The notes under the pieces are model-generated. The model was not told the origin of the DNA, ran no database searches, and saw nothing but the letters and a program-made list of their open reading frames with translations. DNA of 64,000 bases from Escherichia phage EP1, in the sequence record OR892555.1; one strand, given 5' to 3'. Numbering within the stretch: the stretch's first letter is position 1; each line of letters opens with the position of its first letter. Positions 1 to 64,000 of this stretch are shown here, piece by piece. The translations under genes and the position numbers were made by a program.

Positions 1-345
1 TGTGTAATCCATGTGTTCCCACAAACCCATTTGTTCCATCTTCATAACGAAGTTGAACAGTTGAGGAACTTTTGTGAAACCACCAAAAGCTTCTTTATAG
101 ATGATGCCAAGAAGTAAACGACCAGCCATATCAGAGTATTCTTGAGTCTGCTTATCAATACAAACGTCAATCATAGCTTGGTGCATCTCTTTGGTAGAGC
201 AACCTTCATAGACACGCTTCATAGCTTCCATAGTTACTTCTGACCAAATGATTCCTCGTTTGTCAGCCCATGAAGCCCATTTGTTTAAACGTTCTGGTTC
301 GAATGGTACGATTGTACCGTCAGATTTGCGAATGGTCTTAATCAT
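1..345 (-). CDS. nrdA: ribonucleotide reductase large subunit, N-terminal ATP-cone region (partial, gene runs off window start)
   Basis: Reverse translation from ATG at 343-345 reads MIKTIRKSDGTIVPFEPERLNKWASWADKRGIIWSEVTMEAMKRVYEGCSTKEMH, ATP-cone-like; absent from ORF track because truncated. Confidence 0.5.
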   Translation of the reverse strand, partial: MIKTIRKSDGTIVPFEPERLNKWASWADKRGIIWSEVTMEAMKRVYEGCSTKEMHQAMIDVCIDKQTQEYSDMAGRLLLGIIYKEAFGGFTKVPQLFNFVMKMEQMGLWEHMDYT

Positions 346-396
346 TATTTTAGAGTCCTACAGGTGAAAAGGGTCTCCGAAGAGACCCATTAGAGA

Positions 397-732
397 TTAA
401 ATGCTAAAGATTTGTTTATTTTGCCAAAGTTCATAGAACTTGTTAGAAACCTTGGTAAGTGAGGCTTTTGACATTGCGTTGAAGTACCACCAACGTTTAG
501 TTTCATCAAACAGTTTTTCAAGGTCTTCGTGCAGGTTGTCTTCCATTCGTGAAATAACAAAGTTACCACGCTTCTTACCAGTAACACGACCAAACTTGAT
601 ATCACTTCGTCCTTTACAATCTTCTGTGTACATCACTATGTCACCGAACCGTAAAGGTTTGTCAAACTTATCTACTCCAAGTTCAACGCCAGCTTTTACA
701 TCTTCAATTGTAAGATTGTTTGCTTTAGACAT
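397..732 (-). CDS. hypothetical protein (111 aa)
   Basis: ORF track; co-oriented and tightly packed with flanking genes. Confidence 0.4.
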   Translation of the reverse strand: MSKANNLTIEDVKAGVELGVDKFDKPLRFGDIVMYTEDCKGRSDIKFGRVTGKKRGNFVISRMEDNLHEDLEKLFDETKRWWYFNAMSKASLTKVSNKFYELWQNKQIFSI

Positions 733-1057
733 GATATTTATCCAAGTTTCGTTTCAGGTAAAGCCACCCATCATCAGTGCGTTCAACACCCATGAACAGT
801 GGAGCCGTTACAACCTTTCCAAACGTATTGCGATGCTGACAAATCTCATAAGAATACGTTTTCTCAATGTTCAGGCCATATTTGAAAAGAACTGCTTTCA
901 AGACCTGTTCATTATCCAGTAAAGTTTCTGGTGTCTCTCCATATTTTGCTAACAGTGAATCATTCATAAACACTGTCATAGAGAGATTGTAGTTTGAGAA
1001 ATGGCTCTTTGGAGCCACCTCTTCAGTATTAATGTTCTGTGAATCCATTATAACCAA
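725..1057 (-). CDS. hypothetical protein (110 aa)
   Basis: ORF track; short overlap with neighbours typical of phage operons. Confidence 0.4.
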   Translation of the reverse strand: MVIMDSQNINTEEVAPKSHFSNYNLSMTVFMNDSLLAKYGETPETLLDNEQVLKAVLFKYGLNIEKTYSYEICQHRNTFGKVVTAPLFMGVERTDDGWLYLKRNLDKYHV

Positions 1058-1784
1058 CCCCTTTTAACCAATTCTTCAGGTTATTTGCATCATAGTTCAG
1101 TTTCGGGTATGAGGTCACATGGAACTTCTCACCGTCATAGTAAACAATATCCGCAAGCCATAATCCGTTTTCTCGGCAGAAGTCTTTGTCTGCTTTTGAA
1201 CTGATTGGTCGAACTTCTGTGAAGTCACTCAATCCAAGGTCTTTCAAACTTCCTACAAGACCTTTACAGATAACGCATGTGTCAGATGTTACCACGAATA
1301 ATTCTTTGCTTTCAAGTTCCGCAATGAACTCTGCAAGCTGTACTTTAGGAAGATTAGACTGCTTCATAACCTTCTTATCAGACTCACGGATAATGGCGTA
1401 CCATTCTTTTCCATCAATCATTGAAGCACGTACATGACATTCATCACCAGTATACTTCTCGATATCTGCAAGACGCTTCAAAGCTTCTTCGTAGTTATCG
1501 GTATACTTCAGGTTGTTATTCTCACAGACTGCTTTCATAGCTCCGTCATGGTCATGCTGTGAAAGGTAAATCAGTCCATCAAGAACATACTGTAAATCCG
1601 CCTGAGCATCAAGAGCCTCAATAGGGTCTTTTTCATCAACAGCTTTTAAAAGCTCTTTGGCCTCTTCTAACATACAAAGTGCTTGACTACGCATTGAAGA
1701 CCAGTACTCAGGTGTATAAGGAGTCAACGGGGTATTACCACAACGCTGATTCCAAGTTAAAACGGATTCTCTGGAATTAAACAT
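1029..1784 (-). CDS. MazG-like NTP pyrophosphohydrolase domain fused to glutaredoxin-like CxxC domain (tentative)
   Basis: N-terminal all-alpha region with LEEAKELL and ADLQYVLDGL motifs; C-terminal FVVTSDTCVICKG thioredoxin-fold-like CxxC; sits next to nrdA. Confidence 0.4.
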   Translation of the reverse strand: MFNSRESVLTWNQRCGNTPLTPYTPEYWSSMRSQALCMLEEAKELLKAVDEKDPIEALDAQADLQYVLDGLIYLSQHDHDGAMKAVCENNNLKYTDNYEEALKRLADIEKYTGDECHVRASMIDGKEWYAIIRESDKKVMKQSNLPKVQLAEFIAELESKELFVVTSDTCVICKGLVGSLKDLGLSDFTEVRPISSKADKDFCRENGLWLADIVYYDGEKFHVTSYPKLNYDANNLKNWLKGVGYNGFTEH

Positions 1785-2011
1785 TAAACCTCCTGAAACA
1801 GTTTCTGCTGAGACTCAATATAATCCAGTCGGCCTTTCAGTTCAACACGTTTGTTAATCAGGTGCTGAATCTGGGACTCAAGAGCCTCCATTTCGGACTC
1901 CGTAGCTTCTTTAGCTTTGACAATTGCATCTTTCAGTGCTGCAATGTGGCTGTCAATTTTAGCTACGTGGTCATTATTAATTTTGTTAAATATCATCTTA
2001 TTCTCTCTCAT
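1784..2011 (-). CDS. hypothetical coiled-coil protein (75 aa)
   Basis: ORF track; heptad-like charged sequence. Confidence 0.35.
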   Translation of the reverse strand: MRENKMIFNKINNDHVAKIDSHIAALKDAIVKAKEATESEMEALESQIQHLINKRVELKGRLDYIESQQKLFQEV

Positions 2012-2498
2012 TAAGTTTCATGATTTTATGGATTCTCTTCTCAGCATCTTCATAAGTCTCTTTAGTCAGAAACTTGATTGCTGCAATGTTTGCATTGTAG
2101 AAGAGTCGAAGCTTGGAGTCAATCCTTTTTGTCATGACGTCAAACTTATGTTGAAGGTTAGCTTCTCCGTAGACCAAACCACCTCGCGTATAATAAGTTT
2201 GCACAATATAGAAGTCAAACTCTTTTTCACAGAAAGTTTCAATATCTTTCTTAATATACTCAGAAGAGGTCTGGTAAACCATCCAGTCACTCTCTTTTGT
2301 CACAATCTTACGTCTGGTCTTCCCAGCTACTTTCTTCTTGGTGACATTATTAAACTGCTTCTTACCAATGTAATACTGTCCAGTCTTTTTGCAGTACACT
2401 AAGTAAACGAAACCAAAATACTTAGCGGGGTCAATCTCCCCGCACAGTGAAATCCAATGTCCATATTCATGGCAATTGCCAAAACCTTTAATCTTCAT
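1998..2498 (-). CDS. GIY-YIG family endonuclease (homing endonuclease-like)
   Basis: FVYLVYCKKTGQYYIGKK matches the GIY-(10-11 aa)-YIG motif near the N-terminus. Confidence 0.55.
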   Translation of the reverse strand: MKIKGFGNCHEYGHWISLCGEIDPAKYFGFVYLVYCKKTGQYYIGKKQFNNVTKKKVAGKTRRKIVTKESDWMVYQTSSEYIKKDIETFCEKEFDFYIVQTYYTRGGLVYGEANLQHKFDVMTKRIDSKLRLFYNANIAAIKFLTKETYEDAEKRIHKIMKLNERE

Positions 2499-3528
2499 TC
2501 ATAACAGGCTCCCAACCATATTTAGCAAAGGTGAAATCGTCTTTAGGGTTACGCTCTTGATAGGCAATCCAGAAGTGCTGGTGCATCAGTTCAAGAGGTG
2601 TTTTTGTAATCACCTGACCATCCCACGATTCATAAGTGTATGACTCTTTCTTAGCGTAGAGTCCATAGATAGCATCAAGACACTCTTTATAGGTCTCTTT
2701 ACCTTCCAGAGCGTTCATTACAGCAACTTTCCCTGCACCCTTAAGGCCAAAGTAGTTATCTGCGTTATCTCCTGCTACAGCTTGATAGCAGAGGAATTTA
2801 AAGCCTACACCAACAGTCTTTTTAGCTTTTGGCTTAGACTTGATAGGGCAATCCCAAATATCACCTACATTGCCATCTGCAATGAAAATCAGAGGGGCTT
2901 TCTCGTAAGTCATATCAATACAGTAAGTTCCTTCCGCTTGGCGAAGGTCTTTGTCAATGCTCATAAGAGCAGCCTTCTTACCCATCTTCTCAGCTTTTGC
3001 AATAACAATGGAGTCAGCTTCAAAGCCACCTTTGAGAAGCTTAAACTCAGGTCGTGACAGAAGATACTCACGACAAGCAACTAAATGCGTAGGGGTTACT
3101 GATTCTTTACGGTTACCTTGATACTGGTGTTCAAGACCTTTAATGTCTTTGTGTTTGTGTACACCTTTTTCAGTAAGGTATCCCATCCAAGTTCGCTCTT
3201 TACCAACAACCTTCAACCATTCCTGAAGAACTTGCTGAGTTGCCATAATAGCTTCTTTTTCACTCTTAGCTTCTTTCCAAGACTGTCTTTCCCATTCATC
3301 TTCATCGAATGCAAGACCAAGTTCCTCTGTCAGAACTCTCTGGTCAGATAGCCATTGATTAGCATCTTTAGCACTCTCAAAAGCATCAGACTCTTCAGCA
3401 GTGAGTTTATTCACATACTTGTACTTTGCTTTCTCAACGACACAGGCTCCCTTGTAAGCGATACTGTCAGAGTCAATAAAGACATGTGTCACAGTATCTG
3501 GGAGTTTTGTTAATGTGTACTTTTCCAT
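2488..3528 (-). CDS. 5'-3' exonuclease / RNase H (FEN family)
   Basis: Acidic clusters FIDSDSIAY, FEADSIVIAKAE, MSIDKDLRQ and GDNADNYFGLKGAGK resemble T4 RNase H/FEN active-site and H3TH regions; 346 aa. Confidence 0.6.
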   Translation of the reverse strand: MEKYTLTKLPDTVTHVFIDSDSIAYKGACVVEKAKYKYVNKLTAEESDAFESAKDANQWLSDQRVLTEELGLAFDEDEWERQSWKEAKSEKEAIMATQQVLQEWLKVVGKERTWMGYLTEKGVHKHKDIKGLEHQYQGNRKESVTPTHLVACREYLLSRPEFKLLKGGFEADSIVIAKAEKMGKKAALMSIDKDLRQAEGTYCIDMTYEKAPLIFIADGNVGDIWDCPIKSKPKAKKTVGVGFKFLCYQAVAGDNADNYFGLKGAGKVAVMNALEGKETYKECLDAIYGLYAKKESYTYESWDGQVITKTPLELMHQHFWIAYQERNPKDDFTFAKYGWEPVMNED

Positions 3529-3540
3529 TTATATCTCCAA

Positions 3541-3573
3541 TACGAAAAAGCCCCATACTAAGTACAGGGCTTT
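3541..3573 (-). terminator. rho-independent terminator downstream of the SSB-like gene
   Basis: Minus-strand hairpin AGCCC/GGGCT (3549-3571) followed by U-run (plus-strand AAAAA at 3544-3548). Confidence 0.5.
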
Positions 3574-3590
3574 GTAGTAACTACTGAGAA

Positions 3591-4445
3591 TTAATCTTCA
3601 GTATCAAAATCTTCTTCTTCGTCGTCATCTGGGTCTGGCATCTCTTCGTCGTCGTCGTCGTCAGAGTTAGTATCTTCAGAATCCTTCGCATCTTCTTCGG
3701 TAATTTCACCGTTATCTTCAACGCCATCCAGACCAAGCAGAGCCAGTTCATCTTCATCCAGTTCAGGCTCACCGTTACCACCTGTACCACCAGTGTACGG
3801 AACCAGAGTATCAATGATAAACTGTTCCTGAATCGGCTTAGTCAGAACGTTGCTTTCAAAAGTGTAGAAGTGAGTTGCAAGAATCACACTACCAAATGAA
3901 CCGTTACCTACTGCGATATCTGGGTGAATAATGTCATAAGTTTTGTCGTCATCGTGTTTATCAGAATGTTGAGCCTTGATTTTCTTCATCGGCTGTTTAA
4001 CTGCAACACGCTTACCGTTAACCTCTTCAATCAGCATAACAGGGAATGACTGTTTCGCTGTCCAGACCGCACCATCTTTATAAGCAGCAGCGCGACTTAC
4101 TTTCAGAATGTGATAAGTGTCTGCTTCGAATGGTGGTTTGCAACCAAACTTCTCTTCGAAGTCATCTGCATCAACCGCTTCAGTTGTAACTTTATCCCAA
4201 CCATCAGGATTCTTTTTAGACTTGGTGAACTCTTTAAAGAGTTTGTTACCGTCTTTTGCCAGAATCGAAACGCTGTAGTTACAGTCCTTGCCTGGGAATT
4301 TCTTATCAACTGACTTACCTTTTCCCGGACGTGGGATAGTGTTCAGGTAGTAGAACCAAACATCTTTCAGCAAATAACGCAGAGTCTGACGTTCAGTACC
4401 GTTGTATTTTTCTACCGGAGATTTCATTTTAACAACTTTAGACAT
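3591..4445 (-). CDS. single-stranded DNA-binding protein (T7 gp2.5-like, acidic C-terminal tail), tentative
   Basis: Start moved to MSKVVK (RBS AAGAGGA upstream); strongly acidic C-terminus ending DFDTED; lies between exonuclease and primase-helicase. Confidence 0.45.
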   Translation of the reverse strand: MSKVVKMKSPVEKYNGTERQTLRYLLKDVWFYYLNTIPRPGKGKSVDKKFPGKDCNYSVSILAKDGNKLFKEFTKSKKNPDGWDKVTTEAVDADDFEEKFGCKPPFEADTYHILKVSRAAAYKDGAVWTAKQSFPVMLIEEVNGKRVAVKQPMKKIKAQHSDKHDDDKTYDIIHPDIAVGNGSFGSVILATHFYTFESNVLTKPIQEQFIIDTLVPYTGGTGGNGEPELDEDELALLGLDGVEDNGEITEEDAKDSEDTNSDDDDDEEMPDPDDDEEEDFDTED

Positions 4446-4664
4446 TCTTAAATCCTCTTTCTCAAAATTATTTCTTTCAAACTTGAAGGAGTACAATCTT
4501 ACAGACTTCATACTCCCTTGTCAAACACTTTTAAGCAGATTTTTTAGCTGCTTTACGTGCTGTCTTACCAGTGCGAACACGTTTTGCTTCATAGTGTGCA
4601 GCAGATTTACCAGCAGTTGCTTTCAGTGAATCGCCAAATACTTTTTCAAACGCTTTAGAATGTT

Positions 4665-4961
4665 TCATACAACTCTCCGATAAATTTCGTATTCAAATGT
4701 TTTGTCAGTTAACCTAAACATATAGCCAGTATCGTTGTCAATAGAAACTAAGATTCCATCAATGACACTCTCAAGTTCTCTATATCCTAACTCAACCGTA
4801 TGTCCTTTGTTAATGAGTACTTTACAGAAATTGTCTATACGAGTCAAGCACTCTTTTTTAAATTTTACTGAATTTGTTTCTTCATAGAATGGCGTAAAAC
4901 CCTCCTTAAGATACGCATCAGTCAGTTTCAAACGGGCAGTCATCGTCTTCTCCATCTTCAT
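4665..4961 (-). CDS. hypothetical protein (98 aa)
   Basis: ORF track. Confidence 0.4.
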   Translation of the reverse strand: MKMEKTMTARLKLTDAYLKEGFTPFYEETNSVKFKKECLTRIDNFCKVLINKGHTVELGYRELESVIDGILVSIDNDTGYMFRLTDKTFEYEIYRRVV

Positions 4962-6915
4962 TTAACACTGGTGGAATGGTAGAACTTTGACGTTGCTCTT
5001 GAGTGTAAACCTCTCCAGTCTCACGGTCAAAGTCTTCGTCATCATAATGTGGCATAGAGTCATCATAGTGGTCATCGGCTTCACCAATACCAAACTGCTG
5101 ACGAATATTCTCTGCTGCACCATCAATATCAACACCGCTACCAGCAGCCTTGATAAGACGGCCTGTATCTGGATTATACCAAGTGTGACCAGCAATACCA
5201 GTTGACTTACCATGACGACGGCATTTAGTTAACTTGATTTTTGTCAAGTTTTTCTTAACAGGGTCTGGGTCAACCTTGTTACGCATTAACAGAATGTTGT
5301 TCATGGAAATCTGGAAGTATGCACCAGAACCCTTGATATCCTCTTCAGAAATATCACCACCTTCAGAGTTAGCTTTCTGACCGCCTGCACTCTTACGAAC
5401 GTGGCAGACGTTTACCTGTGCATATTGGTAACGCTTGCAACGACGCAACAGTTCAGACAAGACTTCTTCTTCATCCGTATCAGAACGTGACAGAGCCAGT
5501 GTGATAGGGTCAAGAATGATAATCTTACAGTCTAAGCTGTTAACCAGATAGTCAACAAACTCTAACAGGTTATCTTGGTCGATTGCCCCTTGGTGGTCAA
5601 CGATATGGATACGACGACCAGCAGACAACTCATCATGTGCAACCTTGATTTCATCCCAATTACGTTCATCGTAAGGAATCTCTGAAATCTGTTTACTCAA
5701 GTGAATTGCACAAAGCATCTCCATTAACTCTTCATAAGTATCTTCTACAGGAATCACGCCAATATTGTAATCAGTTTCCTTCCAAGCAGTGTAAATCATT
5801 TCACGGGTGTAAGCTGATTTACCTACTGAAGATGGTGCTGCCAGAGTTGTAATCTCCCCTAAACCGTAACCACCATAAGTCAGCCTGTTCAAGTCTCCAA
5901 AAGATTCTGGGAATGGAATCAGTGGAATCTGACCACGATTCTTCATTGCATCAAAACCATCTGCGAAGTTCTTGATACCAGCAGGGCAGTAACGAGGTGC
6001 ATTATAGATACGCTGTTTAAAACCTTCCAGTACTGTATCTTTCTCTTTGTAAAACTTAGTCCACCACTCATTCAGGTCTTTGACACCTTCTGGATACTGA
6101 AATAAGCGAACCTTCTCAATCGGAAGAATACCAGCAGCCTCTTTAGTGGCTTTTGCACCTGCTTCATCGTTATCAAAGCACAGGTAAATCTCATCAAACG
6201 ATGTGATGTACTGATAGTTGTCTTTGATAGACTTAATGTTTGCACCTGATGGAACAGATACGTGACAGTAATTCTTACGACGAGACTTGTCTTTGATTGC
6301 CAGAGAAGTCATGTAGATTGCTGTAGCACATTCCATCTCACCTTCCCAGATGAATAGACGGTTGCCACCTTCTGGAGCAATCCATGAACCGAACATTGCC
6401 AGTTCACCTTTAATATCCCCTACACCACCTGAGAAGTCTTTAAGCTTACCACGAAGATGCTCTTTCGGATGGTCTTCTGGGTAACGGTGACGAACACGAT
6501 AACCTACATGTTCAAGTTTTCCATTTTCATCTTTCTTGTAAGTTGGGTAAAAGTGTGCATCAATCTCACCTTCACCATCTACATCAACCTTTATTCCAAG
6601 ACGGTCGAGAACCTTTGCAGGAATCTTACGGTCTTTCAAATCCATCGCTTCAAGGTTATCTTTTACATCGTCTAAATCCATACCACGGAAAGTACGATTT
6701 TTATTGTCTGAACCAGTAGAATAAGTACTCACAATTTGCCCTTTATCAAAATCCCACTCTGGAAAACCCTTGTTGCAACTAAAGCAAGTCATCGAATAAG
6801 AATCATCGTCATGATGATAGATTGAACCAGCATCTGATGAACCACACTTAGGGCAAGCACAATGACCAACAAACTGACCAGCTTCCTTCAATTTACGACC
6901 TTTAGACATTAGCAC
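4918..6915 (-). CDS. bifunctional DNA primase-helicase (T7 gp4-like)
   Basis: N-terminal Cys4 zinc ribbon (CPKCGSSD...CFSCNKG), TOPRIM-like FDNDEAGAKA, Walker A GLGEITTLAAPSSVGKSAY; 665 aa. Confidence 0.75.
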   Translation of the reverse strand: MLMSKGRKLKEAGQFVGHCACPKCGSSDAGSIYHHDDDSYSMTCFSCNKGFPEWDFDKGQIVSTYSTGSDNKNRTFRGMDLDDVKDNLEAMDLKDRKIPAKVLDRLGIKVDVDGEGEIDAHFYPTYKKDENGKLEHVGYRVRHRYPEDHPKEHLRGKLKDFSGGVGDIKGELAMFGSWIAPEGGNRLFIWEGEMECATAIYMTSLAIKDKSRRKNYCHVSVPSGANIKSIKDNYQYITSFDEIYLCFDNDEAGAKATKEAAGILPIEKVRLFQYPEGVKDLNEWWTKFYKEKDTVLEGFKQRIYNAPRYCPAGIKNFADGFDAMKNRGQIPLIPFPESFGDLNRLTYGGYGLGEITTLAAPSSVGKSAYTREMIYTAWKETDYNIGVIPVEDTYEELMEMLCAIHLSKQISEIPYDERNWDEIKVAHDELSAGRRIHIVDHQGAIDQDNLLEFVDYLVNSLDCKIIILDPITLALSRSDTDEEEVLSELLRRCKRYQYAQVNVCHVRKSAGGQKANSEGGDISEEDIKGSGAYFQISMNNILLMRNKVDPDPVKKNLTKIKLTKCRRHGKSTGIAGHTWYNPDTGRLIKAAGSGVDIDGAAENIRQQFGIGEADDHYDDSMPHYDDEDFDRETGEVYTQEQRQSSTIPPVLNEDGEDDDCPFETD

Positions 6916-7099
6916 CTCTGCGTTGTAGTTCTGCTTTTAAGCCATTTTCAATCTTGTCTAGCTCGTGAATCTCTTCTGCAATCTCTTTCCGTCTTGAAGC
7001 TACCCTTTCAAGTCGCTCCATCATAACTTCTTTGGAAAGAGATGAGAGTTCAACCGAACGATGGTCAATAACTTCTAAATTATTTACTCTCATCTTCAT
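6902..7099 (-). CDS. hypothetical coiled-coil protein (65 aa)
   Basis: ORF track. Confidence 0.35.
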   Translation of the reverse strand: MKMRVNNLEVIDHRSVELSSLSKEVMMERLERVASRRKEIAEEIHELDKIENGLKAELQRRGANV

Positions 7100-7104
7100 C
7101 TCTC

Positions 7105-7848
7105 TTATTTAATGATAATAGTTTTCAGCTTATTTTCGAGGTCTTCAAGACTACCATTGTTTTGAATAATGTCACGTTCAAATTTGGTAGAAATCCCATT
7201 TTCTGATTTATGTGATGAAACCTTAACCAGATTGTCTCTTTTTACCTCAATGATTTGGCTATCAAAAGACTTTAAGAACTCTGCTTCGTGGTCAAAACGT
7301 AAGTCACTAATCAGTGCAATACCATACTGGTTAGCTTTTGAGCATGATTCAAAGAACCTTTCCATCCTTTCTGCAAGGTCACGAATCCAGAACTTCTCTC
7401 CAAGAACTTTCCTGATAACTTCAGTTCCCCAGATTTGTTGAATCTGACGTGAAGAGAACTTGTAGGTTTTGCTAAGTCCCATTCTGGTTAGTAGAGTCGG
7501 TTTAGCAACCTTCTTCAGCTCCATGATTAAGCGTCCAGTTAGTTCACCACATAACTTGACGTCAAGATGCAAGTTTTTGTGCGGGAATACCTGTTCAAGT
7601 GACCATTGAACTGCAAAGTACAGGTCAGAGAATCTTAAGTTGAACTTTTGAGGTGTCTCTTTAGTTTCACCATATAAATCATTCCAGTCAAGACCAAAGA
7701 TGTATGCAGCAGATTCTTTTAAACTGTCTGCAAAAGCAAAGATGTGAACGTTGTAACCTTCTTCTTCTTGAAGAAAGTTCTTGGTCAACATGCAGGAAGT
7801 GTCCTTACCAGAACGAGCCTTTCCAGTAAATGCAATAATACTTTTCAT
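7105..7848 (-). CDS. P-loop kinase, deoxynucleoside monophosphate kinase-like
   Basis: N-terminal FTGKARSGKDT P-loop resembling phage dNMP kinases. Confidence 0.5.
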   Translation of the reverse strand: MKSIIAFTGKARSGKDTSCMLTKNFLQEEEGYNVHIFAFADSLKESAAYIFGLDWNDLYGETKETPQKFNLRFSDLYFAVQWSLEQVFPHKNLHLDVKLCGELTGRLIMELKKVAKPTLLTRMGLSKTYKFSSRQIQQIWGTEVIRKVLGEKFWIRDLAERMERFFESCSKANQYGIALISDLRFDHEAEFLKSFDSQIIEVKRDNLVKVSSHKSENGISTKFERDIIQNNGSLEDLENKLKTIIIK

Positions 7849-7862
7849 ATACCATTATCTCC

Positions 7863-7895
7863 ATACGAAAAAGCCCCCAATTAAGGAGGCTTTGG
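7863..7895 (-). terminator. rho-independent terminator
   Basis: Minus-strand hairpin AAAGCC/GGCTTT then U-run; shares CCATACGAAAAAGCCCC core with the terminator at 3541. Confidence 0.5.
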
Positions 7896-7908
7896 GAAAA
7901 CAATTCTA

Positions 7909-8712
7909 TTAGTGAATATGTGTAGAATCAAGCTTTTCTTTTTCAGACAGAGCCTGAATAGTTGCTACAAACTCGTCACCAAAGTTGATGGCAATCTTAT
8001 CTTGAAGTACTGCCGCACCAGTTTGCATGATAACTTCACGAAGTGCTTCACCACTTACGTTACCAGCAATCTGCTCTACAAACTCAATAGGTGCATCAAT
8101 CAAACCTGCAACTTCGAACAGGGCGTGAATACTCATAACAGTGATGATTGAAGGAACCAGAGCAGTCAGTTTGACTTGAATCTCATCAAGGCCACGTTCA
8201 GCTTCGTTGCCAACAATCTCTTGGAGTTGCTCTTTGGTTAACTTCACCATTTCCTGTGAACGCTCAAAGATATCTGCAAAACCCCAATCCAGTTTTTCAT
8301 AACGTGGAAGTTTCTCTTGAACACGCTTCTCAAGTACAGCCATCACACTTGCAATGGAGTTGATAATCAGGTTGAATGTGTCATCTTCAGTGAATTCAAG
8401 CAGTGCTTCTTTCTCTTCTTCAGAGAGAACTTTGTAGTCACCAGTTTGCATCTTGTCAAAGATGTAGCCTGTAAAGGCATCCACACCAACAGCTACTGAA
8501 GCAAGAGCAAGTTGACGGTTATTCAGAAGCAGTTCAACCTGTGAGCGAAATGCTGACTCATCAGAGATTTCTGCATTAGCCTGATAAGATTCAGGAGTTG
8601 CTTGTGAACTGAAGGTATTGCTACGCATGACAATAGCAAGGCTTTCAACAGTGTTCAGCATAAAGTTGCTATCAATACCTTTAGAGGCCAGCATTTCATT
8701 TACAGTAGTCAT
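7909..8712 (-). CDS. hypothetical protein (267 aa)
   Basis: ORF track; function not recognisable by eye. Confidence 0.45.
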   Translation of the reverse strand: MTTVNEMLASKGIDSNFMLNTVESLAIVMRSNTFSSQATPESYQANAEISDESAFRSQVELLLNNRQLALASVAVGVDAFTGYIFDKMQTGDYKVLSEEEKEALLEFTEDDTFNLIINSIASVMAVLEKRVQEKLPRYEKLDWGFADIFERSQEMVKLTKEQLQEIVGNEAERGLDEIQVKLTALVPSIITVMSIHALFEVAGLIDAPIEFVEQIAGNVSGEALREVIMQTGAAVLQDKIAINFGDEFVATIQALSEKEKLDSTHIH

Positions 8713-8713
8713 A

Positions 8714-9136
8714 TTAACTCTCTCTCATTTTGTTAAGTGTTTGTCGTGATAACTTTAAGCTTTCTGTAGAGGAAAAGTCAAGAACTTTTTCAGACCTTGG
8801 GAAGTAGTGTCTATCCCATGAACTTTCTACATCGCTAATCAGTGTTGTTAGGTTATCTAAGTCTGTTCCGTTTTGCAACTTCTTTTTTAAAGAATCTATC
8901 AAGAAGAGTGTATCTTTTGCTTTACGCCTCTCAGCAGATATCTCCTTCATATGCTCAAAGACTGAACATTTCATTCTTTCATCGTAACCTTCGGAGAGTT
9001 CAATCTCATGTTGAACATCAACCATTCGACGATGATGGTAAGCGTACTCCTTTTGAGCAGCAATGTCAAGTTCTTCCAACTTTTTTAAAGCTCTCATGAA
9101 GTCAGCTATGTCTGGGTGAACAAACATTCTCTGCAT
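8714..9136 (-). CDS. hypothetical protein (140 aa)
   Basis: ORF track. Confidence 0.4.
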   Translation of the reverse strand: MQRMFVHPDIADFMRALKKLEELDIAAQKEYAYHHRRMVDVQHEIELSEGYDERMKCSVFEHMKEISAERRKAKDTLFLIDSLKKKLQNGTDLDNLTTLISDVESSWDRHYFPRSEKVLDFSSTESLKLSRQTLNKMRES

Positions 9137-9312
9137 AATGCCCTCTTTTAAGTACCTATTAAACTTAATCTGTTTTCTTTACGTATTCTATACGTATAAC
9201 TTTAAAGCTTCTTAAAAGCTATTAAAAATCTTTTAAGGGTTTTTAAAGAAACTGTATAGTTAATCTGTAAAGGGAGTCTTTTAAGTTAAAACCCACTCCG
9301 CAAGATTAACAC

Positions 9313-9333
9313 CTTGTCAAGTGAATTGTCAAC
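9313..9333 (+). promoter_or_regulatory. conserved 21-bp element CTTGTCAAGTGAATTGTCAAC (tandem TTGTCAA half-sites) upstream of the polymerase operon
   Basis: Near-identical copy (18/21) at 50938-50958 upstream of another plus-strand gene block. Confidence 0.4.
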
Positions 9334-9393
9334 TTGCTTTTTTAAACTTTTTGCAGTAATGTATTGAGTCAATGATTTTGAGAGGGAGTAAAA

Positions 9394-12093
9394 ATGGAAA
9401 ACGTAGATTTTGAAAACTTGCACTTGGTAGGTGATACAGAAACTGATGGGTTACTCCTTGAGTTCACAAAAGCACATGTAATGGCATTTGCAGATTACAA
9501 AGATGATGGTGATGAACCTGCTGTGTGGGTATTCACCGATGAACCTATTCTTGGTCACAAATGCACTAAGTACATCAAAGGTGGTCTTCGTGAAGGTGTA
9601 GAGTTTGCTCTCAAGGCAAAGCGTCTCTGTATTCATAACGGTCTTGGCTACGACTGGTGGGTGTTCAATCACATTGCACCGGACTTATGGAACTTTGACA
9701 ATCCGAAGTGTAAACCTTGGGGAGACTTCTTTCAGGATTCTCTTATTCAGTCTCGTGTTCAGTGGATGGATAGACCTACACCAAAAGGTTACAAAGGTGC
9801 GCATGGTTTGGCTGCATGGGGTGCTCGTGTTGGTGTTCGTAAACCAGAGATTGAAGAGTGGGGTGTTTGGAATGCTGACATTCTGAACCGTGTTGTTGAG
9901 GATATTCGAATCAACGCCAAAACTAAACGTGCTCTTGATAACGAATACCTGAAGTTGAAGAAGTGTGGTGTAGACACTTACGAAACCTACATGCGAGCTA
10001 AAGAAACATCTTTCTGGATGAGTCAGCAAGCCATCAACGGTTGGAAAGCTGATATTGAACTTATGCAGTTCCATGTCAAAGAACTTGACAGATTGACTGA
10101 TGAATTAGCTGCTGAAGTTGAGCCTCATCTACCACCGACTATTAAGACGAAAGGTAAAGTTACTGGTGAAGAGTTTGCAAGGGCTTGGAACGAGTATGTT
10201 GAGACATTTGGTAAAGCAGATGGTCTGAAGCGCATCACTAAGTATCCAAAAACTAAGTTCCGTCAGCAGGTTCGTAATGGTGAGATGCAGACTTACGCTA
10301 TCAAACCTTTTGGTAAACCAACTACCAAGATTTTCAACATTGAGAAGCGTAACTGCTACACTCCAACTAACACGGTTACTGGAGAAGAGTACAAAGAAGG
10401 CTTCGTGGCAATGAAAGATGCTCGTGCAGTTTGTAACGAGTTGAATGCTGCGATTGATAAGAAGTGCAAAGACTGGAAACCAGTTAAGACCGTGAAGACT
10501 GTGAAGTACTACAATAATCACGTAGTAAATCACTTTGAACTTGAGTCAAGTCGTTACACAGGTTTGATTGATGCACCTTATACACCAATTGAGTTCGAAG
10601 TTTCACGCATGACTCAGGTTGCGGTTGTGAAGGATTATCTGAAAACTCTTGGCTGGATTCCTGATGACTGGAACTACAAGAAAGACTCTGATGGTCGTCC
10701 GGTGAAGGTTTGTCGCTTCAAAGACAACAAGAAGATGATTCGTAAACATCCGAAATGGCAAGAGATGGTGGAACGTTGCGGATTGAACTATGTTGAACAT
10801 GAAGGTGTACAGTATATCGAACACAACTGGTCTGTGAAGAAGTACACAGATTTGCTTGAGCCTTGCTTGATTCGTACTTCACCGAAACTGACTGAATCAT
10901 CTTACGATACAATTGAAGGTGAACTTGGACAGAAGATTGCGAAGTACTACACTTTGATGCACCGACGCAGAACTATTGAGAACTCAAAGGATGATGAAAA
11001 AGGTTGGTTAAACCAGATTCGTCCAGATGGTCGTTTGAGTGCTGGTGCAATGGTGTTTGGTACTTCAACTGGACGCATGACACAATACGGAATTGTGAAC
11101 GTACCTTCTGGTGCTGCTGTTTACGGTGAACCAATGAGGGCAGTCTGGATTTGTGAAGAAGGAACAAACGTAGTTTCCGTTGACATGAACTCTGCACAGC
11201 TTGTTTTACTGTGTAACTTTATGGGTGATAAAGAGTTCACCAAAGCGGTAACTCAGGGTAAAGAAGAGATTGAGTTTATCCGTCAGGAAGATGGCAGATA
11301 TTACTGCAAACACTTTGACGAATACCTGAATCCAGAAGTTGATAAGTATCTGCGTTATGACTCTGAAAACGACTTGTACGTAGTTTACTCAGGCACTGAT
11401 GCTCATACACTGAACAGTATCTACTTCAGCTTGAACGAAGAACAAGATATCTTGACTTGTCGTATGACTCAGGATGAAAATCTTCTTCACGAAATTAGTA
11501 AAGGTCGTAAAAAAGCTAAGAATGGTATCTATGCGTTACTGTTCGGTGCTGGTGATGAAAAGTTTGCTAAAACGATTAAAGCTGCGACTACTCAGGAAGG
11601 TGCATTGACTAAACAGACTTACTTTGTGCGCTTGCCGAAGATTAAGAAACTGTTAGATGACTTGGAAGCTGACTTTAAGGCAACTAAGAAAGCACTTGAA
11701 GAGGTGTTTGGTAAAACTGCTGCAATTGCTAAAGGTGGTTTTGTCAAGGTAGCTGGAGCATGGTTGTGGTGTAAGTCTCCACACAAACTGTTAAACTATT
11801 TGCTGATGGGTTCAGAAAGTCAGGTTCAAAATGAGGCAATTAACCTTGCTTGTCGTAGAGCCTATGACGAAGGGTTGATGAAATTGAATGGACGTAAGCC
11901 AGCTATCGGCGCTAGGCTTCTTCTGGCATACCACGATGAGAATAGTTGGGAATGTCCAGAGAGTATGACTCAAGAAGTTAAAGCTATTACTGACTGGATG
12001 TACGGACAGGCTTCTAAAAACCTTGGGCTAAGGAAAGAAACTATGGTAACAGGTACTGGTAAGGTTGGTAAGAGTTGGTTGGAAGTGCACTAA
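9394..12093 (+). CDS. DNA polymerase, family A, with N-terminal 3'-5' exonuclease domain
   Basis: Exo motif VGDTETDGL; Pol A-like motifs VSVDMNSAQLVLL (motif A-like), KNGIYALLFGAG (motif B-like), LLAYHDENSWE (motif C-like); 899 aa. Confidence 0.85.
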   Translation: MENVDFENLHLVGDTETDGLLLEFTKAHVMAFADYKDDGDEPAVWVFTDEPILGHKCTKYIKGGLREGVEFALKAKRLCIHNGLGYDWWVFNHIAPDLWNFDNPKCKPWGDFFQDSLIQSRVQWMDRPTPKGYKGAHGLAAWGARVGVRKPEIEEWGVWNADILNRVVEDIRINAKTKRALDNEYLKLKKCGVDTYETYMRAKETSFWMSQQAINGWKADIELMQFHVKELDRLTDELAAEVEPHLPPTIKTKGKVTGEEFARAWNEYVETFGKADGLKRITKYPKTKFRQQVRNGEMQTYAIKPFGKPTTKIFNIEKRNCYTPTNTVTGEEYKEGFVAMKDARAVCNELNAAIDKKCKDWKPVKTVKTVKYYNNHVVNHFELESSRYTGLIDAPYTPIEFEVSRMTQVAVVKDYLKTLGWIPDDWNYKKDSDGRPVKVCRFKDNKKMIRKHPKWQEMVERCGLNYVEHEGVQYIEHNWSVKKYTDLLEPCLIRTSPKLTESSYDTIEGELGQKIAKYYTLMHRRRTIENSKDDEKGWLNQIRPDGRLSAGAMVFGTSTGRMTQYGIVNVPSGAAVYGEPMRAVWICEEGTNVVSVDMNSAQLVLLCNFMGDKEFTKAVTQGKEEIEFIRQEDGRYYCKHFDEYLNPEVDKYLRYDSENDLYVVYSGTDAHTLNSIYFSLNEEQDILTCRMTQDENLLHEISKGRKKAKNGIYALLFGAGDEKFAKTIKAATTQEGALTKQTYFVRLPKIKKLLDDLEADFKATKKALEEVFGKTAAIAKGGFVKVAGAWLWCKSPHKLLNYLLMGSESQVQNEAINLACRRAYDEGLMKLNGRKPAIGARLLLAYHDENSWECPESMTQEVKAITDWMYGQASKNLGLRKETMVTGTGKVGKSWLEVH

Positions 12094-12102
12094 GGTATTG
12101 AA

Positions 12103-12615
12103 ATGATTACAGAAATTCGATTAAAGGAGATTTTAAAGTATGACCCCGATACAGGGGTCTTTACTTGGAAATTCAGAGAAGGTAATGCAAACTTTAACTC
12201 CAGATTTGGAGGCAAGAGGGCTGGAAACTACAGAACAAATACTGATGGTCACAAATCTGTCCAATTGCTGATTGATGGAAGGAGCTACCAAGCAAATCGT
12301 TTAGTTATCTTGTATATGGATGGATACCTACCCGATAAATCTTTACAGGTTGACCACAAAAACTGTGATGGATGGGATAACAGGTATTTGAATTTGAGGG
12401 TTTGCACAGCTTCACAAAACTCTTGCAATCGGTCTAAGAAGTCTCTATCAGGTTTACCAAAAGGTGTTCAGAAGATAAGGAAACGTTTTAGGGCAATGCT
12501 TCGTTTGCAAGGAAGGAATTACCATCTTGGGATGTTTGACACGCCTGAAGAAGCCCACGAAGCTTACTGTGAAGCTGCTATAAAACTCCACGGAGATTTT
12601 GCAAAACTTAGTTGA
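12103..12615 (+). CDS. HNH homing endonuclease with AP2-like DNA-binding domain
   Basis: HNH region VDHKNCDGWDN...CTASQN; C-terminal AP2-like RAMLRLQGRNYHLGMFDTPEEAHEAY; starts 10 nt after the polymerase stop. Confidence 0.7.
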   Translation: MITEIRLKEILKYDPDTGVFTWKFREGNANFNSRFGGKRAGNYRTNTDGHKSVQLLIDGRSYQANRLVILYMDGYLPDKSLQVDHKNCDGWDNRYLNLRVCTASQNSCNRSKKSLSGLPKGVQKIRKRFRAMLRLQGRNYHLGMFDTPEEAHEAYCEAAIKLHGDFAKLS

Positions 12616-12645
12616 CAAGGTGCTCATGGAAGAGTACCATATACT
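12612..12645 (+). promoter_or_regulatory. sigma70-like promoter candidate
   Basis: TTGACA at 12612-12617, 17-nt spacer, TACCAT at 12635-12640 (TATACT at 12640-12645). Confidence 0.35.
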
Positions 12646-12667
12646 ATATATTGTATAGGAGACTTGT

Positions 12668-12868
12668 ATGACTATTTCAGAAATTGAAGTTCAACTGCAA
12701 TGTGCTGGATACTCTCAAAGTGAGATTGAGTCTATGTGCATCATCATTTGCAGTAGCCATAAGCACCTCAAGCTTTCTAATGAAAATCTTCGCAAGGTTG
12801 ATATTTTTATTGCTGGAGGTAAGATTATCAAGGATAAGACAGGCTACCTTAAAGGTGAACGTCTATGA
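12668..12868 (+). CDS. hypothetical protein (66 aa)
   Basis: ORF track; RBS GGAGA upstream. Confidence 0.35.
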   Translation: MTISEIEVQLQCAGYSQSEIESMCIIICSSHKHLKLSNENLRKVDIFIAGGKIIKDKTGYLKGERL

Positions 12869-13074
12869 GCCATCGTGGAAGAACTCATCTCGCCATGATG
12901 CAAGGGGCTTCAAAAGAGACTATCAAGAATCGGAAGAAAACTCTTTTTGACAGAATGAATAGACTCATTGATAATGCAAGCCTACCTAACTCTGAAAAGG
13001 TTTTCTTGAAAGGGAATCTGAAGAGTATCGCACAGGAACTTATTGACATTGAATTTTGGAGACACCAAAAATGA
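12865..13074 (+). CDS. hypothetical protein (69 aa)
   Basis: ORF track; ATGA overlap with upstream gene. Confidence 0.35.
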   Translation: MSHRGRTHLAMMQGASKETIKNRKKTLFDRMNRLIDNASLPNSEKVFLKGNLKSIAQELIDIEFWRHQK

Positions 13075-13322
13075 GCAATAAAGAGCAAGAAGCTTTAGCA
13101 ATCTTCAAGAGCGAAGACAAATCAATAGCTTTTGTCTCAGAGGCTTGGTGCAGAGATTTGGGGTATGATTGGTATCTCTTCTTATGCGCTAAGAAAGATG
13201 TTAAACCAGTTGATGAAACCCGATTCAAAGAACTGTATAATATCTGCCAAGAGGGTTATGAAGAACATTACGAAGGTTCTTTGAATCTTGTAAATTCAAA
13301 AGCTTCAGACTTATTTTATTGA
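13072..13322 (+). CDS. hypothetical protein
   Basis: Start moved to MSNKEQ after GGAGA RBS. Confidence 0.35.
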
Positions 13323-13332
13323 GAGGTTCAAA

Positions 13333-13578
13333 ATGTTAAAATTATTGATACCAGCTTTAGTATTCTTACTGGTGGGGTGCAACCCTTCTTATGAGAATAA
13401 GGATGCCTCTTACAGACTTCCTCCAGAAATGCAAGACTGCAAGATTTACAAGCTTAATGGTGATGCCATTAGCAAAGATGTTATTGTAGTTCGCTGCCCA
13501 AATTCTCAGACGACAACTTCTTACAAGTATGGTAAGAATAATCAGTCACACACCACAGTTTTTGATGGAGGATATTGA
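13333..13578 (+). CDS. putative lipoprotein (81 aa)
   Basis: N-terminal MLKLLIPALVFLLVGC: hydrophobic signal with LVGC lipobox-like cysteine. Confidence 0.45.
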   Translation: MLKLLIPALVFLLVGCNPSYENKDASYRLPPEMQDCKIYKLNGDAISKDVIVVRCPNSQTTTSYKYGKNNQSHTTVFDGGY

Positions 13579-13579
13579 T

Positions 13580-13786
13580 ATGCAGGTTCTGGTAAACTTT
13601 ATCTATAAGTATGAAAACATCTTCAGCACTATGACTGTAGCTCAACGCAATCCGGTTATCCCACGAGAAGGGGAGACTGTTGAGATTAATGATTGGAACT
13701 ACAGAGTTGAAGAGGTCAAGCATAAACTTAAAGATGGTTATGACCACCAAGTTGTAAATGTGTATTTAAAAGGTAAGTGGCAATGA
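13580..13786 (+). CDS. hypothetical protein
   Basis: Start at MQVLVNF preceded by GGAGGA RBS. Confidence 0.35.
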   Translation: MQVLVNFIYKYENIFSTMTVAQRNPVIPREGETVEINDWNYRVEEVKHKLKDGYDHQVVNVYLKGKWQ

Positions 13787-13877
13787 GAGTCTTACATATC
13801 ATCTCTGAAGATTTTGGAGGGTGCTCTTGGCACTCATTTTTCACAAAAGGCTGTCTAGCTTGTGAGGCACGTAATAA

Positions 13878-14978
13878 ATGACAATTCTGTACAAACAAAA
13901 TAAAGATGGTTCTTTCAACGTCTGGTCATGTGTTGCTGTAGGTGATAAAGTCGTCACAACTTATGGTAAAGAAAATGGCAAGATGATGTTTGAAGAGTAC
14001 ACAGCAGAACCTAAGAACATCGGTAAGAAGAATGAGCGTAATGCTGAACAGCAAGCTCTCTTTGAAGTTGCTGCTAAGTACAAGAAGCAGGTTGACCGTA
14101 AAGGTTATGCTTATTCAAAATCTGAAGCAGAGAACACTGAAAAGGTTGGTGTACAACTCGCACAAGATGCTGCAAAGGTAAGCCATGCCAAGTATTTGAA
14201 GTTCCCTGCTGATGCTCAACCTAAGCTTGATGGTGTTCGTTGCCGCATATCAAGAGATGTTGACTCAGTGAACTTCACAGCTTATTCCCGTGAAAATACT
14301 GTGTACAACGTACCTGAAGAGTTGATTCCAGATTTACTCATGATGCTTAAACTCCATAAAGATGTTGATGATTTTGACGGTGAGATTTATGCTCATGGTT
14401 GGGACTTGGAAGATATTGTATCTATGATTAAGAATGCTGACAATCCAGACCGTCACCTGCTTAAATTCTACTGGTATGATATCTGTGATAAAACTAAAAC
14501 TTGGCCTGAGCGTCGTGGAATCATTGATAACTCACCAATTGTTGAACTCGGTGATGCTTGCAGAGTTGTGCCTGTTCAAACTATCCGTGTCAACTCTTGG
14601 GAAGAGTTCGACAAAGCCCATGATAATTGGGTTAAGCTGAAGTTTGAAGGGGCTATGTACCGTTCAATCTCTGAAGAATCTTTCTACGAGTGTAGTCACC
14701 GTTCATACTTCTTAATCAAGCATAAGAAGATGCACACTGAAGAGTTTAAAGTAACTGGTGTGAAGACTGATAAACGTGGTCATGGTAAGTTCGTTGTAGA
14801 AACTCTTCCTAACGTCTTTGTAGATGTTTCATGGAAAACTACCCATGATAAGAAACAGTATCTTGCTGAACATCCTGAAGAGTTTATCGGGAAGCCTTTG
14901 ACGGTTCAGTTCCAGAAGATGACTCGTAAGGGGTCTTTACAGTTCCCTGTTGGCCTCGTTATACGAGATTATGAATAA
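13878..14978 (+). CDS. ATP-dependent DNA ligase
   Basis: Adenylation motif I KLDGVRC; EGAMYRS and FLIKHKK resemble ligase motifs IV and V; 366 aa. Confidence 0.7.
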   Translation: MTILYKQNKDGSFNVWSCVAVGDKVVTTYGKENGKMMFEEYTAEPKNIGKKNERNAEQQALFEVAAKYKKQVDRKGYAYSKSEAENTEKVGVQLAQDAAKVSHAKYLKFPADAQPKLDGVRCRISRDVDSVNFTAYSRENTVYNVPEELIPDLLMMLKLHKDVDDFDGEIYAHGWDLEDIVSMIKNADNPDRHLLKFYWYDICDKTKTWPERRGIIDNSPIVELGDACRVVPVQTIRVNSWEEFDKAHDNWVKLKFEGAMYRSISEESFYECSHRSYFLIKHKKMHTEEFKVTGVKTDKRGHGKFVVETLPNVFVDVSWKTTHDKKQYLAEHPEEFIGKPLTVQFQKMTRKGSLQFPVGLVIRDYE

Positions 14979-14984
14979 AAGTTG

Positions 14985-15012
14985 TTGACATACACTCTCC
15001 GGTAGATATACT
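14985..15012 (+). promoter_or_regulatory. sigma70-like promoter
   Basis: TTGACA (14985-14990), 16-nt spacer, TATACT (15007-15012), about 50 nt upstream of the 15063 start. Confidence 0.5.
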
Positions 15013-15062
15013 AGCAATATAAAATTTGATATAGGAACTACCGGATGAGTTAGGAGAAGAAA

Positions 15063-15443
15063 ATGAAAAAGATTATGGTAGGTGTCATTCTGGCAACTCT
15101 GAGTTTTGGTGCATCAGCTATGAAGATGCCTGAAGCAGACTTTAGCAAGGTCTCTATGGAGGCTTGTCAGATTGTTCGTAAAGTCGTAACAGATGCTGGA
15201 GAGTTGACTAAACCGTTATCTTCTCCAACTGTAATGGAAATGTCTGACCGTATCACTGATTACAATTACCGTGTGATGGCAGACTACTACGAAGCTGTTT
15301 CTGATGCTATGGTCACTCAGGATGTTGACTTGCTTGATGACAAAGACATTGAGAAGGTTGAAGATACTAAGCGTGACATGATGGATGAAACTTTTAAAGG
15401 TGTTCATTATTTTGTTGAAAAGCGTACTTGTGTAGGTTTATGA
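15063..15443 (+). CDS. putative secreted/periplasmic protein (126 aa)
   Basis: N-terminal signal-peptide-like MKKIMVGVILATLSFGASA. Confidence 0.45.
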   Translation: MKKIMVGVILATLSFGASAMKMPEADFSKVSMEACQIVRKVVTDAGELTKPLSSPTVMEMSDRITDYNYRVMADYYEAVSDAMVTQDVDLLDDKDIEKVEDTKRDMMDETFKGVHYFVEKRTCVGL

Positions 15444-15444
15444 T

Positions 15445-15648
15445 ATGAAGAAGAATCATTGCAGAAAGAACTATGGAGAAGTGCTTGACGATGAAGGTTA
15501 TGCAATCTTTCGAGTTTACTGTGCAGATGACTCTGAAGTAGATAAAGCACTTGATGATTATATCAATGGTACTCGTGAAAACGTCAGAGCAACAAACATA
15601 GATTCATTGATTGACACTTCCAGAAAACGGAGGAAGAAAGATGAATGA
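15445..15648 (+). CDS. hypothetical protein (67 aa)
   Basis: ORF track. Confidence 0.3.
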   Translation: MKKNHCRKNYGEVLDDEGYAIFRVYCADDSEVDKALDDYINGTRENVRATNIDSLIDTSRKRRKKDE

Positions 15649-15940
15649 AGTCTTTGACCCTTACGCCCCACAAGATAAGTGGGAAGCCGATAGAGAGTAT
15701 GAGATGGAAAGTTATATCTGTCCAATGGATGTAGACGAAATGAGAGAGTTCGTTGCATTCCGTTTTGAAAAAGAAATTGAGAAAAGAAAACTTTCTCAGG
15801 CACAAGTGGCAAAAATTTGTGATATCTCTCAAAGTCGTGTTTCCAACATTGTCAATGGTACTGGAAAGATTACCCTTGAATACATGTTGAAAGCTTGTGA
15901 AAAACTTGGTGTTAACTTCAACTTAAGGTTGTCAGATTAA
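15641..15940 (+). CDS. helix-turn-helix (XRE-like) DNA-binding protein
   Basis: C-terminal LSQAQVAKICDISQSRVSNIVNG HTH-like segment; start set at MNEVFD after GGAGGAAG RBS. Confidence 0.5.
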   Translation: MNEVFDPYAPQDKWEADREYEMESYICPMDVDEMREFVAFRFEKEIEKRKLSQAQVAKICDISQSRVSNIVNGTGKITLEYMLKACEKLGVNFNLRLSD

Positions 15941-15941
15941 T

Positions 15942-16301
15942 ATGAAACGTGAAAATGCAATCATCAAAGGTAACTTCGCAATTGGCTTCTACGGGAAACC
16001 TACTGAAGCTGAGAAGGTATGGGGTCATGAGATTCTCGAAGAGATGATTCCAAAACTCCAAAAAGGAGAAATCAAGCATTCTGAAAAGAATCGTGTGAAA
16101 GGTTATATGGCAATTGGTTCAGCTATATCTAACATCAAACTTGAGACGACATGTGCAAAAGATGTTCGTAACTCGTTTATCAAAGAACTTTTCAATAACC
16201 TTGATGGTGTTGATGCTACCGCTATCTGGCTTGATATTGATGGTGTTAAGTATACAACTTTCGTATTTAAAAACGAGGATATCAAATGTCTCTTCCCGTA
16301 A
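15942..16301 (+). CDS. hypothetical protein (119 aa)
   Basis: ORF track. Confidence 0.4.
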   Translation: MKRENAIIKGNFAIGFYGKPTEAEKVWGHEILEEMIPKLQKGEIKHSEKNRVKGYMAIGSAISNIKLETTCAKDVRNSFIKELFNNLDGVDATAIWLDIDGVKYTTFVFKNEDIKCLFP

Positions 16302-16786
16302 AAATTGACTTGTTCTTCGGATACAATCTGATGACAGGATGTATGCTCAGTCTTCCAAAGTCTCCTTATCGTACTGAGAAGGGTGCTGTGAAACGTGCTG
16401 CACACTACAATAATGACTTAGGTCGTTTGCAGACGATTTACAAGTGGCTTGAAGAAGACGGTCGCGTGAATGAGTACTTTCATCAGCTTCGTATGTCTAA
16501 TGAAGAAAATAAGATGGGTTACGAAATGTTCCCACGTCTTTACAAAGTGACTTCACCAACTTCTCAAACTTGGAATGAGAAGTCTATTGAGGGTTACAAA
16601 AAGGTCACAATGTCTCCGTTTAGTAGTGGTGCAGAGTTTGAGAAGCTACGTGAGATAATTTATCAGACTGTTGCAAAGCGTGTTGCAAAGGGTCTTTCTT
16701 ATAATGAAAAGATTGACTGGAACACTCAAAAGGTTATACAATTCTTTGCATACGATAATGACAAACAAACTTTTGTAGAGGTTTAA
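16286..16786 (+). CDS. hypothetical protein (166 aa)
   Basis: ORF track. Confidence 0.4.
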   Translation: MSLPVKIDLFFGYNLMTGCMLSLPKSPYRTEKGAVKRAAHYNNDLGRLQTIYKWLEEDGRVNEYFHQLRMSNEENKMGYEMFPRLYKVTSPTSQTWNEKSIEGYKKVTMSPFSSGAEFEKLREIIYQTVAKRVAKGLSYNEKIDWNTQKVIQFFAYDNDKQTFVEV

Positions 16787-16787
16787 A

Positions 16788-17306
16788 ATGAAGATTGGAA
16801 ACAGCTTAACAGAGCCAGAAGCAATCCTGCTTAAGGGTGTTATCAAAGAACATCTGAAAAATCGTAGACTCCAAGAAGGTACAATCCTGATTGAGACAAA
16901 CTACGAAGCCGGAACGATTGAGTTTCTTGATGAAGATACTGGTGATGCACTTTGCCTTTTACCAACTCACCTCTTCACTACTGAGTTCCGAGATTCTAAA
17001 TCAATCTCTGTGAAGCTGGTTCCAAGCATTGAGTTGTATGAAGGTATGCAATATCCACGTAGCTTCAAAGCTTTACTTAACATCTTCATAGATGACATTG
17101 TAGATTTAGTAAGGCCAGAAGCTGGTGAGTATGTAATCACTGCTGAGTGTAAGAATAGCAGCTACATCACTCTCGCTGGTAATCTTTCAACGATGAACTT
17201 CTTAGATTTCATCCCGAAACACTTTGAAGACTTTCTTTCATCGTGTGGTGATGACCTTGATTTCATTGTAAAACTGGAACAAGAATATAAGGTGAATAAG
17301 AAATGA
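16788..17306 (+). CDS. hypothetical protein (172 aa)
   Basis: ORF track. Confidence 0.4.
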   Translation: MKIGNSLTEPEAILLKGVIKEHLKNRRLQEGTILIETNYEAGTIEFLDEDTGDALCLLPTHLFTTEFRDSKSISVKLVPSIELYEGMQYPRSFKALLNIFIDDIVDLVRPEAGEYVITAECKNSSYITLAGNLSTMNFLDFIPKHFEDFLSSCGDDLDFIVKLEQEYKVNKK

Positions 17307-17572
17307 AAATCTTTAAAGTTGAACACTGTTACATGCAGAGTGGTGAGCCAATTCGTTGTCCACATTGTGGTGGCACAGACTTCCAAGGTGAGGTTACAGA
17401 TATCATCTCTGGTCATGTAGCAGAAGAGTATACTCGTTGCCGTGGTTGTATGAAGATTGTTTCATTTTGGGCTTATGGAAGTTATGAGCCACACCCACAC
17501 ATTATTTACCATCCAGTTAAAGTGGTTAAGAACGTCATCAACTGGTTTATCATCAAGGGGTTTTTCAAATGA
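17303..17572 (+). CDS. zinc-ribbon protein (89 aa)
   Basis: CPHCGG ... CRGC paired CxxC motifs. Confidence 0.4.
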   Translation: MKIFKVEHCYMQSGEPIRCPHCGGTDFQGEVTDIISGHVAEEYTRCRGCMKIVSFWAYGSYEPHPHIIYHPVKVVKNVINWFIIKGFFK

Positions 17573-18114
17573 TTCGTTTAGTATTTGCAAGTGGTCGTAA
17601 AGGTGAGTTTGGTACTCCTGATGGAATGCCTTGGGAACGTAACCGTGAAGATATGAAAGAGTTTAAAAAGCTGACTCAAAACCAGCTTGTACTCATGGGT
17701 AATGAAACTTTCAAAACTCTTGGACGTAAACCTTTACCAAATCGTGAGAACATGATTCTGACAAACAACCTCCCATATTACGGTATAGACTTTGATAATG
17801 ATGGCTTTGTCTTTGCAAAGGTTGACCCAGATTCTTTCGGTGCATTCTTGAAGAAGATTGACAGCCAGATTGATGAAAACGTATGTGTGATTGGTGGTGC
17901 AAACATCTTGAAAGCAGCTTTACCGTTTGCTGATGAAGTTTACCACACAGTTATCTATGAAATTACTAAAGAGCCAACTGTGTATCTTCCTGAAGAGGGA
18001 TTCTTTGATTATTTACACGAACCTGAACTCTTTGCTAGAATACAGGCTAAACCTCTGGATGACAAATCTGGGGTTGTAAATTTCTATGTTCCACAAGTAA
18101 GAGGACGTTTCTGA
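17569..18114 (+). CDS. folA: dihydrofolate reductase
   Basis: MIRLVFASGRKGEFGTPDGMPWE...LVLMGNETFKTLGRKPLPNRENMILT matches DHFR N-terminal pattern; directly upstream of thymidylate synthase. Confidence 0.75.
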   Translation: MIRLVFASGRKGEFGTPDGMPWERNREDMKEFKKLTQNQLVLMGNETFKTLGRKPLPNRENMILTNNLPYYGIDFDNDGFVFAKVDPDSFGAFLKKIDSQIDENVCVIGGANILKAALPFADEVYHTVIYEITKEPTVYLPEEGFFDYLHEPELFARIQAKPLDDKSGVVNFYVPQVRGRF

Positions 18115-18115
18115 T

Positions 18116-19012
18116 ATGTCACAAGCAGATGTAAGCTACAAAAATATCCTGAACCATGTTTTAACAGTTGGTGAGCAGCGTAAAACCCGAACTGGTTCTG
18201 TAATTTCAACGTTCTCACCTCCAGAGTTTCGTTTTGATATGCGTACTGGTTTCCCTTTACTGACCTCTAAACAGGTTCTGACAAGACAAGTTATCGGGGA
18301 AGCTTTATGGTTCTTGAACGGTGAGAATAAACTTGGTCATCTTCGCTATCGTACTTGGGGAGAAAACGATGGGGAACGTTGGACAATCTGGACAAATGAC
18401 TTTGAACGCTGGCTTAAAACAACATATGCAAGCGAGCAAGACTGGTTAGAGGATGCAGGTGGACGAATCTACGGTGTTCAGTGGAGAGCCTCAGAAGGTC
18501 ATGGTGGCGTTACAGTTGACCAGTTAGACAATCTGATTACCAAGATGAAAAAGTCTCCTACAGACCGTTACATGCTGGTTAACGCTTGGAATGCTGCTGA
18601 TATCTCAGCTAATGCAATGGCTTTACCACCTTGTCATGTGCTTTTCCAGATTTACATCTCGAATACTGGTGAAGTGGATTTAAAATGGTATCAACGTTCT
18701 GTAGACAGTTTCTTAGGTTTGCCATTTAACATTGCGTCTTATGGTTTCATCTTAGAAGTGCTTTGCAAGATGACTGGCTATACACCTCGTTATCTGATTG
18801 GTACTTTTGGTGACACTCAGATTTATCAGAACCATATGAGTCAGGTATTCCAGCTTTTAGGTAATGAAGAGTTTCCTGCACCGAAGTTTGAGATTGTTCA
18901 AGATTTGAAATGTCTGGATGACCTAAAACATATGACTGCAAGTGACTTTATCGGTGGTTTCAAAGACTATCGACATGCAGGGAAGATTGAAGCTCCCTTG
19001 TCAGTAGGTTGA
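18116..19012 (+). CDS. thyA: thymidylate synthase
   Basis: Active-site region ALPPCHVLFQIY and YQRSVDSFLGLPFNIASY are ThyA signatures. Confidence 0.85.
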   Translation: MSQADVSYKNILNHVLTVGEQRKTRTGSVISTFSPPEFRFDMRTGFPLLTSKQVLTRQVIGEALWFLNGENKLGHLRYRTWGENDGERWTIWTNDFERWLKTTYASEQDWLEDAGGRIYGVQWRASEGHGGVTVDQLDNLITKMKKSPTDRYMLVNAWNAADISANAMALPPCHVLFQIYISNTGEVDLKWYQRSVDSFLGLPFNIASYGFILEVLCKMTGYTPRYLIGTFGDTQIYQNHMSQVFQLLGNEEFPAPKFEIVQDLKCLDDLKHMTASDFIGGFKDYRHAGKIEAPLSVG

Positions 19013-19021
19013 TAGATACAA

Positions 19022-19050
19022 AAAAGGCTCCTTTTTACGGGAGCCTTAAA
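19022..19050. terminator. bidirectional terminator hairpin between convergent genes
   Basis: GGCTCC-loop-GGAGCC hairpin; T-run on the minus-strand side, weaker on the plus side. Confidence 0.5.
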
Positions 19051-19051
19051 C

Positions 19052-19426
19052 TTATTTTTTCTTAGCATTTTGAGTGTTCTGTTCAGTGATTGCTTGCAAA
19101 GCTGATACAGATTGTGCTAGGTTGTTAACACTGTCAGAGAATTTATCAAGGGTCTTGGTCAACTTGGCGTTTTCACCCTTTACGTTCTCTAGCTGAACCT
19201 TCTGGTTCTCCATGCCTAATTGCAGGAGTTTCATGTCAGACTGTAAATCACGAATAGCTGAATAGTTGCTTTTGTTGTAACTATCTAGCTGCTGTAACTT
19301 TGTCGAAACGGAAACTTCCTGCTTCCCACTAGACACCTGCATTGTAGTGTACATACCAATTACACTGAAGATACCCACAACAATTGCACCAATGTTATTT
19401 TTGAAAGCATCCTCTAACCACTTCAT
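19052..19426 (-). CDS. membrane-anchored coiled-coil protein (124 aa)
   Basis: N-terminal TM segment IGAIVVGIFSVIGMY followed by long coiled coil. Confidence 0.4.
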   Translation of the reverse strand: MKWLEDAFKNNIGAIVVGIFSVIGMYTTMQVSSGKQEVSVSTKLQQLDSYNKSNYSAIRDLQSDMKLLQLGMENQKVQLENVKGENAKLTKTLDKFSDSVNNLAQSVSALQAITEQNTQNAKKK

Positions 19427-19620
19427 TCTTTCTCCCCTTTAAAGGCTTTTTCCAAGTTATTAACAAATTCATCATCAATAGGCGTATCTGTCTTACTCGC
19501 AAGGTATCTTGCAAGTCTGAAGAAGGCTTTCTCAATCATGTATTCACTCAGAAGGGAAAGTAGAAGTTTCCAGAGGAAGCTACCCAAGTTTTTTAAGAGG
19601 ATTACTAGGATAGTCGGCAT
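19423..19620 (-). CDS. small hydrophobic protein (65 aa)
   Basis: ORF track; hydrophobic N-terminus ILVILLKNLGSFLWKLLLSLL; ATGA overlap with downstream gene. Confidence 0.35.
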   Translation of the reverse strand: MPTILVILLKNLGSFLWKLLLSLLSEYMIEKAFFRLARYLASKTDTPIDDEFVNNLEKAFKGEKE

Positions 19621-19699
19621 TATGTCACCTCATCAGCCAAGATGGTGAGAATACCTATGAAAATATTAACACCGTCTTAACATTTAGTCAACAAATTGA

Positions 19700-22237
19700 T
19701 TACGCCGTTCTAACCCATGCCATCAATCTGATAAACAAGTTTACAACACTGAATGCTGAACCAGAACCTGTACCACCAGTGTCACCACTAACTGTGTGGG
19801 TGTGAGCACCAATACCAACCGTGTGAGCGTGGTTACCAGCAGAAGCAGCAGTACCAGAGATTGTGTGGGTGTGAGCACCACCTGCATCAGTGTAACCTGG
19901 CCCTGTACCAAGCTTACCACCACCACCACCAGAGTAGTGAGTAGAGTTCTGACCAATCCATGAGATAGCATGTTTGTGACTACCAGCAGATGCAGCAGAA
20001 CCACTTACAGAGTGGGTATGAGCACCAGTCGTGTTAGAGGTCTTAGTACCATAGTCAAAGCTTGACGTTGTAGCTGAGAAGCTGTGAGTATGTGAAGGAA
20101 GGTGTCCTACAGCTAATGTCACAGTATCTGCACCACCAACTGTCTTAACATCTGAACCATTCGCTGCACCGATTCTGACAGTTCTACCGACACCTTCATT
20201 TAGATACGTCCAAGTTAATCCCGGAAGGGTAGTATTAGGGTTCTGGTTAGTTGCAAACCATGTTACAATACCTACAGGGTAAACTTTCTTAAGGTCTGTA
20301 GAGTCTGTAACAGCATTTGCAATCTTCTGGTCAACTTCAGTTTTAGTATATGCACCAACATCTGATGCTGAAGGTTTTAACAAGCTTGTGTAAATAGACT
20401 GGACACTACCAGAAACCATGCTAGTTGGTGGTGTTACAGAACCTTCAGGTGTTGTATACATAGATACTGCGGCATTTGAAGTGCATCTCCAACTAAAGCT
20501 AATACTGTGTGCATAACCACCAGATTTAGCGTAGATATCATAACTATTGCTACCATTCGAAACATAACCAATATCAGTAAACAATGGACTAGTGTCAGTA
20601 CTATTCCAAAGAACTGCCGTGATACCAACAGGTGTAGAGTTGTTTCCAGTCCTTAAAATAATACTAGTAGGCGCGGCTTGTGCTGTTGAGCCAGCATTAT
20701 AACCAGCACCACCTGCAAACCTCATTTCTACAGTTGATGTACTCTGTGGCATAACTACGGTTGCCACCTTAACCCATAAACCATTAGTACCTGAGCTATT
20801 TGGACTAATAGACCCAATCATTTCATATCTTAAGTCTGATAAACTTTTTGTATAATATCTTGAATCAAAGTTTGCAAAGTCTGAAGGTTTCACCTGTCCA
20901 GTGATATTCACACTTTTATTGGCGACAATCTCATTAGCAAGCTGCAAAGAACTACCAAGTATGTGGTTTTGCAATGACAGAGTTGTTGAACCATCTGAGC
21001 CAACACCAATAAACCACCTGTTAGTAGTACCATCTGAGTCTCTTGAGATGATATAAGAGGCTTTACCTGCACTGCTTGGCATTAATACTAGACCCTGACC
21101 ATCATTCTTAATGGTCTGTACACCAGTAAAGGTGTTTGCAGTATTGTTCCTTGCAATTGTAGAAAGTGTTGCAGCAGGAATAAATCTGGCATCAATGTTA
21201 GACCAATCTGTAGGCTGAACCTGTCCAGTGATTGCAAGACTCTTGTTAACTCTGACCATGTTATCAAGTAATACATAGGTATCATTTGAGATGTTTGTCA
21301 ATACAACTGAGTTGCTACCATCTGCATAGTTACCTACAGCCCACTTCATAGAAGCATCTGTGTTCTGACCTTCAATGTAAAGTGCTTTACCACTTGTCAA
21401 GTTCTTCAGAGTTAATCTTGCACCATCACCAAGTAACGTTGTAGTACCTCTGAGGGTGTTGTTTCCAGTAATCGTGTTAGCTGCTGCCAACTGAACAAAT
21501 CTTTGGTCTGCTGCATCACGAGTATAGAATCTTGCATCAAAGTTTGCGAAGTCTGAAGGAACAACCTGTCCAGTAACTTGAAGACTTTTGTTAATACCTA
21601 CAGAACCAGTACCAAGAACAATATTAGTATTCTGTTTGGTGTTTGCAATAGTAACGTCAGAACCAGAACTCAAGTTACCAATTGTGAACCTTACAGCGTT
21701 TGCTGTATCACGACCTTCATAATACAATGCAGCCGCAGCAGTGTTCTTCAAAGTCAAACCAGCATTATCTGTCTGGAAAATCTGACTTGCTGTAAAGGTA
21801 TTTTGAGTTCCCTTGATAGCAAATCTTGCATCGTTCTCATCATTAGTTCTCATCCCAAGTTCATTGGGAGATGGCTTATTCAGAGTGTGATAAACAGTTG
21901 CACTTCTTGAAGCATCTGCAATAGTCAGTTTAAGACCATTTGCATTAAGCTTGAAAGTTTTTGCAGTGTCACCGAAGACAATTTCGGAGTTACCTGTTGG
22001 GTCAAGTAAATCTTTTCCCCCATAGGTAAGCTTTACAATTCCTAAATTACCTGTCATGGTTCCACCAACTAATTGCAGAAATCTTTCCAGTCTAAATGAT
22101 GCAAGGAAATCCGCATAAGTCATTCTACGGTCTTCATCACCTAGCATCTCAGTTCTTTTCTTAACTCTGACATGCAATAGGTCATCAGAACGAATCTCAC
22201 TAATCGAGTTTAATTCACTCAATTTAAATTCTGCCAT
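19700..22237 (-). CDS. tail fiber protein with tail-collar-like domain and His-rich C-terminal repeats
   Basis: Three internal repeats NKSL.ITGQV.PSDF.NFD.R.YT; tail-collar-like VYPVGIVTWFATN...LPGLTWTYL; C-terminal GAHTHS/GSHKHA/GAHTHT His boxes. Confidence 0.7.
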   Translation of the reverse strand: MAEFKLSELNSISEIRSDDLLHVRVKKRTEMLGDEDRRMTYADFLASFRLERFLQLVGGTMTGNLGIVKLTYGGKDLLDPTGNSEIVFGDTAKTFKLNANGLKLTIADASRSATVYHTLNKPSPNELGMRTNDENDARFAIKGTQNTFTASQIFQTDNAGLTLKNTAAAALYYEGRDTANAVRFTIGNLSSGSDVTIANTKQNTNIVLGTGSVGINKSLQVTGQVVPSDFANFDARFYTRDAADQRFVQLAAANTITGNNTLRGTTTLLGDGARLTLKNLTSGKALYIEGQNTDASMKWAVGNYADGSNSVVLTNISNDTYVLLDNMVRVNKSLAITGQVQPTDWSNIDARFIPAATLSTIARNNTANTFTGVQTIKNDGQGLVLMPSSAGKASYIISRDSDGTTNRWFIGVGSDGSTTLSLQNHILGSSLQLANEIVANKSVNITGQVKPSDFANFDSRYYTKSLSDLRYEMIGSISPNSSGTNGLWVKVATVVMPQSTSTVEMRFAGGAGYNAGSTAQAAPTSIILRTGNNSTPVGITAVLWNSTDTSPLFTDIGYVSNGSNSYDIYAKSGGYAHSISFSWRCTSNAAVSMYTTPEGSVTPPTSMVSGSVQSIYTSLLKPSASDVGAYTKTEVDQKIANAVTDSTDLKKVYPVGIVTWFATNQNPNTTLPGLTWTYLNEGVGRTVRIGAANGSDVKTVGGADTVTLAVGHLPSHTHSFSATTSSFDYGTKTSNTTGAHTHSVSGSAASAGSHKHAISWIGQNSTHYSGGGGGKLGTGPGYTDAGGAHTHTISGTAASAGNHAHTVGIGAHTHTVSGDTGGTGSGSAFSVVNLFIRLMAWVRTA

Positions 22238-22249
22238 TATACAATCCTC

Positions 22250-22275
22250 TTAAAAGGGGCTAAAAAGCCCCTATT
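22250..22275 (-). terminator. rho-independent terminator between the two fiber genes
   Basis: AGGGGCT-aaaa-AGCCCCT hairpin followed by U-run on the minus strand. Confidence 0.45.
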
Positions 22276-22279
22276 ATAA

Positions 22280-23428
22280 TTAAGCAGTTCTCTGCCATAC
22301 ATATAGAACAAATGATGGCTGTTCAATGTTAAATGCCTGACCAGAACCAGTTGAGCCAGTTGTACCAGAGTGAGAGTGTTCACCTGCACCTGTAACAGTT
22401 ACAGTAGCCGTATGCGAGTGGCTACCAATTGATACAGAGTGGCTATGAGCACCAATCGCTACAGTATGAGTGTGCGCACCAATCGCTACAGTGTGCGTAT
22501 GGTTGTTAGCGGTTGTCAGAGTGGCTCTTGGGTCATAGTCTGCACCAACTACTGAAAGTCCCGGATGACTCCCTGGGTCATAACCACGGTTAATCCACGT
22601 TGTCTGAGTGAATCCAGCAGAACTCGTAGTTTTATTACCATAGTTAAATGATGATGTGGTCTTAGTACCATAATCAAATGTTGTAGTGCTTCTATTCCCA
22701 TAGTCAAATGAACTGATTGAAGCAGTTGCACCATGTGAGTGACCACCACCTGTAACGTACACTGAGTGAGTGTGAGCAGGGATGTTATTAGCTGTCAATG
22801 CAGCAGTCTGTGAACCAAATGTCGAACCTGCTGGTCTAGAAGCACTGTCATAACCTACAAGCGCTCTACCTCTTGAAACCAGTTCCCAAGTACCTCCACA
22901 AATCAGGTAAGTAGATGGGTTAGCAGCATTCATCGACAAGTGGATAGTACCAACTGGATATGAAGCCTGAACAGCTCTGTATAGACTATTAACTGCTCTT
23001 GCTGTAGCATACTTATCAGCATCTTCATTATATGCGTTGGAGGCTAACCAGTTCTGAACATTACCCAAACCAACTTGTGATTTAGTTGTGTTGTGAGGGT
23101 TATTCTTATCATTAATGTGAGCCTGAATAAGTTGATTAACTTCATCAGAAGACATAATCTGTAAGTTCGCTCTTGCTTCAGCTACGTCAACGATATCTGA
23201 TAAGTTATTTGCAGCGACAAGCTGTAAAGCATTTAAGACATTACCTAATTCAACCTGAACTTTTGTGACACCGTGAGGGTTATTCCTCAAGGATGCGTGA
23301 GGGTCAAGTAGTTGTTCAAGTGTACATCTCTTGTCTTCAATACCTTGTTTAAGGTGGAAGATATCACTTAACTCAATTGGTAATGATGCTTGAGGCAAGG
23401 CACTAATTTGAATTTCACCTACTGCCAT
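22280..23428 (-). CDS. tail fiber / receptor-binding protein, paralogous C-terminus to the 845-aa fiber
   Basis: Tail-collar-like YPVGTIHLSMNAANPSTYLICGGTWEL; C-terminal HTHTVAIGAHTHTVAIGAHSHSVSIGSHSHT. Confidence 0.65.
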   Translation of the reverse strand: MAVGEIQISALPQASLPIELSDIFHLKQGIEDKRCTLEQLLDPHASLRNNPHGVTKVQVELGNVLNALQLVAANNLSDIVDVAEARANLQIMSSDEVNQLIQAHINDKNNPHNTTKSQVGLGNVQNWLASNAYNEDADKYATARAVNSLYRAVQASYPVGTIHLSMNAANPSTYLICGGTWELVSRGRALVGYDSASRPAGSTFGSQTAALTANNIPAHTHSVYVTGGGHSHGATASISSFDYGNRSTTTFDYGTKTTSSFNYGNKTTSSAGFTQTTWINRGYDPGSHPGLSVVGADYDPRATLTTANNHTHTVAIGAHTHTVAIGAHSHSVSIGSHSHTATVTVTGAGEHSHSGTTGSTGSGQAFNIEQPSFVLYVWQRTA

Positions 23429-23430
23429 TA

Positions 23431-23745
23431 TTAGCCTCCAATAAATTCATAAGTGTACTGATTAGTTGTGCTTGTTGGAGCAGTACCTGTCACTGTATTA
23501 ATAAGATTCCATCCAGCCGATACTAAATCAGGCTGTTCAGTAGCAAAGCTTCTTACTTCACCAACAATAGCTGTTGTCCCATTTGCTCTTTCCAGCAAAT
23601 AGTTTAAAATATAGTTATACCACTGACGACCCATTGGTTCACCACGTAGTAAACCTGTTGCCTGAATCTCAGGAGGTGGTAACACTTTTAACTGGTTACC
23701 ATCAGCGTCTACATCATCTGTAGCCCATCTTACTGCATCTGCCAT
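23431..23745 (-). CDS. tail/baseplate-associated protein (104 aa)
   Basis: ORF track; position between fiber and baseplate genes. Confidence 0.4.
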
Positions 23746-24602
23746 TATGAACTTCCTTCCTGTTGAGATTTATCTTTTCTGCCTTTGATGATTTGTGCAA
23801 CTTCAGCCATTACACCGTATTCACCACCTGCAACCGTTTCTTTGCCGACAATAAAGTTGTCGTTGCTGTTATTCGTTCTGCTCACATTCATATAATCTTT
23901 TGAAGTGCTTCCAGCAGTTCTATCAATTCTAAAATAACCGTCTCTTACACCTGCATCTGCTAAACTCCCTAGCAAGTTAGCTTCAAGAGAGCCACCAGTG
24001 TTATTCGTTACAAGACCTTTGTTATTGTCTGTTACAAACCAGTTATCTTTGTCATCAACGATAGCTAAGGCTGAATCAGCAACCTCTACAGGTGTCCAAG
24101 CAGTACCATTCAAAGTCACATCTCTTAAGATGACTGCTGAACCAATTGTTGTTGCAGCAATCTTTGAAAGTGTGTATGCTGTATCTAGAACGTTATTTCT
24201 CGTGTTAACACGAATAACAATCCCACCAGTCATCGGTGTAATATGCTCAAACACCTGTGAAAAGGTAGCATTGTAAAGTGTCATTACGGCATTTTGAAGA
24301 AACGCTGGAGTTGTGTCAGAACGTCTTAGGAAAATTTGGATATACAGCATTGCACGATATGAATCGTCATCAGCACCAAGAGGTCTAGGGACTTTAATCA
24401 AAGCCCCGATATTATCTAGTTGCTGACCAATAGCTGTACGGATATTACGTTCTGTGTGCATCTGCCAAGTAATATCCTCTAACAATTGTAACTCATCTGT
24501 AATAGATTTCAATAGACTAGTGTAAATAAACTTTTCTTTGAATTGAGTTACAGTTCTTTCATCCAATGTTTTGTAATAGACGTCTTCAATCTTTTCAAAC
24601 AT
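23745..24602 (-). CDS. baseplate protein (285 aa)
   Basis: Position in the baseplate cluster; no motif recognised. Confidence 0.4.
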
Positions 24603-24604
24603 TG

Positions 24605-26073
24605 TTACTCCTTAGTGATAGTGTACTGGCTGCTTTCCCATACCGTATACTGGTCACCATCAACTGTGATTCTCGAAGTAGTGTACTGGTCATCCGAAGG
24701 TGGAACTGCTTGGTTATTTGAAAGAGCAACTTTAATTTCGTTGATTTCAATACCTTGAATAACGTCATAGATGTATCCATAGATTCTGTTAGGAATCACG
24801 TCATTACCAACTTTCAGGGTTCTACCATAATCGTTAATACCCTGTACAATACTGTCATGGATATCTTCTTCAGGGATTGTCAAGCTTTCTTCATCATACA
24901 ACTCATAAGTTACCTTAACAAAGACATACTTAGGTGTTGGTCTGCTGAAGTAAACGTTATGAGCCAAACCTCCAAGGTCATATGCAGTACCAAAGATGGA
25001 GCCGTAAGCCCTGATACCAGCAGGTTTAGTATCCCAGATAGCTTGAGCAACGTTATCATTCTGACCACCTACAACGACAATCTTGAAAGATTTCGGAGGA
25101 ATACCATCAGAAGTTGTTGTCTCAGTGTCGTTCTCAACACCTGAAGCATCTGAAACACCCTGAACTCTCTTGACAGCAGCAACGATAGCGTCTAAAGTAC
25201 CTACACCAGTAACAGTTAAAGATTCTAGGTAACGCTGACGAAGTTCTGTATCAGTTTCTTCATCACGTCCTGTTGTCAGGTCGTATCTGTTAAACACATT
25301 ATCAAGACCGTCTACGGTTGTCTCGATTTCAATTAGTGTTCCTGCCAAAGCTGGAATAGCACCAACCTGTTCAGCAACTACATCGTGAATTGTAGTAATC
25401 TTCGTAAAGCTTAGGAATGTCGTTGCAGTAACAACCATAGGGTTTGTTCTGGCAATAATATCCCCTTCATCTTTATAGACCCTTAGAGATGAACCATCAT
25501 TAGTAACTTCAGCCTTAGCAACAATACCACCATTAATAGCATCTGCAAGTTCGTTTAGCAGAGTCGTGATAGTATCTGAAGAAGTAGGTTGATAAGAGAA
25601 AACAACGTTATCAATAATAATAACATAGTTTGCATCAGTACGTAAAGAGTTAACTTCTAAAACTGCTTCAACACAATAAGATGGTGTCAAGGTGAAGGTA
25701 GAAACTGGATAGAAAATATTACCAGCAGTACTTCTCAGTCTTGTTGTTGCAGGGATTGAAGCACCAGTTGTGCCAGTAAATTCAGCCTGTCCTCTTGTAG
25801 CCTGAGCAACGTATCTGTAGATTGCGTTTAAGGCTGTGATATCATCTAGGTTGAATCCTTCAGCTTTATCAATGGTATTACCATCATAAATCTCAGACAG
25901 AACTTCATGAGTATCTGCCAAGGCTCTTGCTACTGATGCTAAGAAGAGACCTAATTGGCTGTCTTCAGATACGTCAAGGTTTGGGGAGATATCTCTTAAA
26001 AGTCTTGCTTTGATATTATCAAAGATTTCTTGATATCTCAATGTTTGTAATCCTGTTGCGGTTAATCCAGCCA

Positions 26074-26074
<1 letters not shown>
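24605..26074 (-). CDS. baseplate J-like wedge protein
   Basis: 489 aa, immediately upstream of a gp25/W-like gene; gene order typical of contractile-tail baseplates. Confidence 0.55.
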
Positions 26075-28092
<2,018 letters not shown>

Positions 28093-28093
<1 letters not shown>

Positions 28094-28434
28094 TATAAGT
28101 TCTCCATCAAACGCATATCTTCAGAAGTGTAATAGTTAAGTTCAAATGCCTTATCCCTCCCAAAGTTATTTCTCGATGGTTGTAAGTCAGTTCCGAAGAT
28201 TTTTTCAACGAAGATTTCACCAGATAAGGAAGGAACTACATAGCGGCCTGTGATAGATTGGTCGGCAAGGCATTTCTTTTCAGATAATAATACATTACCA
28301 TCAACATCAGTTAGCGTCAAGAACCATCTGTCAAGCCTTTCTTTGTATTTCAATTCAATAACAAAAACAGCACCTTCTAAAGTCACTGTCTGAGTTGACC
28401 ATTCCGTATCTGGAACAGGGATATACTGAGACAT
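28093..28434 (-). CDS. tail protein (113 aa)
   Basis: ORF track; tail module position. Confidence 0.35.
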
Positions 28435-29231
28435 TAATAAGTTCCTTTCTTGTTTGGGTTAACTGAATGCTTCTGCATAGATTTACCACTTCCAGCACCA
28501 GTACTAAGAACTTGAGCAGCGTTTCTTTCAGCTTCATCACTAAAGGTTGTCTGCCCTTTACTGGTATTTGCAGAGCGACCACAAGCAGCCATAGCACGAT
28601 ATTCATCACTTGAAAGTTCTCTTACACCATTTGATTGTAGGTCATACAGAAGTTGACAGTTTAATTTACCGTTACCTAAAGAAGTTGTAGTATTACCAGT
28701 ATTCTTCTTTGAAGTTGCTCCACCATCATTTGTGGTAGCTGTTTTACCAGTTGCTGCTGAAACGTCAGTTTGTCCGACTACAGCTTTAAATTCCACACCT
28801 TGAAAAGTCATCTGAATACGAAGACCATTTGCAATCGTGTGTTCTTTATAAGCTTTGAAGTTTGTGATAATGCTATCGTCAATCTTAATACCATCTTTAC
28901 AGATAACAGAAATAATCTGTTTCTGGTCTCGCCAAGTTTCTACAGTGTCGATAAAGTTTTCTACAAGTTGGCCTTGACGGGTGCGTAATAGGCTACCTTC
29001 GTAGCCCACTACAACAACACCAGAGATAGTAATAGTCTTTGGAGCACGTTGAACGTTATCAGTTACAGTCTGTCCAGATTGCATTGTTTGAGTAGTCACC
29101 ATCATGGGTGAGTCATACTCCATACTCTCTGTTGCAGATAATGTCAAAAATGCGTCAACATTATCTCTCAGATGGAAGTAAATACCATCCTTACCAGAGT
29201 ATTTAATTTGCATATTAGAATTCCATAACAT
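28434..29231 (-). CDS. tail protein (265 aa)
   Basis: ORF track; tail module position. Confidence 0.4.
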
Positions 29232-31474
29232 TATTCTTCCTCTGGGTAACTTGAGTTAAGAAGGATATCTTCTTGGTGCTTGTCCATGATATCAACCATC
29301 TTAGTAGCAATCTGCTTACCATCAAGATTGAATGAAACATTCAGAGTCTGTCTAGTCTGCATAGGGAAACCAGAGGGTGTCATCATCATTGGTGTTTGAT
29401 TGAACTTAGTTGCAAAGTTATTTAAAGACTCTGACAAGTTGTTCATGATAATATCCCAATTGGACATTCCGTTATCAACAAAGCTACGATTACCTTGAGC
29501 ATCTACAGAATATTGTGCAAACTGTAGCTGTCCATTCTGGTCAAAAAACATTGGACGTTTTGGGTTGGTAATGCTTGATACAGCATCTTCAAAAGGCTTT
29601 GGAAGAGTAACTTCGTTGAACCTACCATTGTTCTTTCTGTCTGTAGAGCCAGATAACATCAATGATGAACCAACTGTACCAAGAACCATTCTGGTAGCTG
29701 TAACTCCTGCAACACCTGTAGCTGTTTCTGCTGTAGCTGCTGCACCACCTAGACCAAACTTCTGCATGATTTTTGCAAAGATACCTTCTTCAAAGATACT
29801 CTTAACGAATGCTACAGTGCCACCAAAGATTTTAGCAACCTTAGTAATAGCAGCAATTGCAACACCAATCATAGCAAAGGTTGAAACTAGTTCAGCAGAA
29901 TCCTTGATAAGTTTCTGTTGACTTGCATCCAAATCCTTGTACCATGCCATTGCAGAGTAATACAGTGAAGATGTTCTATACATGATATCTGTTACGAAGT
30001 CAAGTAAGTTACCAGCACCTTTTAACAGGTAACCAATCACTGTACCGAGTGCTTCAGCAGTACCCATAGAACCTTGTAAGAACATTGCAATGGATTGTGA
30101 AAGCTGTGAAATACCGTCGCTAGAGTTGTTAAACAATGCAACTAACATGTTATCCCACATAGACTTCGCTTGACCCATTGAGGTAGCTGTCTGCTTAGAT
30201 ACGGCATTCATACCACCTGCTGCCTGTACCAACTCAGCCATCTTTTCAGATACCTTTGGAAGTACATCTTCAGCAAGGAGCTTACCGTCTTTCATCAACT
30301 TATCAAGTTCTTGTGGGGTCTTACCAATAGCATCAGCAAATAACTGTACAGCACCTGCTAAACGGTCACCTAACTGACCACGAAGTTCTTCAGCCTGAAT
30401 CTTACCCTTAGAAGCCATCTGTTGGAAAGCAACCATGATACCTTTCAGGTCTTCGTCTGTTGCACCCCTGATACGAGAGAACATTGCAGCGTTCTTATAG
30501 AACTCCTGAGTTCCTTGGAATCCAAGAGCAGGTTGAGCACCAGCAGCAAAGTTTGAGTATTGCTTCATGGTATTTGTGTAGTTCTGTCCAATCTGATGAG
30601 CGAACGATGCAGCGAACATTCTAGCTTGCTGTGTATCTGCTCCGAAGATAGCTGTTGAGGCTAACTGTGCAGACTGTCTTTTAACACCTGCATCAATTGT
30701 CTTCTGAGCCAATTCTAAGGCTGCATAAGCTGAAACAAAACCACCAATCATCTGGCGTAGAGATGAGTTAGCTCTTTCCTGAAGCCAAGCTGATTCTCTG
30801 ACTGACTTGAGTCTAGCATTTTCTGCAATAACCCAACGCTTGGTAACGTCAATGAGCTTTTTGACTTCCATCTCATATTCACCGACTTTACCAGTTCCCT
30901 TATATTTGTTATAAAGACCTTGCAAGTTTCCTCTGAAGGAAGCTGCCATTTGGTTACCTTGCCCACCAATAGTTTCAAGGCGACGTGTCAGACCAGAATA
31001 GAAGTTGTTGTTAAACATTCTTTCCATCTGTCTCTGAGCAATATCAGGTCTTGGAGGTCTTGGGTTGCCACTTCCACCAGTAGGAGGGAAACCAGTACCA
31101 CCTTTTCTACCACCACGAACAGTGACTTTTCCATCAACTTTCATAGCGTCTCTTAAAGCCTTGTTAATTTCCTTGGCAGTTTTTCTACCTTGCGTCTCCA
31201 GTCTTTTAAGAGATTTAACACCTTGTGAATCAAGGTTAAGGGAGTTGTTGAGTGCTTTATTGATTCTGCCCGAAGCAGTCTGAGCGTTTTTTACAATTCT
31301 GTTTAATGCTTCCTGTGAAGACTTATTAGGTTTCACGTCAAAGGCTTTGTTAATATTACGTTCGATTCGTTGAGCAGACTGCATAGCCATCTTTTCAACT
31401 CTCTGCAAACCTTTAACAACCTTTTCACTGAAACCCAACTCCACAATAAAGCTATCAACTGTATATTGTGCCAT
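29231..31474 (-). CDS. tail tape measure protein
   Basis: 747 aa, Ala/Gly/Gln-rich and helical; directly after the chaperone pair, as in contractile and long-tail modules. Confidence 0.75.
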
Positions 31475-31713
31475 TAAATTTTACCTGCCCTTCTAAGTTC
31501 GTTATAAGCAATTTCTTCTTTGTATGACCTCTGGATTTCTAAATACTGTCGCAGAGATAATAAATCAGAGAAAGTCATTGAGAAGAGTTGGTCGAGTGTT
31601 TCTTTACACCCTTCCATACCGTAAATAGCAAGCACAAATTTCATCTCATCTGCTTCTTCATAAGTTGCTGCTACAGCCCCATCAGTCAATGGGGTCTGCA
31701 TAGCACTACTCAT
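31474..31713 (-). CDS. tail assembly chaperone T-segment (probably expressed as frameshift extension)
   Basis: 79-aa ORF in the -1 frame relative to the upstream chaperone, open from the slippery site through to its stop. Confidence 0.45.
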   Translation of the reverse strand: MSSAMQTPLTDGAVAATYEEADEMKFVLAIYGMEGCKETLDQLFSMTFSDLLSLRQYLEIQRSYKEEIAYNELRRAGKI

Positions 31714-31715
31714 GC

Positions 31716-32126
31716 TTACTGAGAAGTTAGGCTTTTGAAAATGCTTGCTTCGAAAAAACTTCCGAAATTAGCCTCCAGAGCAAATGCCAAGAAGTCAATA
31801 AATTCACCGTAGTTCGCTTGGAAGTATTTATCTACGTTTAGAGGGAAGTCATCTACAGTTGCACCTTGGAATAACAAAGCAGCCATTGAGTCAATATCGA
31901 GTTCATCAATACGGTCAAAGCAAGCTTCAACTAATTCTTTGAAAGGTACTGCTGTTACACTTTCTTCGCCTTCTTTCTGCTCTTTCCCAGATAAACTTGA
32001 AAACATCTGAGCAATTGTCGGTACAACAACTTTACCGAGTTTCATCGACATTTTAATACCATCTCTTGCACCTAGCAGGACAATATTCACTTTCTTACCA
32101 TTAATAATTTTAGATTCTGTCTTCAT
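31716..32126 (-). CDS. tail assembly chaperone (G-like)
   Basis: 136 aa between tube and tape measure; slippery T_TTT_TTC heptamer near its 3' end (plus-strand 31752-31758). Confidence 0.55.
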   Translation of the reverse strand: MKTESKIINGKKVNIVLLGARDGIKMSMKLGKVVVPTIAQMFSSLSGKEQKEGEESVTAVPFKELVEACFDRIDELDIDSMAALLFQGATVDDFPLNVDKYFQANYGEFIDFLAFALEANFGSFFEASIFKSLTSQ

Positions 32127-32205
32127 TGTGATTCCTTAAATTTCTTAGGTTCTATAAACGAAAAAAGGGAAGACCTTTTATAGTCTCCCCCTTATTAGGA
32201 TGTTC

Positions 32206-32652
32206 TTAAACACTTGACGCAGGAATCGTAGAAGTGTAGTCTAGCTTCTCACAACCAAAAATCCAAGTTTTAGAGTTCTGGTCACGACCAAGTTCAATCT
32301 GTGGAAGTTCCTGCAACCATGCGTTAATACCAGTTGCCAGAACAGAACCAGATGGGTCGTAGATTACGAAGTTAGAAGAGATATCTTCTTCAAGTTCCAT
32401 GTCATCTTGTTTAGCTTGAATCGCAGAAAGCATCTGGTTAGAGAGTGAAGTCTGCATTAGCTCAATCTCAATAGTACCTGTCTTATCTGCGTTTCTTGTC
32501 AGAGCTACCTGACCACCTGCACCAACAACTGGTGTAACAAGTGGAGAAGTTCTCTGTAGACGTAAGAATGAGTCTGGAGCAAAGCCTTCGATGGCAATAC
32601 CATTCCAGCTACATACAACGTCTTTAGGGGAATATTGCTGATACATAGCCAT
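32206..32652 (-). CDS. tail tube protein
   Basis: 148 aa directly downstream of the sheath gene. Confidence 0.55.
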   Translation of the reverse strand: MAMYQQYSPKDVVCSWNGIAIEGFAPDSFLRLQRTSPLVTPVVGAGGQVALTRNADKTGTIEIELMQTSLSNQMLSAIQAKQDDMELEEDISSNFVIYDPSGSVLATGINAWLQELPQIELGRDQNSKTWIFGCEKLDYTSTIPASSV

Positions 32653-32667
32653 TCCAATTTACCTCTA

Positions 32668-34020
32668 TTATTCGTAAGCCACTGTACCTTTCAAGTCAAC
32701 ATCCAAGATAGCACCTGCTAAGATACCTGCGAAGGTAACGTCTTTCAGGATACGAGCTTTCTTGTCTGCCAAAGCAACTTGAGAGGCTTTAGGAACATTA
32801 ACTGTATAAGATGACAGGAAGTTTCTGTTAACTGCTCTTTGCAGAGAGGTTTCAATGACCTGACGAATACGGGTAATACCAGTATCATCATAAGTAATCT
32901 TACCACCCTTCTGATTAATTAGCAAGTCTCTAAGAGAAGTTTTCAAGTCAGATTCTAACCAGTCAACACCACGGATGATATCAATCCATTCACCACCAGA
33001 AGTGATACCTCTACGTACAACTGGAACACCGCCATCAAGGTCGATGAAGTTGCAGTGACGTACATCCAAAGCGGATTTCTGAATGCTTGTCAGAGGTCTC
33101 TGGTTAGCTGGCTGAAGAGATGCTTCAACACCAGTCAACTGAGCGTTACCCCAAGCAATGGAACCTGCGTCATATGGAGCACCATAAGCGATGTAAGCCA
33201 TTTCTGGGTAGTCATAACTTGCAGTGTGATGCCATAGGCAAACAGTACGTGTGTACATGCTCTTAGCAAGTTGTGCAGGAACATCAGAAGCTGATGCCAA
33301 TTCAGTACCTTGCAGGGCAGCTACATCAGAGTTAGCTGTGAAGAAAATCTTCTTACGAGCCTGAATCTCAGAAGCCATTGCCAAGACGAACTGTGTAGTT
33401 CTATCTTCAGCAGCAATGAAGTACCAGTCAGTTGAGTACGTTTCAATTGCAGCCAGAGCAGTTGCAGCAGTATCAGCAGTTGTACCAGCGATTGATACAG
33501 TGTTGGTTGTTGATGTAACTTTTACGAAGTCATTGTCACCAGCTTTTGTAACAATCATGGTTGCAGAGCTACCAGTACCTGTTACGTTGATAGTAACATC
33601 ATCTTTGATTGTTTGGTCAGCTTCAATCTGCTCTTTAAACTGCGTCAGTACAATCAGAGCGGTGTCATCAGCTTGAGCAGTGTATTGGTATGGCTGAGAA
33701 ACCCCACCACCTACAGCAACCGTCAGAGAGTAATCTGTGCTTTCAGTTACTTCATCGGGGATTGAAACTGTATACTGCATAGCACGTCTACCAATATATA
33801 GCTGAGTTACTTTTGGAGTCTGACTCCATAGTTGTTTTGCAGCTTTATAAGCAGCAGTACTTTCACCGAAATCTTCAGCAACTTCAGTCAGAGAAGTATA
33901 GCCACGAACCCTTTCTTCAAAGTTGTCTGTTGACGCTAAGAATAATGGTAGACCAAAACCTTCTCTCGTAGTTCCTGCGGTGTTCAATGTAATATCTACA
34001 TTAACAATTGGATTCCACAT
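32668..34020 (-). CDS. tail sheath protein
   Basis: 450 aa preceding tube, chaperones and tape measure; indicates a contractile tail. Confidence 0.65.
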   Translation of the reverse strand: MWNPIVNVDITLNTAGTTREGFGLPLFLASTDNFEERVRGYTSLTEVAEDFGESTAAYKAAKQLWSQTPKVTQLYIGRRAMQYTVSIPDEVTESTDYSLTVAVGGGVSQPYQYTAQADDTALIVLTQFKEQIEADQTIKDDVTINVTGTGSSATMIVTKAGDNDFVKVTSTTNTVSIAGTTADTAATALAAIETYSTDWYFIAAEDRTTQFVLAMASEIQARKKIFFTANSDVAALQGTELASASDVPAQLAKSMYTRTVCLWHHTASYDYPEMAYIAYGAPYDAGSIAWGNAQLTGVEASLQPANQRPLTSIQKSALDVRHCNFIDLDGGVPVVRRGITSGGEWIDIIRGVDWLESDLKTSLRDLLINQKGGKITYDDTGITRIRQVIETSLQRAVNRNFLSSYTVNVPKASQVALADKKARILKDVTFAGILAGAILDVDLKGTVAYE

Positions 34021-34620
34021 TTATTTTACCCCTTTGGAGTCTACATCTAGATGGATAGTATATTCTGGTGGCTCCTGTCCTTCCTCATAAACCAACTCAC
34101 CATCAACGATAACGCACTCAATAATACCGCCACGTTCATCTTTCAAGACTGAGTTCATTACAAGGGTTACAACAAGAGGTGCAGAATTTTCGAAATCTGT
34201 ATTAAGATAAGTGTAATCATTCGGGATAGCTCCAGTATCAAGTACCGTAGCACCTGTCTGTTCAAGCAAGAAATCCCTTGTGGAACTCATCTCTAACCTT
34301 TGTTTTAGCTCCAGCATAATACTGTGAGCACCTTTACCATTTACAGTAATTAGTACGGGAATCTGAAAAGCAATTCGATAACAAACTACATCATCTTCCA
34401 CGAATTTATCAAGTAGCCAACCATAAGGTGTTGTAGCATCTTGGCAGTATACTGTAATGAATGGCTGGTCAGGTTTTAAACCTTTATCGTTAGAGTTGTC
34501 AGAGGGGTAAGCCCTAATAACGTTTGGTCTGTTATTCTTATCACGCGCTAATCGGTGACCAATAACATCTGCCAAAGTTCTGACAATCCCTTTCTCAAGT
34601 TCTGCTGTTTCTAACTGCAT
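34021..34620 (-). CDS. neck / tail completion protein (tentative)
   Basis: Position between head and tail modules. Confidence 0.4.
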   Translation of the reverse strand: MQLETAELEKGIVRTLADVIGHRLARDKNNRPNVIRAYPSDNSNDKGLKPDQPFITVYCQDATTPYGWLLDKFVEDDVVCYRIAFQIPVLITVNGKGAHSIMLELKQRLEMSSTRDFLLEQTGATVLDTGAIPNDYTYLNTDFENSAPLVVTLVMNSVLKDERGGIIECVIVDGELVYEEGQEPPEYTIHLDVDSKGVK

Positions 34621-34996
34621 TCATTTTATCCCTTCTAATAATGATATATTCATAATGGGATGTGTAAGCTAATTGATTTGACCAGTCCATTGTCATAAAT
34701 ACTTCGTACTCGTGACCATCAATCATCACAATATCGGATTCAGTCCAGTCAACATCATCAGATGCTCTCAACTTAGCTACAGTATAAAGGATTCTGGTAT
34801 CAGTCAGACGAATACCTTCCGGTAAGACAATCTGCGTACCATTCTTTACAGAACCCTTAATATATGGCTGGATATTACCTTTGCAGTTAATCTCTACAAT
34901 ATCTTCTGAAGCTACCCAATCACCATCGTTATTGTAATAACCATCTTCAGATACTTTGCGCTTAACTACAAAGCGGTGTCTGTTTAAGAGTCTCAT
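34595..34996 (-). CDS. neck / head-tail joining protein (tentative)
   Basis: Position between head and tail modules. Confidence 0.4.
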   Translation of the reverse strand: MRLLNRHRFVVKRKVSEDGYYNNDGDWVASEDIVEINCKGNIQPYIKGSVKNGTQIVLPEGIRLTDTRILYTVAKLRASDDVDWTESDIVMIDGHEYEVFMTMDWSNQLAYTSHYEYIIIRRDKMNAVRNSRT

Positions 34997-35475
34997 TTCT
35001 TAATACCTTTTTTAGTAGAAATTTTATAAGCAAGCTTGTCTCTCAAATCACCTGTCTCTACAAGAGGTGCGTTAAAACCTTTTTTCTTGACTGTGGAAGG
35101 TGCGTTAGGAGGAAGGATAGCAGTATTACCGAAACCTCTTTTAATTGACTTCTGAGCACTCTTTGCAAATGCTTCCAAAGTATTTGTGGGGTCTACGTTA
35201 AGACTGTTAAGTTGCTTATAGAGATTCTTCTTAGTCTGCTCTAACAAGGTCTGTCTGTTTAGCATCATAGTGATTTCAAACAACCTACGATATACTTTAC
35301 CAGAAGCTGAGGGAACCCCAATAACTTCGTGTAAATACATTAAAGCAGGATAAGAAAAACCAGAGCTATGTTGACCTTGTTCTTGAAAATACCCAACTTG
35401 AGCATTAGCCGTATGCAAGTTCTTCATAGCCCCGACTAATTTAGCTCTAGCGGGGTGAATAACCCTTTTAACCAT
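34993..35475 (-). CDS. head-tail connector/completion protein (tentative)
   Basis: Position between head and tail modules. Confidence 0.4.
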   Translation of the reverse strand: MVKRVIHPARAKLVGAMKNLHTANAQVGYFQEQGQHSSGFSYPALMYLHEVIGVPSASGKVYRRLFEITMMLNRQTLLEQTKKNLYKQLNSLNVDPTNTLEAFAKSAQKSIKRGFGNTAILPPNAPSTVKKKGFNAPLVETGDLRDKLAYKISTKKGIKK

Positions 35476-35927
35476 TATTCATCTCGCTCGATAATAAATA
35501 CGCCATTGACATTAGGGCAGAAGTCTCTACCATGATATCTAGCAGCATCGCCATATTCAGTATATTTCTTGACAGAGCAAGGATTCTGTTGACGTCTGAT
35601 ATCAATATCACACTGACTAATCCCACCCGCATAAGGTAGACCAGACACTGAACTTTTAATCAGGTCGTCGTAGACAGCTTTTAGAGACTTGAATCTGGAA
35701 GAGTTACGTAAGTAAACACCACCAACTTTCTCATCTCCCATCTTGGCTACTTGAAAGAGTAAATATTTAAGAGCTTTGATGGCTGCTTTCTTTTCGTCTT
35801 TACCAGATTCCACATAGAACCACTCTAGCACCGACTGTTCAATAAGAAGTTCATCGTTATTGGTGTCGGTGCAGAGGATTCTTACTCTATCAAGAGGGTT
35901 ATTGGCTGGGTCGCCTGTATAACACAT
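35475..35927 (-). CDS. head completion/adaptor protein (tentative)
   Basis: Immediately downstream of the major capsid gene. Confidence 0.4.
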   Translation of the reverse strand: MCYTGDPANNPLDRVRILCTDTNNDELLIEQSVLEWFYVESGKDEKKAAIKALKYLLFQVAKMGDEKVGGVYLRNSSRFKSLKAVYDDLIKSSVSGLPYAGGISQCDIDIRRQQNPCSVKKYTEYGDAARYHGRDFCPNVNGVFIIERDE

Positions 35928-35948
35928 TTATAACCCTCCTTTCAAGTA

Positions 35949-37061
35949 TTAGTCTTGTGGTGCAGCGTCAGAACGAACGTCTACCAGCAACTGAGGACGT
36001 GTGCAGTATGGCAGCATGTAAGAGTGAGCTTCGAAGTCAATACCTTCGTCACGGTCTTTTTCGTATTCGAATACATACAGTTCCTGACCAAGAGTATTTG
36101 CGTAACCCATCTTCGGACATGGGCCATATGCAACTTCGAAGATGTTGTTAGCTTCACCCAACATAGAAACGTTAGGGAACGCATGACCAACACCTACAGT
36201 GTTTGCTACGCCGTCGATGCTTACCAGAACGTGAGTCTTACCACGCTTATCTTGGAACTTACCGTTGTACTGTACAAACTTCACACCACCGTAGTAGAAT
36301 GTGTTCATATGAGCCTGAACGCCATCAGTACCACCAGTTCTCAGAGAGCCAGTAATCTGCTGCCAAGCCAGTGGAGTCTGCTGTGCAAGGTATGCGTCAC
36401 GAATCTTCGGATGCTTGATAAGCTTGCTGAAGAACAGACGGTCAACAACTACGTGAATTTCTTCACCGTTGATAACTGTACCAATCTTAGCTTCATCTTC
36501 CATGTGCATACGAAGTTCTTCGATAGCAGCGTCGATATCAGCGTTTGGATTGTCAAGGTCAAAGTAAACAGTCTTCTTCTCAACGTCAAACTGCTTGAAC
36601 AGGTCAGCATAAAGAACACCATTAGCGTCGATTACTTTACCCTTCAGAGCTTGCATAAACAAGAACTCACGAGTAATATCGAACTTGGTACGAATCTTCA
36701 TCAGCTTACGAGCACGAACGATAGCTTCAGTAGTCAGTTCGTTTGCAGTGCCTGGGCGACGTACACCCTGAATTTCATCAGGAGTGATGCTTTCAATTTC
36801 TTTGAAATACATCATTGGGAAGCTAATCTGCTTAACTTTCTCTGGAGCGCTCGTTTCAGCTTTGCGGCTGGTACGGTCTACAGCATCCAGTAAGCTAACA
36901 TCAGACTCAGTTAAATCCATCAGGAAAGTGGTCTGAGTGGTTGGAGCAGAACGGAAAAGACCCAAACCGGAAATATAACCGTAAGTATTTGGGATAGACT
37001 GGACTTCACCAGTCAGGTCAGCAAGGAAAAATCTGCTTTGTTCAGAATTGATTAATGCCAT
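35949..37061 (-). CDS. major capsid protein (lambda gpE-like family)
   Basis: 370 aa; C-terminal MLGEANNIFEVAYGPCPK...YMLPYCTRPQLLVDV parallels lambda gpE; preceded by D-like decoration and S49 protease genes. Confidence 0.75.
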   Translation of the reverse strand: MALINSEQSRFFLADLTGEVQSIPNTYGYISGLGLFRSAPTTQTTFLMDLTESDVSLLDAVDRTSRKAETSAPEKVKQISFPMMYFKEIESITPDEIQGVRRPGTANELTTEAIVRARKLMKIRTKFDITREFLFMQALKGKVIDANGVLYADLFKQFDVEKKTVYFDLDNPNADIDAAIEELRMHMEDEAKIGTVINGEEIHVVVDRLFFSKLIKHPKIRDAYLAQQTPLAWQQITGSLRTGGTDGVQAHMNTFYYGGVKFVQYNGKFQDKRGKTHVLVSIDGVANTVGVGHAFPNVSMLGEANNIFEVAYGPCPKMGYANTLGQELYVFEYEKDRDEGIDFEAHSYMLPYCTRPQLLVDVRSDAAPQD

Positions 37062-37091
37062 TATAAAATTCTCCAGAATGTCTTATTGTTA

Positions 37092-37469
37092 TTACAGGCC
37101 AGTTGGTACGAAATCAATGCCTTTCGCTTTAAGAGCAGTCTTAACAGCGTCAGCATCAACACCTTCAGCCAGAGTTAAGAGGTCTTTAAGTTCAGCATCA
37201 CGGAAGATACCAACAACTTTCAACTGACCATGATAAGACAGTTGCAGGTCTGCGTAGAAGTTAACGATGCAAACAGAGTCAGCCTGAGCTTCTTCACCTG
37301 CTGCAACTTTAGTACCATCAGCTTTCAGAACTTCACCTACACGGTAGTCTGTTGAAGCTACTGGTTCATACACTTTACGAGAGTGACCATTTGGTGTAAT
37401 CTGTTCCCAAAGAATGATATCATTCAGTGGTTCTCTGTTACCTAAGTGAGTAAAACCTTGATATGCCAT
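37092..37469 (-). CDS. head decoration protein (lambda gpD-like)
   Basis: 125 aa between protease and capsid genes; LKADGTKVAAGEEAQADSVCIV resembles the gpD core. Confidence 0.5.
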   Translation of the reverse strand: MAYQGFTHLGNREPLNDIILWEQITPNGHSRKVYEPVASTDYRVGEVLKADGTKVAAGEEAQADSVCIVNFYADLQLSYHGQLKVVGIFRDAELKDLLTLAEGVDADAVKTALKAKGIDFVPTGL

Positions 37470-37480
37470 TATGTGTTTCC

Positions 37481-38833
37481 TTAATTGATAAGAGATTTCA
37501 AAGCATTCTGGAGAGCCAGTTTGCGTTGTTCTGCGGTGTCATCAGAAGCCTTTTCAGAAGGTTTTTCTTCATCAACCAGTTCTGCTTCACCGTCATTACC
37601 CATTTCTTCCATTGCATTAGAGTGTTCCAGAACAGCACCAGCAGTTTCTTTCAGCTTAGTGATTTCTGAATCTTTCTCCGACATTGCAGAAGCATGAGCC
37701 GCGATAGTTTCATTTAGTTTCTGGTTAGCACCTTCCATAGCATTCATAAAGAGAACACTCAGAGGGTTGTCAAGACCAGCGCCTAAGATAGCCTGAGCAG
37801 CTTCTGTTGCGTCAAACCCGAAAGCTTCAGCAGAAGCAGAAATCTTACCAGTCAGTTCAGACATAGTTTTTTCCTGTTCTTTTGCTTTCATCTGAGCAAC
37901 CTGAGCGCGTAGAGCCTCTAGTTCTTGCTTTTCTTGTTCAGTCATTTCTTCACCTGAATTGTTAACGTTTAAACTTACAGGAGCTTCGTCAGAACCTTGT
38001 AAGTAATTTAAGAAATCATCTTGAGACATGATTGAATTAATTAAACCAAGTTCAAGAGCTTCCTGAGCAGAATAAACATTCGCCTCAGTATTCTTTACAG
38101 CTTCTTCAGAGATGTTACGTGCATCAGCTACAAAACCTGTGAAGGTGTTATAGGTGTCATTAATTCTCTGTTGAAGTCTTGTTTTGCTTTCTTCTGAGAG
38201 TGCTTGGAATGGAGAACCCAAACCTTTAAATTCACCAGCTTTAATAACGTTAATTGTAACGCCATTCTTTTCAAATGCTTTAGTTAATTCTTGGTGAACC
38301 ATAATTACACCGATTGAACCAACATCTGCATCTGGTGATGCAATTACTTCATCAGCAGAACATGCAAGTGCATATGCAGCGGAACATGCGAACTCATCAA
38401 CATATGCTACAATTTTCTTTTTGCCTCTGGAGGCTACGATGTGACGTGCTAATTCAAAACAACCTGAAGCTTCACCACCACCAGAATCAACGTGCAGTAC
38501 AATTGTCTTAATAGATTCATCTGCTAAAGCTTCGTCGAAGCCTCTGCGTAAACCTTCATAAGAACTTAGACCACCAGTACACATTGCATCCATAAATGTC
38601 ATACGATGTGTTAGGCCACCCATAATAGGAATAATAGCAATGTCGTCTTTGACTTTTAAAAGACTTCTTGCCTCACCTTTAGGTTTGTCGAAATTGACTG
38701 CTGCTTGAACTTCACCTAACAAGCGGTTATTTACATAAGTCGCTGCTGAGTGAGCTAGAGATTCAGTGGCTAGTAAAGGCTGGTTGAATAATCTATCAGC
38801 AAGTCTGAAGATATTCGAACTCATTTTACTCAC
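37481..38833 (-). CDS. prohead protease (S49/SppA-like) with C-terminal scaffold-like coiled-coil region
   Basis: VLHVDSGGGEASG...ACSAAYALACSADEVIASPDADVGSIGV serine protease core; C-terminal Glu/Ala/Lys-rich helical region. Confidence 0.75.
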   Translation of the reverse strand: MSKMSSNIFRLADRLFNQPLLATESLAHSAATYVNNRLLGEVQAAVNFDKPKGEARSLLKVKDDIAIIPIMGGLTHRMTFMDAMCTGGLSSYEGLRRGFDEALADESIKTIVLHVDSGGGEASGCFELARHIVASRGKKKIVAYVDEFACSAAYALACSADEVIASPDADVGSIGVIMVHQELTKAFEKNGVTINVIKAGEFKGLGSPFQALSEESKTRLQQRINDTYNTFTGFVADARNISEEAVKNTEANVYSAQEALELGLINSIMSQDDFLNYLQGSDEAPVSLNVNNSGEEMTEQEKQELEALRAQVAQMKAKEQEKTMSELTGKISASAEAFGFDATEAAQAILGAGLDNPLSVLFMNAMEGANQKLNETIAAHASAMSEKDSEITKLKETAGAVLEHSNAMEEMGNDGEAELVDEEKPSEKASDDTAEQRKLALQNALKSLIN

Positions 38834-38834
38834 C

Positions 38835-39167
38835 CTATTTGTTTAAATCCACCGATACTGAAGCGATAACATAGATACCTTCTTCAGCAAAGAATTGAGG
38901 GCTGCTAAGAGCACCTGTTGCCACGCATTTATCGTTGGCATCCCATAGGCTATAGTGTGAGACCGTTGCAGAAGCTGGCACAGTGATATTAACTGTGTCT
39001 TCTGAGGCAATTAAGCCATTGTTCGGTTCAGAGAAATAAATAGCCACTGGCTGAGTAACCTTATTTGCTGTAGGGTCTGCCGTTGGGTCTACATTGTGTA
39101 AAACAATAGTCGTTGGGGTTAGCGTGGCGAGGATTTTATTCTTACCATCAATAGTTAATGTTCCCAT
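38835..39167 (-). CDS. hypothetical head-module protein (110 aa)
   Basis: ORF track. Confidence 0.35.
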   Translation of the reverse strand: MGTLTIDGKNKILATLTPTTIVLHNVDPTADPTANKVTQPVAIYFSEPNNGLIASEDTVNITVPASATVSHYSLWDANDKCVATGALSSPQFFAEEGIYVIASVSVDLNK

Positions 39168-39667
39168 TAATTGAACCTTACTTTCTGTTTAAGGACTGTT
39201 GAATGGTTACCAGATTCATCCACCACATTTACAATCATATCATATACTTTACCTTTGACAAGTACTTTGTAATCATTTTGTGAAAAAATGTACTCAAGTC
39301 TGTTAGACTCTTTGTTTACTGTCATTGGAGATTGAAATGCTGTGTCAATGGTAATGAACGCAGCTTCAACGCTATTAACGTTTATACGTTTATTCTCACA
39401 GTTATATAACTTTACACCCAAAAGGCATGAACTGTCAAATGGAATTTTAACAATTTCACTACAATTGTTTGAAATAAACGAATTTCCGTCCATTGGGGCA
39501 TCAAGTAACCTGCAAATAGTGAAAACGTTAGAGGTTCCACCATCACTTACATAACCTGAAAGGCTGACCCTTGAGCCAGCCTCCACAGATAATGTATCAG
39601 TAATAACCAGAACACCTCTATACGAATGCACTCGTGTAGCATTTGAAATAGAGATAACTTCAGCCAT
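39167..39667 (-). CDS. hypothetical head-module protein (166 aa)
   Basis: ORF track. Confidence 0.35.
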   Translation of the reverse strand: MAEVISISNATRVHSYRGVLVITDTLSVEAGSRVSLSGYVSDGGTSNVFTICRLLDAPMDGNSFISNNCSEIVKIPFDSSCLLGVKLYNCENKRINVNSVEAAFITIDTAFQSPMTVNKESNRLEYIFSQNDYKVLVKGKVYDMIVNVVDESGNHSTVLKQKVRFN

Positions 39668-41142
39668 TATTTATTTGCCTTATTCGCTGTACTTGGGTCT
39701 TTTGCTGAAGGGGTCTTTGCAGTCCCCTCTCCGGCAGTCTTATAACCATCACCTGAACGACTTTGAGTGTTAGGAGATAATTCTTCAGACACAGGTTGGG
39801 ACTCATCAGCAGGTGGTAAGCCAATGTGTTCTCTAAGCTTGTTAGACAGTTCCTTATCAACTTCCATAGCACCAACTGCAACGGTCTTCTGGATATAAGC
39901 ACCGATAGCTTCAAGGTCTGGAGTTTCAATGTCGTCATAAACGATTTGGACGTGTTCTTCGTCATCCCACATATTCAGAGCGTAAGTCTGTGCTACTAGG
40001 TCACGGTTAATTACGTTTCTGATTTGTTTCAGAAGAATATCTACAGACATTGCAAGTAAACTTGTCTTAGAATCTGCTAAAGAGAATGAACCGTATTTTG
40101 ACTGACCCATTGCAAGAACATCTGACATAAACGCCATCATAATCTGCTTAGAATAACGGTCAATAATAGCTCCAGTATCATAAGCCTTTGCACCCTGTCT
40201 AGACACTAATGAGAACTCAAAGATATCCTCTTTAGTTTCTGGGTCGATGAATCTAGGCCAGATTAAACCTGCTCGGTCATTTGCAATCATATCATTAACT
40301 ACAGATTTGCAGTATTCTACGAAAGCTTTCTTTTCAGGTTCAGCATTCTCATCCAGATAATCAGGTGGTAAACCAATCTTTGGCATACCTACTAAATCTC
40401 TGGAAACACCAACTGCTTCGTACTCTTCAATTTGGACTTTATATTTCCAAGGTACATAAGCATTAAGTAATGGTGAACGACCTTCTGGGTTACCGTATTC
40501 ATCATCATATTTGAACAGCAAGAATTTACTTCTTGGAAGTTTTCTTGTTAATGGCTGTTCAGCCATATTAATAGCTCCAGCAATGTGTGAAACGTTTCTC
40601 AGATTCTGTCTAACACCTGTTACTTTTCGATAGTCTGAATCAAAATACCATTTATCAAGTGTTGATTGGTTTCTGATGGGGAGTTTAGCCCAACCAATTA
40701 AACCATCATTATATCTCGAAGGGTATTTCCCTTTATTACCCTGACGCTTCTTGTAAACTTTCTCATTCACGCAGAATCCGTAAGTGCAGAATGACATTAC
40801 AGAGTTAATAAAGTCAGCCCAATCATGCTCCATGTCATCCATCAGAGAGTTAAAGAAGTCTGCTCGTTCAATCATCTTAGGGTCTTGTTCTTTTCCCTTC
40901 GGAGGAACAAATCTCCAGTTGACTTTTCTAACAAACATCTTAATAATGTTTACAGATGCCGCTACAGCAGGGTCACGCATCATTAGTTGGAAAGTCTTAA
41001 TGCTTTCTGGGAATCTTAAAGCTTGTCTAGGTTCTTCATAGATTCTTCCATTACGAACCTTTAAACCAAGGCTCCCAACCTCACCCATTCTGAATGGAGG
41101 TAGGATTTCTTGTGTTTCTGTAATTTCTGCCATTCTTCTCAC
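39667..41142 (-). CDS. portal protein
   Basis: 491 aa directly downstream of the large terminase gene and upstream of the protease. Confidence 0.65.
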   Translation of the reverse strand: MRRMAEITETQEILPPFRMGEVGSLGLKVRNGRIYEEPRQALRFPESIKTFQLMMRDPAVAASVNIIKMFVRKVNWRFVPPKGKEQDPKMIERADFFNSLMDDMEHDWADFINSVMSFCTYGFCVNEKVYKKRQGNKGKYPSRYNDGLIGWAKLPIRNQSTLDKWYFDSDYRKVTGVRQNLRNVSHIAGAINMAEQPLTRKLPRSKFLLFKYDDEYGNPEGRSPLLNAYVPWKYKVQIEEYEAVGVSRDLVGMPKIGLPPDYLDENAEPEKKAFVEYCKSVVNDMIANDRAGLIWPRFIDPETKEDIFEFSLVSRQGAKAYDTGAIIDRYSKQIMMAFMSDVLAMGQSKYGSFSLADSKTSLLAMSVDILLKQIRNVINRDLVAQTYALNMWDDEEHVQIVYDDIETPDLEAIGAYIQKTVAVGAMEVDKELSNKLREHIGLPPADESQPVSEELSPNTQSRSGDGYKTAGEGTAKTPSAKDPSTANKANK

Positions 41143-41150
41143 CTGAATTG

Positions 41151-42767
41151 TTAACGTCTAAGCCCCTCATAAGGATTGCTTCTCACTAAATCAGTGTGAG
41201 TACCCATAGAAGGTGGCTTGAATAGTTTTACTTCGTTGAGACTGTTGAAAGCATCGCTTGTGGCATCCACTTGGTCATCCTTGGTTTTCCCATCTCCACA
41301 AAAACCTTCCAGTTCTTGGAAATAGGCTTCGTTCCAGCTACCTCTAACGATTTTTACCAATCCTGCTTCAGAAGCAGCAGAGAAACCCGCAAAACGGGTA
41401 ACTTTATCTTTATTGGTTGGTTTGGCTCTTGCACGATAACCTTTCTCGGAAAGTTTTCTGATAAGAGATGTTGCGTAGGATTTACCAGCAGCGCCTGGGT
41501 CTTGAGGAATAAAGATACCAGTACGTTTGCCGTCGCTTTCAGCGGTCAAGTTAATTTGTGTCTCGACTCCAGAAGGTCTATCTCTAAATCTTACTACGTT
41601 CATGACATAATAGCAACCATCTTTTTTAGATTTAGCCATTCTAACACCTGCTGTCCAGTCAGGGTTAGGGTTAACTTCAGAAGGTAAAGTAGCCGCTAAG
41701 TCCCATGCTCTCACGTCAAATACGTCAGGTGGAACTGAATCAACAATCTCACACCATTGTCTTTGCCAATAGTTAGAACCTTCTGCACGAGCTTTCCAGT
41801 TACCAAATCTCAAACGTGCAACGTTTACTGGAGTGTTGTTTTCCAGCTTACCACGATACTTCGGTTCCAAGAAGTCAAGAATTGGGTTATCATCAATCGT
41901 ACCAGAGATAAAGGTATACGTCTGAGGAATCTCCAGAGGGAACATTTCAAGAATCTTGTCTCTATCCCAATCAGATACCATCACACCATCATTCATCACA
42001 TACCAACGAATACGACCACATTTCTCAGGGTCTGGATAACCTTCTTCGTCTAAGAATGGTTCTACCCAATCATAAATGAAGTGGTCTCTGTCTGGGTTCA
42101 TGGAAATCTTCATGTAAGAGTCACCTTCAGCACCAGAACGCAAACGAGTTTGCAGGTATGAAATCTGTGACGCAGAGAAGTGTGTACCTTCGTCAAAGTA
42201 AATTGCTGAGTATTCAATACCCTGATGACCTTCAGCGTGTTTTTCAAGTTCTAAGTAGGTAAACTTGATAGTAGCCCCAGAAGGGAATACAATGGTCATC
42301 TTCTGTTCATGTGGAACACCACCGAACTTACCAAAAAGCTTCTTCGCAGCAGGCCATAAACCACCTTGTAACTGTGTCGTGTTTCGACGGAAGTATACAG
42401 CGTTGTAGTTAGGGTCTTCGATAAATCTGAGTGAATCCATCAGCAAAGCAGCAGTCTTACCAGCACCAGCCGCACCACCATATAGAACTAAGTCAGCATT
42501 TGTGTTAAGAAATACTTCCTGAGAGCCGGGTTGTGGAGCTACATAGTTCTTATCAGTCATAAGTTTAAAGATAAGTCTTACTTGGTCTGGAGTGTATCTT
42601 AATAAAGTCAGAATCTGAGTAGGAAGGAATTTAGAGGGGTCTTTACCAAATGACTTGATAATATCTTTAACTTCATCAGAAAGCCCCAACTCTCCAGCTA
42701 GGACTTTCCTTACATCTTCCACTCGCTTCTGCTTAACAGCATTCAAATCCATTAAGCGCCTCCGCAA
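41151..42767 (-). CDS. terminase large subunit
   Basis: Walker A LYGGAAGAGKTAA; C-terminal RNase H-like nuclease region; 538 aa. Confidence 0.85.
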   Translation of the reverse strand: MRRRLMDLNAVKQKRVEDVRKVLAGELGLSDEVKDIIKSFGKDPSKFLPTQILTLLRYTPDQVRLIFKLMTDKNYVAPQPGSQEVFLNTNADLVLYGGAAGAGKTAALLMDSLRFIEDPNYNAVYFRRNTTQLQGGLWPAAKKLFGKFGGVPHEQKMTIVFPSGATIKFTYLELEKHAEGHQGIEYSAIYFDEGTHFSASQISYLQTRLRSGAEGDSYMKISMNPDRDHFIYDWVEPFLDEEGYPDPEKCGRIRWYVMNDGVMVSDWDRDKILEMFPLEIPQTYTFISGTIDDNPILDFLEPKYRGKLENNTPVNVARLRFGNWKARAEGSNYWQRQWCEIVDSVPPDVFDVRAWDLAATLPSEVNPNPDWTAGVRMAKSKKDGCYYVMNVVRFRDRPSGVETQINLTAESDGKRTGIFIPQDPGAAGKSYATSLIRKLSEKGYRARAKPTNKDKVTRFAGFSAASEAGLVKIVRGSWNEAYFQELEGFCGDGKTKDDQVDATSDAFNSLNEVKLFKPPSMGTHTDLVRSNPYEGLRR

Positions 42768-42773
42768 ATAGAA

Positions 42774-42974
42774 TTATTCAGCAGCAACTTCTTCGGCAGC
42801 CTTAACACCAAACTTTGCATCAACTGCATCTAACAGTTCATCCATATTGGTTTCTTTAATGTCTTTGCCAGTTGCATTAGCCAGACGGTGAGCAACACTG
42901 ATAATAGTGTTCTGCAACAGTTCGGCTCTTTTGTTTGCTTCATAAAGTTCTTTGTAAACATTAGTCTCGTTCAT
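42774..42974 (-). CDS. hypothetical small protein upstream of terminase
   Basis: ORF track with start trimmed to MNETNVYKEL; helical. Confidence 0.3.
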   Translation of the reverse strand: MNETNVYKELYEANKRAELLQNTIISVAHRLANATGKDIKETNMDELLDAVDAKFGVKAAEEVAAE

Positions 42975-43195
42975 TGTATTTCTCCAAAATAATAAGTGAA
43001 TGGCTCTCCTGAAAAAAGACGGTGCAGAGACCGTCAAGGAGAAACCACAATGTATGCCAGAGACATACTGTATAAGTCTTCTTATAAAGTATACATCTGT
43101 AAAAAAGCCCTGTCTAAAAATACTCTTCGGTAGCGAAAGGAAGAATACTCGTAGCAGGGCGTTATTATTTTATTTTGAGAGAGAGTAAAATAATT

Positions 43196-43271
43196 TGGAG
43201 CGTCGAAAGGGAGTCGAACCCTCATAATCCTGTTTTGCAGACAGGTACATAGCCATTTCTGTCATCGACGC
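43196..43271 (-). tRNA. tRNA-Cys (anticodon GCA)
   Basis: Acceptor halves 43200-43206/43265-43271 pair; T-arm AAGGG-AGTCGAA-CCCTC (reverse-complement view); anticodon loop CUGCAAA; CCA encoded. Confidence 0.7.
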
Positions 43272-43277
43272 ATTAAT

Positions 43278-43369
43278 TGGAGGAAGATACCAGACTTGAA
43301 CTGGTACGCCGATTTCTCGGTTACTGACAGTTTAGCAAACTGTCCCCTTACCTTTAGGGTTAATCTTCC
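43278..43369 (-). tRNA. tRNA-Ser (anticodon GCU), long variable arm
   Basis: 92 nt; acceptor GGAAGAT/ATCTTCC; anticodon stem ACAGT/ACTGT with loop UUGCUAA. Confidence 0.7.
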
Positions 43370-43371
43370 AA

Positions 43372-44103
43372 TTATTTATTCAAGGCATCCTTCATTTCTG
43401 GAGTTGCAATTGAATCAATCACGCCAGATTTACAGGAATCATCAAACCAGTCTGGTAAGATACCTGCAAGGAAACCATTAATATTTGTTTTCAAGTAATC
43501 AGCAATCAAAGCCGCTTCATCTGCAATCATCTGAGCCACTTCATTAGCATAGGCAGTAATCTTTGCCATACCATCATTAATCGCTGTAACAGCTTGTGTA
43601 GCGAGGTCAGAGATGGTTGCTAGTCCTTTATCAATTGCATCCTGTAAGTCGCTTAGAACGCTGTTTACGGCATCTATAGAGGTATTAATCAAATCCATAG
43701 CCTTGTTACCGTATTCAGTAGCAACTCCCATGATTCCACTAAACGGTGTACAACCAACTTGTTCACCTGCTGCTCCCATAACATTAGAGTAACCTTTAGC
43801 TACTTGCATACGTTGTGAAAACTCATCTACAGACTTCTGTCCATATTGAGTCAGTGTGTTAGTTGTCGTTGTAGTGCTTCCAAGGCTAGTTGAGAAGCTA
43901 CTTAACAAGGCTGTAGTCAAACCAGCAGCAATAAGTTTATCTTTTACTGTAGGGTCTGATACCGAGCTAATAGAGCTTACTAATGAAGTAGAAGCGGCAA
44001 CTGTACCACCAAGAACTGCTGCACCAGTAATAAGAGGGTTAGAGAACCCGTTACCGGATTTAAGGAGACTGAAAATCTCTTTACCTTGTCCTGTCATCTC
44101 TTT
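43372..44103 (-). CDS. Ser/Thr/Ala-rich protein embedded in the tRNA array
   Basis: ORF trimmed to MKEMTGQ so it does not overlap the adjacent tRNA; low-complexity S/T-rich centre. Confidence 0.4.
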   Translation of the reverse strand, partial: KEMTGQGKEIFSLLKSGNGFSNPLITGAAVLGGTVAASTSLVSSISSVSDPTVKDKLIAAGLTTALLSSFSTSLGSTTTTTNTLTQYGQKSVDEFSQRMQVAKGYSNVMGAAGEQVGCTPFSGIMGVATEYGNKAMDLINTSIDAVNSVLSDLQDAIDKGLATISDLATQAVTAINDGMAKITAYANEVAQMIADEAALIADYLKTNINGFLAGILPDWFDDSCKSGVIDSIATPEMKDALNK

Positions 44104-44122
44104 CATTATGCACCTATAAAAT

Positions 44123-44199
44123 TGGTAGCCCATCGGGATTTGAACCCTGTTCTCATGTTTTTCAGACACGCGCTTTAACCATATAAGCTAATTGAGCTA
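44123..44199 (-). tRNA. tRNA, tentative Phe (anticodon GAA), atypical T-stem and acceptor/D-arm linker
   Basis: T-loop ATTTGAA with 3-bp GGG/CCC stem; anticodon loop CUGAAAA; acceptor TAGCTCA/TGGGCTA pairs with one G-U. Confidence 0.45.
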
Positions 44200-44206
44200 T
44201 TAAAAT

Positions 44207-44283
44207 TGGGGTGACCTACGGGAATCGAACCCGTATAGACCATGTTCACAGCATGGGTCATTATCCATTTATGATAAGGCCAC
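44207..44283 (-). tRNA. tRNA-His (anticodon GUG)
   Basis: T-arm ACGGG-AATCGAA-CCCGT; anticodon stem CCATG/CATGG with loop CUGUGAA; D-stem TCAT/ATGA. Confidence 0.7.
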
Positions 44284-44314
44284 ATGTAAGGACTCTCGTA
44301 AGAACCCTTAGAGG

Positions 44315-44390
44315 TGGCAGCAGCGTAAGGATTTGAACCTTAATCTTTCAGCTTCAGAGGCTGGAGCATTGCCAGTTATGCTACACTGCT
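44315..44390 (-). tRNA. tRNA-Gln (anticodon CUG)
   Basis: T-arm TAAGG-ATTTGAA-CCTTA; anticodon loop CUCUGAA; D-stem GCAT/ATGC. Confidence 0.65.
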
Positions 44391-44397
44391 ATTAATT

Positions 44398-44468
44398 TGG
44401 TACTCCATATCGGATTCGAACCGATACATAACACAGATTTTAAGTCTGGCCTCTCTGCCAATTGGAGT
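44398..44468 (-). tRNA. tRNA-like gene, anticodon loop reads UAA (Leu-type) but D-arm appears truncated
   Basis: Perfect T-arm ATCGG-ATTCGAA-CCGAT and 6-bp acceptor; only about 10 nt available for the D-arm. Confidence 0.4.
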
Positions 44469-44478
44469 AATGGAGCAT

Positions 44479-44554
44479 TGGCGGGGGATGTTGGAATTGA
44501 ACCAACTTCTTCGATTTCAAAGACCGAGGTTTTAACCTTGTAAACTAATCCCCT
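44479..44554 (-). tRNA. tRNA-Gln (anticodon UUG)
   Basis: T-arm GTTGG-AATTGAA-CCAAC; anticodon loop CUUUGAA; D-stem GTTT/AAAC. Confidence 0.6.
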
Positions 44555-44562
44555 TTAAATCT

Positions 44563-45120
44563 TTACTTTCTTAGTGGATGAATAAAGAATGCCAACATAA
44601 TTCTTTCCCTTGAGAATGCTCTTTCTTCTGGGACAACACTTTTAAGTTTCCATCCAACATAAATTCTCCAGTAAAACTGTTTACCAAAGACTTTAATTGA
44701 TGGGATAAAAGCGAATAATCCCCAAGCATTCCTATTCCACATCAGGAGATAACCTGTCTGATTATCTTCAGGGTTAGAACTTACGTTGATATTACCTTTC
44801 CACTTAGTAACATCTTTTACATCTCTTCCTAATACATGGTAAGAGAAGTTATAAGCTTTGTTTCTCCAGAGCCACCCAACTCTCTGCATATAAACACCAA
44901 GCTTACCAATCTTTCTAATCTTAGCCCATCGCTCAACGTGACCTTTGTCACCGTCAATTGGGTTATCATAAGTTTCCATCCATCTGAATCCAAAAGGTAG
45001 ATGGCCTTTCTTCTCACTGTAGAATGGAACAACAAAAGGTGCTAAGATTACTGCTAAGATTGCTGCAAATGGCTCTAGCAAAGCTAGGAAAATCCATGAA
45101 GCATACTTCAAATATCTCAT
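44563..45120 (-). CDS. membrane protein embedded in the tRNA array
   Basis: ORF trimmed to MRYLKYAS to avoid tRNA overlap; N-terminal TM segment ASWIFLALLEPFAAILAVILAPFVV. Confidence 0.4.
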   Translation of the reverse strand: MRYLKYASWIFLALLEPFAAILAVILAPFVVPFYSEKKGHLPFGFRWMETYDNPIDGDKGHVERWAKIRKIGKLGVYMQRVGWLWRNKAYNFSYHVLGRDVKDVTKWKGNINVSSNPEDNQTGYLLMWNRNAWGLFAFIPSIKVFGKQFYWRIYVGWKLKSVVPEERAFSRERIMLAFFIHPLRK

Positions 45121-45140
45121 TTTAAATAGCCTCTTTAAAT

Positions 45141-45216
45141 TGGTGCAGAATAAGGGATTCGAACCCCTATTAACAGCTTCGTAGACTGTTGCTCTATCCA
45201 TTTGAACTAATCCTGC
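45141..45216 (-). tRNA. tRNA-Arg (anticodon ACG)
   Basis: T-arm AAGGG-ATTCGAA-CCCCT; anticodon loop CUACGAA. Confidence 0.6.
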
Positions 45217-45330
45217 TTCCCTACGAGAACACCATACAGTTTTTCACAAACTTTGTTTTTACGTCTGTTTAGGTATGACGCTCTAAACTTTTTTGCGATG
45301 GAGTTATTGCTCATAGTGCTCTCCTCAAAT

Positions 45331-45408
45331 TGGTGTTCCAAGACGGATTCGAACCGTCACTAATACAAGGTTTGAGCTTGCATCCTCTGCCAATTGGGAT
45401 ACTGGAAC
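45331..45408 (-). tRNA. tRNA with anticodon CAA (Leu-type) but short variable region
   Basis: Well-formed cloverleaf in reverse complement (acceptor GTTCCAG/TTGGAAC, D-loop AATTGGCAG, T-loop TTCGAAT); anticodon loop CUCAAAC; 78 nt. Confidence 0.55.
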
Positions 45409-45410
45409 AT

Positions 45411-45485
45411 TGGTACTCGCTGAAGGAATTGAACCTTCTTTACCAACTTGTAAGGATGGGGCTTTACCGTATAAACTAAGCGAGT
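45411..45485 (-). tRNA. tRNA-Val (anticodon UAC)
   Basis: Acceptor ACTCGCT/AGCGAGT perfect; T-arm GAAGG-AATTGAA-CCTTC; anticodon loop CUUACAA. Confidence 0.65.
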
Positions 45486-45490
45486 ATGAA

Positions 45491-45578
45491 AAGAGGTCTG
45501 AAGTTGTGCCGCTAACTCAACTCCGTGGAATTTGTTACGGTCTTCAGTTGACTCAAGCGGTCTTTCACTCGACCTCTG
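45491..45578. ncRNA. structured element with acceptor-like terminal stem but no T-loop (candidate small RNA or degenerate tRNA)
   Basis: AGAGGTC (45492-45498) pairs with GACCTCT (45571-45577); internal hairpin CTGAAG...CTTCAG; fills a tRNA-sized gap in the array. Confidence 0.3.
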
Positions 45579-45581
45579 AAA

Positions 45582-45658
45582 TGGTGCTGCTCACAGGACT
45601 CGAACCTGCATTTCCATCCTTACAAGGGATGTGTAATAGCCAATTATACGAAAGCAGC
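45582..45658 (-). tRNA. tRNA-Thr (anticodon UGU)
   Basis: T-arm ACAGG-ACTCGAA-CCTGC; anticodon stem CATCC/GGATG with loop CUUGUAA. Confidence 0.7.
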
Positions 45659-45664
45659 ATTGTT

Positions 45665-45739
45665 TGGAGCATCCAGAGGGAATCGAACCCTCAACCTCAG
45701 TTTGGAAGACTGTAATTTTCCCGTTTAAACTATGGATGC
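45665..45739 (-). tRNA. tRNA-Gly (anticodon UCC)
   Basis: Acceptor GCATCCA/TGGATGC perfect; T-arm GAGGG-AATCGAA-CCCTC; anticodon loop CUUCCAA. Confidence 0.65.
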
Positions 45740-45745
45740 ACTAAT

Positions 45746-45821
45746 TGGTGGAGAAGCAGGGAATTGAACCCTGTACTTAAGTTTGCAAAACTTATGTTTT
45801 AACCATGTAAACTACATCCCC
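45746..45821 (-). tRNA. tRNA-Ala (anticodon UGC)
   Basis: T-arm CAGGG-AATTGAA-CCCTG; anticodon stem TAAGT/ACTTA with loop UUUGCAA. Confidence 0.65.
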
Positions 45822-45827
45822 AATGTT

Positions 45828-45903
45828 TGGTACAGGTGGAGGGAATTGAACCCATCATCTTACTGATTAAGAGTCAGCCGCATAACCATTTTGCTACACC
45901 TGC
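45828..45903 (-). tRNA. tRNA-Lys (anticodon CUU), tentative
   Basis: T-loop AATTGAA with GGG/CCC stem; anticodon loop CUCUUAA; acceptor ACAGGTG/CACCTGC. Confidence 0.55.
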
Positions 45904-45910
45904 ATTAATT

Positions 45911-45988
45911 TGGTAGGAGACAAGGGATTCGAACCCTCAAACACCAACTTCTAAGGATGGTAGGTTTACCAATTACCGTCAATCTCCC
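45911..45988 (-). tRNA. tRNA with anticodon UAG (Leu-type) but short variable region, structure partly unresolved
   Basis: T-arm AAGGG-ATTCGAA-CCCTC; acceptor with two G-U pairs; anticodon loop CUUAGAA; D-loop AATTGGTAA. Confidence 0.45.
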
Positions 45989-46052
45989 ATTAAATCTTTG
46001 TAGAGAACTGCTAAGACGCCAAAGCAACAATGGTATCAAATGCCTTAACAAT

Positions 46053-46080
46053 TCTCTAAAAAGACCTAACTGGTCTTTGC
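46053..46080 (-). terminator. hairpin, possible minus-strand terminator inside the tRNA array (weak)
   Basis: AAAGACC-taact-GGTCTTT stem followed by short U-run on the minus strand. Confidence 0.3.
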
Positions 46081-46229
46081 ATAGTCTTGTTTAATCCGGT
46101 GACTATAACCTTTGGAGAGCTTGATATTATCTCTTCTCCGTGACACCTACTAGGTGCTTTGTTGTGCGTGTACGACAATACACGAGGGAAACCGAACGCT
46201 GTACCAGAGCGTGGGCTTAAATCTCATTA

Positions 46230-46319
46230 GGCGGTAGATAAAGGAGTCGAACCCTCACCGTATCACTACAATGGCAATTGTTTTCAAGACAATTTGGCTT
46301 CCATTAGCCGCTATCTACC
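46230..46319 (-). tRNA. tRNA-Ser (anticodon UGA), long variable arm
   Basis: Acceptor GGTAGAT/ATCTACC; anticodon stem ATTGT/ACAAT with loop CUUGAAA; about 87 nt. Confidence 0.65.
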
Positions 46320-46332
46320 CCTAATAAGACTG

Positions 46333-46737
46333 TTAAACCTCTAACAGTCCTGCATGAACTTTCCTATGACAGTTAGAACACAGTACAACACATTTTCTAA
46401 CTTCTCTCTTAATAGTCCCTCTAGAGTAAGTCTTTAAATTGCTAGGTTCAAAGTCTTTTTCATTTGGGTCTAAATGGTGGAAGTCTAATGCTACTGGTTC
46501 AGATTCACCACAAACTCTGCATTTGCAGATTCTTTTGTATCGGTTAAGAAACTCTCTGTTTCTTTTTCTGTCAGCTACCGCCCTAATTTTCCTTTTAGCT
46601 TTATAAGTTGGGTCTTCTTGATACTTCTTAGAAGAGTATTTGGATTTGCAATCTTTGCATACTGACTGGTATCCATTACCACGCTTATGAAAACAACTTA
46701 AAGGTTTTTCTTGTGAGCATTTTCTACAAAGTTTCAT
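46333..46737 (-). CDS. HNH homing endonuclease inserted in the tRNA array
   Basis: Cys-rich zinc-binding N-terminus; HNH core DFHHLDPNEK ... CSNCHRKVH. Confidence 0.65.
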   Translation of the reverse strand: MKLCRKCSQEKPLSCFHKRGNGYQSVCKDCKSKYSSKKYQEDPTYKAKRKIRAVADRKRNREFLNRYKRICKCRVCGESEPVALDFHHLDPNEKDFEPSNLKTYSRGTIKREVRKCVVLCSNCHRKVHAGLLEV

Positions 46738-46751
46738 ACAAGTACCTATTC

Positions 46752-46822
46752 TGGCAGGGGTGTAGAGATTCGAACTCTAATCAAGAATTTTGGAGACTCT
46801 ATTGCTGCCTTAGCTCACCCCT
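46752..46822 (-). tRNA. tRNA-Trp (anticodon CCA), tentative
   Basis: Acceptor AGGGGTG/CACCCCT perfect; T-arm TAGAG-ATTCGAA-CTCTA; anticodon loop CUCCAAA; short D-arm. Confidence 0.6.
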
Positions 46823-46993
46823 ATTAACACTATAATTCGAAGCTTACCGTATTGTCACAACACTGTCAAGCCTCTTCTCAGATTATTTACATGTTCTGGA
46901 AAACATGAGATACAGACCACCTCCTTATGAAGTTGACTCATCTGAATCAACACGGAGACCCGCTAAGGTCGTCTAAGTAATCTGCTAACTAAT

Positions 46994-47070
46994 TGGCACA
47001 CCCTACAGGGCTCGAACCTGTAACTCAGTGCTTAGAAGGCACTTGCTCTATCCAATTGAACTAAGGGTGC
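46994..47070 (-). tRNA. tRNA-Arg (anticodon UCU)
   Basis: T-arm ACAGG-GCTCGAA-CCTGT; anticodon stem AGTGC/GCACT with loop CUUCUAA. Confidence 0.7.
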
Positions 47071-47320
47071 ATTCTTATCTTTAAAGGCTCTCTTAGAAAA
47101 CCCTTAAAGATGCCCACCTTATTAATCATACCGTGGGCGAGTACGCCAAATTCTTTGATGAGGGGTTGGAAGACCTCACTGGTGTTTAGCCTATTAAGCT
47201 ACTGCCAGAAAAACATTATCGTTTGCATTTATTTTAGTTTGCAAAAATAGACGCTACGCTAACGAAAACTAAGGTTACTATAAAGTGGTCACATCTGAAT
47301 GTCAACAACTTTATCGAATT

Positions 47321-47396
47321 TGGTAGTGGTAGCAGGAATCGAACCTGCGATGTTCGGTTATCAGCCGAGTGTTATGACCGTCTTAACTATACCACC
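47321..47396 (-). tRNA. tRNA-Ile (anticodon GAU)
   Basis: T-arm GCAGG-AATCGAA-CCTGC; anticodon loop CUGAUAA. Confidence 0.6.
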
Positions 47397-47398
47397 AT

Positions 47399-47475
47399 TG
47401 GAGGTTCAGATGGGATTCGAACCCACATTCATAGGGCTTATGAAACCCTTGCATTACCTTATCTGCGACTGAACC
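47399..47475 (-). tRNA. tRNA-Met (anticodon CAU), G-C-rich anticodon stem
   Basis: Acceptor GGTTCAG/CTGAACC perfect; T-arm ATGGG-ATTCGAA-CCCAC; anticodon stem AGGGC/ACCCT with loop UUCAUAA. Confidence 0.65.
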
Positions 47476-47554
47476 ATAATAAGTTGCCCTTTGGAGAAGA
47501 ACTATTGAGTGGGTGTTTCCAGCCGCGCAGGTGTTCTTCAGTTAAGGGCGAATT
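47476..47554. ncRNA. structured element with acceptor-like terminal stem but no T-loop (candidate small RNA)
   Basis: TTGCCCT (about 47484-47490) pairs with AGGGCGA (about 47544-47550); shares a TTCAGTT motif with the element at 45491. Confidence 0.25.
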
Positions 47555-47630
47555 TGGTAGGAGTGGAGGGATTCGAACCCGTCGCCTGTCAGATTAAAAG
47601 TCTGCCGCATCACCATTCTGCTACACTCCC
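47555..47630 (-). tRNA. tRNA-Lys (anticodon UUU)
   Basis: T-loop ATTCGAA with GGG/CCC stem; anticodon stem TCAGA/TCTGC with loop CUUUUAA. Confidence 0.65.
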
Positions 47631-47775
47631 ATTAAATCATCTTTGCAGTAACCTACGCAAACCTTGCTAAAGGGTTTGTAGAGTCATTTCCTATTAAGCT
47701 AATCTAGAATCATGCTAAGGAAATTCATCGGCACTCATGGGACGACATTTAGCTCCATAAGCCACTGCAAAGAGG

Positions 47776-47907
47776 ATTACCAGACCGTTGTTTTATCTTA
47801 AGTGCTCCCATTACACCAACACGCCGTAACGTGTGAAGGAATCGAACCTTCGCCTTTTCTTTACCAGAGAAATAGATTGTTTAATACTTGCTGTAAACGG
47901 TCTTCTG
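47776..47907 (-). ncRNA. tRNA-like RNA lacking a canonical acceptor stem, enclosed by a long-range stem (candidate Y-RNA-like or pseudo-tRNA)
   Basis: Minus strand reads AGACCGTT...[anticodon-like arm TTTCT-CTGGTAA-AGAAA][T-arm GAAGG-TTCGATT-CCTTC][hairpin ACACG-TTACGG-CGTGT]...AACGGTCT; ends pair over 8 bp. Confidence 0.4.
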
Positions 47908-47919
47908 TAAATTTGTTGA

Positions 47920-47993
47920 GCCAGACCAAGTTTTAAATTATTCAAATTAATTGGCTTGAAATTTTTAAGTTGGCTTGCTGAATTTGGTCTTCT
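47920..47993 (-). repeat. hairpin spacer module, copy B1 (CAGAAGACCAA ... TTGGTCTGG)
   Basis: AGACCAA (47922-47928) complementary to TTGGTCT (47983-47989); conserved flanks shared with copies at 47779, 48388, 48544. Confidence 0.5.
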
Positions 47994-48055
47994 GCTCCTT
48001 TAAAGAATACTCGTAAGAACTCTTTAAGGGATGGGCTAAAAAGCCCTCTCAAATT

Positions 48056-48133
48056 TGGCGGTTACGAAGGGATTCGAACCCTCATCATCTCCCGTGACAG
48101 GGGAGTATTTTAACCAGATTAAACTACATAACC
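48056..48133 (-). tRNA. tRNA-Asp (anticodon GUC)
   Basis: T-arm AAGGG-ATTCGAA-CCCTC; anticodon stem CTCCC/GGGAG with loop CUGUCAC. Confidence 0.7.
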
Positions 48134-48139
48134 TTTGTT

Positions 48140-48227
48140 TGGTGCGCCGTGAAGGAGTCGAACCTACCGAGTCATAATGACAAGTGATTTACAGTCACCA
48201 CCGCTTCCATCTACGGGATAACGACGC
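48140..48227 (-). tRNA. tRNA-Tyr (anticodon GUA), long variable arm
   Basis: 88 nt; T-arm GAAGG-AGTCGAA-CCTAC; anticodon loop CUGUAAA. Confidence 0.65.
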
Positions 48228-48297
48228 ATTTTATTCTATTCAGGCTAAGGACTTGCACCTTACAAATCGGTGAGCATTACGCTTCTCTCCCAAATCT

Positions 48298-48374
48298 TGG
48301 CGGTGAGTTAGGGATTCGAACCCTATACCATTCGGTTAACAGCCGACCGCACATGCCTTATGTGCTTCCTCACC
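48298..48374 (-). tRNA. tRNA-Asn (anticodon GUU)
   Basis: T-arm TAGGG-ATTCGAA-CCCTA; anticodon loop CUGUUAA. Confidence 0.7.
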
Positions 48375-48387
48375 ATGTTTAGTATTG

Positions 48388-48449
48388 CCAGACCGTATCT
48401 TTTCATTTTTTCCTATAAAAATTTTGAGATTGCTGTAAACGGTCTTCTG
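48388..48449 (-). repeat. hairpin spacer module, copy A2 (CAGAAGACCGT ... ACGGTCTGG)
   Basis: AGACCGT (48390-48396) complementary to ACGGTCT (48439-48445); lies between tRNA-Asn and the CAU tRNA. Confidence 0.5.
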
Positions 48450-48455
48450 CAAATT

Positions 48456-48532
48456 TGGAGGCGGGTGTTGGAGTCGAACCAACCGTTACCATGCTAATGA
48501 GACATGTGAGACACCCTTTCTCTATACCCGCG
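48456..48532 (-). tRNA. tRNA with anticodon CAU (Met, fMet or Ile-lysidine type)
   Basis: T-arm GTTGG-AGTCGAA-CCAAC; D-stem GAGA/TCTC; anticodon loop CUCAUUA; position 1-72 mismatched. Confidence 0.6.
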
Positions 48533-48543
48533 ATTCTTAATGA

Positions 48544-48607
48544 CCAGACCAAGTTTTATTTTCTATAAGCGAAGAAAGTTTTTTAACTTGCTGAATTTGG
48601 TCTTCTG
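48544..48607 (-). repeat. hairpin spacer module, copy B2 (CAGAAGACCAA ... TTGGTCTGG)
   Basis: AGACCAA (48546-48552) complementary to TTGGTCT (48597-48603). Confidence 0.5.
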
Positions 48608-48614
48608 TCAAATT

Positions 48615-48689
48615 TGGAGTCGTAGACGGGATTCGAACCCGCGAGCAACTGATTGAAGGTCAGGTGGCTAACCATTTGCCTTCTACGAC
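48615..48689 (-). tRNA. tRNA-Glu (anticodon UUC), tentative (C at position 33)
   Basis: Acceptor GTCGTAG/CTACGAC perfect; T-arm ACGGG-ATTCGAA-CCCGC; anticodon loop CCUUCAA. Confidence 0.55.
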
Positions 48690-48696
48690 ATTAATT

Positions 48697-48773
48697 TGGT
48701 CTCCGTTGAGGGAGTTGAACCCTCGACCCCTTGCTCCCAAAGCAAGTGCTCTGCCAAACTGAGCTAAACGGAA
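48697..48773 (-). tRNA. tRNA-Pro (anticodon UGG)
   Basis: T-arm GAGGG-AGTTGAA-CCCTC; anticodon stem CTTGC/GCAAG with loop UUUGGGA. Confidence 0.7.
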
Positions 48774-48940
48774 ATAATTCTTTTCAAACTCTATGTAACC
48801 ACTTTAACATTATTTTTTAGTGGTTGTCAAGAACTTTTTTAAAATATTTTTCAGTATCTTAGAAAAACTCTCGATTTCGTTTTTATGTAGAACATATTAA
48901 AGGGTATCAAACAATTTGTCAATACCCTTTTTAAAACTTT

Positions 48941-50356
48941 TTACCAGATGTAACGGTCAATCATTACTGCTTTGAGCATTACGCTGATTGGGTCAAACTT
49001 CTCACCACCAAGCAGAGCCTTTAAAGTGGCTGGAGAGAAACCTGATACCATCGCTACTCCGTTATCATTTACGGATACTTCGCAGTGACCATTACGGTTT
49101 GCTAAGTACCAGAATACCAGTTGTGGCATCTCATATCCAGCTTTTTCATACTTACTACGAATTACTTCGAAGTTTGTACGACCATTTGCCCCGTCAACCT
49201 GATTAAACTCCATATCAGAGAAGATAATAAGCTTACTTGGCATTGCTGCCTGAGTCAAGTTATTTCTTACACCAATTTCAAGAATACGGTCAAATGCTGC
49301 TTGTAGGTTTGTAGAACCATACTCAACATGACTCATAATCTGACGATGACGATTCTGTAAAGTGCCACTCAGGGTGATAAAGTGAGGTCTGTCTGAGTAA
49401 ATCATTAACTCGTCTTTAAAACAACCTGTATTGCGTTCTGAGACGTATAACGCCAGAGACACACCAATATCAAGAGCGGTTACTGAACCAAATGTTTCCC
49501 AAGTCATAGAGCATGATACATCTGTCATACAAAGGATGTTTTCACCATCAGCCATCCAGTTTGGTAGTGCTTTCCACTGTTCATTAGCAACTTGTGCTTT
49601 ACCACGCTGAACAGATTTAAGAACATCATAAGGGTATACAGCACCAGCATTAATCTTCGTCTCGCCCTTAGATAGAGCTTCAACGTAAGCTGCATAACGT
49701 TCACCATCTTTCTTACTGAACAGTTTTTGATAACGTGCAGCAGCCAGTGAAGGAATCTTACTGTAGTCAATCTCGCCAAAGTTATTTGTAGAGATTTTCT
49801 GTTCAACGGTGTCAGATAAAGCTGACAGCAGTGTACGGTACTCTTTCTCACTCAAGTTTGCAAATTTACAGAAACGTTTTACAAACTGCTTGTGGCGTGG
49901 TTTTACTCGTGGTAACCACTTAGCTGCTAAACATGCTGTATCAGGGTCTAACAAAGCTTCTTCTAAATGCTTGAAAGCATCTGTCTCATAACGAGTACCT
50001 ACGAAGATTTTGAAGTCATCGAAACGACCTAATTCAGAAATCTTATCCATGATACGAAGAACTTGGAAAGAATCCAGAATGTTATCTTCGATTGCTTGTA
50101 AGAGGACAGTTCGGAAAGCTTTACGCTCACCCATACCTTCTCGTACATCTCGCATATGCAGTAAAATACGAACTGCTACATCAACATCCTCACGCAAAGC
50201 TTTGTAGAACAAGTCTGGGAGAATCTCTACATTGTTACGGCTTGAACCAGCAGCTTTGTAGAAGTCTACCAAGGCAGACATTGATGATGTATGGTTAACA
50301 GCACCATTTTCAGTTCGCCCTGCATTGAGGTGCGAATGCTTAAATAAATCGCTCAT
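48941..50356 (-). CDS. Ro60-like protein: helical TROVE-like N-terminal region plus C-terminal vWA domain with MIDAS motif
   Basis: C-terminal MTDVSCSMTWE (DxSxS) ... GSTNLQAAF ... LVFWYLANRNGHCEVSVNDNGVAMVSGFS parallels the Ro60 vWA domain; 471 aa; directly upstream of the tRNA array on the same strand. Confidence 0.6.
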   Translation of the reverse strand: MSDLFKHSHLNAGRTENGAVNHTSSMSALVDFYKAAGSSRNNVEILPDLFYKALREDVDVAVRILLHMRDVREGMGERKAFRTVLLQAIEDNILDSFQVLRIMDKISELGRFDDFKIFVGTRYETDAFKHLEEALLDPDTACLAAKWLPRVKPRHKQFVKRFCKFANLSEKEYRTLLSALSDTVEQKISTNNFGEIDYSKIPSLAAARYQKLFSKKDGERYAAYVEALSKGETKINAGAVYPYDVLKSVQRGKAQVANEQWKALPNWMADGENILCMTDVSCSMTWETFGSVTALDIGVSLALYVSERNTGCFKDELMIYSDRPHFITLSGTLQNRHRQIMSHVEYGSTNLQAAFDRILEIGVRNNLTQAAMPSKLIIFSDMEFNQVDGANGRTNFEVIRSKYEKAGYEMPQLVFWYLANRNGHCEVSVNDNGVAMVSGFSPATLKALLGGEKFDPISVMLKAVMIDRYIW

Positions 50357-50436
50357 ATTTTACTCTCTTCTCTCTTTTGTTGTTTGATGTGACAGACTTT
50401 AGAACATCTTCGTAGAGCCTGTCAACATCTTTTAAA

Positions 50437-50808
50437 TTATTTTTTCAGAGCCGCTACAGCAGAGAACGTTGGCTTGTTCTCTTGTGGCTTATCTCCACCT
50501 TTCTCACCCTCTTTCTTAGTATCTGCTGCAATAGCTTTCATCTCACCTGCTGAGTGAGTCATGATAGTTTTGCCAGCTTCCATCATTGACTTCAGGTTTA
50601 CATCATCAGCCGTCAAACCAAACTCTGCAAGTTTTACAGGGTCTCTGGTAACAATTGCCTCAAACAACTTTGCAGCATACTCTGCTGAGTTGTCAATGGT
50701 TAATTGGGCTTTTACAAGAGAACTTTTGTTACGTGAGCCTTTTGGTCTTCCAGATGGGTTACCGGACTGGCCTTTCTTGAATTGGCCTTTGTTTGTACGT
50801 TTTGTCAT
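50437..50808 (-). CDS. hypothetical protein with N-terminal GNPSGRPKG motif (123 aa)
   Basis: ORF track; Gly/Pro/Lys-rich N-terminus. Confidence 0.4.
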   Translation of the reverse strand: MTKRTNKGQFKKGQSGNPSGRPKGSRNKSSLVKAQLTIDNSAEYAAKLFEAIVTRDPVKLAEFGLTADDVNLKSMMEAGKTIMTHSAGEMKAIAADTKKEGEKGGDKPQENKPTFSAVAALKK

Positions 50809-50937
50809 TCAGTCTCCTTCTAAGACTTCTTAAAAGGCTTTTAAGATAAGAGATAGATATCCAGAAAGATATCTGTTTAAATAGCCTTTTTAGAAGAGTC
50901 TTTTAAGTAATCTTCTAAGTGTTTTATTAGGCTACAG

Positions 50938-50958
50938 CTTGTCAAGTCATTTGTCAAC
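50938..50958 (+). promoter_or_regulatory. conserved 21-bp element CTTGTCAAGTCATTTGTCAAC (second copy)
   Basis: 18/21 identity with 9313-9333; in the divergent intergenic region. Confidence 0.4.
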
Positions 50959-50981
50959 AACTTTTTCAGTTGCAATAGTTC

Positions 50982-51010
50982 TTGACTTGTTGTATGGATT
51001 ACTGTACCAT
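50982..51010 (+). promoter_or_regulatory. sigma70-like promoter candidate
   Basis: TTGACT (50982-50987), 17-nt spacer, TACCAT (51005-51010). Confidence 0.35.
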
Positions 51011-51198
51011 CTTACTTAAAGCTGTAGGTCTGCCTTTATCTACAAAGGAGACTTAATGAGAAAATCTAATAAACCGAAGAAAGGTAATAATACCAATCAC
51101 TGTAAGGAATCAAAAAGGGTAGAATCAATCTACTATTCGTCCTCTGAAATTGGTCTGTACCTGTTCTTTCAAAATTACAGAAGACAAGAGGATTATTT

Positions 51199-51432
51199 AT
51201 GTGTAGTTCACAATTAGAAATCACAGATATTATTGAGTTGTATCAGACTGCAAAGAATCATGGCTATATAACTTCTATTGGGAAGAATAGTCACTATGAT
51301 GCTCTAACTGGAATGTATTTCAGGGCTGTAGCTCAATCTAGTGAACAGCATTTAATGGTTTCTTCCAGTGAGTTTGCTTCGTTTCTCTATTGCAGCAAAA
51401 TTATAAATCGTAGGAGAACTGATAAATGTTAA
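51199..51432 (+). CDS. hypothetical protein (77 aa)
   Basis: ORF track; GAGGA RBS. Confidence 0.3.
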   Translation: MCSSQLEITDIIELYQTAKNHGYITSIGKNSHYDALTGMYFRAVAQSSEQHLMVSSSEFASFLYCSKIINRRRTDKC

Positions 51433-52016
51433 CCGTAAGTTTTAATTATAATAGTGATGGTTCTGTATCCGTCACTTCACCTTATGCAAATGACCTCTTA
51501 AAAGAGTTGGTTAATCAGTGTGGAAGAGGTATGCACTACGTACCTGACACTTTTAAACAGAAGACAATTGCAAATAACCTGATGCGTGTGACAGTAAGCA
51601 ATACAAACCCGTCATATGACTTGAGCGAAGAATCTCCATATTCACTTATGGCTCTTGGTGAAGACAGCAAATTTAAGCTTGTTTGCCATGATTCTGAGAC
51701 TTTCCTTAAGGTATTCTCAAACCTCATCCACAATTCTAAATATTCATACGTAGATGGCTCTGTGTCATTCTACCCAGCAAACTACACATGTGTTCTTGTG
51801 GACAATATGAGAAGTGGTGAACTAATCCCTACAGATATCTCGTTTGATGTGAACACTACACCAGACGCAACTCCAAGAAATGACTTCGACATGGATTATG
51901 CACTTGCTTTGAGTAAGAAATCTGAGTTCATTGAGTATGTCAATGGATTCGGCTTTAAGTTTGATGAGACTATGAATCTCAAAAAGCTTAAAAACCTGCT
52001 TAAGACTAAAGCTTAA
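51426..52016 (+). CDS. hypothetical protein (196 aa)
   Basis: ORF track; followed by terminator. Confidence 0.4.
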   Translation: MLTVSFNYNSDGSVSVTSPYANDLLKELVNQCGRGMHYVPDTFKQKTIANNLMRVTVSNTNPSYDLSEESPYSLMALGEDSKFKLVCHDSETFLKVFSNLIHNSKYSYVDGSVSFYPANYTCVLVDNMRSGELIPTDISFDVNTTPDATPRNDFDMDYALALSKKSEFIEYVNGFGFKFDETMNLKKLKNLLKTKA

Positions 52017-52021
52017 GCACT

Positions 52022-52041
52022 TCGGGGCGAAAGCCCCTTTT
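52022..52041 (+). terminator. rho-independent terminator
   Basis: GGGGC-gaaa-GCCCC hairpin followed by TTTTT. Confidence 0.6.
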
Positions 52042-52061
52042 TAATTATTTAAGGATAGATA

Positions 52062-52436
52062 ATGAAGGCGAAGAGTGGAAAAGACTTTTACTGCTTCCTA
52101 CAATCCTATGTACAAACAATTGAAGAAGGTGAGAGATATAATCTTGAAGATGTTCTCCCAACTCCTTTGACGTGGCATACTAGTAAATGGCCTGAAACGG
52201 ATATCCAACCAACCACTGCAACCTTCAAATACACCCCTAAAATTGACCTACCAGATTCTGAAGGATTACTCTACCCAATGTTTCACATTGTCGGTCTAGG
52301 TACTTTCCTTATGGATATTCAGTATGTAATGGGTAAGGGATATAAAATTGAAGGTGTAGTTCTTGGTGATGTTTCTCCGCAACACAAAGGCTACTTCAGA
52401 TTAAATGCAAGATTAGAGGCTAATAAAAATGATTAA
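52062..52436 (+). CDS. hypothetical protein, paralog of the N-terminal domain of the next gene
   Basis: SKWPETDI, FLMDIQYVM and LNARLE align with SPWPEADI, FFMDLQYAI and LNAKLK in the 52429 product. Confidence 0.45.
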   Translation: MKAKSGKDFYCFLQSYVQTIEEGERYNLEDVLPTPLTWHTSKWPETDIQPTTATFKYTPKIDLPDSEGLLYPMFHIVGLGTFLMDIQYVMGKGYKIEGVVLGDVSPQHKGYFRLNARLEANKND

Positions 52437-53313
52437 GGCAAAAACATACCCAGATTTTAAAGAGTTCGTCAAAGGTTTTATTGCGAACGTTAAGGCTGGT
52501 AAAAGATATGACTTCAGAACATATCAGGAAGCTATTCTCCCACTAACTTACAGTTCACCTTGGCCTGAAGCAGACATTGCAGAGTCGACCAACTTCACTT
52601 ACGAGCCAGCCTACACAGTGCCATTCAGTCAAGAACTTCTTTACAGCATCGGTGCTCAAATGAGAACTTCTGATTTCTTTATGGATTTGCAGTATGCAAT
52701 CATTAATGGTAAGGATGTTGACACGGTTTACTGTGAATGGCTTGCAAGAGTCAAACCCTTCTCAATGCTTAACGCAAAACTGAAAGATGCTGTAGTTCCT
52801 CCAGTAATCACTACACAGCCAACTAACCAGACTATTAATGAGGGTGACACGTTGACTCTGAGTATCGTTGCAACTGGTGCTACAGGCCATCAGTGGAAGA
52901 AAGGTGCAAGTAACATCTCCGGTGCAACATCTGCAACCTACACAAAATCAAACGTAGTCCCTGCTGATGCTGGTTCTTACACTTGCGTAGTAACTGGAGA
53001 GGGTGGTGTAACGGTAACGTCAAACGCTGCAACTGTGACGGTGAATGCTTTACCCGTAATCACTACGCAGCCACAAAACGTTGAAATCACTGAAGGTGAA
53101 ACTCTTGAGTTGAGCATCGTGGCTACTGGAGCAACTGGTTACCAGTGGAAGAAAGGTGCTGACAACATCTCTGGAGCAACTTCAGCAACTTACACAAAAG
53201 AGAATGCAACAACTGCTGACGATGCCGGAACGTACACTTGTGTAGTTACTGGTGCAGGTGGTTCTGTGACTTCTAACGCAGCTACTGTTGTGGTTAACGA
53301 AGTAGGAGGTTAA
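52429..53313 (+). CDS. protein with two tandem Ig-like domains (Hoc-like surface/decoration candidate)
   Basis: C-terminal duplicated about 85-aa unit ITTQP.N..I.EG.TL.LSIVATGATG.QWKKGA.NISGATSATYTK...AG.YTCVVTG. Confidence 0.55.
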   Translation: MIKAKTYPDFKEFVKGFIANVKAGKRYDFRTYQEAILPLTYSSPWPEADIAESTNFTYEPAYTVPFSQELLYSIGAQMRTSDFFMDLQYAIINGKDVDTVYCEWLARVKPFSMLNAKLKDAVVPPVITTQPTNQTINEGDTLTLSIVATGATGHQWKKGASNISGATSATYTKSNVVPADAGSYTCVVTGEGGVTVTSNAATVTVNALPVITTQPQNVEITEGETLELSIVATGATGYQWKKGADNISGATSATYTKENATTADDAGTYTCVVTGAGGSVTSNAATVVVNEVGG

Positions 53314-53315
53314 TA

Positions 53316-53780
53316 ATGCGACTCTCTGATAAGGGGCTTGCAGCAATTAAGTTCTTTGAAGGGCTTCGTCTAGAAGCCTATAAAGACTCTGCTGGAATCC
53401 CAACAATCGGGTACGGTACAATTCGTATTGGTGGTAAACCTGTTACGATGGGTATGAAGATTACTGCTGCACAAGCTGAACAGTATCTGCTTGCAGATGT
53501 TGAAAGCTATGTTGGTGCAGTGAACAAAGCTATCAAGGTTCCAACTTCTCAAAATGAGTTTGATGCTCTCGTTGTAGAAACTTACAACATCGGTATCACA
53601 GCTATGAGAGATTCCACTTTCATCAAGCGTCACAATGCTGGTAACAAAGCTGGCTGTGCTGAAGCTATGCAGTGGTGGAACAAGGTAACGGTCAATGGTA
53701 AGAAAGAAGTTTCTAAGGGTCTGCAAAACAGACGTCGCTTAGAAGCTAAAATTTATCTTGACGCTGTTTATCCTAAATAG
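53316..53780 (+). CDS. endolysin, GH24 lysozyme family (T4 e / P22 gp19-like)
   Basis: N-terminal FEGLRLEAYKDSAGIPTIGYGT catalytic motif region; 154 aa. Confidence 0.75.
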   Translation: MRLSDKGLAAIKFFEGLRLEAYKDSAGIPTIGYGTIRIGGKPVTMGMKITAAQAEQYLLADVESYVGAVNKAIKVPTSQNEFDALVVETYNIGITAMRDSTFIKRHNAGNKAGCAEAMQWWNKVTVNGKKEVSKGLQNRRRLEAKIYLDAVYPK

Positions 53781-53788
53781 TAGATTTA

Positions 53789-53813
53789 GAGGCTCCTTCG
53801 GGAGCCTTTTTTA
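53789..53813 (+). terminator. rho-independent terminator after endolysin
   Basis: GGCTCC-ttcg-GGAGCC hairpin followed by TTTTTT. Confidence 0.6.
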
Positions 53814-53818
53814 TTTCT

Positions 53819-54229
53819 ATGGAGAAAACTATGAAGATTTGGGCTAGTGATGTTGGAACTTTCAAATACACCCGTAGTGGTATGAAGGTTCGTATCAGTG
53901 GGAGTAAGATTGTGACCTTGGGAGATAAGGTTTACAGCAAGTTTATTGTTGAGGTGATTGAGCGTTCGCCTATCACAATTGCTAACAACGCTTTCTATGT
54001 AGGTAGCATGTACAACGTGGATGGTGAAGGTATGTTCAGTCCACTTGGTGAGAATGGTTTAGATATTATTTCAGAACACCCCTTGACAAGAGAGCAGCTT
54101 TCCGGTTACTATAAAAGCCTACTTGAGAAGCAGAAAGCTTTGCATAAAGGTGAGGCTAACTACCACAACAACCAGTGCATCAAGCTTCTGGACAAGATTG
54201 AAAAAGCTGAGAGAGGTTATTATGAATAA
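53819..54229 (+). CDS. hypothetical protein
   Basis: ORF track. Confidence 0.4.
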   Translation: MEKTMKIWASDVGTFKYTRSGMKVRISGSKIVTLGDKVYSKFIVEVIERSPITIANNAFYVGSMYNVDGEGMFSPLGENGLDIISEHPLTREQLSGYYKSLLEKQKALHKGEANYHNNQCIKLLDKIEKAERGYYE

Positions 54230-54611
54230 AGAGATTCCTGTAAAAGTTGATACTTCACGTCATGGTAATGACACACGAAATCTTGCAGATGCTGTAATAT
54301 ATCAATATCAAGGAAATCTGCGTCTACGTTTTAGAGCATCTGGAAGCATTCTTTCACACACTCGTGATGATGAAGATGGTTGTCCAGTATTTGGTTGGTA
54401 TTGCACAGACTTCCCTCTGTATGCAATCCATTACCCAGACGGTCAGGAAGATTGGACTACACAATCTATCTTTGATGAACTGAATGGCATTCCTGTAGAG
54501 ACAGAAGTTGAGAAGGAGCCTGTAGAACTAACCTTCACTTTCGTTACTGAAGAGAAAGTTGGTGACATTTCTGTTACAGAAGCTATTCAGGTTACACAGG
54601 TAATTCGCTAA
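54222..54611 (+). CDS. hypothetical protein
   Basis: Start trimmed to MNKEIPV after GAGAGG RBS. Confidence 0.4.
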   Translation: MNKEIPVKVDTSRHGNDTRNLADAVIYQYQGNLRLRFRASGSILSHTRDDEDGCPVFGWYCTDFPLYAIHYPDGQEDWTTQSIFDELNGIPVETEVEKEPVELTFTFVTEEKVGDISVTEAIQVTQVIR

Positions 54612-54904
54612 TGAGTCGTTTACAGGTTGTCTTTCCGATTTGTGACTTTGTTCTTGAACGAGAGTTCGACCTGTACGAAGAAATAACCGATGACATGACT
54701 TGGAGTGTCGTTGAAGAGGCTATAAAGAAACTTTATGGTGGCCTCTTAAACCCCGCCAACAAGAAACTCACCACTAAGCAGGTGTCTGAACCGTACACTA
54801 CGTATGATGCCTCAAAGACACCTTTTGAGAACACCTGCTTTGAGTTACTTATTGGTGGCAACAAGGTTAACTATTTCTTCGTCAGGGAATACCGTGATGA
54901 CTAA
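54611..54904 (+). CDS. hypothetical protein (97 aa)
   Basis: ORF track. Confidence 0.4.
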   Translation: MSRLQVVFPICDFVLEREFDLYEEITDDMTWSVVEEAIKKLYGGLLNPANKKLTTKQVSEPYTTYDASKTPFENTCFELLIGGNKVNYFFVREYRDD

Positions 54905-55241
54905 GTTACACGTTGTTGTTTACAAGAGCTTTGCGGATATGCAGAATGCTTTGACTTCACAAGTTGATAAGCACCGTTCAAGGCTCTTTATCATGTGTGA
55001 TTTAGGAGATTACCAGCAACCTAAAGAGTTTAAATACAAAGATGGTGTCAGAGTCTTACAGTTTGAGGATAGCGTAACAGTTTTCGTCAAGCATGACCTT
55101 CCAGCAAAACACATAGGTATGTTTGAGTACTACATTTACCGCCATACAAATATGCGTGGTGATGATATCAAGATTTCTTCTTTAGAGGTCTTTGAAACTC
55201 CTAACACACAACTTAAAAAATATTTAGTGAGGAAACTATAA
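54897..55241 (+). CDS. hypothetical protein
   Basis: Start trimmed to MTKLHVV. Confidence 0.35.
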   Translation: MTKLHVVVYKSFADMQNALTSQVDKHRSRLFIMCDLGDYQQPKEFKYKDGVRVLQFEDSVTVFVKHDLPAKHIGMFEYYIYRHTNMRGDDIKISSLEVFETPNTQLKKYLVRKL

Positions 55242-55831
55242 TGTCTGAAGAAGTAAAGCCAGAGAATCAAGAAGAATTTATGCCACGAGTTACCCTTGTG
55301 CAACATTTTGGTAACATTGAAGGTATTCTTGCAGCATTCCAACCAACTGTTAACTCACCTGCAAAGGTTTGTACAGTGACTATGAACGTTAACAACATAT
55401 CTGCGTGTGTTATCGAAGAAGTTCAGTACTTCAAGTATAACGACAAAGAAGTTGATGCAGCACTTTTGAAGTATCGTGCAACTCTTGACAAGGATATTAA
55501 CCACCGTGACGTAGTTTCACTGTTTGGTGACTTGCATAAGCTGCTTGAAAAGGTTCTTAAGCGTACATACTACATGAATAGTGGTGCAATCATTACTACG
55601 TACATTTCACCTTGCATTACTGAACCAGTTCTGACAGATGATGCACAGTTCTACGTGACCGCTGCTTCTAGTCCTGATTGGTGGATGAAAAACAATGCTC
55701 TGAAGACTGTTGTTGAAGCTATCCGTGAACATATTCCTGGGTTTAGCCCTTGGCGTGGTGCTAAAGATGACTTCATCTCCATGCTTGAGAATGAACGAAA
55801 CAGACGTAGTGCATTACTGCCTAAAAAATAA
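55241..55831 (+). CDS. hypothetical protein (196 aa)
   Basis: ORF track. Confidence 0.4.
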   Translation: MSEEVKPENQEEFMPRVTLVQHFGNIEGILAAFQPTVNSPAKVCTVTMNVNNISACVIEEVQYFKYNDKEVDAALLKYRATLDKDINHRDVVSLFGDLHKLLEKVLKRTYYMNSGAIITTYISPCITEPVLTDDAQFYVTAASSPDWWMKNNALKTVVEAIREHIPGFSPWRGAKDDFISMLENERNRRSALLPKK

Positions 55832-55833
55832 GC

Positions 55834-55863
55834 TTGACAGCAGTATACATGTTTTTATATGAT
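55834..55863 (+). promoter_or_regulatory. sigma70-like promoter
   Basis: TTGACA (55834-55839), 18-nt spacer, TATGAT (55858-55863). Confidence 0.45.
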
Positions 55864-55890
55864 GGGGCTACTTAAGGGTAGTCCCTTTTT
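55864..55890 (+). terminator. terminator-like hairpin immediately after the promoter
   Basis: GGGGCTAC-ttaag-GGTAGTCCC followed by TTTTT. Confidence 0.4.
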
Positions 55891-55909
55891 CATATGCGAG
55901 GAAAGTAAA

Positions 55910-56602
55910 ATGAAAGTACAAAAAGGTGATGTAATAGCTATTCGCGTCCTTCATGGTCTAGCAACAAAACATGACACAGTTTATGCTGACGTAACATTTG
56001 TATCAGGTAATGGAAGAGTATACTTCAAACCAAGAGCTAATATGCGTTTTCTTGTTGACCGTCGCGGAAAGGTTGAGAATGGAATCTACGCTGGTCAAGT
56101 GTACTCAACCGATGAGTTTGGCAAAGGCATATTCACAGGTACTTGGCGAGGTATTTTAACACTTGGGCTATGTACAAGTATGAAATCTGAAGAAGCTGAA
56201 GAAGTATGTGAAGAAACCTTTGAAGCACCTGTCATTAATGCTGAAGACCTCCCTAAACATGACTATGGTGCAGCACGTTTCACAACTAAGGCAGATGCTA
56301 ATGGGGCAGCTTCAGTAGTTGTCGACAAAGCCCAAGACTTCTTCAAAGCTTTCTCTTCAAGTAACCAACATCATCACCACTTCAATCCTCAAACAAAACT
56401 TGATTCAGTGTTAACTAGTAAATGTGAAGATGCTAAGAAGTTGGCTAAAGAGGTTTATGAAGCTTCTTTTACAGCAAGTGAAGTGATTGAAGAGAATCAG
56501 TTTGAAAAGGTCATTCGTACAATGATGAAGGCTGGTTTAACACCTTATCAGATTGCTGAAGAGATTCAACGTCAGTTCTACAACGCTATGGTGAACGAAT
56601 GA
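55910..56602 (+). CDS. hypothetical protein
   Basis: Start trimmed to MKVQKGD (RBS GAGGAAAG) so it follows the hairpin. Confidence 0.4.
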   Translation: MKVQKGDVIAIRVLHGLATKHDTVYADVTFVSGNGRVYFKPRANMRFLVDRRGKVENGIYAGQVYSTDEFGKGIFTGTWRGILTLGLCTSMKSEEAEEVCEETFEAPVINAEDLPKHDYGAARFTTKADANGAASVVVDKAQDFFKAFSSSNQHHHHFNPQTKLDSVLTSKCEDAKKLAKEVYEASFTASEVIEENQFEKVIRTMMKAGLTPYQIAEEIQRQFYNAMVNE

Positions 56603-56820
56603 AAAAATTTACAACACTTGGTGAGTACTGGATGCTTGCTGCTACAGAATCATACAGGAAAGCCAAAAAGACTAAACAGTGCTATGGTAAGAAAGCTGAA
56701 GGTGATATTCTGTACTGCACAGTGTATGATGGAATGCCTCATGTTACACCAAGAGGTAAAGCTTTCAAACGTCTGATGGATATTGAGTGGAATGCTCGTT
56801 TAGAGAGGGTAGCAAAATGA
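56599..56820 (+). CDS. hypothetical protein (73 aa)
   Basis: ORF track; ATGA overlaps on both sides. Confidence 0.35.
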   Translation: MKKFTTLGEYWMLAATESYRKAKKTKQCYGKKAEGDILYCTVYDGMPHVTPRGKAFKRLMDIEWNARLERVAK

Positions 56821-57323
56821 TTTATGAAGATAGCCGTGATGTAATTTCTTATCAGAAATCTCAACACCATGTCTCTATCAAGATTGTCAAACCTGATGGT
56901 GAAGAAGGTGTTATCTCTCACTTTGGAGGCGACAATTGGTTTGGCACAGGGTGCTTTGAAGGTTACAGTAAAGAATACCTGAAAGCATTCTACCGAGACT
57001 TTAGCAGTGACTACAATGAACTGATTGATGTGAAGAATAAGTGTACAGCCAGTGAGTACAAAGTCAGGGGTTGGGCTGGAATGATTCTGATGCTTGGTAT
57101 TTTCCTTCTGATGATTTGTGCAATCTCCTTCATGGGCTTCTACACCCAAGATTTAACACTGAATCAGACCGAAAAGAAAATAGGTGAAATTTGGTTCTTG
57201 TATGTCCTTCCAATTGCTGGTATGATTTCTGCCTATTGGAGAATGAAGGTTCATAAGAAACGACTTGTGGACGCTGAGAATAAATTTGAAGAGGTAAGTA
57301 AAGAATGCAACCTAAGATTTTAG
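56817..57323 (+). CDS. membrane protein (two predicted TM helices)
   Basis: Start trimmed to MIYEDS; hydrophobic segments WAGMILMLGIFLLMICAISFMGFY and IWFLYVLPIAGMISAYW. Confidence 0.4.
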   Translation: MIYEDSRDVISYQKSQHHVSIKIVKPDGEEGVISHFGGDNWFGTGCFEGYSKEYLKAFYRDFSSDYNELIDVKNKCTASEYKVRGWAGMILMLGIFLLMICAISFMGFYTQDLTLNQTEKKIGEIWFLYVLPIAGMISAYWRMKVHKKRLVDAENKFEEVSKECNLRF

Positions 57324-57397
57324 CTGTATGTATCCGCTATGCAATTGCTGATATGATTAATCAGGCAATCCTGAAAGATGCTTATAAGGAGTGATAA

Positions 57398-57625
57398 ATG
57401 ATTAAGACACCTATCCAGCCATTCGGCTTTAGCTCTCTGAACGAACTGAAAGAGCACCTTGACAAGAACTACTACAACGAACAACCTGTAACGGTTCTTA
57501 AAGCTGACCTTTCAAAACTTCTGGACATTGCTATTGAAGCTACTGTAGAATCAAAACCAGAAGTTGAGAAGAAAGCTGAAAAGAAAACGAAGAAGACTGA
57601 GAAGAAATCTGAGGATTCTGAGTAA
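57398..57625 (+). CDS. hypothetical Lys/Glu-rich protein (75 aa)
   Basis: ORF track. Confidence 0.35.
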   Translation: MIKTPIQPFGFSSLNELKEHLDKNYYNEQPVTVLKADLSKLLDIAIEATVESKPEVEKKAEKKTKKTEKKSEDSE

Positions 57626-57678
57626 AATCTTGAAGGGGTTACTTGATAGCCCCTCTTAACCAAACAAGGTAGCAAAAA

Positions 57679-58146
57679 ATGAAACTTAAAGAAATCGTTC
57701 GTAAAGCAATGCTGGACAACTCCACTAAAGATGAGATGTACAAAGAAATCTGTGATAAGTTGAACTGTTCAAGACATGCTGCCAAGGTTCTTGTCGCAAG
57801 TTTTATATGGGAGTGTTCAGAGGCTTATATGAACTATACAGCTTTTGAGAGTTCTCACTTGATAGGCGACATAAAGGTTGGTACAGAGTTCAAAGAGCCT
57901 GAAATGAAACCTTCAGTGAAAGTAGGTAACCTTTATCAGATTAAAGATTTCCAGACTGCACAGATTGTTGCAAAAGGTGAAGTAGAAGCTGTGTACAATG
58001 ATGGTACATACCTCATTAAAATCTTTGAGTATGCTAAGTCATATGCTCACCTTTGTGGAATAAGATTTCTTGTGACGAAAGAAGATTTAGTTATGTCATC
58101 TGGTGATAAAGCTTATGCTGTACCACATTATGAAATTGTACGATGA
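57679..58146 (+). CDS. hypothetical protein (155 aa)
   Basis: ORF track. Confidence 0.4.
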   Translation: MKLKEIVRKAMLDNSTKDEMYKEICDKLNCSRHAAKVLVASFIWECSEAYMNYTAFESSHLIGDIKVGTEFKEPEMKPSVKVGNLYQIKDFQTAQIVAKGEVEAVYNDGTYLIKIFEYAKSYAHLCGIRFLVTKEDLVMSSGDKAYAVPHYEIVR

Positions 58147-58826
58147 AGAGTCTTATGGGACACCTTCGCAGGATGAATTGGACGAACTTGAAAGATACGG
58201 TTCTCCTTCGGAAGAAGAAAAAGATTCAATCTGATGAATGGTCAAAACTTACTAAGAAGTGTTTTCAGGATTTGATAGATATGGAAAAACAATTTGAGTT
58301 AGAGAGAAAGTACTTGGTACTGAGTTTGGAAGATATTGATAACTATCTTTCACCAGAATGCAGAGACCAGCTTCAACAAATTGTAATGTCACTGAGGCAT
58401 TCAAGAGAACTTGTAGATGGTAAAGAGCCACTTGAAGGTATCTTTGTTAAGAACTCTTATCCGTTCTATAAAGATACTTTGCAGAAACTTGAAATGTACG
58501 TTAAACAGCAGAACCGTAAAGAGTTCACTATGGTTTCTCTTGGTGGACAACAAATGCTTGTTATGGAGGATATCAATCCTAAACGAGTTAACAGAGGTGT
58601 TTGTATCAAGGTCACAGGTAAAGAAGAATTTGTTGATTATGACATACTCAGACATATTATAGATGGTTTGGGTGCTGTACTGAACATGAATGAATACCAT
58701 ATTAGTTCACACCCAATTAAGGGTGACCAGATAATGATTCAGGTAAGAGAACGTCATAATGGGTTCACACACTTCTTCCAGACTTCTAAAACTTCATTGC
58801 AAGCTATGCTTAGTGAAGTGATGTAA
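58143..58826 (+). CDS. hypothetical protein (227 aa)
   Basis: ORF track; last gene of the plus-strand block. Confidence 0.4.
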   Translation: MKSLMGHLRRMNWTNLKDTVLLRKKKKIQSDEWSKLTKKCFQDLIDMEKQFELERKYLVLSLEDIDNYLSPECRDQLQQIVMSLRHSRELVDGKEPLEGIFVKNSYPFYKDTLQKLEMYVKQQNRKEFTMVSLGGQQMLVMEDINPKRVNRGVCIKVTGKEEFVDYDILRHIIDGLGAVLNMNEYHISSHPIKGDQIMIQVRERHNGFTHFFQTSKTSLQAMLSEVM

Positions 58827-58833
58827 AACTCTA

Positions 58834-58882
58834 CAGCCCCTTAAAATGGATTCGATAGAATCTATCTCATAGGGGCTTTTTA
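58834..58882 (+). terminator. rho-independent terminator with large structured loop
   Basis: AGCCCCT (58834-58840) pairs with AGGGGCT (58870-58876) then TTTTT; loop holds GATTCGATAGAATCTATC. Confidence 0.5.
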
Positions 58883-60420
58883 TTGAGTAAAATAATTTTT
58901 ATAAAATTTGGGATTCACTACGTTCATCTTGGGTCACCATATCATGTGATAAAATATCTACCCCTCTTAACAGTCTACTTAATCTTACTCTCTATATAGT
59001 TATATAGTACTATATAGTATCTTAGTCTCTTAACAGTGAGTCTCTATAGCACTCTGTATAGCCCTTCTAAATAGCCCTCTATAAAGCCCTCTAATCAATC
59101 CTCTTCCAAACCTATACAATCCCTTAACCATCTCTTCATAGCTCCTTAGAAGCCCCTATACCCATCTTAATCTCTAGGTAAAAGATAGTACCCTCTATAG
59201 GGTGTTCACTAGGTTCTACTAACCCTCTATATAGACTGTTTTAGCTAACTAAACAGGTATTACCTTCTAAGGCTTATCCTACAAGGTCTAACACGGTACT
59301 AACAAGGTATCTTATAAGCCTGTATTTACCTGTTTTATACAGAATACTATATAGATATTTATGCAACTATTAAAATTTTTATAAAATAGAACTGTCAAGT
59401 CACTTTTTAGGGTCTTGAGAGCAACTCAAAAATATCTGTCTAGGGTGTATATCTGCTTGGTAGCCCTTAACAGCCTTGTAACATACCCTTTGCAAAATTT
59501 TAAAATATCATTAACAATTTCTTTACAACTCTATCAATCTCTTAACATCTCTTCAAAGGTCTTAACAGATTCTTAACAGGACTAACAAGGGTGTAACAAG
59601 TCTCTAACAAGTGCTACATAGACTTTACAGATTCTTAACAGATGACTAACAAGAGCTAACAAGTTAATTTTAAAGGGTTATTTTGTTAAGATAATTAACA
59701 AGTTCCTAACAAGGCTTTAAAGCTTTTAACATACTGTTAACATGGTCACTATCTCTTCTCTTATCGTTCCCTTAACTTCTTAGTGATTCTCTAAACATCC
59801 TCTTAAAAGCTCTCTATAGCTCTATACAGCCTCTTTTAAGCCCCTTGTAAGGTATCTATAGCCCAAGTAACTACAAAGGGCTTTATAGGGCTTTACAGAG
59901 GCTTTAAAGGGTATGCCAAGTTAGCTAACAAGAGTTTAACAAGGTCTTAACAATGATTTAACATACCCCTAACAAGGGTAACTATTCAGGAGTTGTTAAG
60001 AATTTGTTAAGAAAATGTTAAGGGGGCTAGCATTTACGTAACTTTTAAGCCACTTTTAAGCAACTTTATAGCCCCTATAACATACTTTTAAGACACTAAC
60101 AAGCCCTTTTTAGTAGTTCACAAGGTGACTAACGAGATGATAAAGCTTGATACCTTATAAGATTCTTTTAAGGCCATAGAAAGCTCTATAAAGGGCTTTT
60201 AAGAGTGGGTTAATATGATTGCTTAAGTTAGGTTGATAAGCTGTTATAGGGCTTTATAGAGCGTTTTAGAGGGTTGCCCTTCCCTTTGGGTTATGGGCTT
60301 ATATTTTAGGGAAAGAATAGTTGATTTGATAAGAGAATATAGAGTAAGCTATAGAGTTATTGTTCTAAATGTATGAGATAGATTCTATCGAATCTGTGAT
60401 ATGAGTCTGTATAGACGTAA
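58883..60420. repeat. ORF-free region of degenerate short repeats (CTAACAAG, CTTAACAG, CTCTATAG, GGCTTTATAG)
   Basis: No ORF of 60 aa or more in any frame across about 1.6 kb; stop-containing 8-10 bp motifs recur dozens of times. Confidence 0.55.
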
Positions 60421-60496
60421 AAAAGCCCCTATGCGATAGATTCTATGAAGGTAATTCATTACCTAAATCACTATCGAATCCATAGAAAGGGGCTGT
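60421..60496 (-). terminator. rho-independent terminator, mirror image of the 58834 terminator
   Basis: AGCCCCT (60424-60430) pairs with AGGGGCT (60488-60494); U-run on minus strand (plus-strand AAAA at 60421-60424); loop holds GATAGATTCTATG and CTATCGAATC. Confidence 0.45.
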
Positions 60497-60537
60497 TAAG
60501 GTATCTGGGGCTATTTTAGCCCCGTTGCGGCGTCTCG

Positions 60538-60786
60538 TTAGTTATGACCGTCCTTGTCATAGTAAAGAGAAATGATTTTATCGTTCCAATAGTGCCAATG
60601 ATTACCATCTTTCACCGCCTCTTGGATAGCTGCAATCCAAAAATCCGATTCAGGGTTATAATCCTTGACAATCTGGCTAACAAGGCTTTTCACCATATCA
60701 AAAGCACTATCTGTACTGATAATGTCAAATTTAACGTCCAGTGAGTAAAAACCATATTCGTTAACAGTTGCGCGGATAGTTGCCAT
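60538..60786 (-). CDS. hypothetical protein (82 aa)
   Basis: ORF track; preceded by conserved leader. Confidence 0.4.
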   Translation of the reverse strand: MATIRATVNEYGFYSLDVKFDIISTDSAFDMVKSLVSQIVKDYNPESDFWIAAIQEAVKDGNHWHYWNDKIISLYYDKDGHN

Positions 60787-60806
60787 TTTTGAACCTCCAG
60801 TTTAGG
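60787..60806 (-). promoter_or_regulatory. conserved leader CCTAAACTGGAG upstream of start codon (copy 1)
   Basis: Minus strand TTTCCTAAACTGGAGGTTCAAAAATG; upstream hairpin GGGGAGGG/CCTTCCCC. Confidence 0.5.
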
Positions 60807-60845
60807 AAAGTGGGGAAGGTCAATCCCTCCCCGTTGATTAGTAAT

Positions 60846-61109
60846 TTACTGCATATTGGCGTATGTTGCAAGCCTTTTTTCGTTGTATTTTGTCAGAATC
60901 TCACAAGACAAAACATCATATTTAGTAATGGCGTTGCTTTTGTCAAGGTCAAAAAAGCTAAACACTTTACCATCTTTGAATCCTACAACTTCATAAGACT
61001 CTTTGATGAGTTCACCGCTAAACATATCACTTTCGACACGGTGAAACAAGGATACATCTTCTTTATCAGTTGCAATCTGTAAAAGTGTGGTTAATTCTAC
61101 ATGTTCCAT
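60846..61109 (-). CDS. hypothetical protein (87 aa)
   Basis: ORF track; conserved leader. Confidence 0.4.
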   Translation of the reverse strand: MEHVELTTLLQIATDKEDVSLFHRVESDMFSGELIKESYEVVGFKDGKVFSFFDLDKSNAITKYDVLSCEILTKYNEKRLATYANMQ

Positions 61110-61131
61110 CTTGATTTCTCCAGTTTAGGAT
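61110..61131 (-). promoter_or_regulatory. conserved leader CCTAAACTGGAG (copy 2)
   Basis: Minus strand ATAATCCTAAACTGGAGAAATCAAGATG; preceded by hairpin GGGGAAG-aaatca-CTTCCCC (61135-61154). Confidence 0.5.
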
Positions 61132-61166
61132 TATGGGGAAGTGATTTCTTCCCCTTGATAGACACT

Positions 61167-61694
61167 TTAAAGATTCGCTATCGTTTCGTCAAGTGAATTT
61201 TCTAAGTTTTTTAAAGATTGTTCGTAAAGTCTAATCCCTCTAGTTAATGCCTCCCCCAACGTAATTTTAAATTTAGTTGTTGGATAGTCACTTGTAAAGA
61301 GATTTTCAACTTCATAGAGTGGGTGTTGTTGGTTACCCGTTCCCATAGCATACATCCCTGTATAGTGGATTGCAATAAAAAGATTATGAGACTTTATAGA
61401 GCGTTCATAGGCCATTTTGTAGCGGTTTAGCTCGTTTTTAGTCGCCTTGATAGCCATTTCATGAATCTCTGCGACGATAGCCATATAATCCGGCAGAATC
61501 ATTGCAACAGCTTTCATAAAGTTGTCAGCGGTCATAATTTTCTGATTTGGGCGATGGATGTAATACTTTTTATCTTCCCCTTTCGTGATGACTGCAAAAG
61601 TTTTATCTTTCAGGGTGAATTCAAAGGTATCTTTGACAGGTTTTTTCATTACATCTTTTGAGCGAATAGTGTTGATTGCTGTAAACTTGTTCAT
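61167..61694 (-). CDS. hypothetical protein (175 aa)
   Basis: ORF track; conserved leader. Confidence 0.4.
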   Translation of the reverse strand: MNKFTAINTIRSKDVMKKPVKDTFEFTLKDKTFAVITKGEDKKYYIHRPNQKIMTADNFMKAVAMILPDYMAIVAEIHEMAIKATKNELNRYKMAYERSIKSHNLFIAIHYTGMYAMGTGNQQHPLYEVENLFTSDYPTTKFKITLGEALTRGIRLYEQSLKNLENSLDETIANL

Positions 61695-61716
61695 CTTTGA
61701 TTCTCCAGTTTAGGAA
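61695..61716 (-). promoter_or_regulatory. conserved leader CCTAAACTGGAG (copy 3)
   Basis: Minus strand TACTTCCTAAACTGGAGAATCAAAGATG. Confidence 0.5.
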
Positions 61717-61896
61717 GTAAGCTTGATTGCTTGATAGATACTATAGGGCTTTTAGAAAGTGATTGCAAGCCCTTTTTAGTCTTATCTATAAAGAATCTTT
61801 TAAGTGATTCCTTTTAGATAAAACCCCCTCGAACAAATGTACTATTGTCAAGGGGTATCGTCAAGTAATTTTTGAAAGTTTTTTGTAAGTTGTTGA

Positions 61897-62238
61897 TTAG
61901 CTTATAAAGATTTTTTCAGGCTTGACGTAGTTCATTTTTTGGCCTTTAAGTAAATCACTCCAGATTAAAGCGGCAATGTGACCATAACCAAATTCACGTA
62001 GTGCTTTCATCGTGTTGACTTTTGTTTCAAATCGTGTTGCGTAGTATTCACTGTTAAGGGTTGTTTTGTTCCCTTCATTGTCTGTATGAATGATTTGCAT
62101 CACATGAAACGGGCTAACATCCTCTCCGCGATTCCATTGCTCAAAGTATTTTAAACACTGCATAGGCGACATATTATCACTTACTCGTGTAGACCATGAC
62201 GAATTTTCTTTATCGGTAATTACGGTTACATGTGCCAT
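61897..62238 (-). CDS. hypothetical protein (113 aa)
   Basis: ORF track; conserved leader. Confidence 0.4.
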   Translation of the reverse strand: MAHVTVITDKENSSWSTRVSDNMSPMQCLKYFEQWNRGEDVSPFHVMQIIHTDNEGNKTTLNSEYYATRFETKVNTMKALREFGYGHIAALIWSDLLKGQKMNYVKPEKIFIS

Positions 62239-62260
62239 CTTTGAATCTCCAGTTTAGGAA
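62239..62260 (-). promoter_or_regulatory. conserved leader CCTAAACTGGAG (copy 4)
   Basis: Minus strand AGCTTTCCTAAACTGGAGATTCAAAGATG; upstream GCCCCAGATAAAGAG box shared with copy 6. Confidence 0.5.
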
Positions 62261-62314
62261 AGCTCTTTATCTGGGGCTTATGGTATCAAGCTTTTAAGCC
62301 CCTTGTAAAGTACT

Positions 62315-62551
62315 TTATTTGTAAATCTCTAAAAATTCATCTTCATTAACATTTTCGTAGTATTCTGCGTTTTCGTCTTCACCTTGTAAGACATAACAGC
62401 CCATTCTAGACGATTTCGGGTATTCTTGTCTAGCAATATTGCAAGCTTCTACCGCGTTTTGTTTAGTTCCTTCAAAGGATTCTAAAACCCCATAATGGCA
62501 ATTATTAGCCCCAGAGCATACAGCAAGCATGAGATAGATTGTAGTTAACAT
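62315..62551 (-). CDS. small protein with signal-peptide-like N-terminus (78 aa)
   Basis: MLTTIYLMLAVCSGANNC hydrophobic N-terminus; lacks the conserved leader, has a GC hairpin upstream instead. Confidence 0.4.
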   Translation of the reverse strand: MLTTIYLMLAVCSGANNCHYGVLESFEGTKQNAVEACNIARQEYPKSSRMGCYVLQGEDENAEYYENVNEDEFLEIYK

Positions 62552-62614
62552 GATTTAAGCCCCTTGCAAGCCCCTATGCGGGGCTTTTTAATGTTGTTAG
62601 TGTGATTGTATGGT

Positions 62615-63172
62615 TTACGCTAAAACGTCGTTTACAGTGCTTTCTGTTAAGCTTTCCTGCATTGCGTCTAGCATGTTGCAATAGATAATTGAACTATCAT
62701 CAGTATTTTGAATAAGGCTTGCAACTTCTTCAAGTTTTTCATCAACATAGCCTAAATTTGGATTTTTTAAGTTAGGTACAAAAAACGGTGAATACATAGC
62801 GTTAAATTCTGTGATGTAAACCTTTTTAATCCAATCTTTATCAAAAGATTCTGTAAAGCTTGCGATATCACTCATATTTTCACAAGACCAATCATCTTGC
62901 AATTCATATTCTGGAATGTCAAGTTCTAAGATAACAATATTTTGAGTTTTCATCTGAAAAGCTGCTGTGATTGTAGCACTATCAAGAGCATTGCGTAAAC
63001 CTTCATTAGTAATTTCTTCAGCATTCATAGAATCAAGGTCATAGAATTTATTAACAGGGTAAACGTAAAAACAACCATCACTATCAGAGCAATTCCAAGC
63101 GCCTGATGGTTTATCACCGCCATTGATGAGGTTTACAAAGTTTTCTTGAGTAGTACCGTGAAAGCATTTCAT
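62615..63172 (-). CDS. hypothetical acidic protein (185 aa)
   Basis: ORF track; conserved leader. Confidence 0.4.
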   Translation of the reverse strand: MKCFHGTTQENFVNLINGGDKPSGAWNCSDSDGCFYVYPVNKFYDLDSMNAEEITNEGLRNALDSATITAAFQMKTQNIVILELDIPEYELQDDWSCENMSDIASFTESFDKDWIKKVYITEFNAMYSPFFVPNLKNPNLGYVDEKLEEVASLIQNTDDSSIIYCNMLDAMQESLTESTVNDVLA

Positions 63173-63193
63173 TTTGAATCTCCAGTTTAGGAA
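63173..63193 (-). promoter_or_regulatory. conserved leader CCTAAACTGGAG (copy 5)
   Basis: Minus strand CCACTTCCTAAACTGGAGATTCAAAATG. Confidence 0.5.
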
Positions 63194-63257
63194 GTGGGCT
63201 TGCTTGCCCGTCTGATAAGTAATTTAAGCTATTTAAAAACCAGTGTCAATAGATTTT

Positions 63258-63662
63258 TTAAAGTTCTGCGTAAATTGCATCACAGATATCACGAAAATCA
63301 TAGCTTGTTAAGTTACGTTGTAACCATGTTGCGAAAAAATCAGCTATTGCAAAATTTGCATCATACTCAACAGACAACCACACTTTTACAGCAAATCGAA
63401 ACATTTTCAAGTCAAGTTCTTTATTCATTACTTTTGATTTGCCCAACATATCAACCATTTCATATTGTGCTCCGTCAAGTGTAACACCTGAAGCAACATT
63501 TGCAAGTGAATTTTTTACGTTTTCAACGTCTAAGATTGCACCTTGAATCTTTCCAATAATGTTGTGTAGTGTTTCATCTGGTGCTGCTGATGTAATTACG
63601 TTGATGCGGTTAACGGTCAAACGTGCTTTTAGGATTGCAGTGTCGCGATTGTTAATAGCCAT
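63258..63662 (-). CDS. hypothetical protein (134 aa)
   Basis: ORF track; conserved leader. Confidence 0.4.
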   Translation of the reverse strand: MAINNRDTAILKARLTVNRINVITSAAPDETLHNIIGKIQGAILDVENVKNSLANVASGVTLDGAQYEMVDMLGKSKVMNKELDLKMFRFAVKVWLSVEYDANFAIADFFATWLQRNLTSYDFRDICDAIYAEL

Positions 63663-63682
63663 TTTTGAATCTCCAGTTTAGG
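63663..63682 (-). promoter_or_regulatory. conserved leader CCTAAACTGGAG (copy 6)
   Basis: Minus strand CACTAACCTAAACTGGAGATTCAAAAATG; upstream GCCCCAGATAAAGAG box. Confidence 0.5.
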
Positions 63683-63837
63683 TTAGTGATAAAATCTCTT
63701 TATCTGGGGCTATACTAGCAAACTTTATAACCCCATGTAAAGCAATTTTTAGACTAAATTTAACTTTTTACCGTTAACAATGATGTAACTTACACCACTA
63801 TTGCTGTAAACATCTTGATAGATTCTGCGTAACTTGC

Positions 63838-64000
63838 CTAAATAGCGTACTTTCCAAGAGGTAGGAATCTTTTTACCGTATCCGGTGGATGTTTTCTGTA
63901 AACCTGCTAATTGCCATTCTAAAATGTGCTGTTCTGCTGTTAACTCTTCAAAGTTTAATACGCCGTCTACATAGTGCTTTAAAGTGACGTTTAAAGTACG
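63838..64000 (-). CDS. hypothetical protein, C-terminal part (gene starts beyond window end)
   Basis: Open minus-strand frame from the window edge to TAG at 63838-63840 (ends ...TSWKVRYAI); not in ORF track because no start lies in the window. Confidence 0.3.

What the first reader, a model, noticed from the sequence alone, without database searches (positions are those of the whole stretch)
47776..47907. tRNA-like RNA lacking an acceptor stem, enclosed by an 8-bp long-range stem
On the minus strand there is a canonical T-arm (GAAGG-TTCGATT-CCTTC) and an anticodon-like arm (TTTCT-CUGGUAA-AGAAA), but no sequence able to form the acceptor stem. Instead the T-arm is followed by a hairpin (ACACG-TTACGG-CGTGT), and the whole unit is bracketed by complementary AGACCGTT / AACGGTCT segments about 105 nt apart. 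A tRNA-like domain attached to a basal stem made from the 5' and 3' ends is the architecture of bacterial YrlA-type Y RNAs, and the element lies 1 kb from the Ro60-like gene.
Basis: partly seen in the sequence, partly recalled or inferred. Interest (0 to 1): 0.8.

Follow-up and report, generated by a model that had tools for sequence, protein, structure and literature searches.

The report
Phage Y-RNA-like tRNA mimic family
The element is a real, conserved non-coding RNA: a tRNA look-alike with its acceptor end closed into a hairpin. It is one of four related RNAs encoded just downstream of a phage protein with the Ro60 fold, which points to a previously undescribed phage version of the Ro60/Y-RNA particle.

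Summary
The hairpin after the T arm is the acceptor-stem analogue, closed by a loop. The "anticodon-like arm" sits where the YrlA variable (V) stem-loop sits. The order V–T–AS–D inside a terminal stem is the YrlA layout.

The closing stem belongs to a module, CAGAAGACC-N3-U-W-CAGCAA…GGUCUGG, that occurs four times in tandem (E1–E4, 47774–48613). Only E4 carries the tRNA-like insert.

A covariance model built only from E4 orthologues found relatives beside distant DUF2828 genes (~40% identity). After one iteration there were 79 hits, 78 on the gene strand. They lay in 39 of 65 loci, and in 34 loci within 500 nt of the gene. Covariation is strong.

The YrlA sequence motif GNCGAAN0-1G is absent and no Rfam family matches. 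I conclude this is a new variant of the Ro60/Y-RNA kind. RNA–protein binding and function are inferred, not shown.

The parts
47774..47913 (-). E4: full YrlA-like RNA (the finding). It consists of a basal stem module plus V, T, AS and D stem-loops.
   Evidence: Models R1 and R2 hit it at 168.7 and 131.8 bits (these hits are by construction). Orthologues are aligned.
47907..47910 (-). E4 lower helix, 5' strand UUAC. It pairs with 47777-47780.
   Evidence: 100% of cells pair across 28 distinct E1-E4 paralogues and orthologues. 3 of the 4 pairs show changes on both sides.
47904..47906 (-). Invariant AGA, forming an internal loop opposite G47781.
   Evidence: Invariant in all 28 sequences of alignment A6.
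47896..47903 (-). E4 upper helix, 5' strand AGACCGUU.
   Evidence: 7 of the 8 pairs are kept across paralogues; pairs 6 and 7 covary (GC/AU and AU/UA). Family-wide, the core helix is 98.7% paired.
47888..47895 (-). UACAGCAA, the conserved unpaired 5'-strand motif. Proposed protein-recognition element.
   Evidence: A UWCAGCAA-like motif is present in 73 of 79 family hits; 63 have exact CAGCAA.
47856..47872 (-).
   Evidence: The loop is 6 or 7 nt in orthologues, and Moogle-type phages have a different sequence here. The position matches the YrlA V arm.
47835..47851 (-). T arm GAAGG-UUCGAUU-CCUUC.
   Evidence: Family-wide this helix is 97.2% paired and all 5 pairs covary.
47819..47834 (-). AS hairpin ACACG-UUACGG-CGUGU: the acceptor-stem analogue, closed by a loop.
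   Evidence: Three fully compensated versions exist in orthologues: ACACG/CGUGU, ACUCG/CGAGU and ACCCUUC/GAAGGGU. Family-wide it is 97.3% paired.
47802..47816 (-). D arm GUGU-AAUGGGA-GCAC, preceded by U-G at the positions of tRNA nucleotides 8 and 9.
   Evidence: Invariant in orthologues. Family-wide it is 94.5% paired. Relatives show the canonical UAGCUCAGUGGUAGAGC.
47782..47789 (-). E4 upper helix, 3' strand AACGGUCU.
47777..47781 (-). Unpaired G47781 plus the lower helix 3' strand GUAA.
47915..48000 (-). E3: short paralogue (YrlB-like) with the same stem module and no tRNA-like insert.
   Evidence: the repeat finder family D8. R2 hit at 38.5 bits, E = 5e-5.
48382..48455 (-). E2: short paralogue that fills the spacer between tRNA-Met and tRNA-Asn.
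   Evidence: R1 hit at 51.2 bits.
48538..48613 (-). E1: short paralogue that fills the spacer between tRNA-Glu and tRNA-Met.
   Evidence: R1 hit at 44.3 bits.
48941..50356 (-). Gene for a 471-aa protein with the Ro60 fold (Pfam DUF2828 + DUF7788). It is the orthologue of Bas63 gp130.
48894..48922 (-). Sigma-70-like promoter, TTGACA-17-TAATAT, between the Ro60-like gene and the tRNA/Y-like RNA cluster.
   Evidence: This is a consensus match only.
48801..48830 (-). Second sigma-70-like promoter, TTGACA-18-TAAAGT with an upstream TG.
   Evidence: This is a consensus match only.

Best explanation
E4 is a YrlA-like non-coding RNA: a circularly permuted tRNA-like domain inserted into the loop of a conserved stem module.

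The domain runs in the order variable arm, T arm, loop-closed acceptor stem, D arm. The stem module has four parts:
- a covarying lower helix;
- an invariant AGA/G internal loop;
- an AGACC/GGUCU helix;
- an unpaired UACAGCAA motif.

The module occurs four times in tandem (E1-E4) downstream of a gene for a Ro60-fold ring protein of the DUF2828 family.

Proposed mechanism (inferred):
1. The RNAs are co-transcribed with the phage tRNA cluster from the promoters at 48.8-48.9 kb.
2. Processing of the flanking tRNAs at their 5' and 3' ends releases them. E1 and E2 occupy almost the whole inter-tRNA spacers.
3. The Ro60-like protein binds the shared stem/UWCAGCAA module, as Ro60 binds the conserved helix of Y RNAs.
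4. The short RNAs (E1-E3) act like YrlB-type partners that occupy or gate the ring.
5. The tRNA-shaped head of E4 serves as a handle for a tRNA-recognising factor, such as a modification or processing enzyme, a nuclease or an exoribonuclease. This would link the particle to tRNA or RNA surveillance, or to counter-defence during infection.

Shown here: the anatomy, conservation and covariation, the paralogy, the Ro60 fold of the neighbouring protein, and the family-wide linkage of RNA and gene.

Inferred: transcription and processing, RNA-protein binding, and biological role.
For: Anatomy:
- Searches show the motifs and the fold.
- Four paralogous modules appear.

Covariation within the Felixounavirus group:
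- The module's helices are 93.5% paired, against 79.6% in shuffles and 21-45% in slid controls.
- The lower helix is 100% paired, with 3 of 4 pairs compensated.
- The AS hairpin has three fully compensated versions.

Protein:
- The model has pLDDT 91.9.
- The Foldseek top 11 hits are all Ro60 (E = 7e-9 to 2e-7).
- The MIDAS residues D279, S281 and S283 are invariant.

Family-wide linkage:
- Model R1 was built only from E4 orthologues. It hit distant DUF2828 loci at E = 7e-10 and 9e-10.
- Iterated model R2 gave 79 hits at E <= 0.1, 78 of them on the gene strand.
- The hits lie in 39 of 65 distant loci. In 34 loci a hit is within 500 nt of the gene, often 14-55 nt from it.
- Only the four expected hits occur in the 64-kb window, despite its more than 24 tRNAs.
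- A 148-kb phage contig repeats the layout: gene, then tandem Y-like RNAs, then tRNA cluster.

Family covariation: 88.7-93.7% of cells pair, against 58-63% in shuffles. 25-26 of 26 pairs show changes on both sides.

Literature:
- YrlA layout and Ro60 linkage (PMC4201824).
- Bas63 gp130 is Ro60-like, counters the ppl defence, and its authors guessed that Y RNAs hide among the tRNAs.
- gp130 is 89% identical to the window protein, and Bas63 has all four RNAs.
Against: - There is no expression, processing or binding data.
- The single-sequence fold is not exceptional (z = -1.04).
- The YrlA 5' motif GNCGAAN0-1G is absent. The only GGCGAAG string lies at the V/T junction and is not conserved.
- The protein does not hit Pfam TROVE. 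Its profile barely sees Ro60 by sequence (E = 0.24).
- gp130 alone, from a plasmid or inserted in T7, restores plaquing on ppl cells. The RNAs are therefore not needed for that activity.
- Phage SP116 has lost the 3' half of E4, so E4 is dispensable at least in culture.
- 25 of 65 distant loci gave no hit.
- Alignments A4 and A5 are fitted to the model, and the model's E-values are rough.
- A few long hits may be tandem-tRNA artefacts.
- The Levitt pair (15:48) is not supported: A15 stays constant while position 48 varies between C and A.
Confidence: 0.75

Rival explanations
1. E4 is a decaying tRNA pseudogene in a phage tRNA cluster. Its stems are leftovers without function.
For: - The Rfam tRNA model hits it at 30.6 bits.
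- It lies inside a cluster of more than 24 tRNAs.
- The cluster holds other degenerate tRNAs, such as the Tyr-like one at 22.8 bits.
- SP116 shows recombination between E4 and a tRNA at the T loop.
Against: - The element is kept in 245 of 251 related phage records.
- The AS hairpin changes are compensatory.
- The D arm lies 3' of the T arm, in permuted order, which decay does not produce.
- The closing stem is an invariant module shared with three non-tRNA paralogues.
- The same architecture recurs beside DUF2828 genes in unrelated phages, including loci without any tRNA.
Confidence: 0.05
2. E1-E4 are structural or processing elements of the tRNA operon, or cis-regulatory UTR elements of the DUF2828 mRNA in other phages. 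Examples would be RNase recognition hairpins or spacers that insulate tRNA folding. They would act in cis rather than as stable Y-like RNAs in a particle.
For: - E1 and E2 fill inter-tRNA spacers exactly and begin right after CCA-AAUUUG.
- In many distant loci a single short copy lies 14-55 nt from the start or stop of the DUF2828 gene. That placement fits a UTR operator.
- gp130 works without the RNAs against ppl.
Against: - The unpaired UWCAGCAA motif and the AG...CUG helix ends are conserved across phages. The loops are free to vary, or to carry a full tRNA-like domain.
- A cis processing site has no need for a T/AS/D domain with tRNA-invariant nucleotides.
- Y RNAs of canonical Ro60 are likewise encoded next to the gene on the same strand, so proximity does not discriminate between the two readings.
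Confidence: 0.13
3. The long forms are permuted tRNA genes. RNase P and 3' processing would open them at the AS loop to give a two-piece tRNA-like molecule ending in CCA. That molecule could be aminoacylated or recognised as a tRNA, and this would be the real function, independent of the Ro60-like protein.
For: - Many relatives have a 7-bp AS stem followed by an encoded NCCA (L012, L016, L050, L074, L067).
- L040 shows the unpermuted topology: tRNA-model hits of 56.9 and 40.9 bits, with the motif inside the anticodon loop.
- M. smegmatis YrlA is cleaved by RNase P and receives CCA.
Against: - The window's E4 has only a 5-6-bp AS stem, closed by a short loop without CCA. The FelixO1-type version also lacks CCA.
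- No member has an anticodon loop. The anticodon-stem position runs into the conserved stem module.
- The short paralogues share the module without any tRNA part.
Confidence: 0.05

Closest known systems
YrlA (Y RNA-like A) of Salmonella, Mycobacterium and mycobacteriophages (Chen et al. 2014, PMC4201824)
   Same: - The 5' and 3' sequences form a stem.
- The internal tRNA-like domain runs V, T, AS (acceptor analogue closed by a loop), D.
- The T loop is UUCGAUU and the D loop carries GG.
- It is encoded within about 1 kb of a Ro60-fold gene on the same strand.
- It occurs alongside shorter paralogues.
- Some relatives have a 7-bp AS stem, as M. smegmatis YrlA does.
   Different: - It lacks the 5' GNCGAAN0-1G motif and has UWCAGCAA with an AG...CUG helix instead.
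- The partner protein belongs to DUF2828/DUF7788, not Pfam TROVE.
- It is embedded in a tRNA cluster.
- CCA is encoded in many relatives rather than added.
- No Rfam model matches.
YrlB, and Yrl1/Yrl2 of Thermus phage phiLo (PMC12135203)
   Same: E1-E3 are short stem-bulge-loop RNAs without a full tRNA domain. They are encoded in tandem next to a phage Ro60-fold gene.
   Different: The phiLo RNAs carry the CGAA motif, lie upstream of a bona fide TROVE protein, and have been shown to bind it and PNPase. Nothing has been shown for E1-E3.
Bas63 gp130 (PhageMaP preprint, 10.1101/2024.10.10.617714)
   Same: The window protein is 89% identical to gp130. The preprint notes its structural similarity to Ro60 and speculates that some annotated tRNAs are Y RNAs.
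   Different: The preprint identifies no RNA. The RNAs found here are not among the annotated tRNAs. They lie in unannotated spacers and under two reverse-strand 'hypothetical' CDS, bas63_0137 and bas63_0138.
Circularly permuted tRNA genes and two-piece (permuted) tmRNA
   Same: The 3' half (T arm, acceptor 3' strand, often NCCA) precedes the 5' half (acceptor 5' strand, D arm), and a loop joins them.
   Different: There is no anticodon loop and no mRNA-like part. The anticodon-stem side continues into a conserved protein-binding-type stem.

Membership tests
YrlA-type bacterial/phage Y RNA | Encoded within 4 kb of the Ro60 gene and on the same strand | tested here: met
   E4 lies 1.03 kb downstream of the Ro60-fold gene on the same strand. 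In 34 of 65 distant loci a family member lies within 500 nt of the gene on the same strand.
YrlA-type bacterial/phage Y RNA | The partner protein is a TROVE-domain Ro60 orthologue | tested here: inconclusive
YrlA-type bacterial/phage Y RNA | GNCGAAN0-1G motif near the 5' end | tested here: not met
   The 5' strand reads CAGAAGACCGUUUACAGCAAG. The only GGCGAAG string lies at the V/T junction and becomes GGAGAAG or GAGAGAAG in orthologues.
YrlA-type bacterial/phage Y RNA | Stem-loops in the order V, T, AS, D, with tRNA-like T and D loops, enclosed by a stem made from the 5' and 3' sequences | tested here: met
   The helices are 94-99% paired and covary family-wide.
YrlA-type bacterial/phage Y RNA | Levitt pair 15:48 kept by compensatory change | tested here: not met
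   A15 is constant while position 48 is C or A in orthologues.
YrlA-type bacterial/phage Y RNA | Bound by Ro60 in vivo; carries pseudouridine 55 and dihydrouridine | not testable with these tools
   This needs immunoprecipitation and modification mapping.
tRNA (Rfam RF00005) | Scores above the gathering threshold | tested here: met
   30.6 bits against 29, so the margin is small.
tRNA (Rfam RF00005) | Seven-pair acceptor stem formed by the 5' and 3' ends, and a D arm 5' of the anticodon arm | tested here: not met
   3 of 7 acceptor pairs are non-standard and the D arm is reduced to 6 nt in the model alignment. ARAGORN makes no call. The real D arm lies 3' of the T arm.
Ro60 protein family (neighbouring gene) | HEAT-repeat ring plus a von Willebrand A domain with a MIDAS motif | tested here: met
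   Full-length structural matches to 1yvp, 2i91, 9l5y and 2nvo. The DxSxS residues D279, S281 and S283 are invariant in 106 homologues.
Circularly permuted tRNA gene | Yields a tRNA with an anticodon loop after processing | tested here: not met
   No anticodon loop is present. The anticodon-stem side leads into the stem module.

The most novel reading that the evidence does not exclude
DUF2828/DUF7788 proteins and this UWCAGCAA-stem RNA family form a widespread, phage-specific sister system to Ro60/Y RNA. In it, the permuted tRNA modules that encode NCCA are opened by RNase P and 3' processing. The product is a two-piece tRNA mimic ending in CCA, held on a Ro60-like ring. The particle acts in counter-defence or tRNA surveillance, for example as a decoy or adaptor for tRNA-directed host nucleases, or in the gp130/ppl conflict.
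Probability: 0.25. Interest if true: 0.85.

Novelty: new variant of a known kind. Interest (0 to 1): 0.75.

Why it matters
Ro60/Y-RNA particles are conserved from bacteria to humans, but their partners and roles in bacteria and phages are poorly understood.

This locus links a large protein family to a concrete, testable set of RNA partners. The family has more than 3000 homologues and is annotated only as DUF2828 or 'RNA-binding protein'. Those RNAs have a recognition motif different from that of canonical Y RNAs.

The orthologue in the model phage Bas63 already has a counter-defence phenotype. The RNAs can therefore be deleted, mutated and pulled down directly. Such experiments would ask two questions: whether phage tRNA mimics cooperate with a Ro60-like ring, and what the tRNA-like head recruits.

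The result also corrects annotation. In public records these RNAs are unannotated, or are covered by spurious reverse-strand ORFs.

Tried and rejected
- **Structure prediction from a single sequence.** It gave an unusable model (pLDDT 43). I repeated it with a 106-sequence alignment.
- **Sequence searches of the protein against PDB.** They gave nothing convincing, either with the single sequence or with the profile (E = 0.24). Only fold comparison showed the Ro60 relationship.
- **Exact-motif search in distant loci.** A regex for GAAGACC...GGTCTGG found one chance hit. 7-mer counts were confounded by coding bias. Covariance models were needed.
- **Rfam.** No family other than tRNA and tmRNA matched in the window or in 11 related loci.
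- **Direct comparison with bona fide YrlA sequences.** The Chen 2014 supplement is not held, so this was not possible.
- **An anticodon-stem analogue in E4.** I looked at AUCU/AGAU. It does not vary in Felix-type phages and is not clearly kept in Moogle-type phages, so I left it out of the structure.
- **Terminator or operator readings of the stem.** I rejected both. The arms are 58-130 nt apart with variable inserts, and no U-tract follows on the minus strand.
- **Literature.** I found no prior description of these RNAs. The Felix O1 genome paper leaves the 428-nt Asp-Lys gap unannotated.

Full report
**Context.** The window comes from a Felixounavirus/Suspvirus-like myovirus. The 425-nt tRNA-Asp to tRNA-Lys spacer that holds the finding (47631-48055) is 99.5% identical to Salmonella phage PC79-13 and 97% to Escherichia phage SUSP2. 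The finding lies inside a minus-strand tRNA cluster, 43196-48773. ARAGORN tRNAs there, and Rfam adds a few more.

**Observation.**
- T arm at 47851-47835.
- UUUCU-CUGGUAA-AGAAA hairpin at 47872-47856.
- ACACG-UUACGG-CGUGU hairpin at 47834-47819.
- The 8-bp pairing AGACCGUU (47903-47896) with AACGGUCU (47789-47782).

ARAGORN calls no tRNA here. The Rfam tRNA model reaches 30.6 bits against a gathering score of 29. It does so only by accepting three non-standard acceptor pairs and deleting the D arm.

RNAfold recovers the four hairpins inside the long-range stem. The energy is unremarkable for this composition (z = -1.04), so one sequence alone proves nothing.

- A D arm follows the post-T hairpin: U-G, then GUGU-AAUGGGA-GCAC, at 47816-47802. 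It has A14, G18/G19 and A21 equivalents.
- The order is therefore V hairpin, T arm, loop-closed acceptor analogue (AS), D arm. This is a tRNA permuted at the anticodon side.
- It is exactly the layout that Chen et al. 2014 describe for YrlA (PMC4201824).

**The closing stem is a repeated module.** On the minus strand the module reads CAGAAGACC-N3-U-W-CAGCAA ... GGUCUGG. It occurs four times:

| Copy | Coordinates | Note |
|---|---|---|
| E1 | 48613-48538 | short |
| E2 | 48455-48382 | short |
| E3 | 48000-47915 | short |
| E4 | 47913-47774 | the finding; only copy with the tRNA-like insert |

E1 and E2 fill the spacers between tRNA-Glu and tRNA-Met, and between tRNA-Met and tRNA-Asn.

**Covariation in the module.** I took the two arms of every distinct paralogue and orthologue from 16 related phages and joined them with an artificial AAAA linker. 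This made an ungapped alignment that is not fitted to any model.
- A 4-bp lower helix is 100% paired, with three covarying pairs: UGAC/GUCA, UUGC/GCAA, UUAC/GUAA and GAGC/GCUC.
- An AGA/G internal loop is invariant.
- The AGACC/GGUCU helix is invariant. Two further pairs covary, GC with AU and AU with UA.
- Overall 93.5% of cells pair, against 79.6% in shuffles and 21-45% when the partner columns are slid.

**E4 orthologues.** They fall into three types. The AS hairpins are fully compensated: ACACG/CGUGU, ACUCG/CGAGU and ACCCUUC/GAAGGGU. The last type is followed by GCCA. The T and D arms do not change.

The V loop has 6 or 7 nt, and Moogle-type phages have a different sequence there. It is therefore not an anticodon arm. 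Indels that are not multiples of three argue against the small overlapping ORFs.

**The neighbouring gene.** ORF 48941-50356 (471 aa) hits Pfam DUF2828 and DUF7788 and PHROG 850, 'RNA-binding protein'. It does not hit TROVE.
- A model built with a 106-sequence alignment has pLDDT 91.9.
- The Foldseek top 11 PDB hits are all Ro60/TROVE structures.
- The MIDAS residues D279, S281 and S283 are invariant.

**Family-wide test.** I fetched 80 viral contigs that encode relatives of the protein. Fifteen are Felix-like and 65 share about 40% identity.

Model R1 was built only from E4 orthologues. It found hits in the distant loci at E = 7e-10 and 9e-10. These hits carry the same UWCAGCAA motif, a T arm, an AS hairpin and a D arm.

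Results after one iteration (R2):
- 79 hits at E <= 0.1, 78 of them on the strand of the gene.
- The hits lie in 39 of 65 distant loci. In 34 loci a hit is within 500 nt of the gene, often 14-55 nt from its start or stop.
- The 64-kb window gave only the four expected hits, although it holds more than 24 tRNAs.

A separately fetched 148-kb contig repeats the layout: gene, promoter, tandem Y-like RNAs, then 19 tRNAs.

The family core is AG-N5-6-U-W-CAGCAA ... N5-6-CUG, and 73 of 79 hits have the motif. Members are either short (60-100 nt) or long, with the T/AS/D domain. In the long forms the AS stem is usually 7 bp, and at least eight of them encode NCCA right after it.

On the model-fitted alignments 88.7-93.7% of cells pair, against 58-63% in shuffles and 33-48% in slid controls. 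25-26 of the 26 pairs show changes on both sides. Because the alignments are fitted to the model, these numbers lean towards the structure. The independent test is.

**Known or new.** Rfam 15 has no matching family, in the window or in 11 related loci.

The PhageMaP preprint reports that Bas63 gp130 resembles Ro60 and counters the ppl defence. [quoted passage not shown]

Bas63 has all four RNAs, but they are not annotated as tRNAs. They lie in unannotated spacers and under two reverse-strand hypothetical CDS. The Felix O1 genome paper leaves the same gap unannotated. I found no description of these RNAs in the held literature.

**Mechanism.** The best-supported reading is a phage Ro60/Y-RNA-like particle.
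- The ring protein binds the shared stem/UWCAGCAA module.
- E1-E3 are YrlB-like partners.
- E4 adds a tRNA-shaped handle for a tRNA-recognising factor.
- Biogenesis by tRNA-end processing follows from the positions of E1 and E2. Two sigma-70-like promoters lie upstream.

All of this is inference.

Points against:
- gp130 alone rescues T7 on ppl cells.
- SP116 has lost half of E4.
- The YrlA 5' motif is absent.
- The Levitt pair is not supported.

**Verdict.**
- Strict YrlA membership is not met.

This is a new variant of a known kind, and it is directly testable in Bas63.

Noticed in passing
window 47641-47772 (-): A 132-nt conserved element lies directly after E4. A 12-16-bp stem closes it: CUUUGCAGUGGC/GUUACUGCAAAG here, and CUUUGUAGAUAAG/CUUAUCUACAAAG in Felix-type phages, a compensatory difference. 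An internal hairpin displays a conserved UUWAGCAAG loop, so AGCAA appears again. RNAalifold predicts 25 pairs, 6 of them with changes on both sides. Rfam has no hit. This may be a fifth partner RNA. An earlier count gave these coordinates 5 nt too low.
   Followed up: partly
L009 7456-7620 (Salmonella phage SP116): The 5' half of E4 is fused at the T loop to the 3' end of a tRNA. This deletes the 3' half of E4, the downstream element and part of tRNA-Lys. It is a natural deletion, which suggests these RNAs are dispensable in culture.
   Followed up: partly
L040 6895-7137: Two tRNA-model hits (56.9 and 40.9 bits) carry a 52-55-nt insert in the anticodon loop. The insert holds the family motif, CAAACUGAYAAGUUUGUAUUCAGCA. 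This is the unpermuted topology of the same RNA. In a tandem array, both the permuted and the unpermuted folds are possible.
   Followed up: partly
L082 22748-23022 (Bas63 MZ501086 82748-83022): The reverse-strand CDS bas63_0137 and bas63_0138 are annotated over E4 and the downstream element. They are probably spurious ORFs.
   Followed up: no
window 48145-48225 (-): A degenerate tRNA-Tyr-like sequence with anticodon GUA and a long variable arm. It scores 22.8 bits, below the gathering score. Felix O1 lists it as 'Pseudo (Tyr)'.
   Followed up: partly
window 48618-48689 (-) and 46755-46822 (-): Two Rfam tRNA hits (53.7 and 32.6 bits) that ARAGORN does not call. By position the first corresponds to the tRNA-Glu annotated in Bas63. 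The second is weak and was not examined.
   Followed up: no
window 46333-46737 (-): An HNH endonuclease ORF (phrog_2255, E = 3e-45) sits inside the tRNA cluster.
   Followed up: no
L016-L075 (distant DUF2828 loci): 22 of these 60 loci have tRNA or tmRNA genes within 5 kb, all on the strand of the DUF2828 gene. They include phage tmRNAs (L050, L059, L062, L072) and suppressor-like tRNAs with anticodon CUA (L050, L067).
   Followed up: no

What the first reader, a model, noticed from the sequence alone, without database searches (positions are those of the whole stretch)
47779..48607. Four copies of a hairpin-forming spacer module between tRNAs
In the spacers 3' of tRNA-Asp, the CAU tRNA and tRNA-Glu, the minus strand carries CAGAAGACC(GTT or AAA)TWCAGCAAG ... 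(AACGGTCTGG or CTTGGTCTGG). The ends of each copy are complementary over 7-8 bp and enclose 45-105 nt. There are two sequence variants with two copies each (ACCGT type: plus-strand 47781-47902 and 48390-48445; ACCAA type: 47922-47989 and 48546-48603). Base pairing is preserved between variants by compensating changes, which argues for a structural RNA role such as processing sites, small RNAs, or protein-binding stems.
Basis: seen in the sequence. Interest (0 to 1): 0.7.

Follow-up and report, generated by a model that had tools for sequence, protein, structure and literature searches.

The report
Y-RNA-like RNAs in phage tRNA cluster
Four conserved, stem-closed small RNAs sit between the tRNA genes of a FelixO1-type phage; they look like the unidentified "Y RNA" partners of the Ro60-like protein encoded just upstream, whose counterpart in phage Bas63 was recently reported to counter a bacterial defence.

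Summary
Four modules lie on the minus strand at 48541-48610, 48385-48452, 47918-47997 and 47777-47910.

Each module has the same anatomy:
- a 4-bp lower helix, different in every copy;
- an internal loop, AGA on the 5' side and G on the 3' side;
- a 7-8 bp upper helix (AGACC../..GGUCU);
- a single-stranded U(W)CAGCAA;
- a variable interior.

The interior of module D is a tRNA-like body: a T arm, a loop-closed acceptor hairpin and a D arm. This is the layout of bacterial YrlA Y RNAs.

The helices covary strongly within the FelixO1 group and in relatives whose neighbouring protein is 53-63% identical.

The gene directly upstream (48941-50356, DUF2828+DUF7788) models as a full-length Ro60/TROVE-vWA ring.

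A covariance model of the modules, and a simple pattern, find the same motif next to DUF2828 genes in about 65 distant phage loci. Hits are almost only on the gene's strand (96 vs 6) and mostly within 600 nt of the gene. The phage T5 tRNA cluster, where no DUF2828-like gene is annotated, has none.

Best reading: these are Y-RNA-like RNAs released from the tRNA transcript and bound by the phage Ro60-like protein. Binding and expression are untested. They match neither the Rfam YrlA model nor the GNCGAA motif, so this is a new variant of a known kind.

The parts
48541..48610 (-). Module A (70 nt): lower helix UGAC/GUCA, loop AGA/G, upper helix AGACCAA/UUGGUCU, single-stranded AUUCAGCAA, apical hairpins. 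It starts 4 nt after the CCA of tRNA-Glu and ends 8 nt before tRNA-Met.
   Evidence: Sequence. The MFE fold gives exactly this structure. CM R1 scores 65.8 bits, E 1e-11. Orthologues are present in Ounavirinae loci.
48385..48452 (-). Module B (68 nt): lower helix UUGC/GCAA, loop AGA/G, upper helix AGACCGU/ACGGUCU, UUACAGCAA, apical hairpin AUUUUU-AUAGGA-AAAAAU. It lies between tRNA-Met(CAU) and tRNA-Asn.
   Evidence: z = -3.3; 73.3 bits. In orthologues the lower helix is UUGC/GCAA or UUAC/GUAA, a compensatory change. The apical hairpin also covaries, e.g. CUUUU..AAAAG.
47918..47997 (-). Module C (80 nt): lower helix GAGC/GCUC, loop AGA/G, upper helix AGACCAA/UUGGUCU, AUUCAGCAA, apical hairpin UUUCAA..UUGAA.
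   Evidence: 81.1 bits. Orthologues show GAGC/GUUC and GGGC/GCUC (G-U pairs) and GGGC/GUCC (compensatory).
47777..47910 (-). Module D (134 nt): lower helix UUAC/GUAA, loop AGA/G, upper helix AGACCGUU/AACGGUCU, UACAGCAA, then a tRNA-like body.
   Evidence: 48.6 bits, E 1e-7. The Rfam tRNA model hits the interior at 30.6 bits.
47856..47872 (-). Module D: V / anticodon-like arm UUUCU-CUGGUAA-AGAAA. The loop is not conserved in relatives.
47835..47851 (-). Module D: T arm GAAGG-UUCGAUU-CCUUC.
   Evidence: The T loop is invariant in the orthologues.
47819..47834 (-). Module D: acceptor-like hairpin closed by a loop (ACACG-UUACGG-CGUGU), with no free end and no CCA.
   Evidence: Relatives have ACUCG/CGAGU or ACCCUUC/GAAGGGU. 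Four of its pairs show compensatory changes in 4-8 sequences.
47802..47816 (-). Module D: D arm GUGU-AAUGGGA-GCAC, preceded by U8-G9-like UG.
48941..50356 (-). Gene for a 471-aa Ro60-like protein (DUF2828 + DUF7788, i.e. a HEAT-repeat ring plus a vWA domain with a DxSxS MIDAS motif). This is the proposed protein partner.
   Evidence: Pfam hits. AF2 model pLDDT 88.5. The top 11 Foldseek PDB hits are all Ro60/TROVE over about 510-550 alignment columns, E 1e-8 to 1e-6, TM 0.51-0.64 for most (D. radiodurans Rsr 0.35). PHROG 850 'RNA-binding protein'. A full-length copy is present in all 251 related phage records.
48801..48922 (-). Two sigma-70-like promoters (TTGACA-17-TAATAT and TTGACA-18-TAAAGT) between the Ro60-like gene and tRNA-Pro. 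They are the presumed start of the tRNA + module transcript.
   Evidence: Consensus scan only. No terminator-like site was found on the minus strand between them and module D.

Best explanation
The four modules are genes for small non-coding RNAs of the Y-RNA type.

Proposed mechanism:
- They are transcribed with the tRNAs from the early promoters just downstream of the Ro60-like gene (inferred).
- They are released when RNase P and the tRNA 3'-end nucleases process the flanking tRNAs. Each module fills its spacer to within 3-10 nt of the neighbouring tRNA ends (shown for the geometry, inferred for the cleavage).
- Each RNA folds with its 5' and 3' ends paired into a two-part stem carrying a conserved asymmetric internal loop. 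This is followed by a conserved single-stranded U(W)CAGCAA and a variable apical part (structure shown by covariation).
- This conserved stem, loop and motif is proposed to be the binding site of the phage Ro60-like ring protein encoded next door (inferred from gene-RNA linkage across phages and from analogy with Ro60-Y RNA).
- Module D adds a tRNA-like body (T arm, closed acceptor hairpin, D arm), as in bacterial YrlA. This could dock tRNA-recognising enzymes or an exoribonuclease onto the particle (speculative).
- The resulting RNP would act in RNA surveillance or counter-defence during infection. The likely Bas63 orthologue, gp130, was reported to counter the ppl defence system.
For: (1) Structure.
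- All four modules fold (MFE) into the same lower helix, loop and upper helix, with the CAGCAA motif unpaired.
- On 20 distinct stems, 96.4% of cells pair and 9/11 pairs change on both sides. The covariation score is 0.72 against 0.25 in shuffles (0/500) and at most 0.17 when slid.
- The lower helices of the four paralogues are all different yet all complementary.
- Within orthologues, changes are compensatory (UUGC/GCAA to UUAC/GUAA) or give G-U only on the tRNA-sense strand.

(2) tRNA mimicry.
- Module D has a T arm, a loop-closed acceptor hairpin and a D arm in the YrlA order.
- 16/26 pairs show compensatory changes.
- YrlA's layout is described in PMC4201824.

(3) Protein partner.
- The adjacent 471-aa protein is a Ro60/TROVE-vWA fold.
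- Bas63 gp130 is described as Ro60-like and as lying directly upstream of the tRNAs, and it counters ppl (PMC11482910).

(4) Linkage beyond this phage.
- Relatives whose protein is 53-63% identical keep the architecture with different helices.
- CM R1 gives 29 hits at E<=1 in 65 distant DUF2828 loci. All are on the gene's strand (p about 2e-9) and 20 lie within 600 nt of the gene (p about 5e-14).
- A simple pattern gives 96 hits on the gene strand against 6 on the other strand. T-loops occur in 17 against 0.
- Loci without any tRNA still carry the motif beside the gene.
- Long distant modules fold as tRNA-like bodies inside the same closing stem.

(5) Specificity.
- The T5 tRNA cluster (35 kb, no DUF2828-like gene annotated there) gives no hit.
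- The rest of the window gives none of note.
Against: - No expression, end-mapping or binding data exist for these RNAs.
- The conserved motif is not the known Ro-binding motif. There is no GNCGAA(N)G or GGUCCGA, only a loosely similar CAGAAG.
- The Rfam YrlA model does not match, even at E<=10.
- Folding energies are barely better than shuffles for A, C and D (z = -0.8 to -1.4), so the case rests on covariation and context.
- In this phage the modules are separated from the gene by promoters and two tRNAs.
- In distant phages the motif sits just 3' of the gene, which would also fit a cis-acting 3' element.
- The non-FelixO1 rows of the stem alignment were picked by a scanner that required pairing, and the distant alignment was fitted to the model. 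Both inflate the 'percentage paired' figure, though not the strand and position biases.
- The protein's relation to Ro60 is by predicted fold only. Pfam TROVE did not hit, and the profile-vs-PDB E-value was 0.64.
Confidence: 0.65

Rival explanations
1. These are structured, stable small RNAs of the tRNA cluster that do not work through the neighbouring Ro60-like protein. Examples would be decoys or sponges for host tRNA-targeting nucleases, or 'stable RNAs of unknown function' like those annotated in the T5 tRNA region and known (from my memory) in T4. The linkage to DUF2828 would then only reflect a shared 'translation RNA island'.
For: T5 has eight annotated stable RNAs, some tRNA-like, among its tRNAs, and no DUF2828-like gene is annotated in that region. 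DUF2828 genes often sit beside tRNA arrays or tmRNA genes. There is no match to known Ro-binding motifs.
Against: The motif follows the DUF2828 gene even in loci with no tRNA at all (L068, L083, L088, L095). It usually lies within 600 nt of the gene on the same strand. The T5 cluster lacks the motif. The invariant stem/loop/motif shared by otherwise unrelated interiors points to one common binding partner.
Confidence: 0.15
2. These are cis-acting elements of the polycistronic pre-tRNA. The hairpins would guide or pace RNase E / RNase P / RNase III processing or folding of neighbouring tRNAs. The Ro60-like protein might chaperone the precursor, and the modules would not persist as separate RNAs.
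For: The modules fill tRNA spacers to within 3-10 nt of the tRNA ends. The spacers are AU-rich, as RNase E sites are. Ro60 is known to bind misfolded RNA precursors (PMC4201824 introduction).
Against: Most tRNA spacers in the same cluster are 2-8 nt long and need no such element. The helices of 4 + 7-8 bp are too short for RNase III (my knowledge). Module D and distant long modules keep a covarying tRNA-like body that serves no purpose in a cleavage signal. The motif also occurs beside DUF2828 genes with no tRNA nearby.
Confidence: 0.12
3. These are DNA-level elements: miniature inverted-repeat mobile elements, duplicated homing-endonuclease targets, or palindromic binding sites for a DNA-binding protein.
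For: There are terminal inverted repeats of 7-8 bp. HNH endonuclease genes lie in the tRNA cluster.
Against: Single-sided changes keep G-U pairs only on the tRNA-sense strand; they would be A-C mismatches in DNA or on the other strand. The hits show 96:6 strand asymmetry relative to a neighbouring gene. The copies sit at fixed orthologous positions across the genus, not in presence/absence scatter. The HNH insertion in mistaenkt lies elsewhere. Helices are replaced wholesale while unpaired motifs stay fixed.
Confidence: 0.03
4. These are decaying relics: duplicated spacer plus tRNA fragments (module D being the 3' half of one tRNA followed by the 5' half of the next) with no present function, or a circularly permuted tRNA gene.
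For: The interior of D scores 30.6 bits against the tRNA model. Its order (T arm, 3' acceptor strand, 5' acceptor strand, D arm) is what a tandem tRNA duplication with terminal deletions would give.
Against: The acceptor-like hairpin, the T and D arms and the closing stem are maintained by compensatory changes across genera and in distant phages. The acceptor is closed by a loop with no CCA. The anticodon-like loop is not conserved: it is 7 nt, 6 nt or lacks U33 in relatives, so it cannot be a decoding tRNA.
Confidence: 0.03

Closest known systems
Bacterial Y RNAs YrlA / YrlB (Salmonella Typhimurium rsr-yrlBA-rtcBA locus and relatives; Chen et al. 2014, PMC4201824; Rfam RF02553)
   Same: - The RNAs are encoded next to a Ro60-type gene on the same strand, with several per locus.
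- Size is about 70-135 nt.
- The 5' and 3' ends pair into a stem with a conserved motif near the 5' end.
- One member (module D) has the YrlA order: stem, V stem-loop, T arm, acceptor-like stem-loop, D arm, stem.
- The shorter members lack the tRNA-like body. I recall this also being true of YrlB; I did not check it.
   Different: - The partner protein is the DUF2828/DUF7788 family, related to TROVE only by predicted fold.
- The conserved motif is A-N-A loop / AG..CU helix / U(W)CAGCAA, not GNCGAA(N)G.
- The Rfam YrlA model gives no hit on the modules.
- The genes are embedded in tRNA spacers of a lytic phage, and no RtcB/RtcA was noticed beside them.
- Some distant members place the D, anticodon and T arms in normal tRNA order inside the stem.
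Phage Y-RNA-like RNAs Yrl1/Yrl2 of Thermus phage phiLo with phiRo60 (PMC12135203; PDB 9KOP, 9L5Y)
   Same: A phage-encoded Ro60 homologue has two or more adjacent Y-like RNAs with stem-bulge-stem architecture. phiRo60 is among the best structural matches of the window's protein.
   Different: phiLo Ro60 was found as a Ro60 homologue in UniProt, and its Yrls were identified partly through the conserved CGAA motif and lie upstream of the gene. Here the motif differs, the RNAs lie within a tRNA array, and binding has not been shown.
Metazoan Y RNAs bound by Ro60 (X. laevis Ro60-Y3 structure, PDB 1YVP)
   Same: The terminal stem carries a conserved bulged or internal-loop helix as the protein-binding site, and the rest of the RNA is variable.
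   Different: The sequence motif GGUCCGA/UUGAC with a bulged C is absent here. Metazoan Y RNAs have no tRNA-like domain, are made by Pol III and have a La-binding U tail.
Stable small RNAs of phage tRNA clusters (T5 RNAI, RNAIII, RNAIV, RNA1-3 'tRNA-like stable RNA with unknown functions'; T4 species 1 and 2 RNAs, from memory)
   Same: These are small non-tRNA RNAs co-encoded and co-processed with phage tRNAs, some tRNA-like, of unknown function (annotation in AY543070).
   Different: The T5 region gives no match to the module model and no DUF2828-like gene is annotated in it. No protein partner is known for the T5 and T4 RNAs.
Bas63 (Felixounavirus) gp130, Ro60-like anti-ppl protein (PhageMaP preprint, PMC11482910)
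   Same: This is very probably the orthologue of the window's 471-aa protein. It is Ro60-like by structure and lies directly upstream of the tRNA genes. The authors already guessed that Y RNAs exist there.
   Different: The authors suggested that some annotated tRNA genes might be the Y RNAs. The candidates found here are instead unannotated modules in the tRNA spacers. No RNA was identified or tested in that work.

Membership tests
Y RNA (functional class: Ro60-bound ncRNA) | Physical association with a Ro60 protein | not testable with these tools
   Needs RIP/CLIP or EMSA. Only genomic linkage was shown.
Y RNA (functional class) | 5' and 3' ends pair into a stem that carries a conserved bulge or internal loop | tested here: met
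   The stem is 4 bp + AGA/G loop + 7-8 bp in all four copies. Covariation is shown.
Y RNA (functional class) | Encoded adjacent to a Ro60-type gene (the bacterial/phage rule) | tested here: met
   The modules lie 331-1164 nt downstream of the Ro60-like gene on the same strand. The same linkage holds in distant phages, with all 29 CM hits on the gene strand and 20/29 within 600 nt of the gene.
Y RNA (functional class) | Known Ro-binding sequence motif (GGUCCGA in animals; GNCGAA(N)G / CGAA in bacteria and phiLo) | tested here: not met
   The modules read (G/A)CAGAAGACC. No CGAA is present. The motif definitions are from PMC4201824 and PMC12135203.
YrlA (Rfam RF02553) | Match to the curated covariance model | tested here: not met
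   No YrlA hit on the modules at E<=1 over 7 kb or at E<=10 over 421 nt. The only YrlA hit lies over tRNA-Phe/His at 21.5 bits against a gathering score of 69.
YrlA (architecture) | Order: stem, V stem-loop, T arm, acceptor-like stem-loop, D arm, stem | tested here: met
   Module D: V arm 47856-47872, T arm 47835-47851, acceptor-like hairpin 47819-47834, D arm 47802-47816. Modules A-C lack this body.
YrlA (architecture) | tRNA-type modifications (pseudouridine 55, dihydrouridine) and recognition by tRNA enzymes | not testable with these tools
   Requires RNA from infected cells.
tRNA (RF00005) | Cloverleaf with an open acceptor stem and a 3' CCA or discriminator end, a D arm 5' of the anticodon arm, and a conserved 7-nt anticodon loop | tested here: not met
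   The interior of D scores 30.6 bits (gathering score 29) only by skipping the D arm. The acceptor is loop-closed and the D arm follows the T arm. The anticodon-like loop varies in length and lacks U33 in relatives. ARAGORN does not call it.
Circularly permuted tRNA gene (red-alga type, from memory) | 3' half lies upstream of the 5' half; termini are processed to give a normal tRNA with a free acceptor end and a functional anticodon | tested here: not met
   The permuted order is present, but the acceptor strands are joined by a 6-8 nt loop that varies freely. There is no CCA, and the anticodon-like loop is not conserved.
Ro60 / TROVE-vWA protein (for the neighbouring gene) | HEAT-repeat ring plus a C-terminal vWA domain with a MIDAS motif | tested here: met
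   AF2 model pLDDT 88.5. The top 11 Foldseek PDB hits are all Ro60, aligned over the full length. DxSxS (D279, S281, S283) is invariant in 35 homologues.
Ro60 / TROVE-vWA protein | Sequence membership in Pfam TROVE (PF05731) | tested here: not met
   Pfam reports only DUF2828 and DUF7788. The profile-vs-PDB search reaches Ro60 only at E=0.64, over the MIDAS region.
MITE / inverted-repeat mobile element | Identical or near-identical copies at non-homologous sites, target-site duplications, strand-neutral inverted repeats | tested here: not met
   Copies sit at fixed orthologous spacers. G-U pairs occur on only one strand. Hits show a 96:6 strand bias.

The most novel reading that the evidence does not exclude
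The DUF2828 proteins and these AG-helix/UWCAGCAA RNAs form a widespread, previously unrecognised phage ribonucleoprotein. It would be a second, divergent Ro60-Y RNA system carried by many unrelated tailed phages, often as arrays of several RNAs, some of them tRNA mimics in at least two different topologies. Its job would be counter-defence. The particle would use the tRNA-like RNAs to engage host tRNA-directed or nucleic-acid-degrading immune effectors, or to recruit a host exoribonuclease. That would explain why loss of the Bas63 protein sensitises the phage to the ppl system.
Probability: 0.3. Interest if true: 0.85.

Novelty: new variant of a known kind. Interest (0 to 1): 0.66.

Why it matters
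- Ro60-Y RNA particles are known from animals, bacteria and a few phages, but their function in microbes is still poorly understood.
- The PhageMaP preprint reported that the Ro60-like protein of the FelixO1-type phage Bas63 counters a bacterial defence, and only guessed that Y RNAs might hide among the tRNA genes.
- This analysis names concrete RNA candidates and gives their structure and a conserved candidate binding motif.
- It also shows that the same RNA motif travels with DUF2828 genes in dozens of unrelated phage lineages.
- That turns a structural resemblance into a testable RNP: binding assays, motif mutants and module deletions in Bas63.
- It suggests a function for unannotated tRNA-cluster spacers, gives annotators a model to find these RNAs, and may bear on the old puzzle of 'stable RNAs of unknown function' in phage tRNA clusters.

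Tried and rejected
- Promoter or terminator reading of the modules. The consensus scan finds no promoter or terminator in them on the tRNA strand, and hand inspection found no consistent -35/-10 across copies.
- Rfam. No curated family covers the modules. The only overlap is a chance-level Dicty_Class_I hit on B (24.8 bits, E 0.32) and the tRNA hit inside D.
- Alternative register of the stem (CAG/CUG pairing with a 3-nt bulge). Rejected because relatives have CAU/CAA/CAC at that place while the AG../..CU register is kept.
- Homing-endonuclease target idea. Rejected.
- Sequence homology of the protein to solved structures. phmmer found nothing and the profile search gave only E=0.64 to Ro60. 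The link needed a fold search.
- A loose helix scanner without the A-N-A loop constraint gave about 20 background hits in the window, so it was tightened.
- KVP40-like Vibrio phage phi-pp2 (L045) and L046 gave only ambiguous candidates with the FelixO1-type loop geometry. The looser pattern finds some there.
- The weak fifth CM hit in the window (61633-61694) is the start of a coding sequence and was dismissed.
- I could not retrieve the Bas63 accession to confirm gp130 orthology directly. The orthology is inferred from genus membership and from the gene's universal presence upstream of the tRNAs.
Full report
**What the window is.** The region matches FelixO1-type myophages (Ounavirinae; 98.8% to Escherichia phage EcSzw-2, 94% to SUSP2). 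A cluster of at least 24 tRNA genes lies on the minus strand at 43196-48773. Rfam adds a tRNA-Glu at 48618-48689 and a weak tRNA-Tyr-like hit at 48145-48225 that ARAGORN misses.

**Checking the observation.**
- CAGAAGACC occurs exactly six times in 64 kb. Four of these are on the minus strand within 710 nt.
- Each is followed by GGTCTGG.
Outside the 7-8 bp helix there is a second 4-bp helix, different in each copy: A TGAC/GTCA, B TTGC/GCAA, C GAGC/GCTC, D TTAC/GTAA.
- The two helices are separated by a fixed asymmetric internal loop, AGA on the 5' side and a single G on the 3' side.
- Directly after the 5' strand of the upper helix comes a conserved U(W)CAGCAA.
- The full modules are 48541-48610, 48385-48452, 47918-47997 and 47777-47910.
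- Each starts 3-4 nt after the CCA of the preceding tRNA (A, B) or after the preceding module (D). A and B end 8-10 nt before the next tRNA.

**Structure.**
- ViennaRNA folds all four into the same closing structure, with the CAGCAA motif unpaired and one or more apical hairpins. Energies are only modestly better than shuffles (z = -0.8 to -3.3), as expected for AU-rich RNA.
- The real evidence is comparative. A scan of IMG/VR for the 5' motif alone returned about 30 FelixO1-group contigs with the same three or four modules at the same positions. The ends are invariant and the interiors variable.
- Within these orthologues, the lower helix of B is either UUGC/GCAA or UUAC/GUAA.
- The lower helix of C shows GAGC/GUUC, GGGC/GCUC and GGGC/GUCC.
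- Single changes in the upper helix (AGGCC, AGACU..CCGA..CAAG) all keep G-U pairs on the tRNA-sense strand.

**More distant Ounavirinae-like phages.** I found these through the neighbouring protein (63%, 56% and 53% identity). They keep the architecture with other helix sequences:
- AGUAUC/GAUACU, AGACUA/UAGUCU, AGACUCU/AGAGUCU and AGUGUC/GACACU;
- GGACUGU/ACAGUCC, GGAUUC/GAAUCC and GGACUC/GAGUCC.

On 20 distinct stems:
- 96.4% of cells pair;
- 9 of 11 pairs change on both sides;
- the covariation score is 0.72, against 0.25 in shuffles (0 of 500 reach it) and at most 0.17 for slid registers.

Caveat: the non-FelixO1 rows were selected by a scanner that required pairing.

**Module D is a tRNA mimic.** Its interior reads, 5' to 3':
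- an anticodon-like or V hairpin;
- a perfect T arm (GAAGG-UUCGAUU-CCUUC);
- an acceptor-like helix closed by a loop (ACACG-UUACGG-CGUGU);
- a U-G dinucleotide;
- a D arm (GUGU-AAUGGGA-GCAC).

In relatives the acceptor-like helix becomes ACUCG/CGAGU or ACCCUUC/GAAGGGU. RNAalifold finds 16 of 26 pairs with compensatory changes. The anticodon-like loop is not conserved, and there is no free acceptor end or CCA. It is therefore neither a tRNA nor a permuted tRNA gene. The order (stem, V, T arm, acceptor-like stem-loop, D arm, stem) is exactly that described for bacterial YrlA Y RNAs (PMC4201824).

**The neighbour.**
- The gene ending 331 nt upstream of module A (48941-50356, minus strand, 471 aa) carries DUF2828 and DUF7788 and an invariant DxSxS motif.
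- Sequence searches against the PDB find nothing convincing.
- An AlphaFold2 model from 35 homologues is confident (pLDDT 88.5).
- Its eleven best Foldseek matches in the PDB are all Ro60/TROVE proteins, aligned over the full length. They include Thermus phage phiLo Ro60, Xenopus and human Ro60 and Deinococcus Rsr (E 1e-8 to 1e-6; TM 0.51-0.64 for most). The next matches are isolated vWA domains at E>1e-3.
- PHROGs labels the family 'RNA-binding protein'.
- A full-length copy is present in all 251 related phage records.
- A 2024 preprint on the Felixounavirus Bas63 reports that gp130 is Ro60-like, lies directly upstream of the tRNA genes and counters the ppl defence system. The authors only speculate that 'some tRNA genes are possibly Y RNAs' (PMC11482910). 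No paper I could find identifies the RNAs.

**Is the RNA tied to the protein?** I built a covariance model (R1) from 28 short modules. I fetched 80 loci encoding DUF2828 relatives from IMG/VR, 65 of them only 38-45% identical and from very different phages.

Results with R1:
- In the window, R1 finds the four modules (E 1e-15 to 1e-7) and nothing else of note.
- In the 65 distant loci (769 kb), it gives 29 hits at E<=1.
- All 29 are on the strand of the DUF2828 gene (p about 2e-9).
- 20 lie within 600 nt of the gene, mostly just downstream (p about 5e-14).
- The alignments share the core A-AG-N5-WUWCAGCAAAC...N5'-CUG.
- The upper helix is 99% paired, with 6 of 7 pairs changed on both sides, and the second pair is invariantly G-C as in the window. 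This alignment was fitted to the model.

Results with a plain pattern (RG-N5, 2-4 nt, CAGCAA, then the complement of the 7-mer within 230 nt) in 68 distant loci:
- 96 hits on the gene strand against 6 on the other strand;
- 17 against 0 of these hits contain a T-loop;
- 40 of the 65 IMG/VR loci have at least one hit.

Further points:
- Several loci have the motif beside the gene and no tRNA gene at all, so the link is to the gene, not to tRNA arrays.
- Long distant modules fold as T arm, closed acceptor hairpin and D arm inside the same closing stem. In one case the D, anticodon and T arms are in normal order with the closing stem replacing the acceptor stem.
- A 143-kb phage (L044) carries five tandem modules right after the gene, three of them tRNA-like.
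- As a negative control, the T5 tRNA region (35 kb, 24 tRNAs plus annotated stable RNAs, no DUF2828-like gene annotated) gives no hit.

**Interpretation.** The best-supported reading is that these are Y-RNA-like non-coding RNAs. They would be co-transcribed with the tRNAs, released by tRNA processing, and bound through their conserved stem, loop and motif by the phage's Ro60-like ring protein.
- Shown: the conserved secondary structure, the tRNA mimicry of D, the Ro60 fold of the neighbour, and the strand- and position-specific genomic coupling across phages.
- Inferred: transcription, processing, stability, binding, and any role in counter-defence.
- Counting against membership in the known families: the absence of the GNCGAA/GGUCCGA motif, no hit to Rfam YrlA, and a protein that is TROVE-like only by predicted fold.
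- I therefore file it as a new variant of the Ro60-Y RNA kind, not as YrlA.

**Rivals.**
- A stable RNA unrelated to the protein (0.15).
- A cis-acting pre-tRNA processing or folding element (0.12).
- DNA-level repeats or mobile elements (0.03).
- tRNA relics or permuted tRNA genes (0.03).

The last two are contradicted by the strand-specific G-U pairs, the strand bias and the compensatory evolution. The HNH insertion seen in phage mistaenkt lies between tRNA-Asp and tRNA-Asn, not in a module.

**Verdict.** What is there is more specific and more interesting than 'processing stems': a candidate partner-RNA family for a divergent, widespread phage Ro60-like protein that was recently linked to anti-defence. 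Interest 0.66; new variant of a known kind.

Noticed in passing
window 47191-47226 (minus strand); context 47140-47320: There is a tmRNA-like tag reading frame, UAAAU-GCA AAC GAU AAU GUU UUU CUG GCA GUA GCU UAA UAG (ANDNVFLAVA**). It lies downstream of a strong promoter-like site (47305-47277), between tRNA-Ile and tRNA-Arg. Rfam tmRNA_permuted scores 38.7 bits (gathering score 47, E about 1e-6), but the tRNA-like part of that alignment borrows the T arm of tRNA-Ile, and ARAGORN calls no tmRNA. Relatives keep the frame with a synonymous GAU>GAC change and a UAA>UGA stop change. This may be a divergent phage tmRNA or only its mRNA-like part.
   Followed up: partly
L046, L099, L108, L112, L122 (DUF2828 loci): Canonical tmRNA genes or tags (ANDAFYGEMALAA, ANDNNAYGAYALAA, EEVELAVAA and others) lie within a few kb of DUF2828 genes in several unrelated phages. 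The Ro60-like gene therefore seems to belong to a 'translation RNA island' of tRNAs, tmRNA and Y-like RNAs.
   Followed up: partly
window 47631-47776 (minus strand): A 146-nt element lies directly after module D. It is closed by a 15-bp stem (arms 47635-47649 / 47764-47778, 93% complementary) and contains UAGCUUAAUAGG, the same string that ends the tmRNA-like tag frame. I found it only in the closest relatives (SUSP2, mistaenkt). I did not fold it or analyse it further.
   Followed up: partly
L044 10570-10685: This is a tRNA-like gene (acceptor stem, D arm, anticodon arm with GUC, T arm, CCA) with the module hairpin AACUUCU-UAG-AGAAGUU plus UUACAGCAU inserted between the D arm and the anticodon arm. 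It is in effect a circular permutation of a tRNA-like module, which hints at how these RNAs and tRNAs interconvert.
   Followed up: no
L128 (phage T5, AY543070 30284-33949 and 40848-41566): The T5 tRNA region carries eight annotated 'stable RNAs with unknown functions', several called tRNA-like. They do not match the module model, but they are the obvious historical parallel and might repay the same kind of analysis.
   Followed up: partly
window 46335-46735 (minus strand): A small ORF with a Cys-rich N-terminus lies inside the tRNA cluster between a weak tRNA hit (46755-46822) and tRNA-Ser. From its sequence I took it to be an HNH-type homing endonuclease; I ran no family search. Related phages carry HNH genes at other positions in the cluster.
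   Followed up: no
window 48003-48029, 44288-44314, 43445-43471, 47077-47111: Repeated short hairpins built on CUUUAAAG...CUUUAAAG (repeat finder families D12 and I15) occur in several tRNA spacers. One sits between tRNA-Asp and module C. Their function is unknown.
   Followed up: no
window 48618-48689 and 48145-48225 (minus strand): tRNA-Glu(UUC), with an unusual C at position 33 by my reading, is missed by ARAGORN but scores 53.7 bits with Rfam. A tRNA-Tyr(GUA)-like gene scores only 22.8 bits and is called a pseudo-tRNA in the Felix O1 genome paper.
   Followed up: no

What the first reader, a model, noticed from the sequence alone, without database searches (positions are those of the whole stretch)
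48941..50356. Ro60-like (TROVE/vWA-type) protein encoded at the head of the phage tRNA array
The 471-aa product has a C-terminal vWA domain with an intact MIDAS motif (DVSCSM) and further segments that parallel the Ro60 vWA domain, preceded by a helical region of TROVE-like size. Ro60 orthologs are RNA-quality-control proteins that bind misfolded small RNAs and tRNA-like Y RNAs. Here the gene lies directly upstream, on the same strand, of about 27 tRNAs plus several tRNA-like elements, with no intrinsic terminator between them. That arrangement suggests a phage Ro60/Y-RNA-like module acting on tRNAs or tRNA-like RNAs.
Basis: partly seen in the sequence, partly recalled or inferred. Interest (0 to 1): 0.85.

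Follow-up and report, generated by a model that had tools for sequence, protein, structure and literature searches.

The report
Phage Ro60-like protein with Y-RNAs
A Felix O1-type coliphage encodes a structural look-alike of the RNA-binding Ro60 protein (its near-identical relative is already known to disarm a bacterial defence), and next to it, hidden between the phage tRNA genes, lie four previously unannotated small RNAs that look like its missing partner 'Y RNAs' and recur beside this gene in very different phages.

The parts
48941..50356 (-). Gene for the 471-aa Ro60-like protein (Pfam DUF2828 + DUF7788; PHROG 850); ortholog of Bas63 gp130
   Evidence: ORF; Pfam and PHROG hits; AF2 model pLDDT 91.5, pTM 0.90; Ro60 is the top structural match; 89% identity with no gaps to Bas63 gp130
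49562..50356 (-). N-terminal all-helical domain (about aa 1-265), structurally equivalent to the TROVE/HEAT-repeat ring of Ro60 but shorter
48944..49549 (-). C-terminal vWA domain (about aa 270-471) with a complete MIDAS: D279-x-S281-x-S283 (nt 49508-49522), T349, D381
   Evidence: PF25043 matches aa 275-455 at 4e-42; MIDAS residues invariant in 80 sequences; VWA_2 and vWA_Ro60 hits among family members; Ro60 is the best vWA match in PDB by profile search, though not significant (E 0.45)
48894..48930 (-). 12-bp hairpin directly after the stop codon, overlapping a promoter-like site (TTGACA-17-TAATAT)
   Evidence: equivalent hairpin-with-TTGACA, with differing stem sequences, seen in L130, L131, L132 and KP2025 (read by eye, not formally counted)
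48801..48830 (-). Promoter-like site (TTGACA-18-TAAAGT with TG) in front of the first tRNA
   Evidence: consensus match only
48541..48610 (-). E1, simple Y-like RNA: outer helix TGAC/GTCA, internal loop AGA/G, inner helix AGACCAA/TTGGTCT, then AUUCAGCAA; lies between tRNA-Glu and tRNA-Met
   Evidence: R1 score 44.4 bits; conserved in Bas63, EcSzw-2 and L130 with a diverged interior
48385..48452 (-). E2, simple Y-like RNA: TTGC/GCAA, AGACCGT/ACGGTCT, UUUACAGCAA; lies between tRNA-Met and tRNA-Asn
   Evidence: R1 score 53.7 bits; weak Rfam Dicty_Class_I_RNA hit of 24.8 bits at 48389-48444
47918..47997 (-). E3, simple Y-like RNA: GAGC/GCTC, AGACCAA/TTGGTCT, AUUCAGCAA
47777..47910 (-). E4, YrlA-like RNA: terminal helices (TTAC/GTAA; AGACCGTT/AACGGTCT), UACAGCAA, anticodon-arm mimic (loop CUGGUAA), T arm GAAGG-UUCGAUU-CCUUC, closed acceptor-like hairpin ACACG/CGUGU, D-like arm UGGUGUAAUGGGAGCAC
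   Evidence: Curated structure: 96.3% of cells paired versus about 42% in slid controls, 17 pairs with changes on both sides. Cross-lineage alignment: 94% paired, 28 of 31 pairs covary. Present in 247 phage records and almost never annotated.
43196..48773 (-). tRNA array (24 ARAGORN tRNAs plus tRNA-Glu at 48618-48689, a probable tRNA-Tyr at 48145-48225 and a tRNA-like hit at 46755-46822), in which E1-E4 are embedded
   Evidence: collinear with the Bas63 array
46333..46737 (-). HNH homing endonuclease gene inserted in the array (absent at this position in Bas63)
   Evidence: phrog_2255 at 3.2e-45; gap in collinearity with Bas63. Relevant because Ppl is reported to be triggered by 3'-OH ends made by phage homing endonucleases (PMC12904381).
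50437..50808 (-). DUF5681 gene, conserved upstream neighbour in Felix O1-like relatives (not in KP2025 or L134)
50396..50425 (-). Promoter-like site (TTGACA-18-TAAAGT) in front of the Ro-like gene
   Evidence: consensus match only

Best explanation
The gene encodes a divergent Ro60-type protein: a helical ring-like domain plus a vWA/MIDAS domain, in the DUF2828/DUF7788 family. I propose that it works as a ribonucleoprotein with phage-encoded Y-like RNAs, which in this window are E1-E4 in the first spacers of the tRNA array. SHOWN: (1) the Ro60 fold of the protein; (2) orthology to Bas63 gp130, whose deletion sensitises the phage to the Ppl defence and whose expression rescues T7 (published); (3) a conserved, covarying RNA family consisting of a terminal helix, then CAGCAA, with or without a permuted tRNA-like domain of YrlA layout; (4) that these RNAs lie next to the gene on the same strand in eight phage lineages, with or without tRNAs nearby, and are absent from the controls. 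INFERRED: the RNAs are transcribed from the array's own sigma70-type promoters as part of the tRNA precursor. They are released by the tRNA-processing enzymes, since they sit 3-10 nt from the neighbouring tRNA ends. The protein binds the terminal helix plus the single-stranded CAGCAA, as Ro60 binds the Y-RNA stem. The tRNA-like module of E4 tethers or decoys a host tRNA- or RNA-binding enzyme, as YrlA/Yrn1 tether PNPase to Rsr. Ro60 rings thread single-stranded 3' ends, phage phiLo Ro60 damps the 3'-5' exonuclease PNPase, and Ppl is described as a 3'-5' ssDNA exonuclease sensing 3'-OH ends. The most economical mechanism is therefore that the particle, or the protein alone, shields 3' ends from host 3'-5' exonucleolytic defence or blocks those enzymes.
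Against: No binding or expression data exist for E1-E4. Bas63 gp130 expressed alone from a plasmid or from the T7 genome, presumably without these RNAs, already restores T7 plaquing on ppl, so the anti-Ppl activity may not need the phage RNAs. The Ro-binding motif of known Y RNAs (GNCGAAN0-1G) is absent from the terminal region. The window's E4 is not hit by Rfam YrlA at all. No TROVE sequence-model hit. Ring closure and cavity residues could not be inspected. In KVP40 the gene is about 3.4 kb from the array, and no element lies within 1.5 kb of it.
Confidence: 0.72

Rival explanations
1. Protein-only anti-defence inhibitor. The vWA/MIDAS domain, or the ring, binds and blocks Ppl (or another host protein) directly. 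The neighbouring RNAs are irrelevant to that function, or serve a second, separate role.
For: gp130 alone rescues T7 on ppl, from a plasmid or inserted into T7. vWA/MIDAS domains are classical protein-protein interaction modules (established knowledge), and the MIDAS is invariant.
Against: This does not explain why a specific covarying RNA family stays glued to the gene across phages of Proteobacteria, Campylobacterota, Firmicutes and Actinobacteria. Host RNAs could substitute in the T7 experiment. The two explanations are not exclusive.
Confidence: 0.3
2. tRNA quality-control or repair scaffold. The RNP surveys or protects the phage's own tRNAs, or presents damaged tRNAs to a ligase, to counter host anticodon nucleases. 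This would parallel the bacterial rsr-yrlBA-rtcBA operon.
For: The gene is recurrently adjacent to tRNA arrays. An RtcB-type 'tRNA-splicing ligase' lies 1.3 kb downstream in Listeria phage LMTA-57. E4-type RNAs keep an anticodon-loop mimic CU-NN-U-AA. Iyer et al. describe TROVE proteins as RNA-repair platforms with a tRNA-like partner (PMC7824862).
Against: The one phenotype on record is against Ppl, which a review describes as a DNA exonuclease. LilDestine has the module but no tRNAs in 21 kb. No RNA ligase was seen next to the gene in the window or in the Felix O1-like relatives.
Confidence: 0.25
3. E1-E4 are only punctuation of the tRNA operon (processing hairpins, attenuators or promoter-associated stem-loops, plus a decayed tRNA pseudogene) and have nothing to do with the protein.
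For: They sit exactly in inter-tRNA spacers. Part of E4 scores as a weak tRNA (30.6 bits). Other spacers in the array are also strongly structured.
Against: The same grammar flanks the gene where there are no tRNAs (LilDestine) and is absent from the T5 array. The single-stranded CAGCAA and the T arm / closed acceptor / D arm order are conserved with full covariation across phyla. A tRNA pseudogene would not keep compensatory changes in a closed acceptor hairpin.
Confidence: 0.07
4. A generic vWA protein unrelated to Ro60, whose resemblance is limited to the vWA domain.
For: No PF05731 hit. PDB sequence-profile hits to Ro60 are not significant and cover only the MIDAS region.
Confidence: 0.02

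Closest known systems
Bas63 (Escherichia phage JohannRWettstein) gp130, the PhageMaP anti-Ppl counter-defence protein
   Same: Ortholog: 471 aa, 89% identity, no gaps, same position directly 5' of tRNA-Pro and a collinear array. Already described as structurally Ro60-like, with the suggestion that some 'tRNAs' may be Y RNAs.
   Different: The preprint named no RNA. The candidates found here are not among the annotated tRNAs but lie in the spacers. In Bas63, E3 (20688-20767) and E4 (20775-20912) are overlapped by a probably spurious opposite-strand ORF, bas63_0137. This window additionally has an HNH endonuclease in the array.
Bacterial Ro60 (Rsr) with YrlA/YrlB Y RNAs (Salmonella rsr-yrlBA-rtcBA; Deinococcus Rsr-Yrn1-PNPase)
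   Same: Ring-plus-vWA protein. Partner RNAs are encoded within a few kb on the same strand. There is one tRNA-like RNA (T arm, closed acceptor hairpin, D arm inside a terminal stem) and shorter RNAs lacking that domain.
   Different: A different Pfam family, with no TROVE sequence hit. The helical domain is about 100 aa shorter (from my knowledge of Ro60 domain sizes; not measured here). The RNA motif is CAGCAA rather than GNCGAAN0-1G. E4-type RNAs keep an anticodon-arm mimic, and the ends exit between the D and anticodon arms rather than through the anticodon stem. Scores are below the Rfam YrlA gathering score (0-40 bits versus 69).
Thermus phage phiLo phiRo60 with Yrl1/Yrl2 (PDB 9KOP, 9L5Y)
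   Different: phiRo60 is a TROVE-annotated protein with CGAA-motif RNAs upstream of its gene, and only 15% identical in the structural alignment. No tRNA-array context was reported.
Dictyostelid Class I RNAs (Rfam RF01414)
   Same: Same RNA design as the simple elements: about 60 nt, a covarying ~6-bp helix joining the 5' and 3' ends, a conserved single-stranded UUACAGCAA immediately after the 5' strand, a 3' end ...CUG, a variable interior, and genes in clusters. It is the only non-tRNA, non-YrlA Rfam family that recurrently touches these elements, at 14-25 bits.
   Different: All scores are below the gathering score of 41.5. There is no hit on the Campylobacter elements. The hosts are eukaryotic, the only named binding protein is an RRM protein (Rnp1A), and I could not check whether dictyostelids encode a DUF2828 protein. 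Convergence or chance is quite possible.

Membership tests
Ro60 / TROVE proteins | TROVE (HEAT-repeat ring) domain recognisable by sequence (Pfam PF05731) | tested here: not met
   No PF05731 hit for the window protein at E<=1, nor for any of 80 family members at E<=10. A profile-profile test against a TROVE alignment could not be run, because only Ro60 fragments were retrievable.
Ro60 / TROVE proteins | Ro60 three-dimensional architecture: helical repeat domain followed by a vWA domain | tested here: met
Ro60 / TROVE proteins | vWA domain with a MIDAS motif (DxSxS...T...D) | tested here: met
   D279, S281, S283, T349 and D381 are invariant in 80 sequences. PF25045 vWA_Ro60 is hit by 14 of 80 members and VWA_2 by 43 of 80.
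Ro60 / TROVE proteins | Closed ring with a central cavity that accepts single-stranded 3' ends | not testable with these tools
Only alignment lengths and scores are returned.
Ro60 / TROVE proteins | Partner Y RNA encoded nearby on the same strand | tested here: met
   E1-E4 lie 330-1160 nt 3' of the gene. Equivalent RNAs lie beside the gene in 8 of 8 lineages. Physical association was not tested.
Pfam DUF2828 + DUF7788 / PHROG 850 | Hits above the curated cut-offs to both Pfam models and full-length coverage of the PHROG | tested here: met
   PF25043 at 144.4 bits (cut-off 27.1); PF11443 at 100.6 bits (cut-off 29). phrog_850 at 1.8e-177, covering 1-471 of the protein and 1-476 of the profile. 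8944 cluster representatives at E<=1e-3.
YrlA Y RNAs (Rfam RF02553), for E4 and its relatives | Score at or above the gathering threshold (69 bits) | tested here: not met
   Window E4: no hit at E<=10. KP2025: 40.1 and 34.3 bits. LilDestine: 21.7 bits. No YrlA hit at gathering score in L002-L008.
YrlA Y RNAs (Rfam RF02553), for E4 and its relatives | Terminal stem enclosing a tRNA-like domain in the order T arm, closed acceptor-like hairpin, D arm | tested here: met
   this is the same order as the Rfam YrlA consensus structure line.
YrlA Y RNAs (Rfam RF02553), for E4 and its relatives | GNCGAAN0-1G motif near the 5' end (proposed Ro-binding site) | tested here: not met
   The only match in the array (GGCGAAGG at 47854) abuts the T stem and is not in the terminal region. 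The conserved motif is instead UACAGCAA after the 5' strand of the helix.
tRNA (for 47827-47890, counted as a tRNA by Rfam) | Cloverleaf with paired acceptor stem and D arm | tested here: not met
   Rfam gives 30.6 bits, just above gathering score, but with three non-canonical acceptor pairs and the D arm missing. ARAGORN does not call it. The segment is the anticodon-like hairpin plus T arm of E4.
Dictyostelid Class I RNA (Rfam RF01414), for the simple elements | Score at or above the gathering threshold (41.5 bits) | tested here: not met
   24.8 (window E2), 25.0 and 22.6 (KP2025), 18.9 and 14.3 (LilDestine), 23.1 and 19.6 (Listeria) bits; none in Campylobacter.

The most novel reading that the evidence does not exclude
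The 'terminal helix + UACAGCAA' grammar is the recognition code of DUF2828-type Ro proteins wherever they occur. On this reading, the dictyostelid Class I RNAs are the eukaryotic Y RNAs of a DUF2828-family protein. Those RNAs are abundant and developmentally regulated, have no known function, and are believed unique to social amoebae. This would make the phage RNAs and the amoebal RNAs one cross-domain RNP family.
Probability: 0.12. Interest if true: 0.9.

Novelty: new variant of a known kind. Interest (0 to 1): 0.68.

Why it matters
The protein part is already known: the same Ro60-like call and the same tRNA-adjacency argument have been made for Bas63 gp130, which has an anti-Ppl phenotype. 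What the published work lacks is the RNA partner. If E1-E4 and their relatives are that partner, then a very large phage protein family gains a defined RNP composition and a sequence/structure code that can be mutated. The family spans 709 of 50,697 phage records and about 8,900 clusters at 50% identity, in phages of Proteobacteria, Campylobacterota, Firmicutes and Actinobacteria. That makes three open questions directly testable in a tractable coliphage: what prokaryotic and phage Ro60-Y RNPs actually do, whether a tRNA mimic is used as tether or decoy in counter-defence, and how Ppl is neutralised. It would also correct the annotation of several hundred phage genomes, where E4 is unannotated, called tRNA-Thr, or covered by spurious ORFs.

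Tried and rejected
1. Single-sequence and profile searches of PDB sequences gave only insignificant Ro60 hits at the MIDAS region (E 0.45 and 1.0).
2. NCBIfam gave nothing.
3. Literature searches for DUF2828 and PF11443 found nothing functional.
4. Rfam scans of the array found no YrlA or Y_RNA at meaningful scores. The 21.5-bit YrlA hit at 44137-44261 simply spans two adjacent tRNAs.
5. The GNCGAAN0-1G and CGAA motifs used by others to find Y RNAs did not mark the terminal regions here.
6. The pattern scan of viral contigs with CAGAAGACC...GGTCTGG returned mostly chance matches and had to be filtered by BLAST.
7. My first strict regular expression missed the divergent copies. Reading the spacers directly revealed them.
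8. RNAalifold's pairing of the invariant UACAGCA with UGGUGUA in E4 was rejected. Both segments are invariant in that set, and E1-E3 keep the motif without the partner.
9. A TROVE alignment for profile-profile comparison could not be built, because the protein database returned only Ro60 fragments.
11. The supplementary phage list of Chen et al. 2014 is not held.
12. Two counts I entered by hand were wrong and are corrected.
Full report
**1. Observation.** The ORF exists exactly as described: 48941-50356, minus strand, ATG start, 471 aa. ARAGORN finds 24 tRNA genes, all on the minus strand, between 43196 and 48773. DVSCSM sits at residues 279-284. In an 80-sequence family alignment D279, S281, S283, T349 and D381 are invariant, which is a complete MIDAS. 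One sub-claim needs qualifying. A 12-bp hairpin (48930-48899) follows the stop codon directly and overlaps a promoter-like TTGACA-17-TAATAT, and a second promoter-like site (48830-48801) precedes tRNA-Pro. A comparable hairpin containing TTGACA follows the stop codon in relatives at 47-63% protein identity. The array therefore probably has its own promoters.

**2. Source.** The window comes from a Felix O1-like (Ounavirinae) coliphage. The best match is Escherichia phage EcSzw-2, at 98.5% protein identity.

**3. The protein.** Pfam places it in DUF7788 (aa 275-455, E 4e-42) and DUF2828 (E 1.2e-28), not in TROVE. PHROG 850, annotated "RNA-binding protein", covers it end to end.
- The family is large. 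It occurs in 709 of 50,697 phage records, from phages of Escherichia, Salmonella, Vibrio, Aeromonas, Campylobacter, Listeria, Staphylococcus, Enterococcus, Bacillus and Mycobacterium. It has 8,944 cluster representatives at 50% identity.
- AlphaFold2 on the alignment gives a confident model: pLDDT 91.5, pTM 0.90. It is all-helical to about residue 263 and then an alpha/beta domain.
- Foldseek against the PDB returns eleven Ro60/TROVE chains as the top eleven hits, all aligned over full length (E 5.5e-9 to 1e-6, TM up to 0.66). vWA-only proteins follow from E 1.4e-3.
- At the sequence level the link is weak. No member hits PF05731 even at E<=10, 14 of 80 hit the Ro60-specific vWA model PF25045 (best E 1.7e-4), and 43 of 80 hit VWA_2.
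- The protein is therefore a Ro60-fold protein of a separate sequence family.

**4. What was already known.** The PhageMaP preprint (10.1101/2024.10.10.617714) studied Bas63, a Felix O1-like phage.
[quoted passage not shown] - It shows that deleting gene 130 cripples plaque formation on a host carrying the ppl defence, that complementation restores it, and that gp130 transferred to T7 or supplied from a plasmid rescues T7 on ppl.
- Bas63 gene 130 (MZ501086, 80319-81734) is 471 aa, 89% identical to the window protein without gaps, in the same position before a collinear array.
- Mycobacteriophage records already call family members "Ro-like RNA binding protein".
- A 2026 review describes Ppl as a single-gene 3'-5' ssDNA exonuclease, activated by nucleotide depletion plus 3'-OH ends made by phage homing endonucleases (PMC12904381). 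The window carries an HNH endonuclease inside the array (46333-46737).

**5. Synteny.** The gene lies beside tRNA genes on the same strand in most lineages:
- the window (gene 5' of the array);
- Klebsiella phage KP2025 (gene inside the array);
- Campylobacter F365 (tRNA-Met 250 nt upstream);
- Listeria LMTA-57 (14 tRNAs upstream, and an RtcB-type ligase 1.3 kb downstream);
- Bacillus MrDarsey (20 tRNAs upstream);
- a Staphylococcus phage (three tRNAs 1.5 kb downstream);
- more loosely, KVP40 (array about 3.4 kb upstream).

Mycobacteriophage LilDestine has no tRNA in 21 kb around the gene.

**6. The new result: partner-like RNAs.** Reading the spacers showed a repeated element on the gene strand. 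Four copies exist in the window: E1 48610-48541, E2 48452-48385, E3 47997-47918 and E4 47910-47777.
- Each has an outer 4-bp helix that differs in every copy yet stays complementary: TGAC/GTCA, TTGC/GCAA, GAGC/GCTC, TTAC/GTAA.
- Each has an internal loop (AGA opposite G) and an inner helix (AGACCAA/TTGGTCT or AGACCGT/ACGGTCT).
- Directly after the 5' strand comes a conserved single-stranded (U)UACAGCAA or AUUCAGCAA.
- In relatives at 55-63% protein identity the inner helix is replaced wholesale (AGAATC/GATTCT, AGGCTG/CAGCCT, AGACTCTG/CAGAGTCT, AGTGTC/GACACT) while the motif stays.
- A descriptor for this design finds nothing in 2.04 Mb of unrelated viral DNA (both strands). It finds 3-4 copies in every Felix O1-like array, always on the gene strand.

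**7. E4 is a YrlA-type RNA.** Inside its terminal helices E4 carries, in order:
- a 4-bp hairpin with a 7-nt loop;
- a T arm (GAAGG-UUCGAUU-CCUUC);
- a closed acceptor-like hairpin;
- a D-like arm (UGGUGUAAUGGGAGCAC).

Rfam calls the middle of it a marginal tRNA (30.6 bits) that lacks a D arm and has a mismatched acceptor stem. Evidence for the structure:
- On nine E4-type sequences a curated six-helix structure is 96.3% paired, against about 42% when partners are slid by 1-3 columns. Seventeen pairs have changes on both sides, against 1-5 in the slid controls, and 0 of 500 shuffles reach the observed values.
- A covariance model built from these Felix O1-like sequences alone finds full-length matches it was not trained on:
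  - L136, 98.3 bits.
  - L134, 71.1 bits, about 430 nt after the gene.
  - KP2025, 67.2 and 48.7 bits, in tandem in the gap after the gene.
  - LilDestine, 64.8 bits (E about 1e-11), in the 370-nt unannotated gap after its "Ro-like" gene.
  - Bacillus MrDarsey, 50.7 bits.
  - KVP40, 36.4 bits.
- Unrelated loci stay at or below 25 bits, and those hits are partial.
- In the cross-lineage alignment of 29 matches, 94% of cells pair (40-44% slid). 28 of 31 pairs have changes on both sides, and all six helices covary, including the D stem (GUG/CAC, GCU/AGC, GUU/AAC, GCUC/GAGC). That alignment is fitted to the model, which favours the structure.
- Rfam's own YrlA model gives sub-threshold hits on the same RNAs: 40.1 and 34.3 bits in KP2025 and 21.7 in LilDestine, against a gathering score of 69. 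Its consensus has the same order, terminal stems enclosing a T arm, a closed acceptor hairpin and a D arm.

E4-type RNAs are thus divergent YrlA-class tRNA mimics. They differ from YrlA in two ways. They keep an anticodon-arm mimic, whose loop reads CU-NN-U-AA in about nine members (U33, U36, A37, A38). They also carry CAGCAA instead of GNCGAAN0-1G.

**8. The association is with the gene, not with tRNA arrays.**
- A non-circular test asked, for every CAGCAA, whether a 7-bp helix has its 5' strand ending 1-4 nt before the motif. The background is 120 of 891 sites (13.5%).
- Beside the gene the answer is yes for 3 of 3 sites in LilDestine, 2 of 2 in Campylobacter (between tRNA-Met and the gene), 3 of 3 in Listeria (in the 400-nt gap before the gene) and 3 of 3 in the 600-nt gap before the Bacillus gene. 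KP2025 has five after the gene.
- The Staphylococcus phage has three just after its gene, with a longer linker and the variants CAGCAA, CAGCUAA and CAGCGAA. I read these by eye, and they fail the strict test.
- Counting strict elements only, 23 lie within 1.5 kb of the gene in eight lineages against 1.4 expected (P = 3e-20).
- LilDestine shows the complete module without tRNAs: gene, simple RNA, YrlA-like RNA, simple RNA, intrinsic terminator.
- Conversely, phage T5 has 25 tRNAs and eight annotated stable RNAs, and no Ro-like gene in the 40-kb segment searched. It gives no full-length model match, and anchored elements occur at background frequency, with none in the array.
- E4 itself is present in 247 phage records. 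It is annotated as nothing in almost all of them, once as tRNA-Thr and a few times as a hypothetical protein.
- All 95 mycobacteriophage carriers have 68-78 kb genomes. To my knowledge canonical TROVE Ro60 and YrlA were described in the ~155 kb phages such as ET08, so I judge these RNAs distinct from the published phage YrlAs. I could not check this against the published list.

**9. Mechanism.**
- Shown: the fold, the orthology to an anti-Ppl protein, the RNA family and its linkage to the gene.
- Inferred, first step: the RNAs are made with the tRNA precursor and released by tRNA processing, because E1 and E2 lie 3-10 nt from the flanking tRNA ends.
- Inferred, second step: the protein binds the helix plus CAGCAA.
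- Inferred, third step: the tRNA mimic tethers or decoys a host factor.
- Three facts point one way. Ro60 threads single-stranded 3' ends (established knowledge from the Ro60 structures). phiLo Ro60 attenuates PNPase (PMC12135203). Ppl attacks 3'-OH ends.
- The likeliest action is therefore protection from, or blockade of, 3'-5' exonucleolytic defence.
- The main caveat is that gp130 alone rescues T7 on ppl. The RNAs may be dispensable for that activity, may be replaced by host RNAs, or may serve another function such as countering tRNA-directed nucleases.

**10. A side observation.** The only Rfam family besides tRNA and YrlA that repeatedly touches the simple elements is the dictyostelid Class I RNA, at 14-25 bits against a gathering score of 41.5. 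Those RNAs share the design: a covarying terminal helix, UUACAGCAA right after the 5' strand, a 3' CUG and a variable interior. They have no known function (PMC7919456). The model does not hit the Campylobacter elements, and I could not test whether dictyostelids encode DUF2828 proteins. This remains a low-probability lead.

**11. Verdict.**
- The follow-up adds a previously undescribed class of Y-like RNAs that accompanies this protein family across phages.
- Novelty: new variant of a known kind (a Ro60-Y RNA module).
- Interest: 0.68.

Noticed in passing
L137 (phage T5, NC_005859 20000-60000): 10285-10645, 11809-11980, 12839-13084, 13878-13950, 20849-21567: The T5 record annotates eight 'stable RNAs with unknown functions' inside its tRNA region, three of them called tRNA-like (RNA1, RNA2, RNA3). 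They match neither the E4 model nor the stem-CAGCAA grammar, so they are a different and still unexplained class of array-embedded RNAs.
   Followed up: partly
window 48389-48444 (E2); L002 11551-11604 and 11635-11688; L004 11511-11557 and 11644-11705; L006 7623-7678 and 7712-7767: The Rfam model for Dictyostelium Class I RNAs repeatedly gives sub-threshold hits (14-25 bits) on the simple Y-like elements. The cause is a shared design: a terminal helix, UUACAGCAA, and a 3' CUG. It does not hit the Campylobacter copies.
   Followed up: partly
L006 (Listeria phage LMTA-57) 10808-12019: An RtcB-type 'tRNA-splicing ligase' lies 1.3 kb downstream of the Ro-like gene on the same strand. This recalls the Salmonella rsr-yrlBA-rtcBA RNA-repair operon. 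It was not seen next to the gene in the Felix O1-like loci.
   Followed up: no
L006 3941-4039: A drum RNA (Rfam RF02958, 50.2 bits, above its gathering score of 43) sits inside the Listeria phage tRNA array.
   Followed up: no
window 47194-47379 (-): A sub-threshold Rfam hit to permuted tmRNA (38.7 bits versus 47; E 4e-5 in a 9-kb search) runs from the 3' part of tRNA-Ile into the strongly structured 250-nt gap 47320-47071 (MFE z -3.9), which also holds a consensus-grade promoter (47305-47277).
   Followed up: no
window 47476-47554, 45486-45581, 43038-43195 (-): Three other spacers fold much better than shuffled sequence (z -4.9, -3.9, -5.9) but carry no stem-CAGCAA signature. They may be further structured RNAs or processing signals.
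   Followed up: no
window 48618-48689 (-) and 48145-48225 (-): ARAGORN missed a tRNA (Rfam 53.7 bits) that corresponds to the annotated tRNA-Glu of Bas63 and appears to have C rather than U at position 33. A weak type-II tRNA-like hit (22.8 bits) corresponds to the Bas63 tRNA-Tyr.
   Followed up: partly
L009 (Bas63) 20749-20901 and 20913-21023; several other Felix O1-like records: The small opposite-strand ORF bas63_0137 overlaps E3 and E4, and bas63_0138 lies immediately next to E4. Both are probably spurious. Gene-essentiality screens that target such ORFs would in fact be hitting the RNA genes.
   Followed up: no
L001 (EcSzw-2) 8661-10077: In the closest relative (a record marked UNVERIFIED) the ortholog is annotated as two CDS (42 and 423 aa), which suggests a frameshift or a sequencing error there. 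The window copy is intact.
   Followed up: no
L002 5518-7236; L004 18961-21305; L134 5017-7556: NAD-salvage genes (nicotinamide/nicotinate phosphoribosyltransferase, PRPP-related enzymes) lie within a few kb of the Ro-like gene in three unrelated lineages. This could be coincidental clustering of accessory genes.
   Followed up: no
A3 alignment, helix 3 (e.g. window about 47864-47878): The small hairpin of E4-type RNAs has a 7-nt loop CU-NN-U-AA in about nine members, with anticodon-like triplets GGU, GCU, UCU, CAU, UGU and GUU. This is the loop signature of ANN-decoding tRNAs. From my own knowledge, U36-A37 is the determinant for t6A modification, so the hairpin may mimic a substrate of tRNA-modifying or tRNA-cleaving enzymes.
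   Followed up: partly
window 43196-48773 (-): The tRNA genes whose sequence I read encode their 3' CCA, and several are followed by AAUUU (window 48380-49000 and 47540-48070; relatives L130-L132). This may be a shared processing signal. I did not check every tRNA in the array.
   Followed up: no
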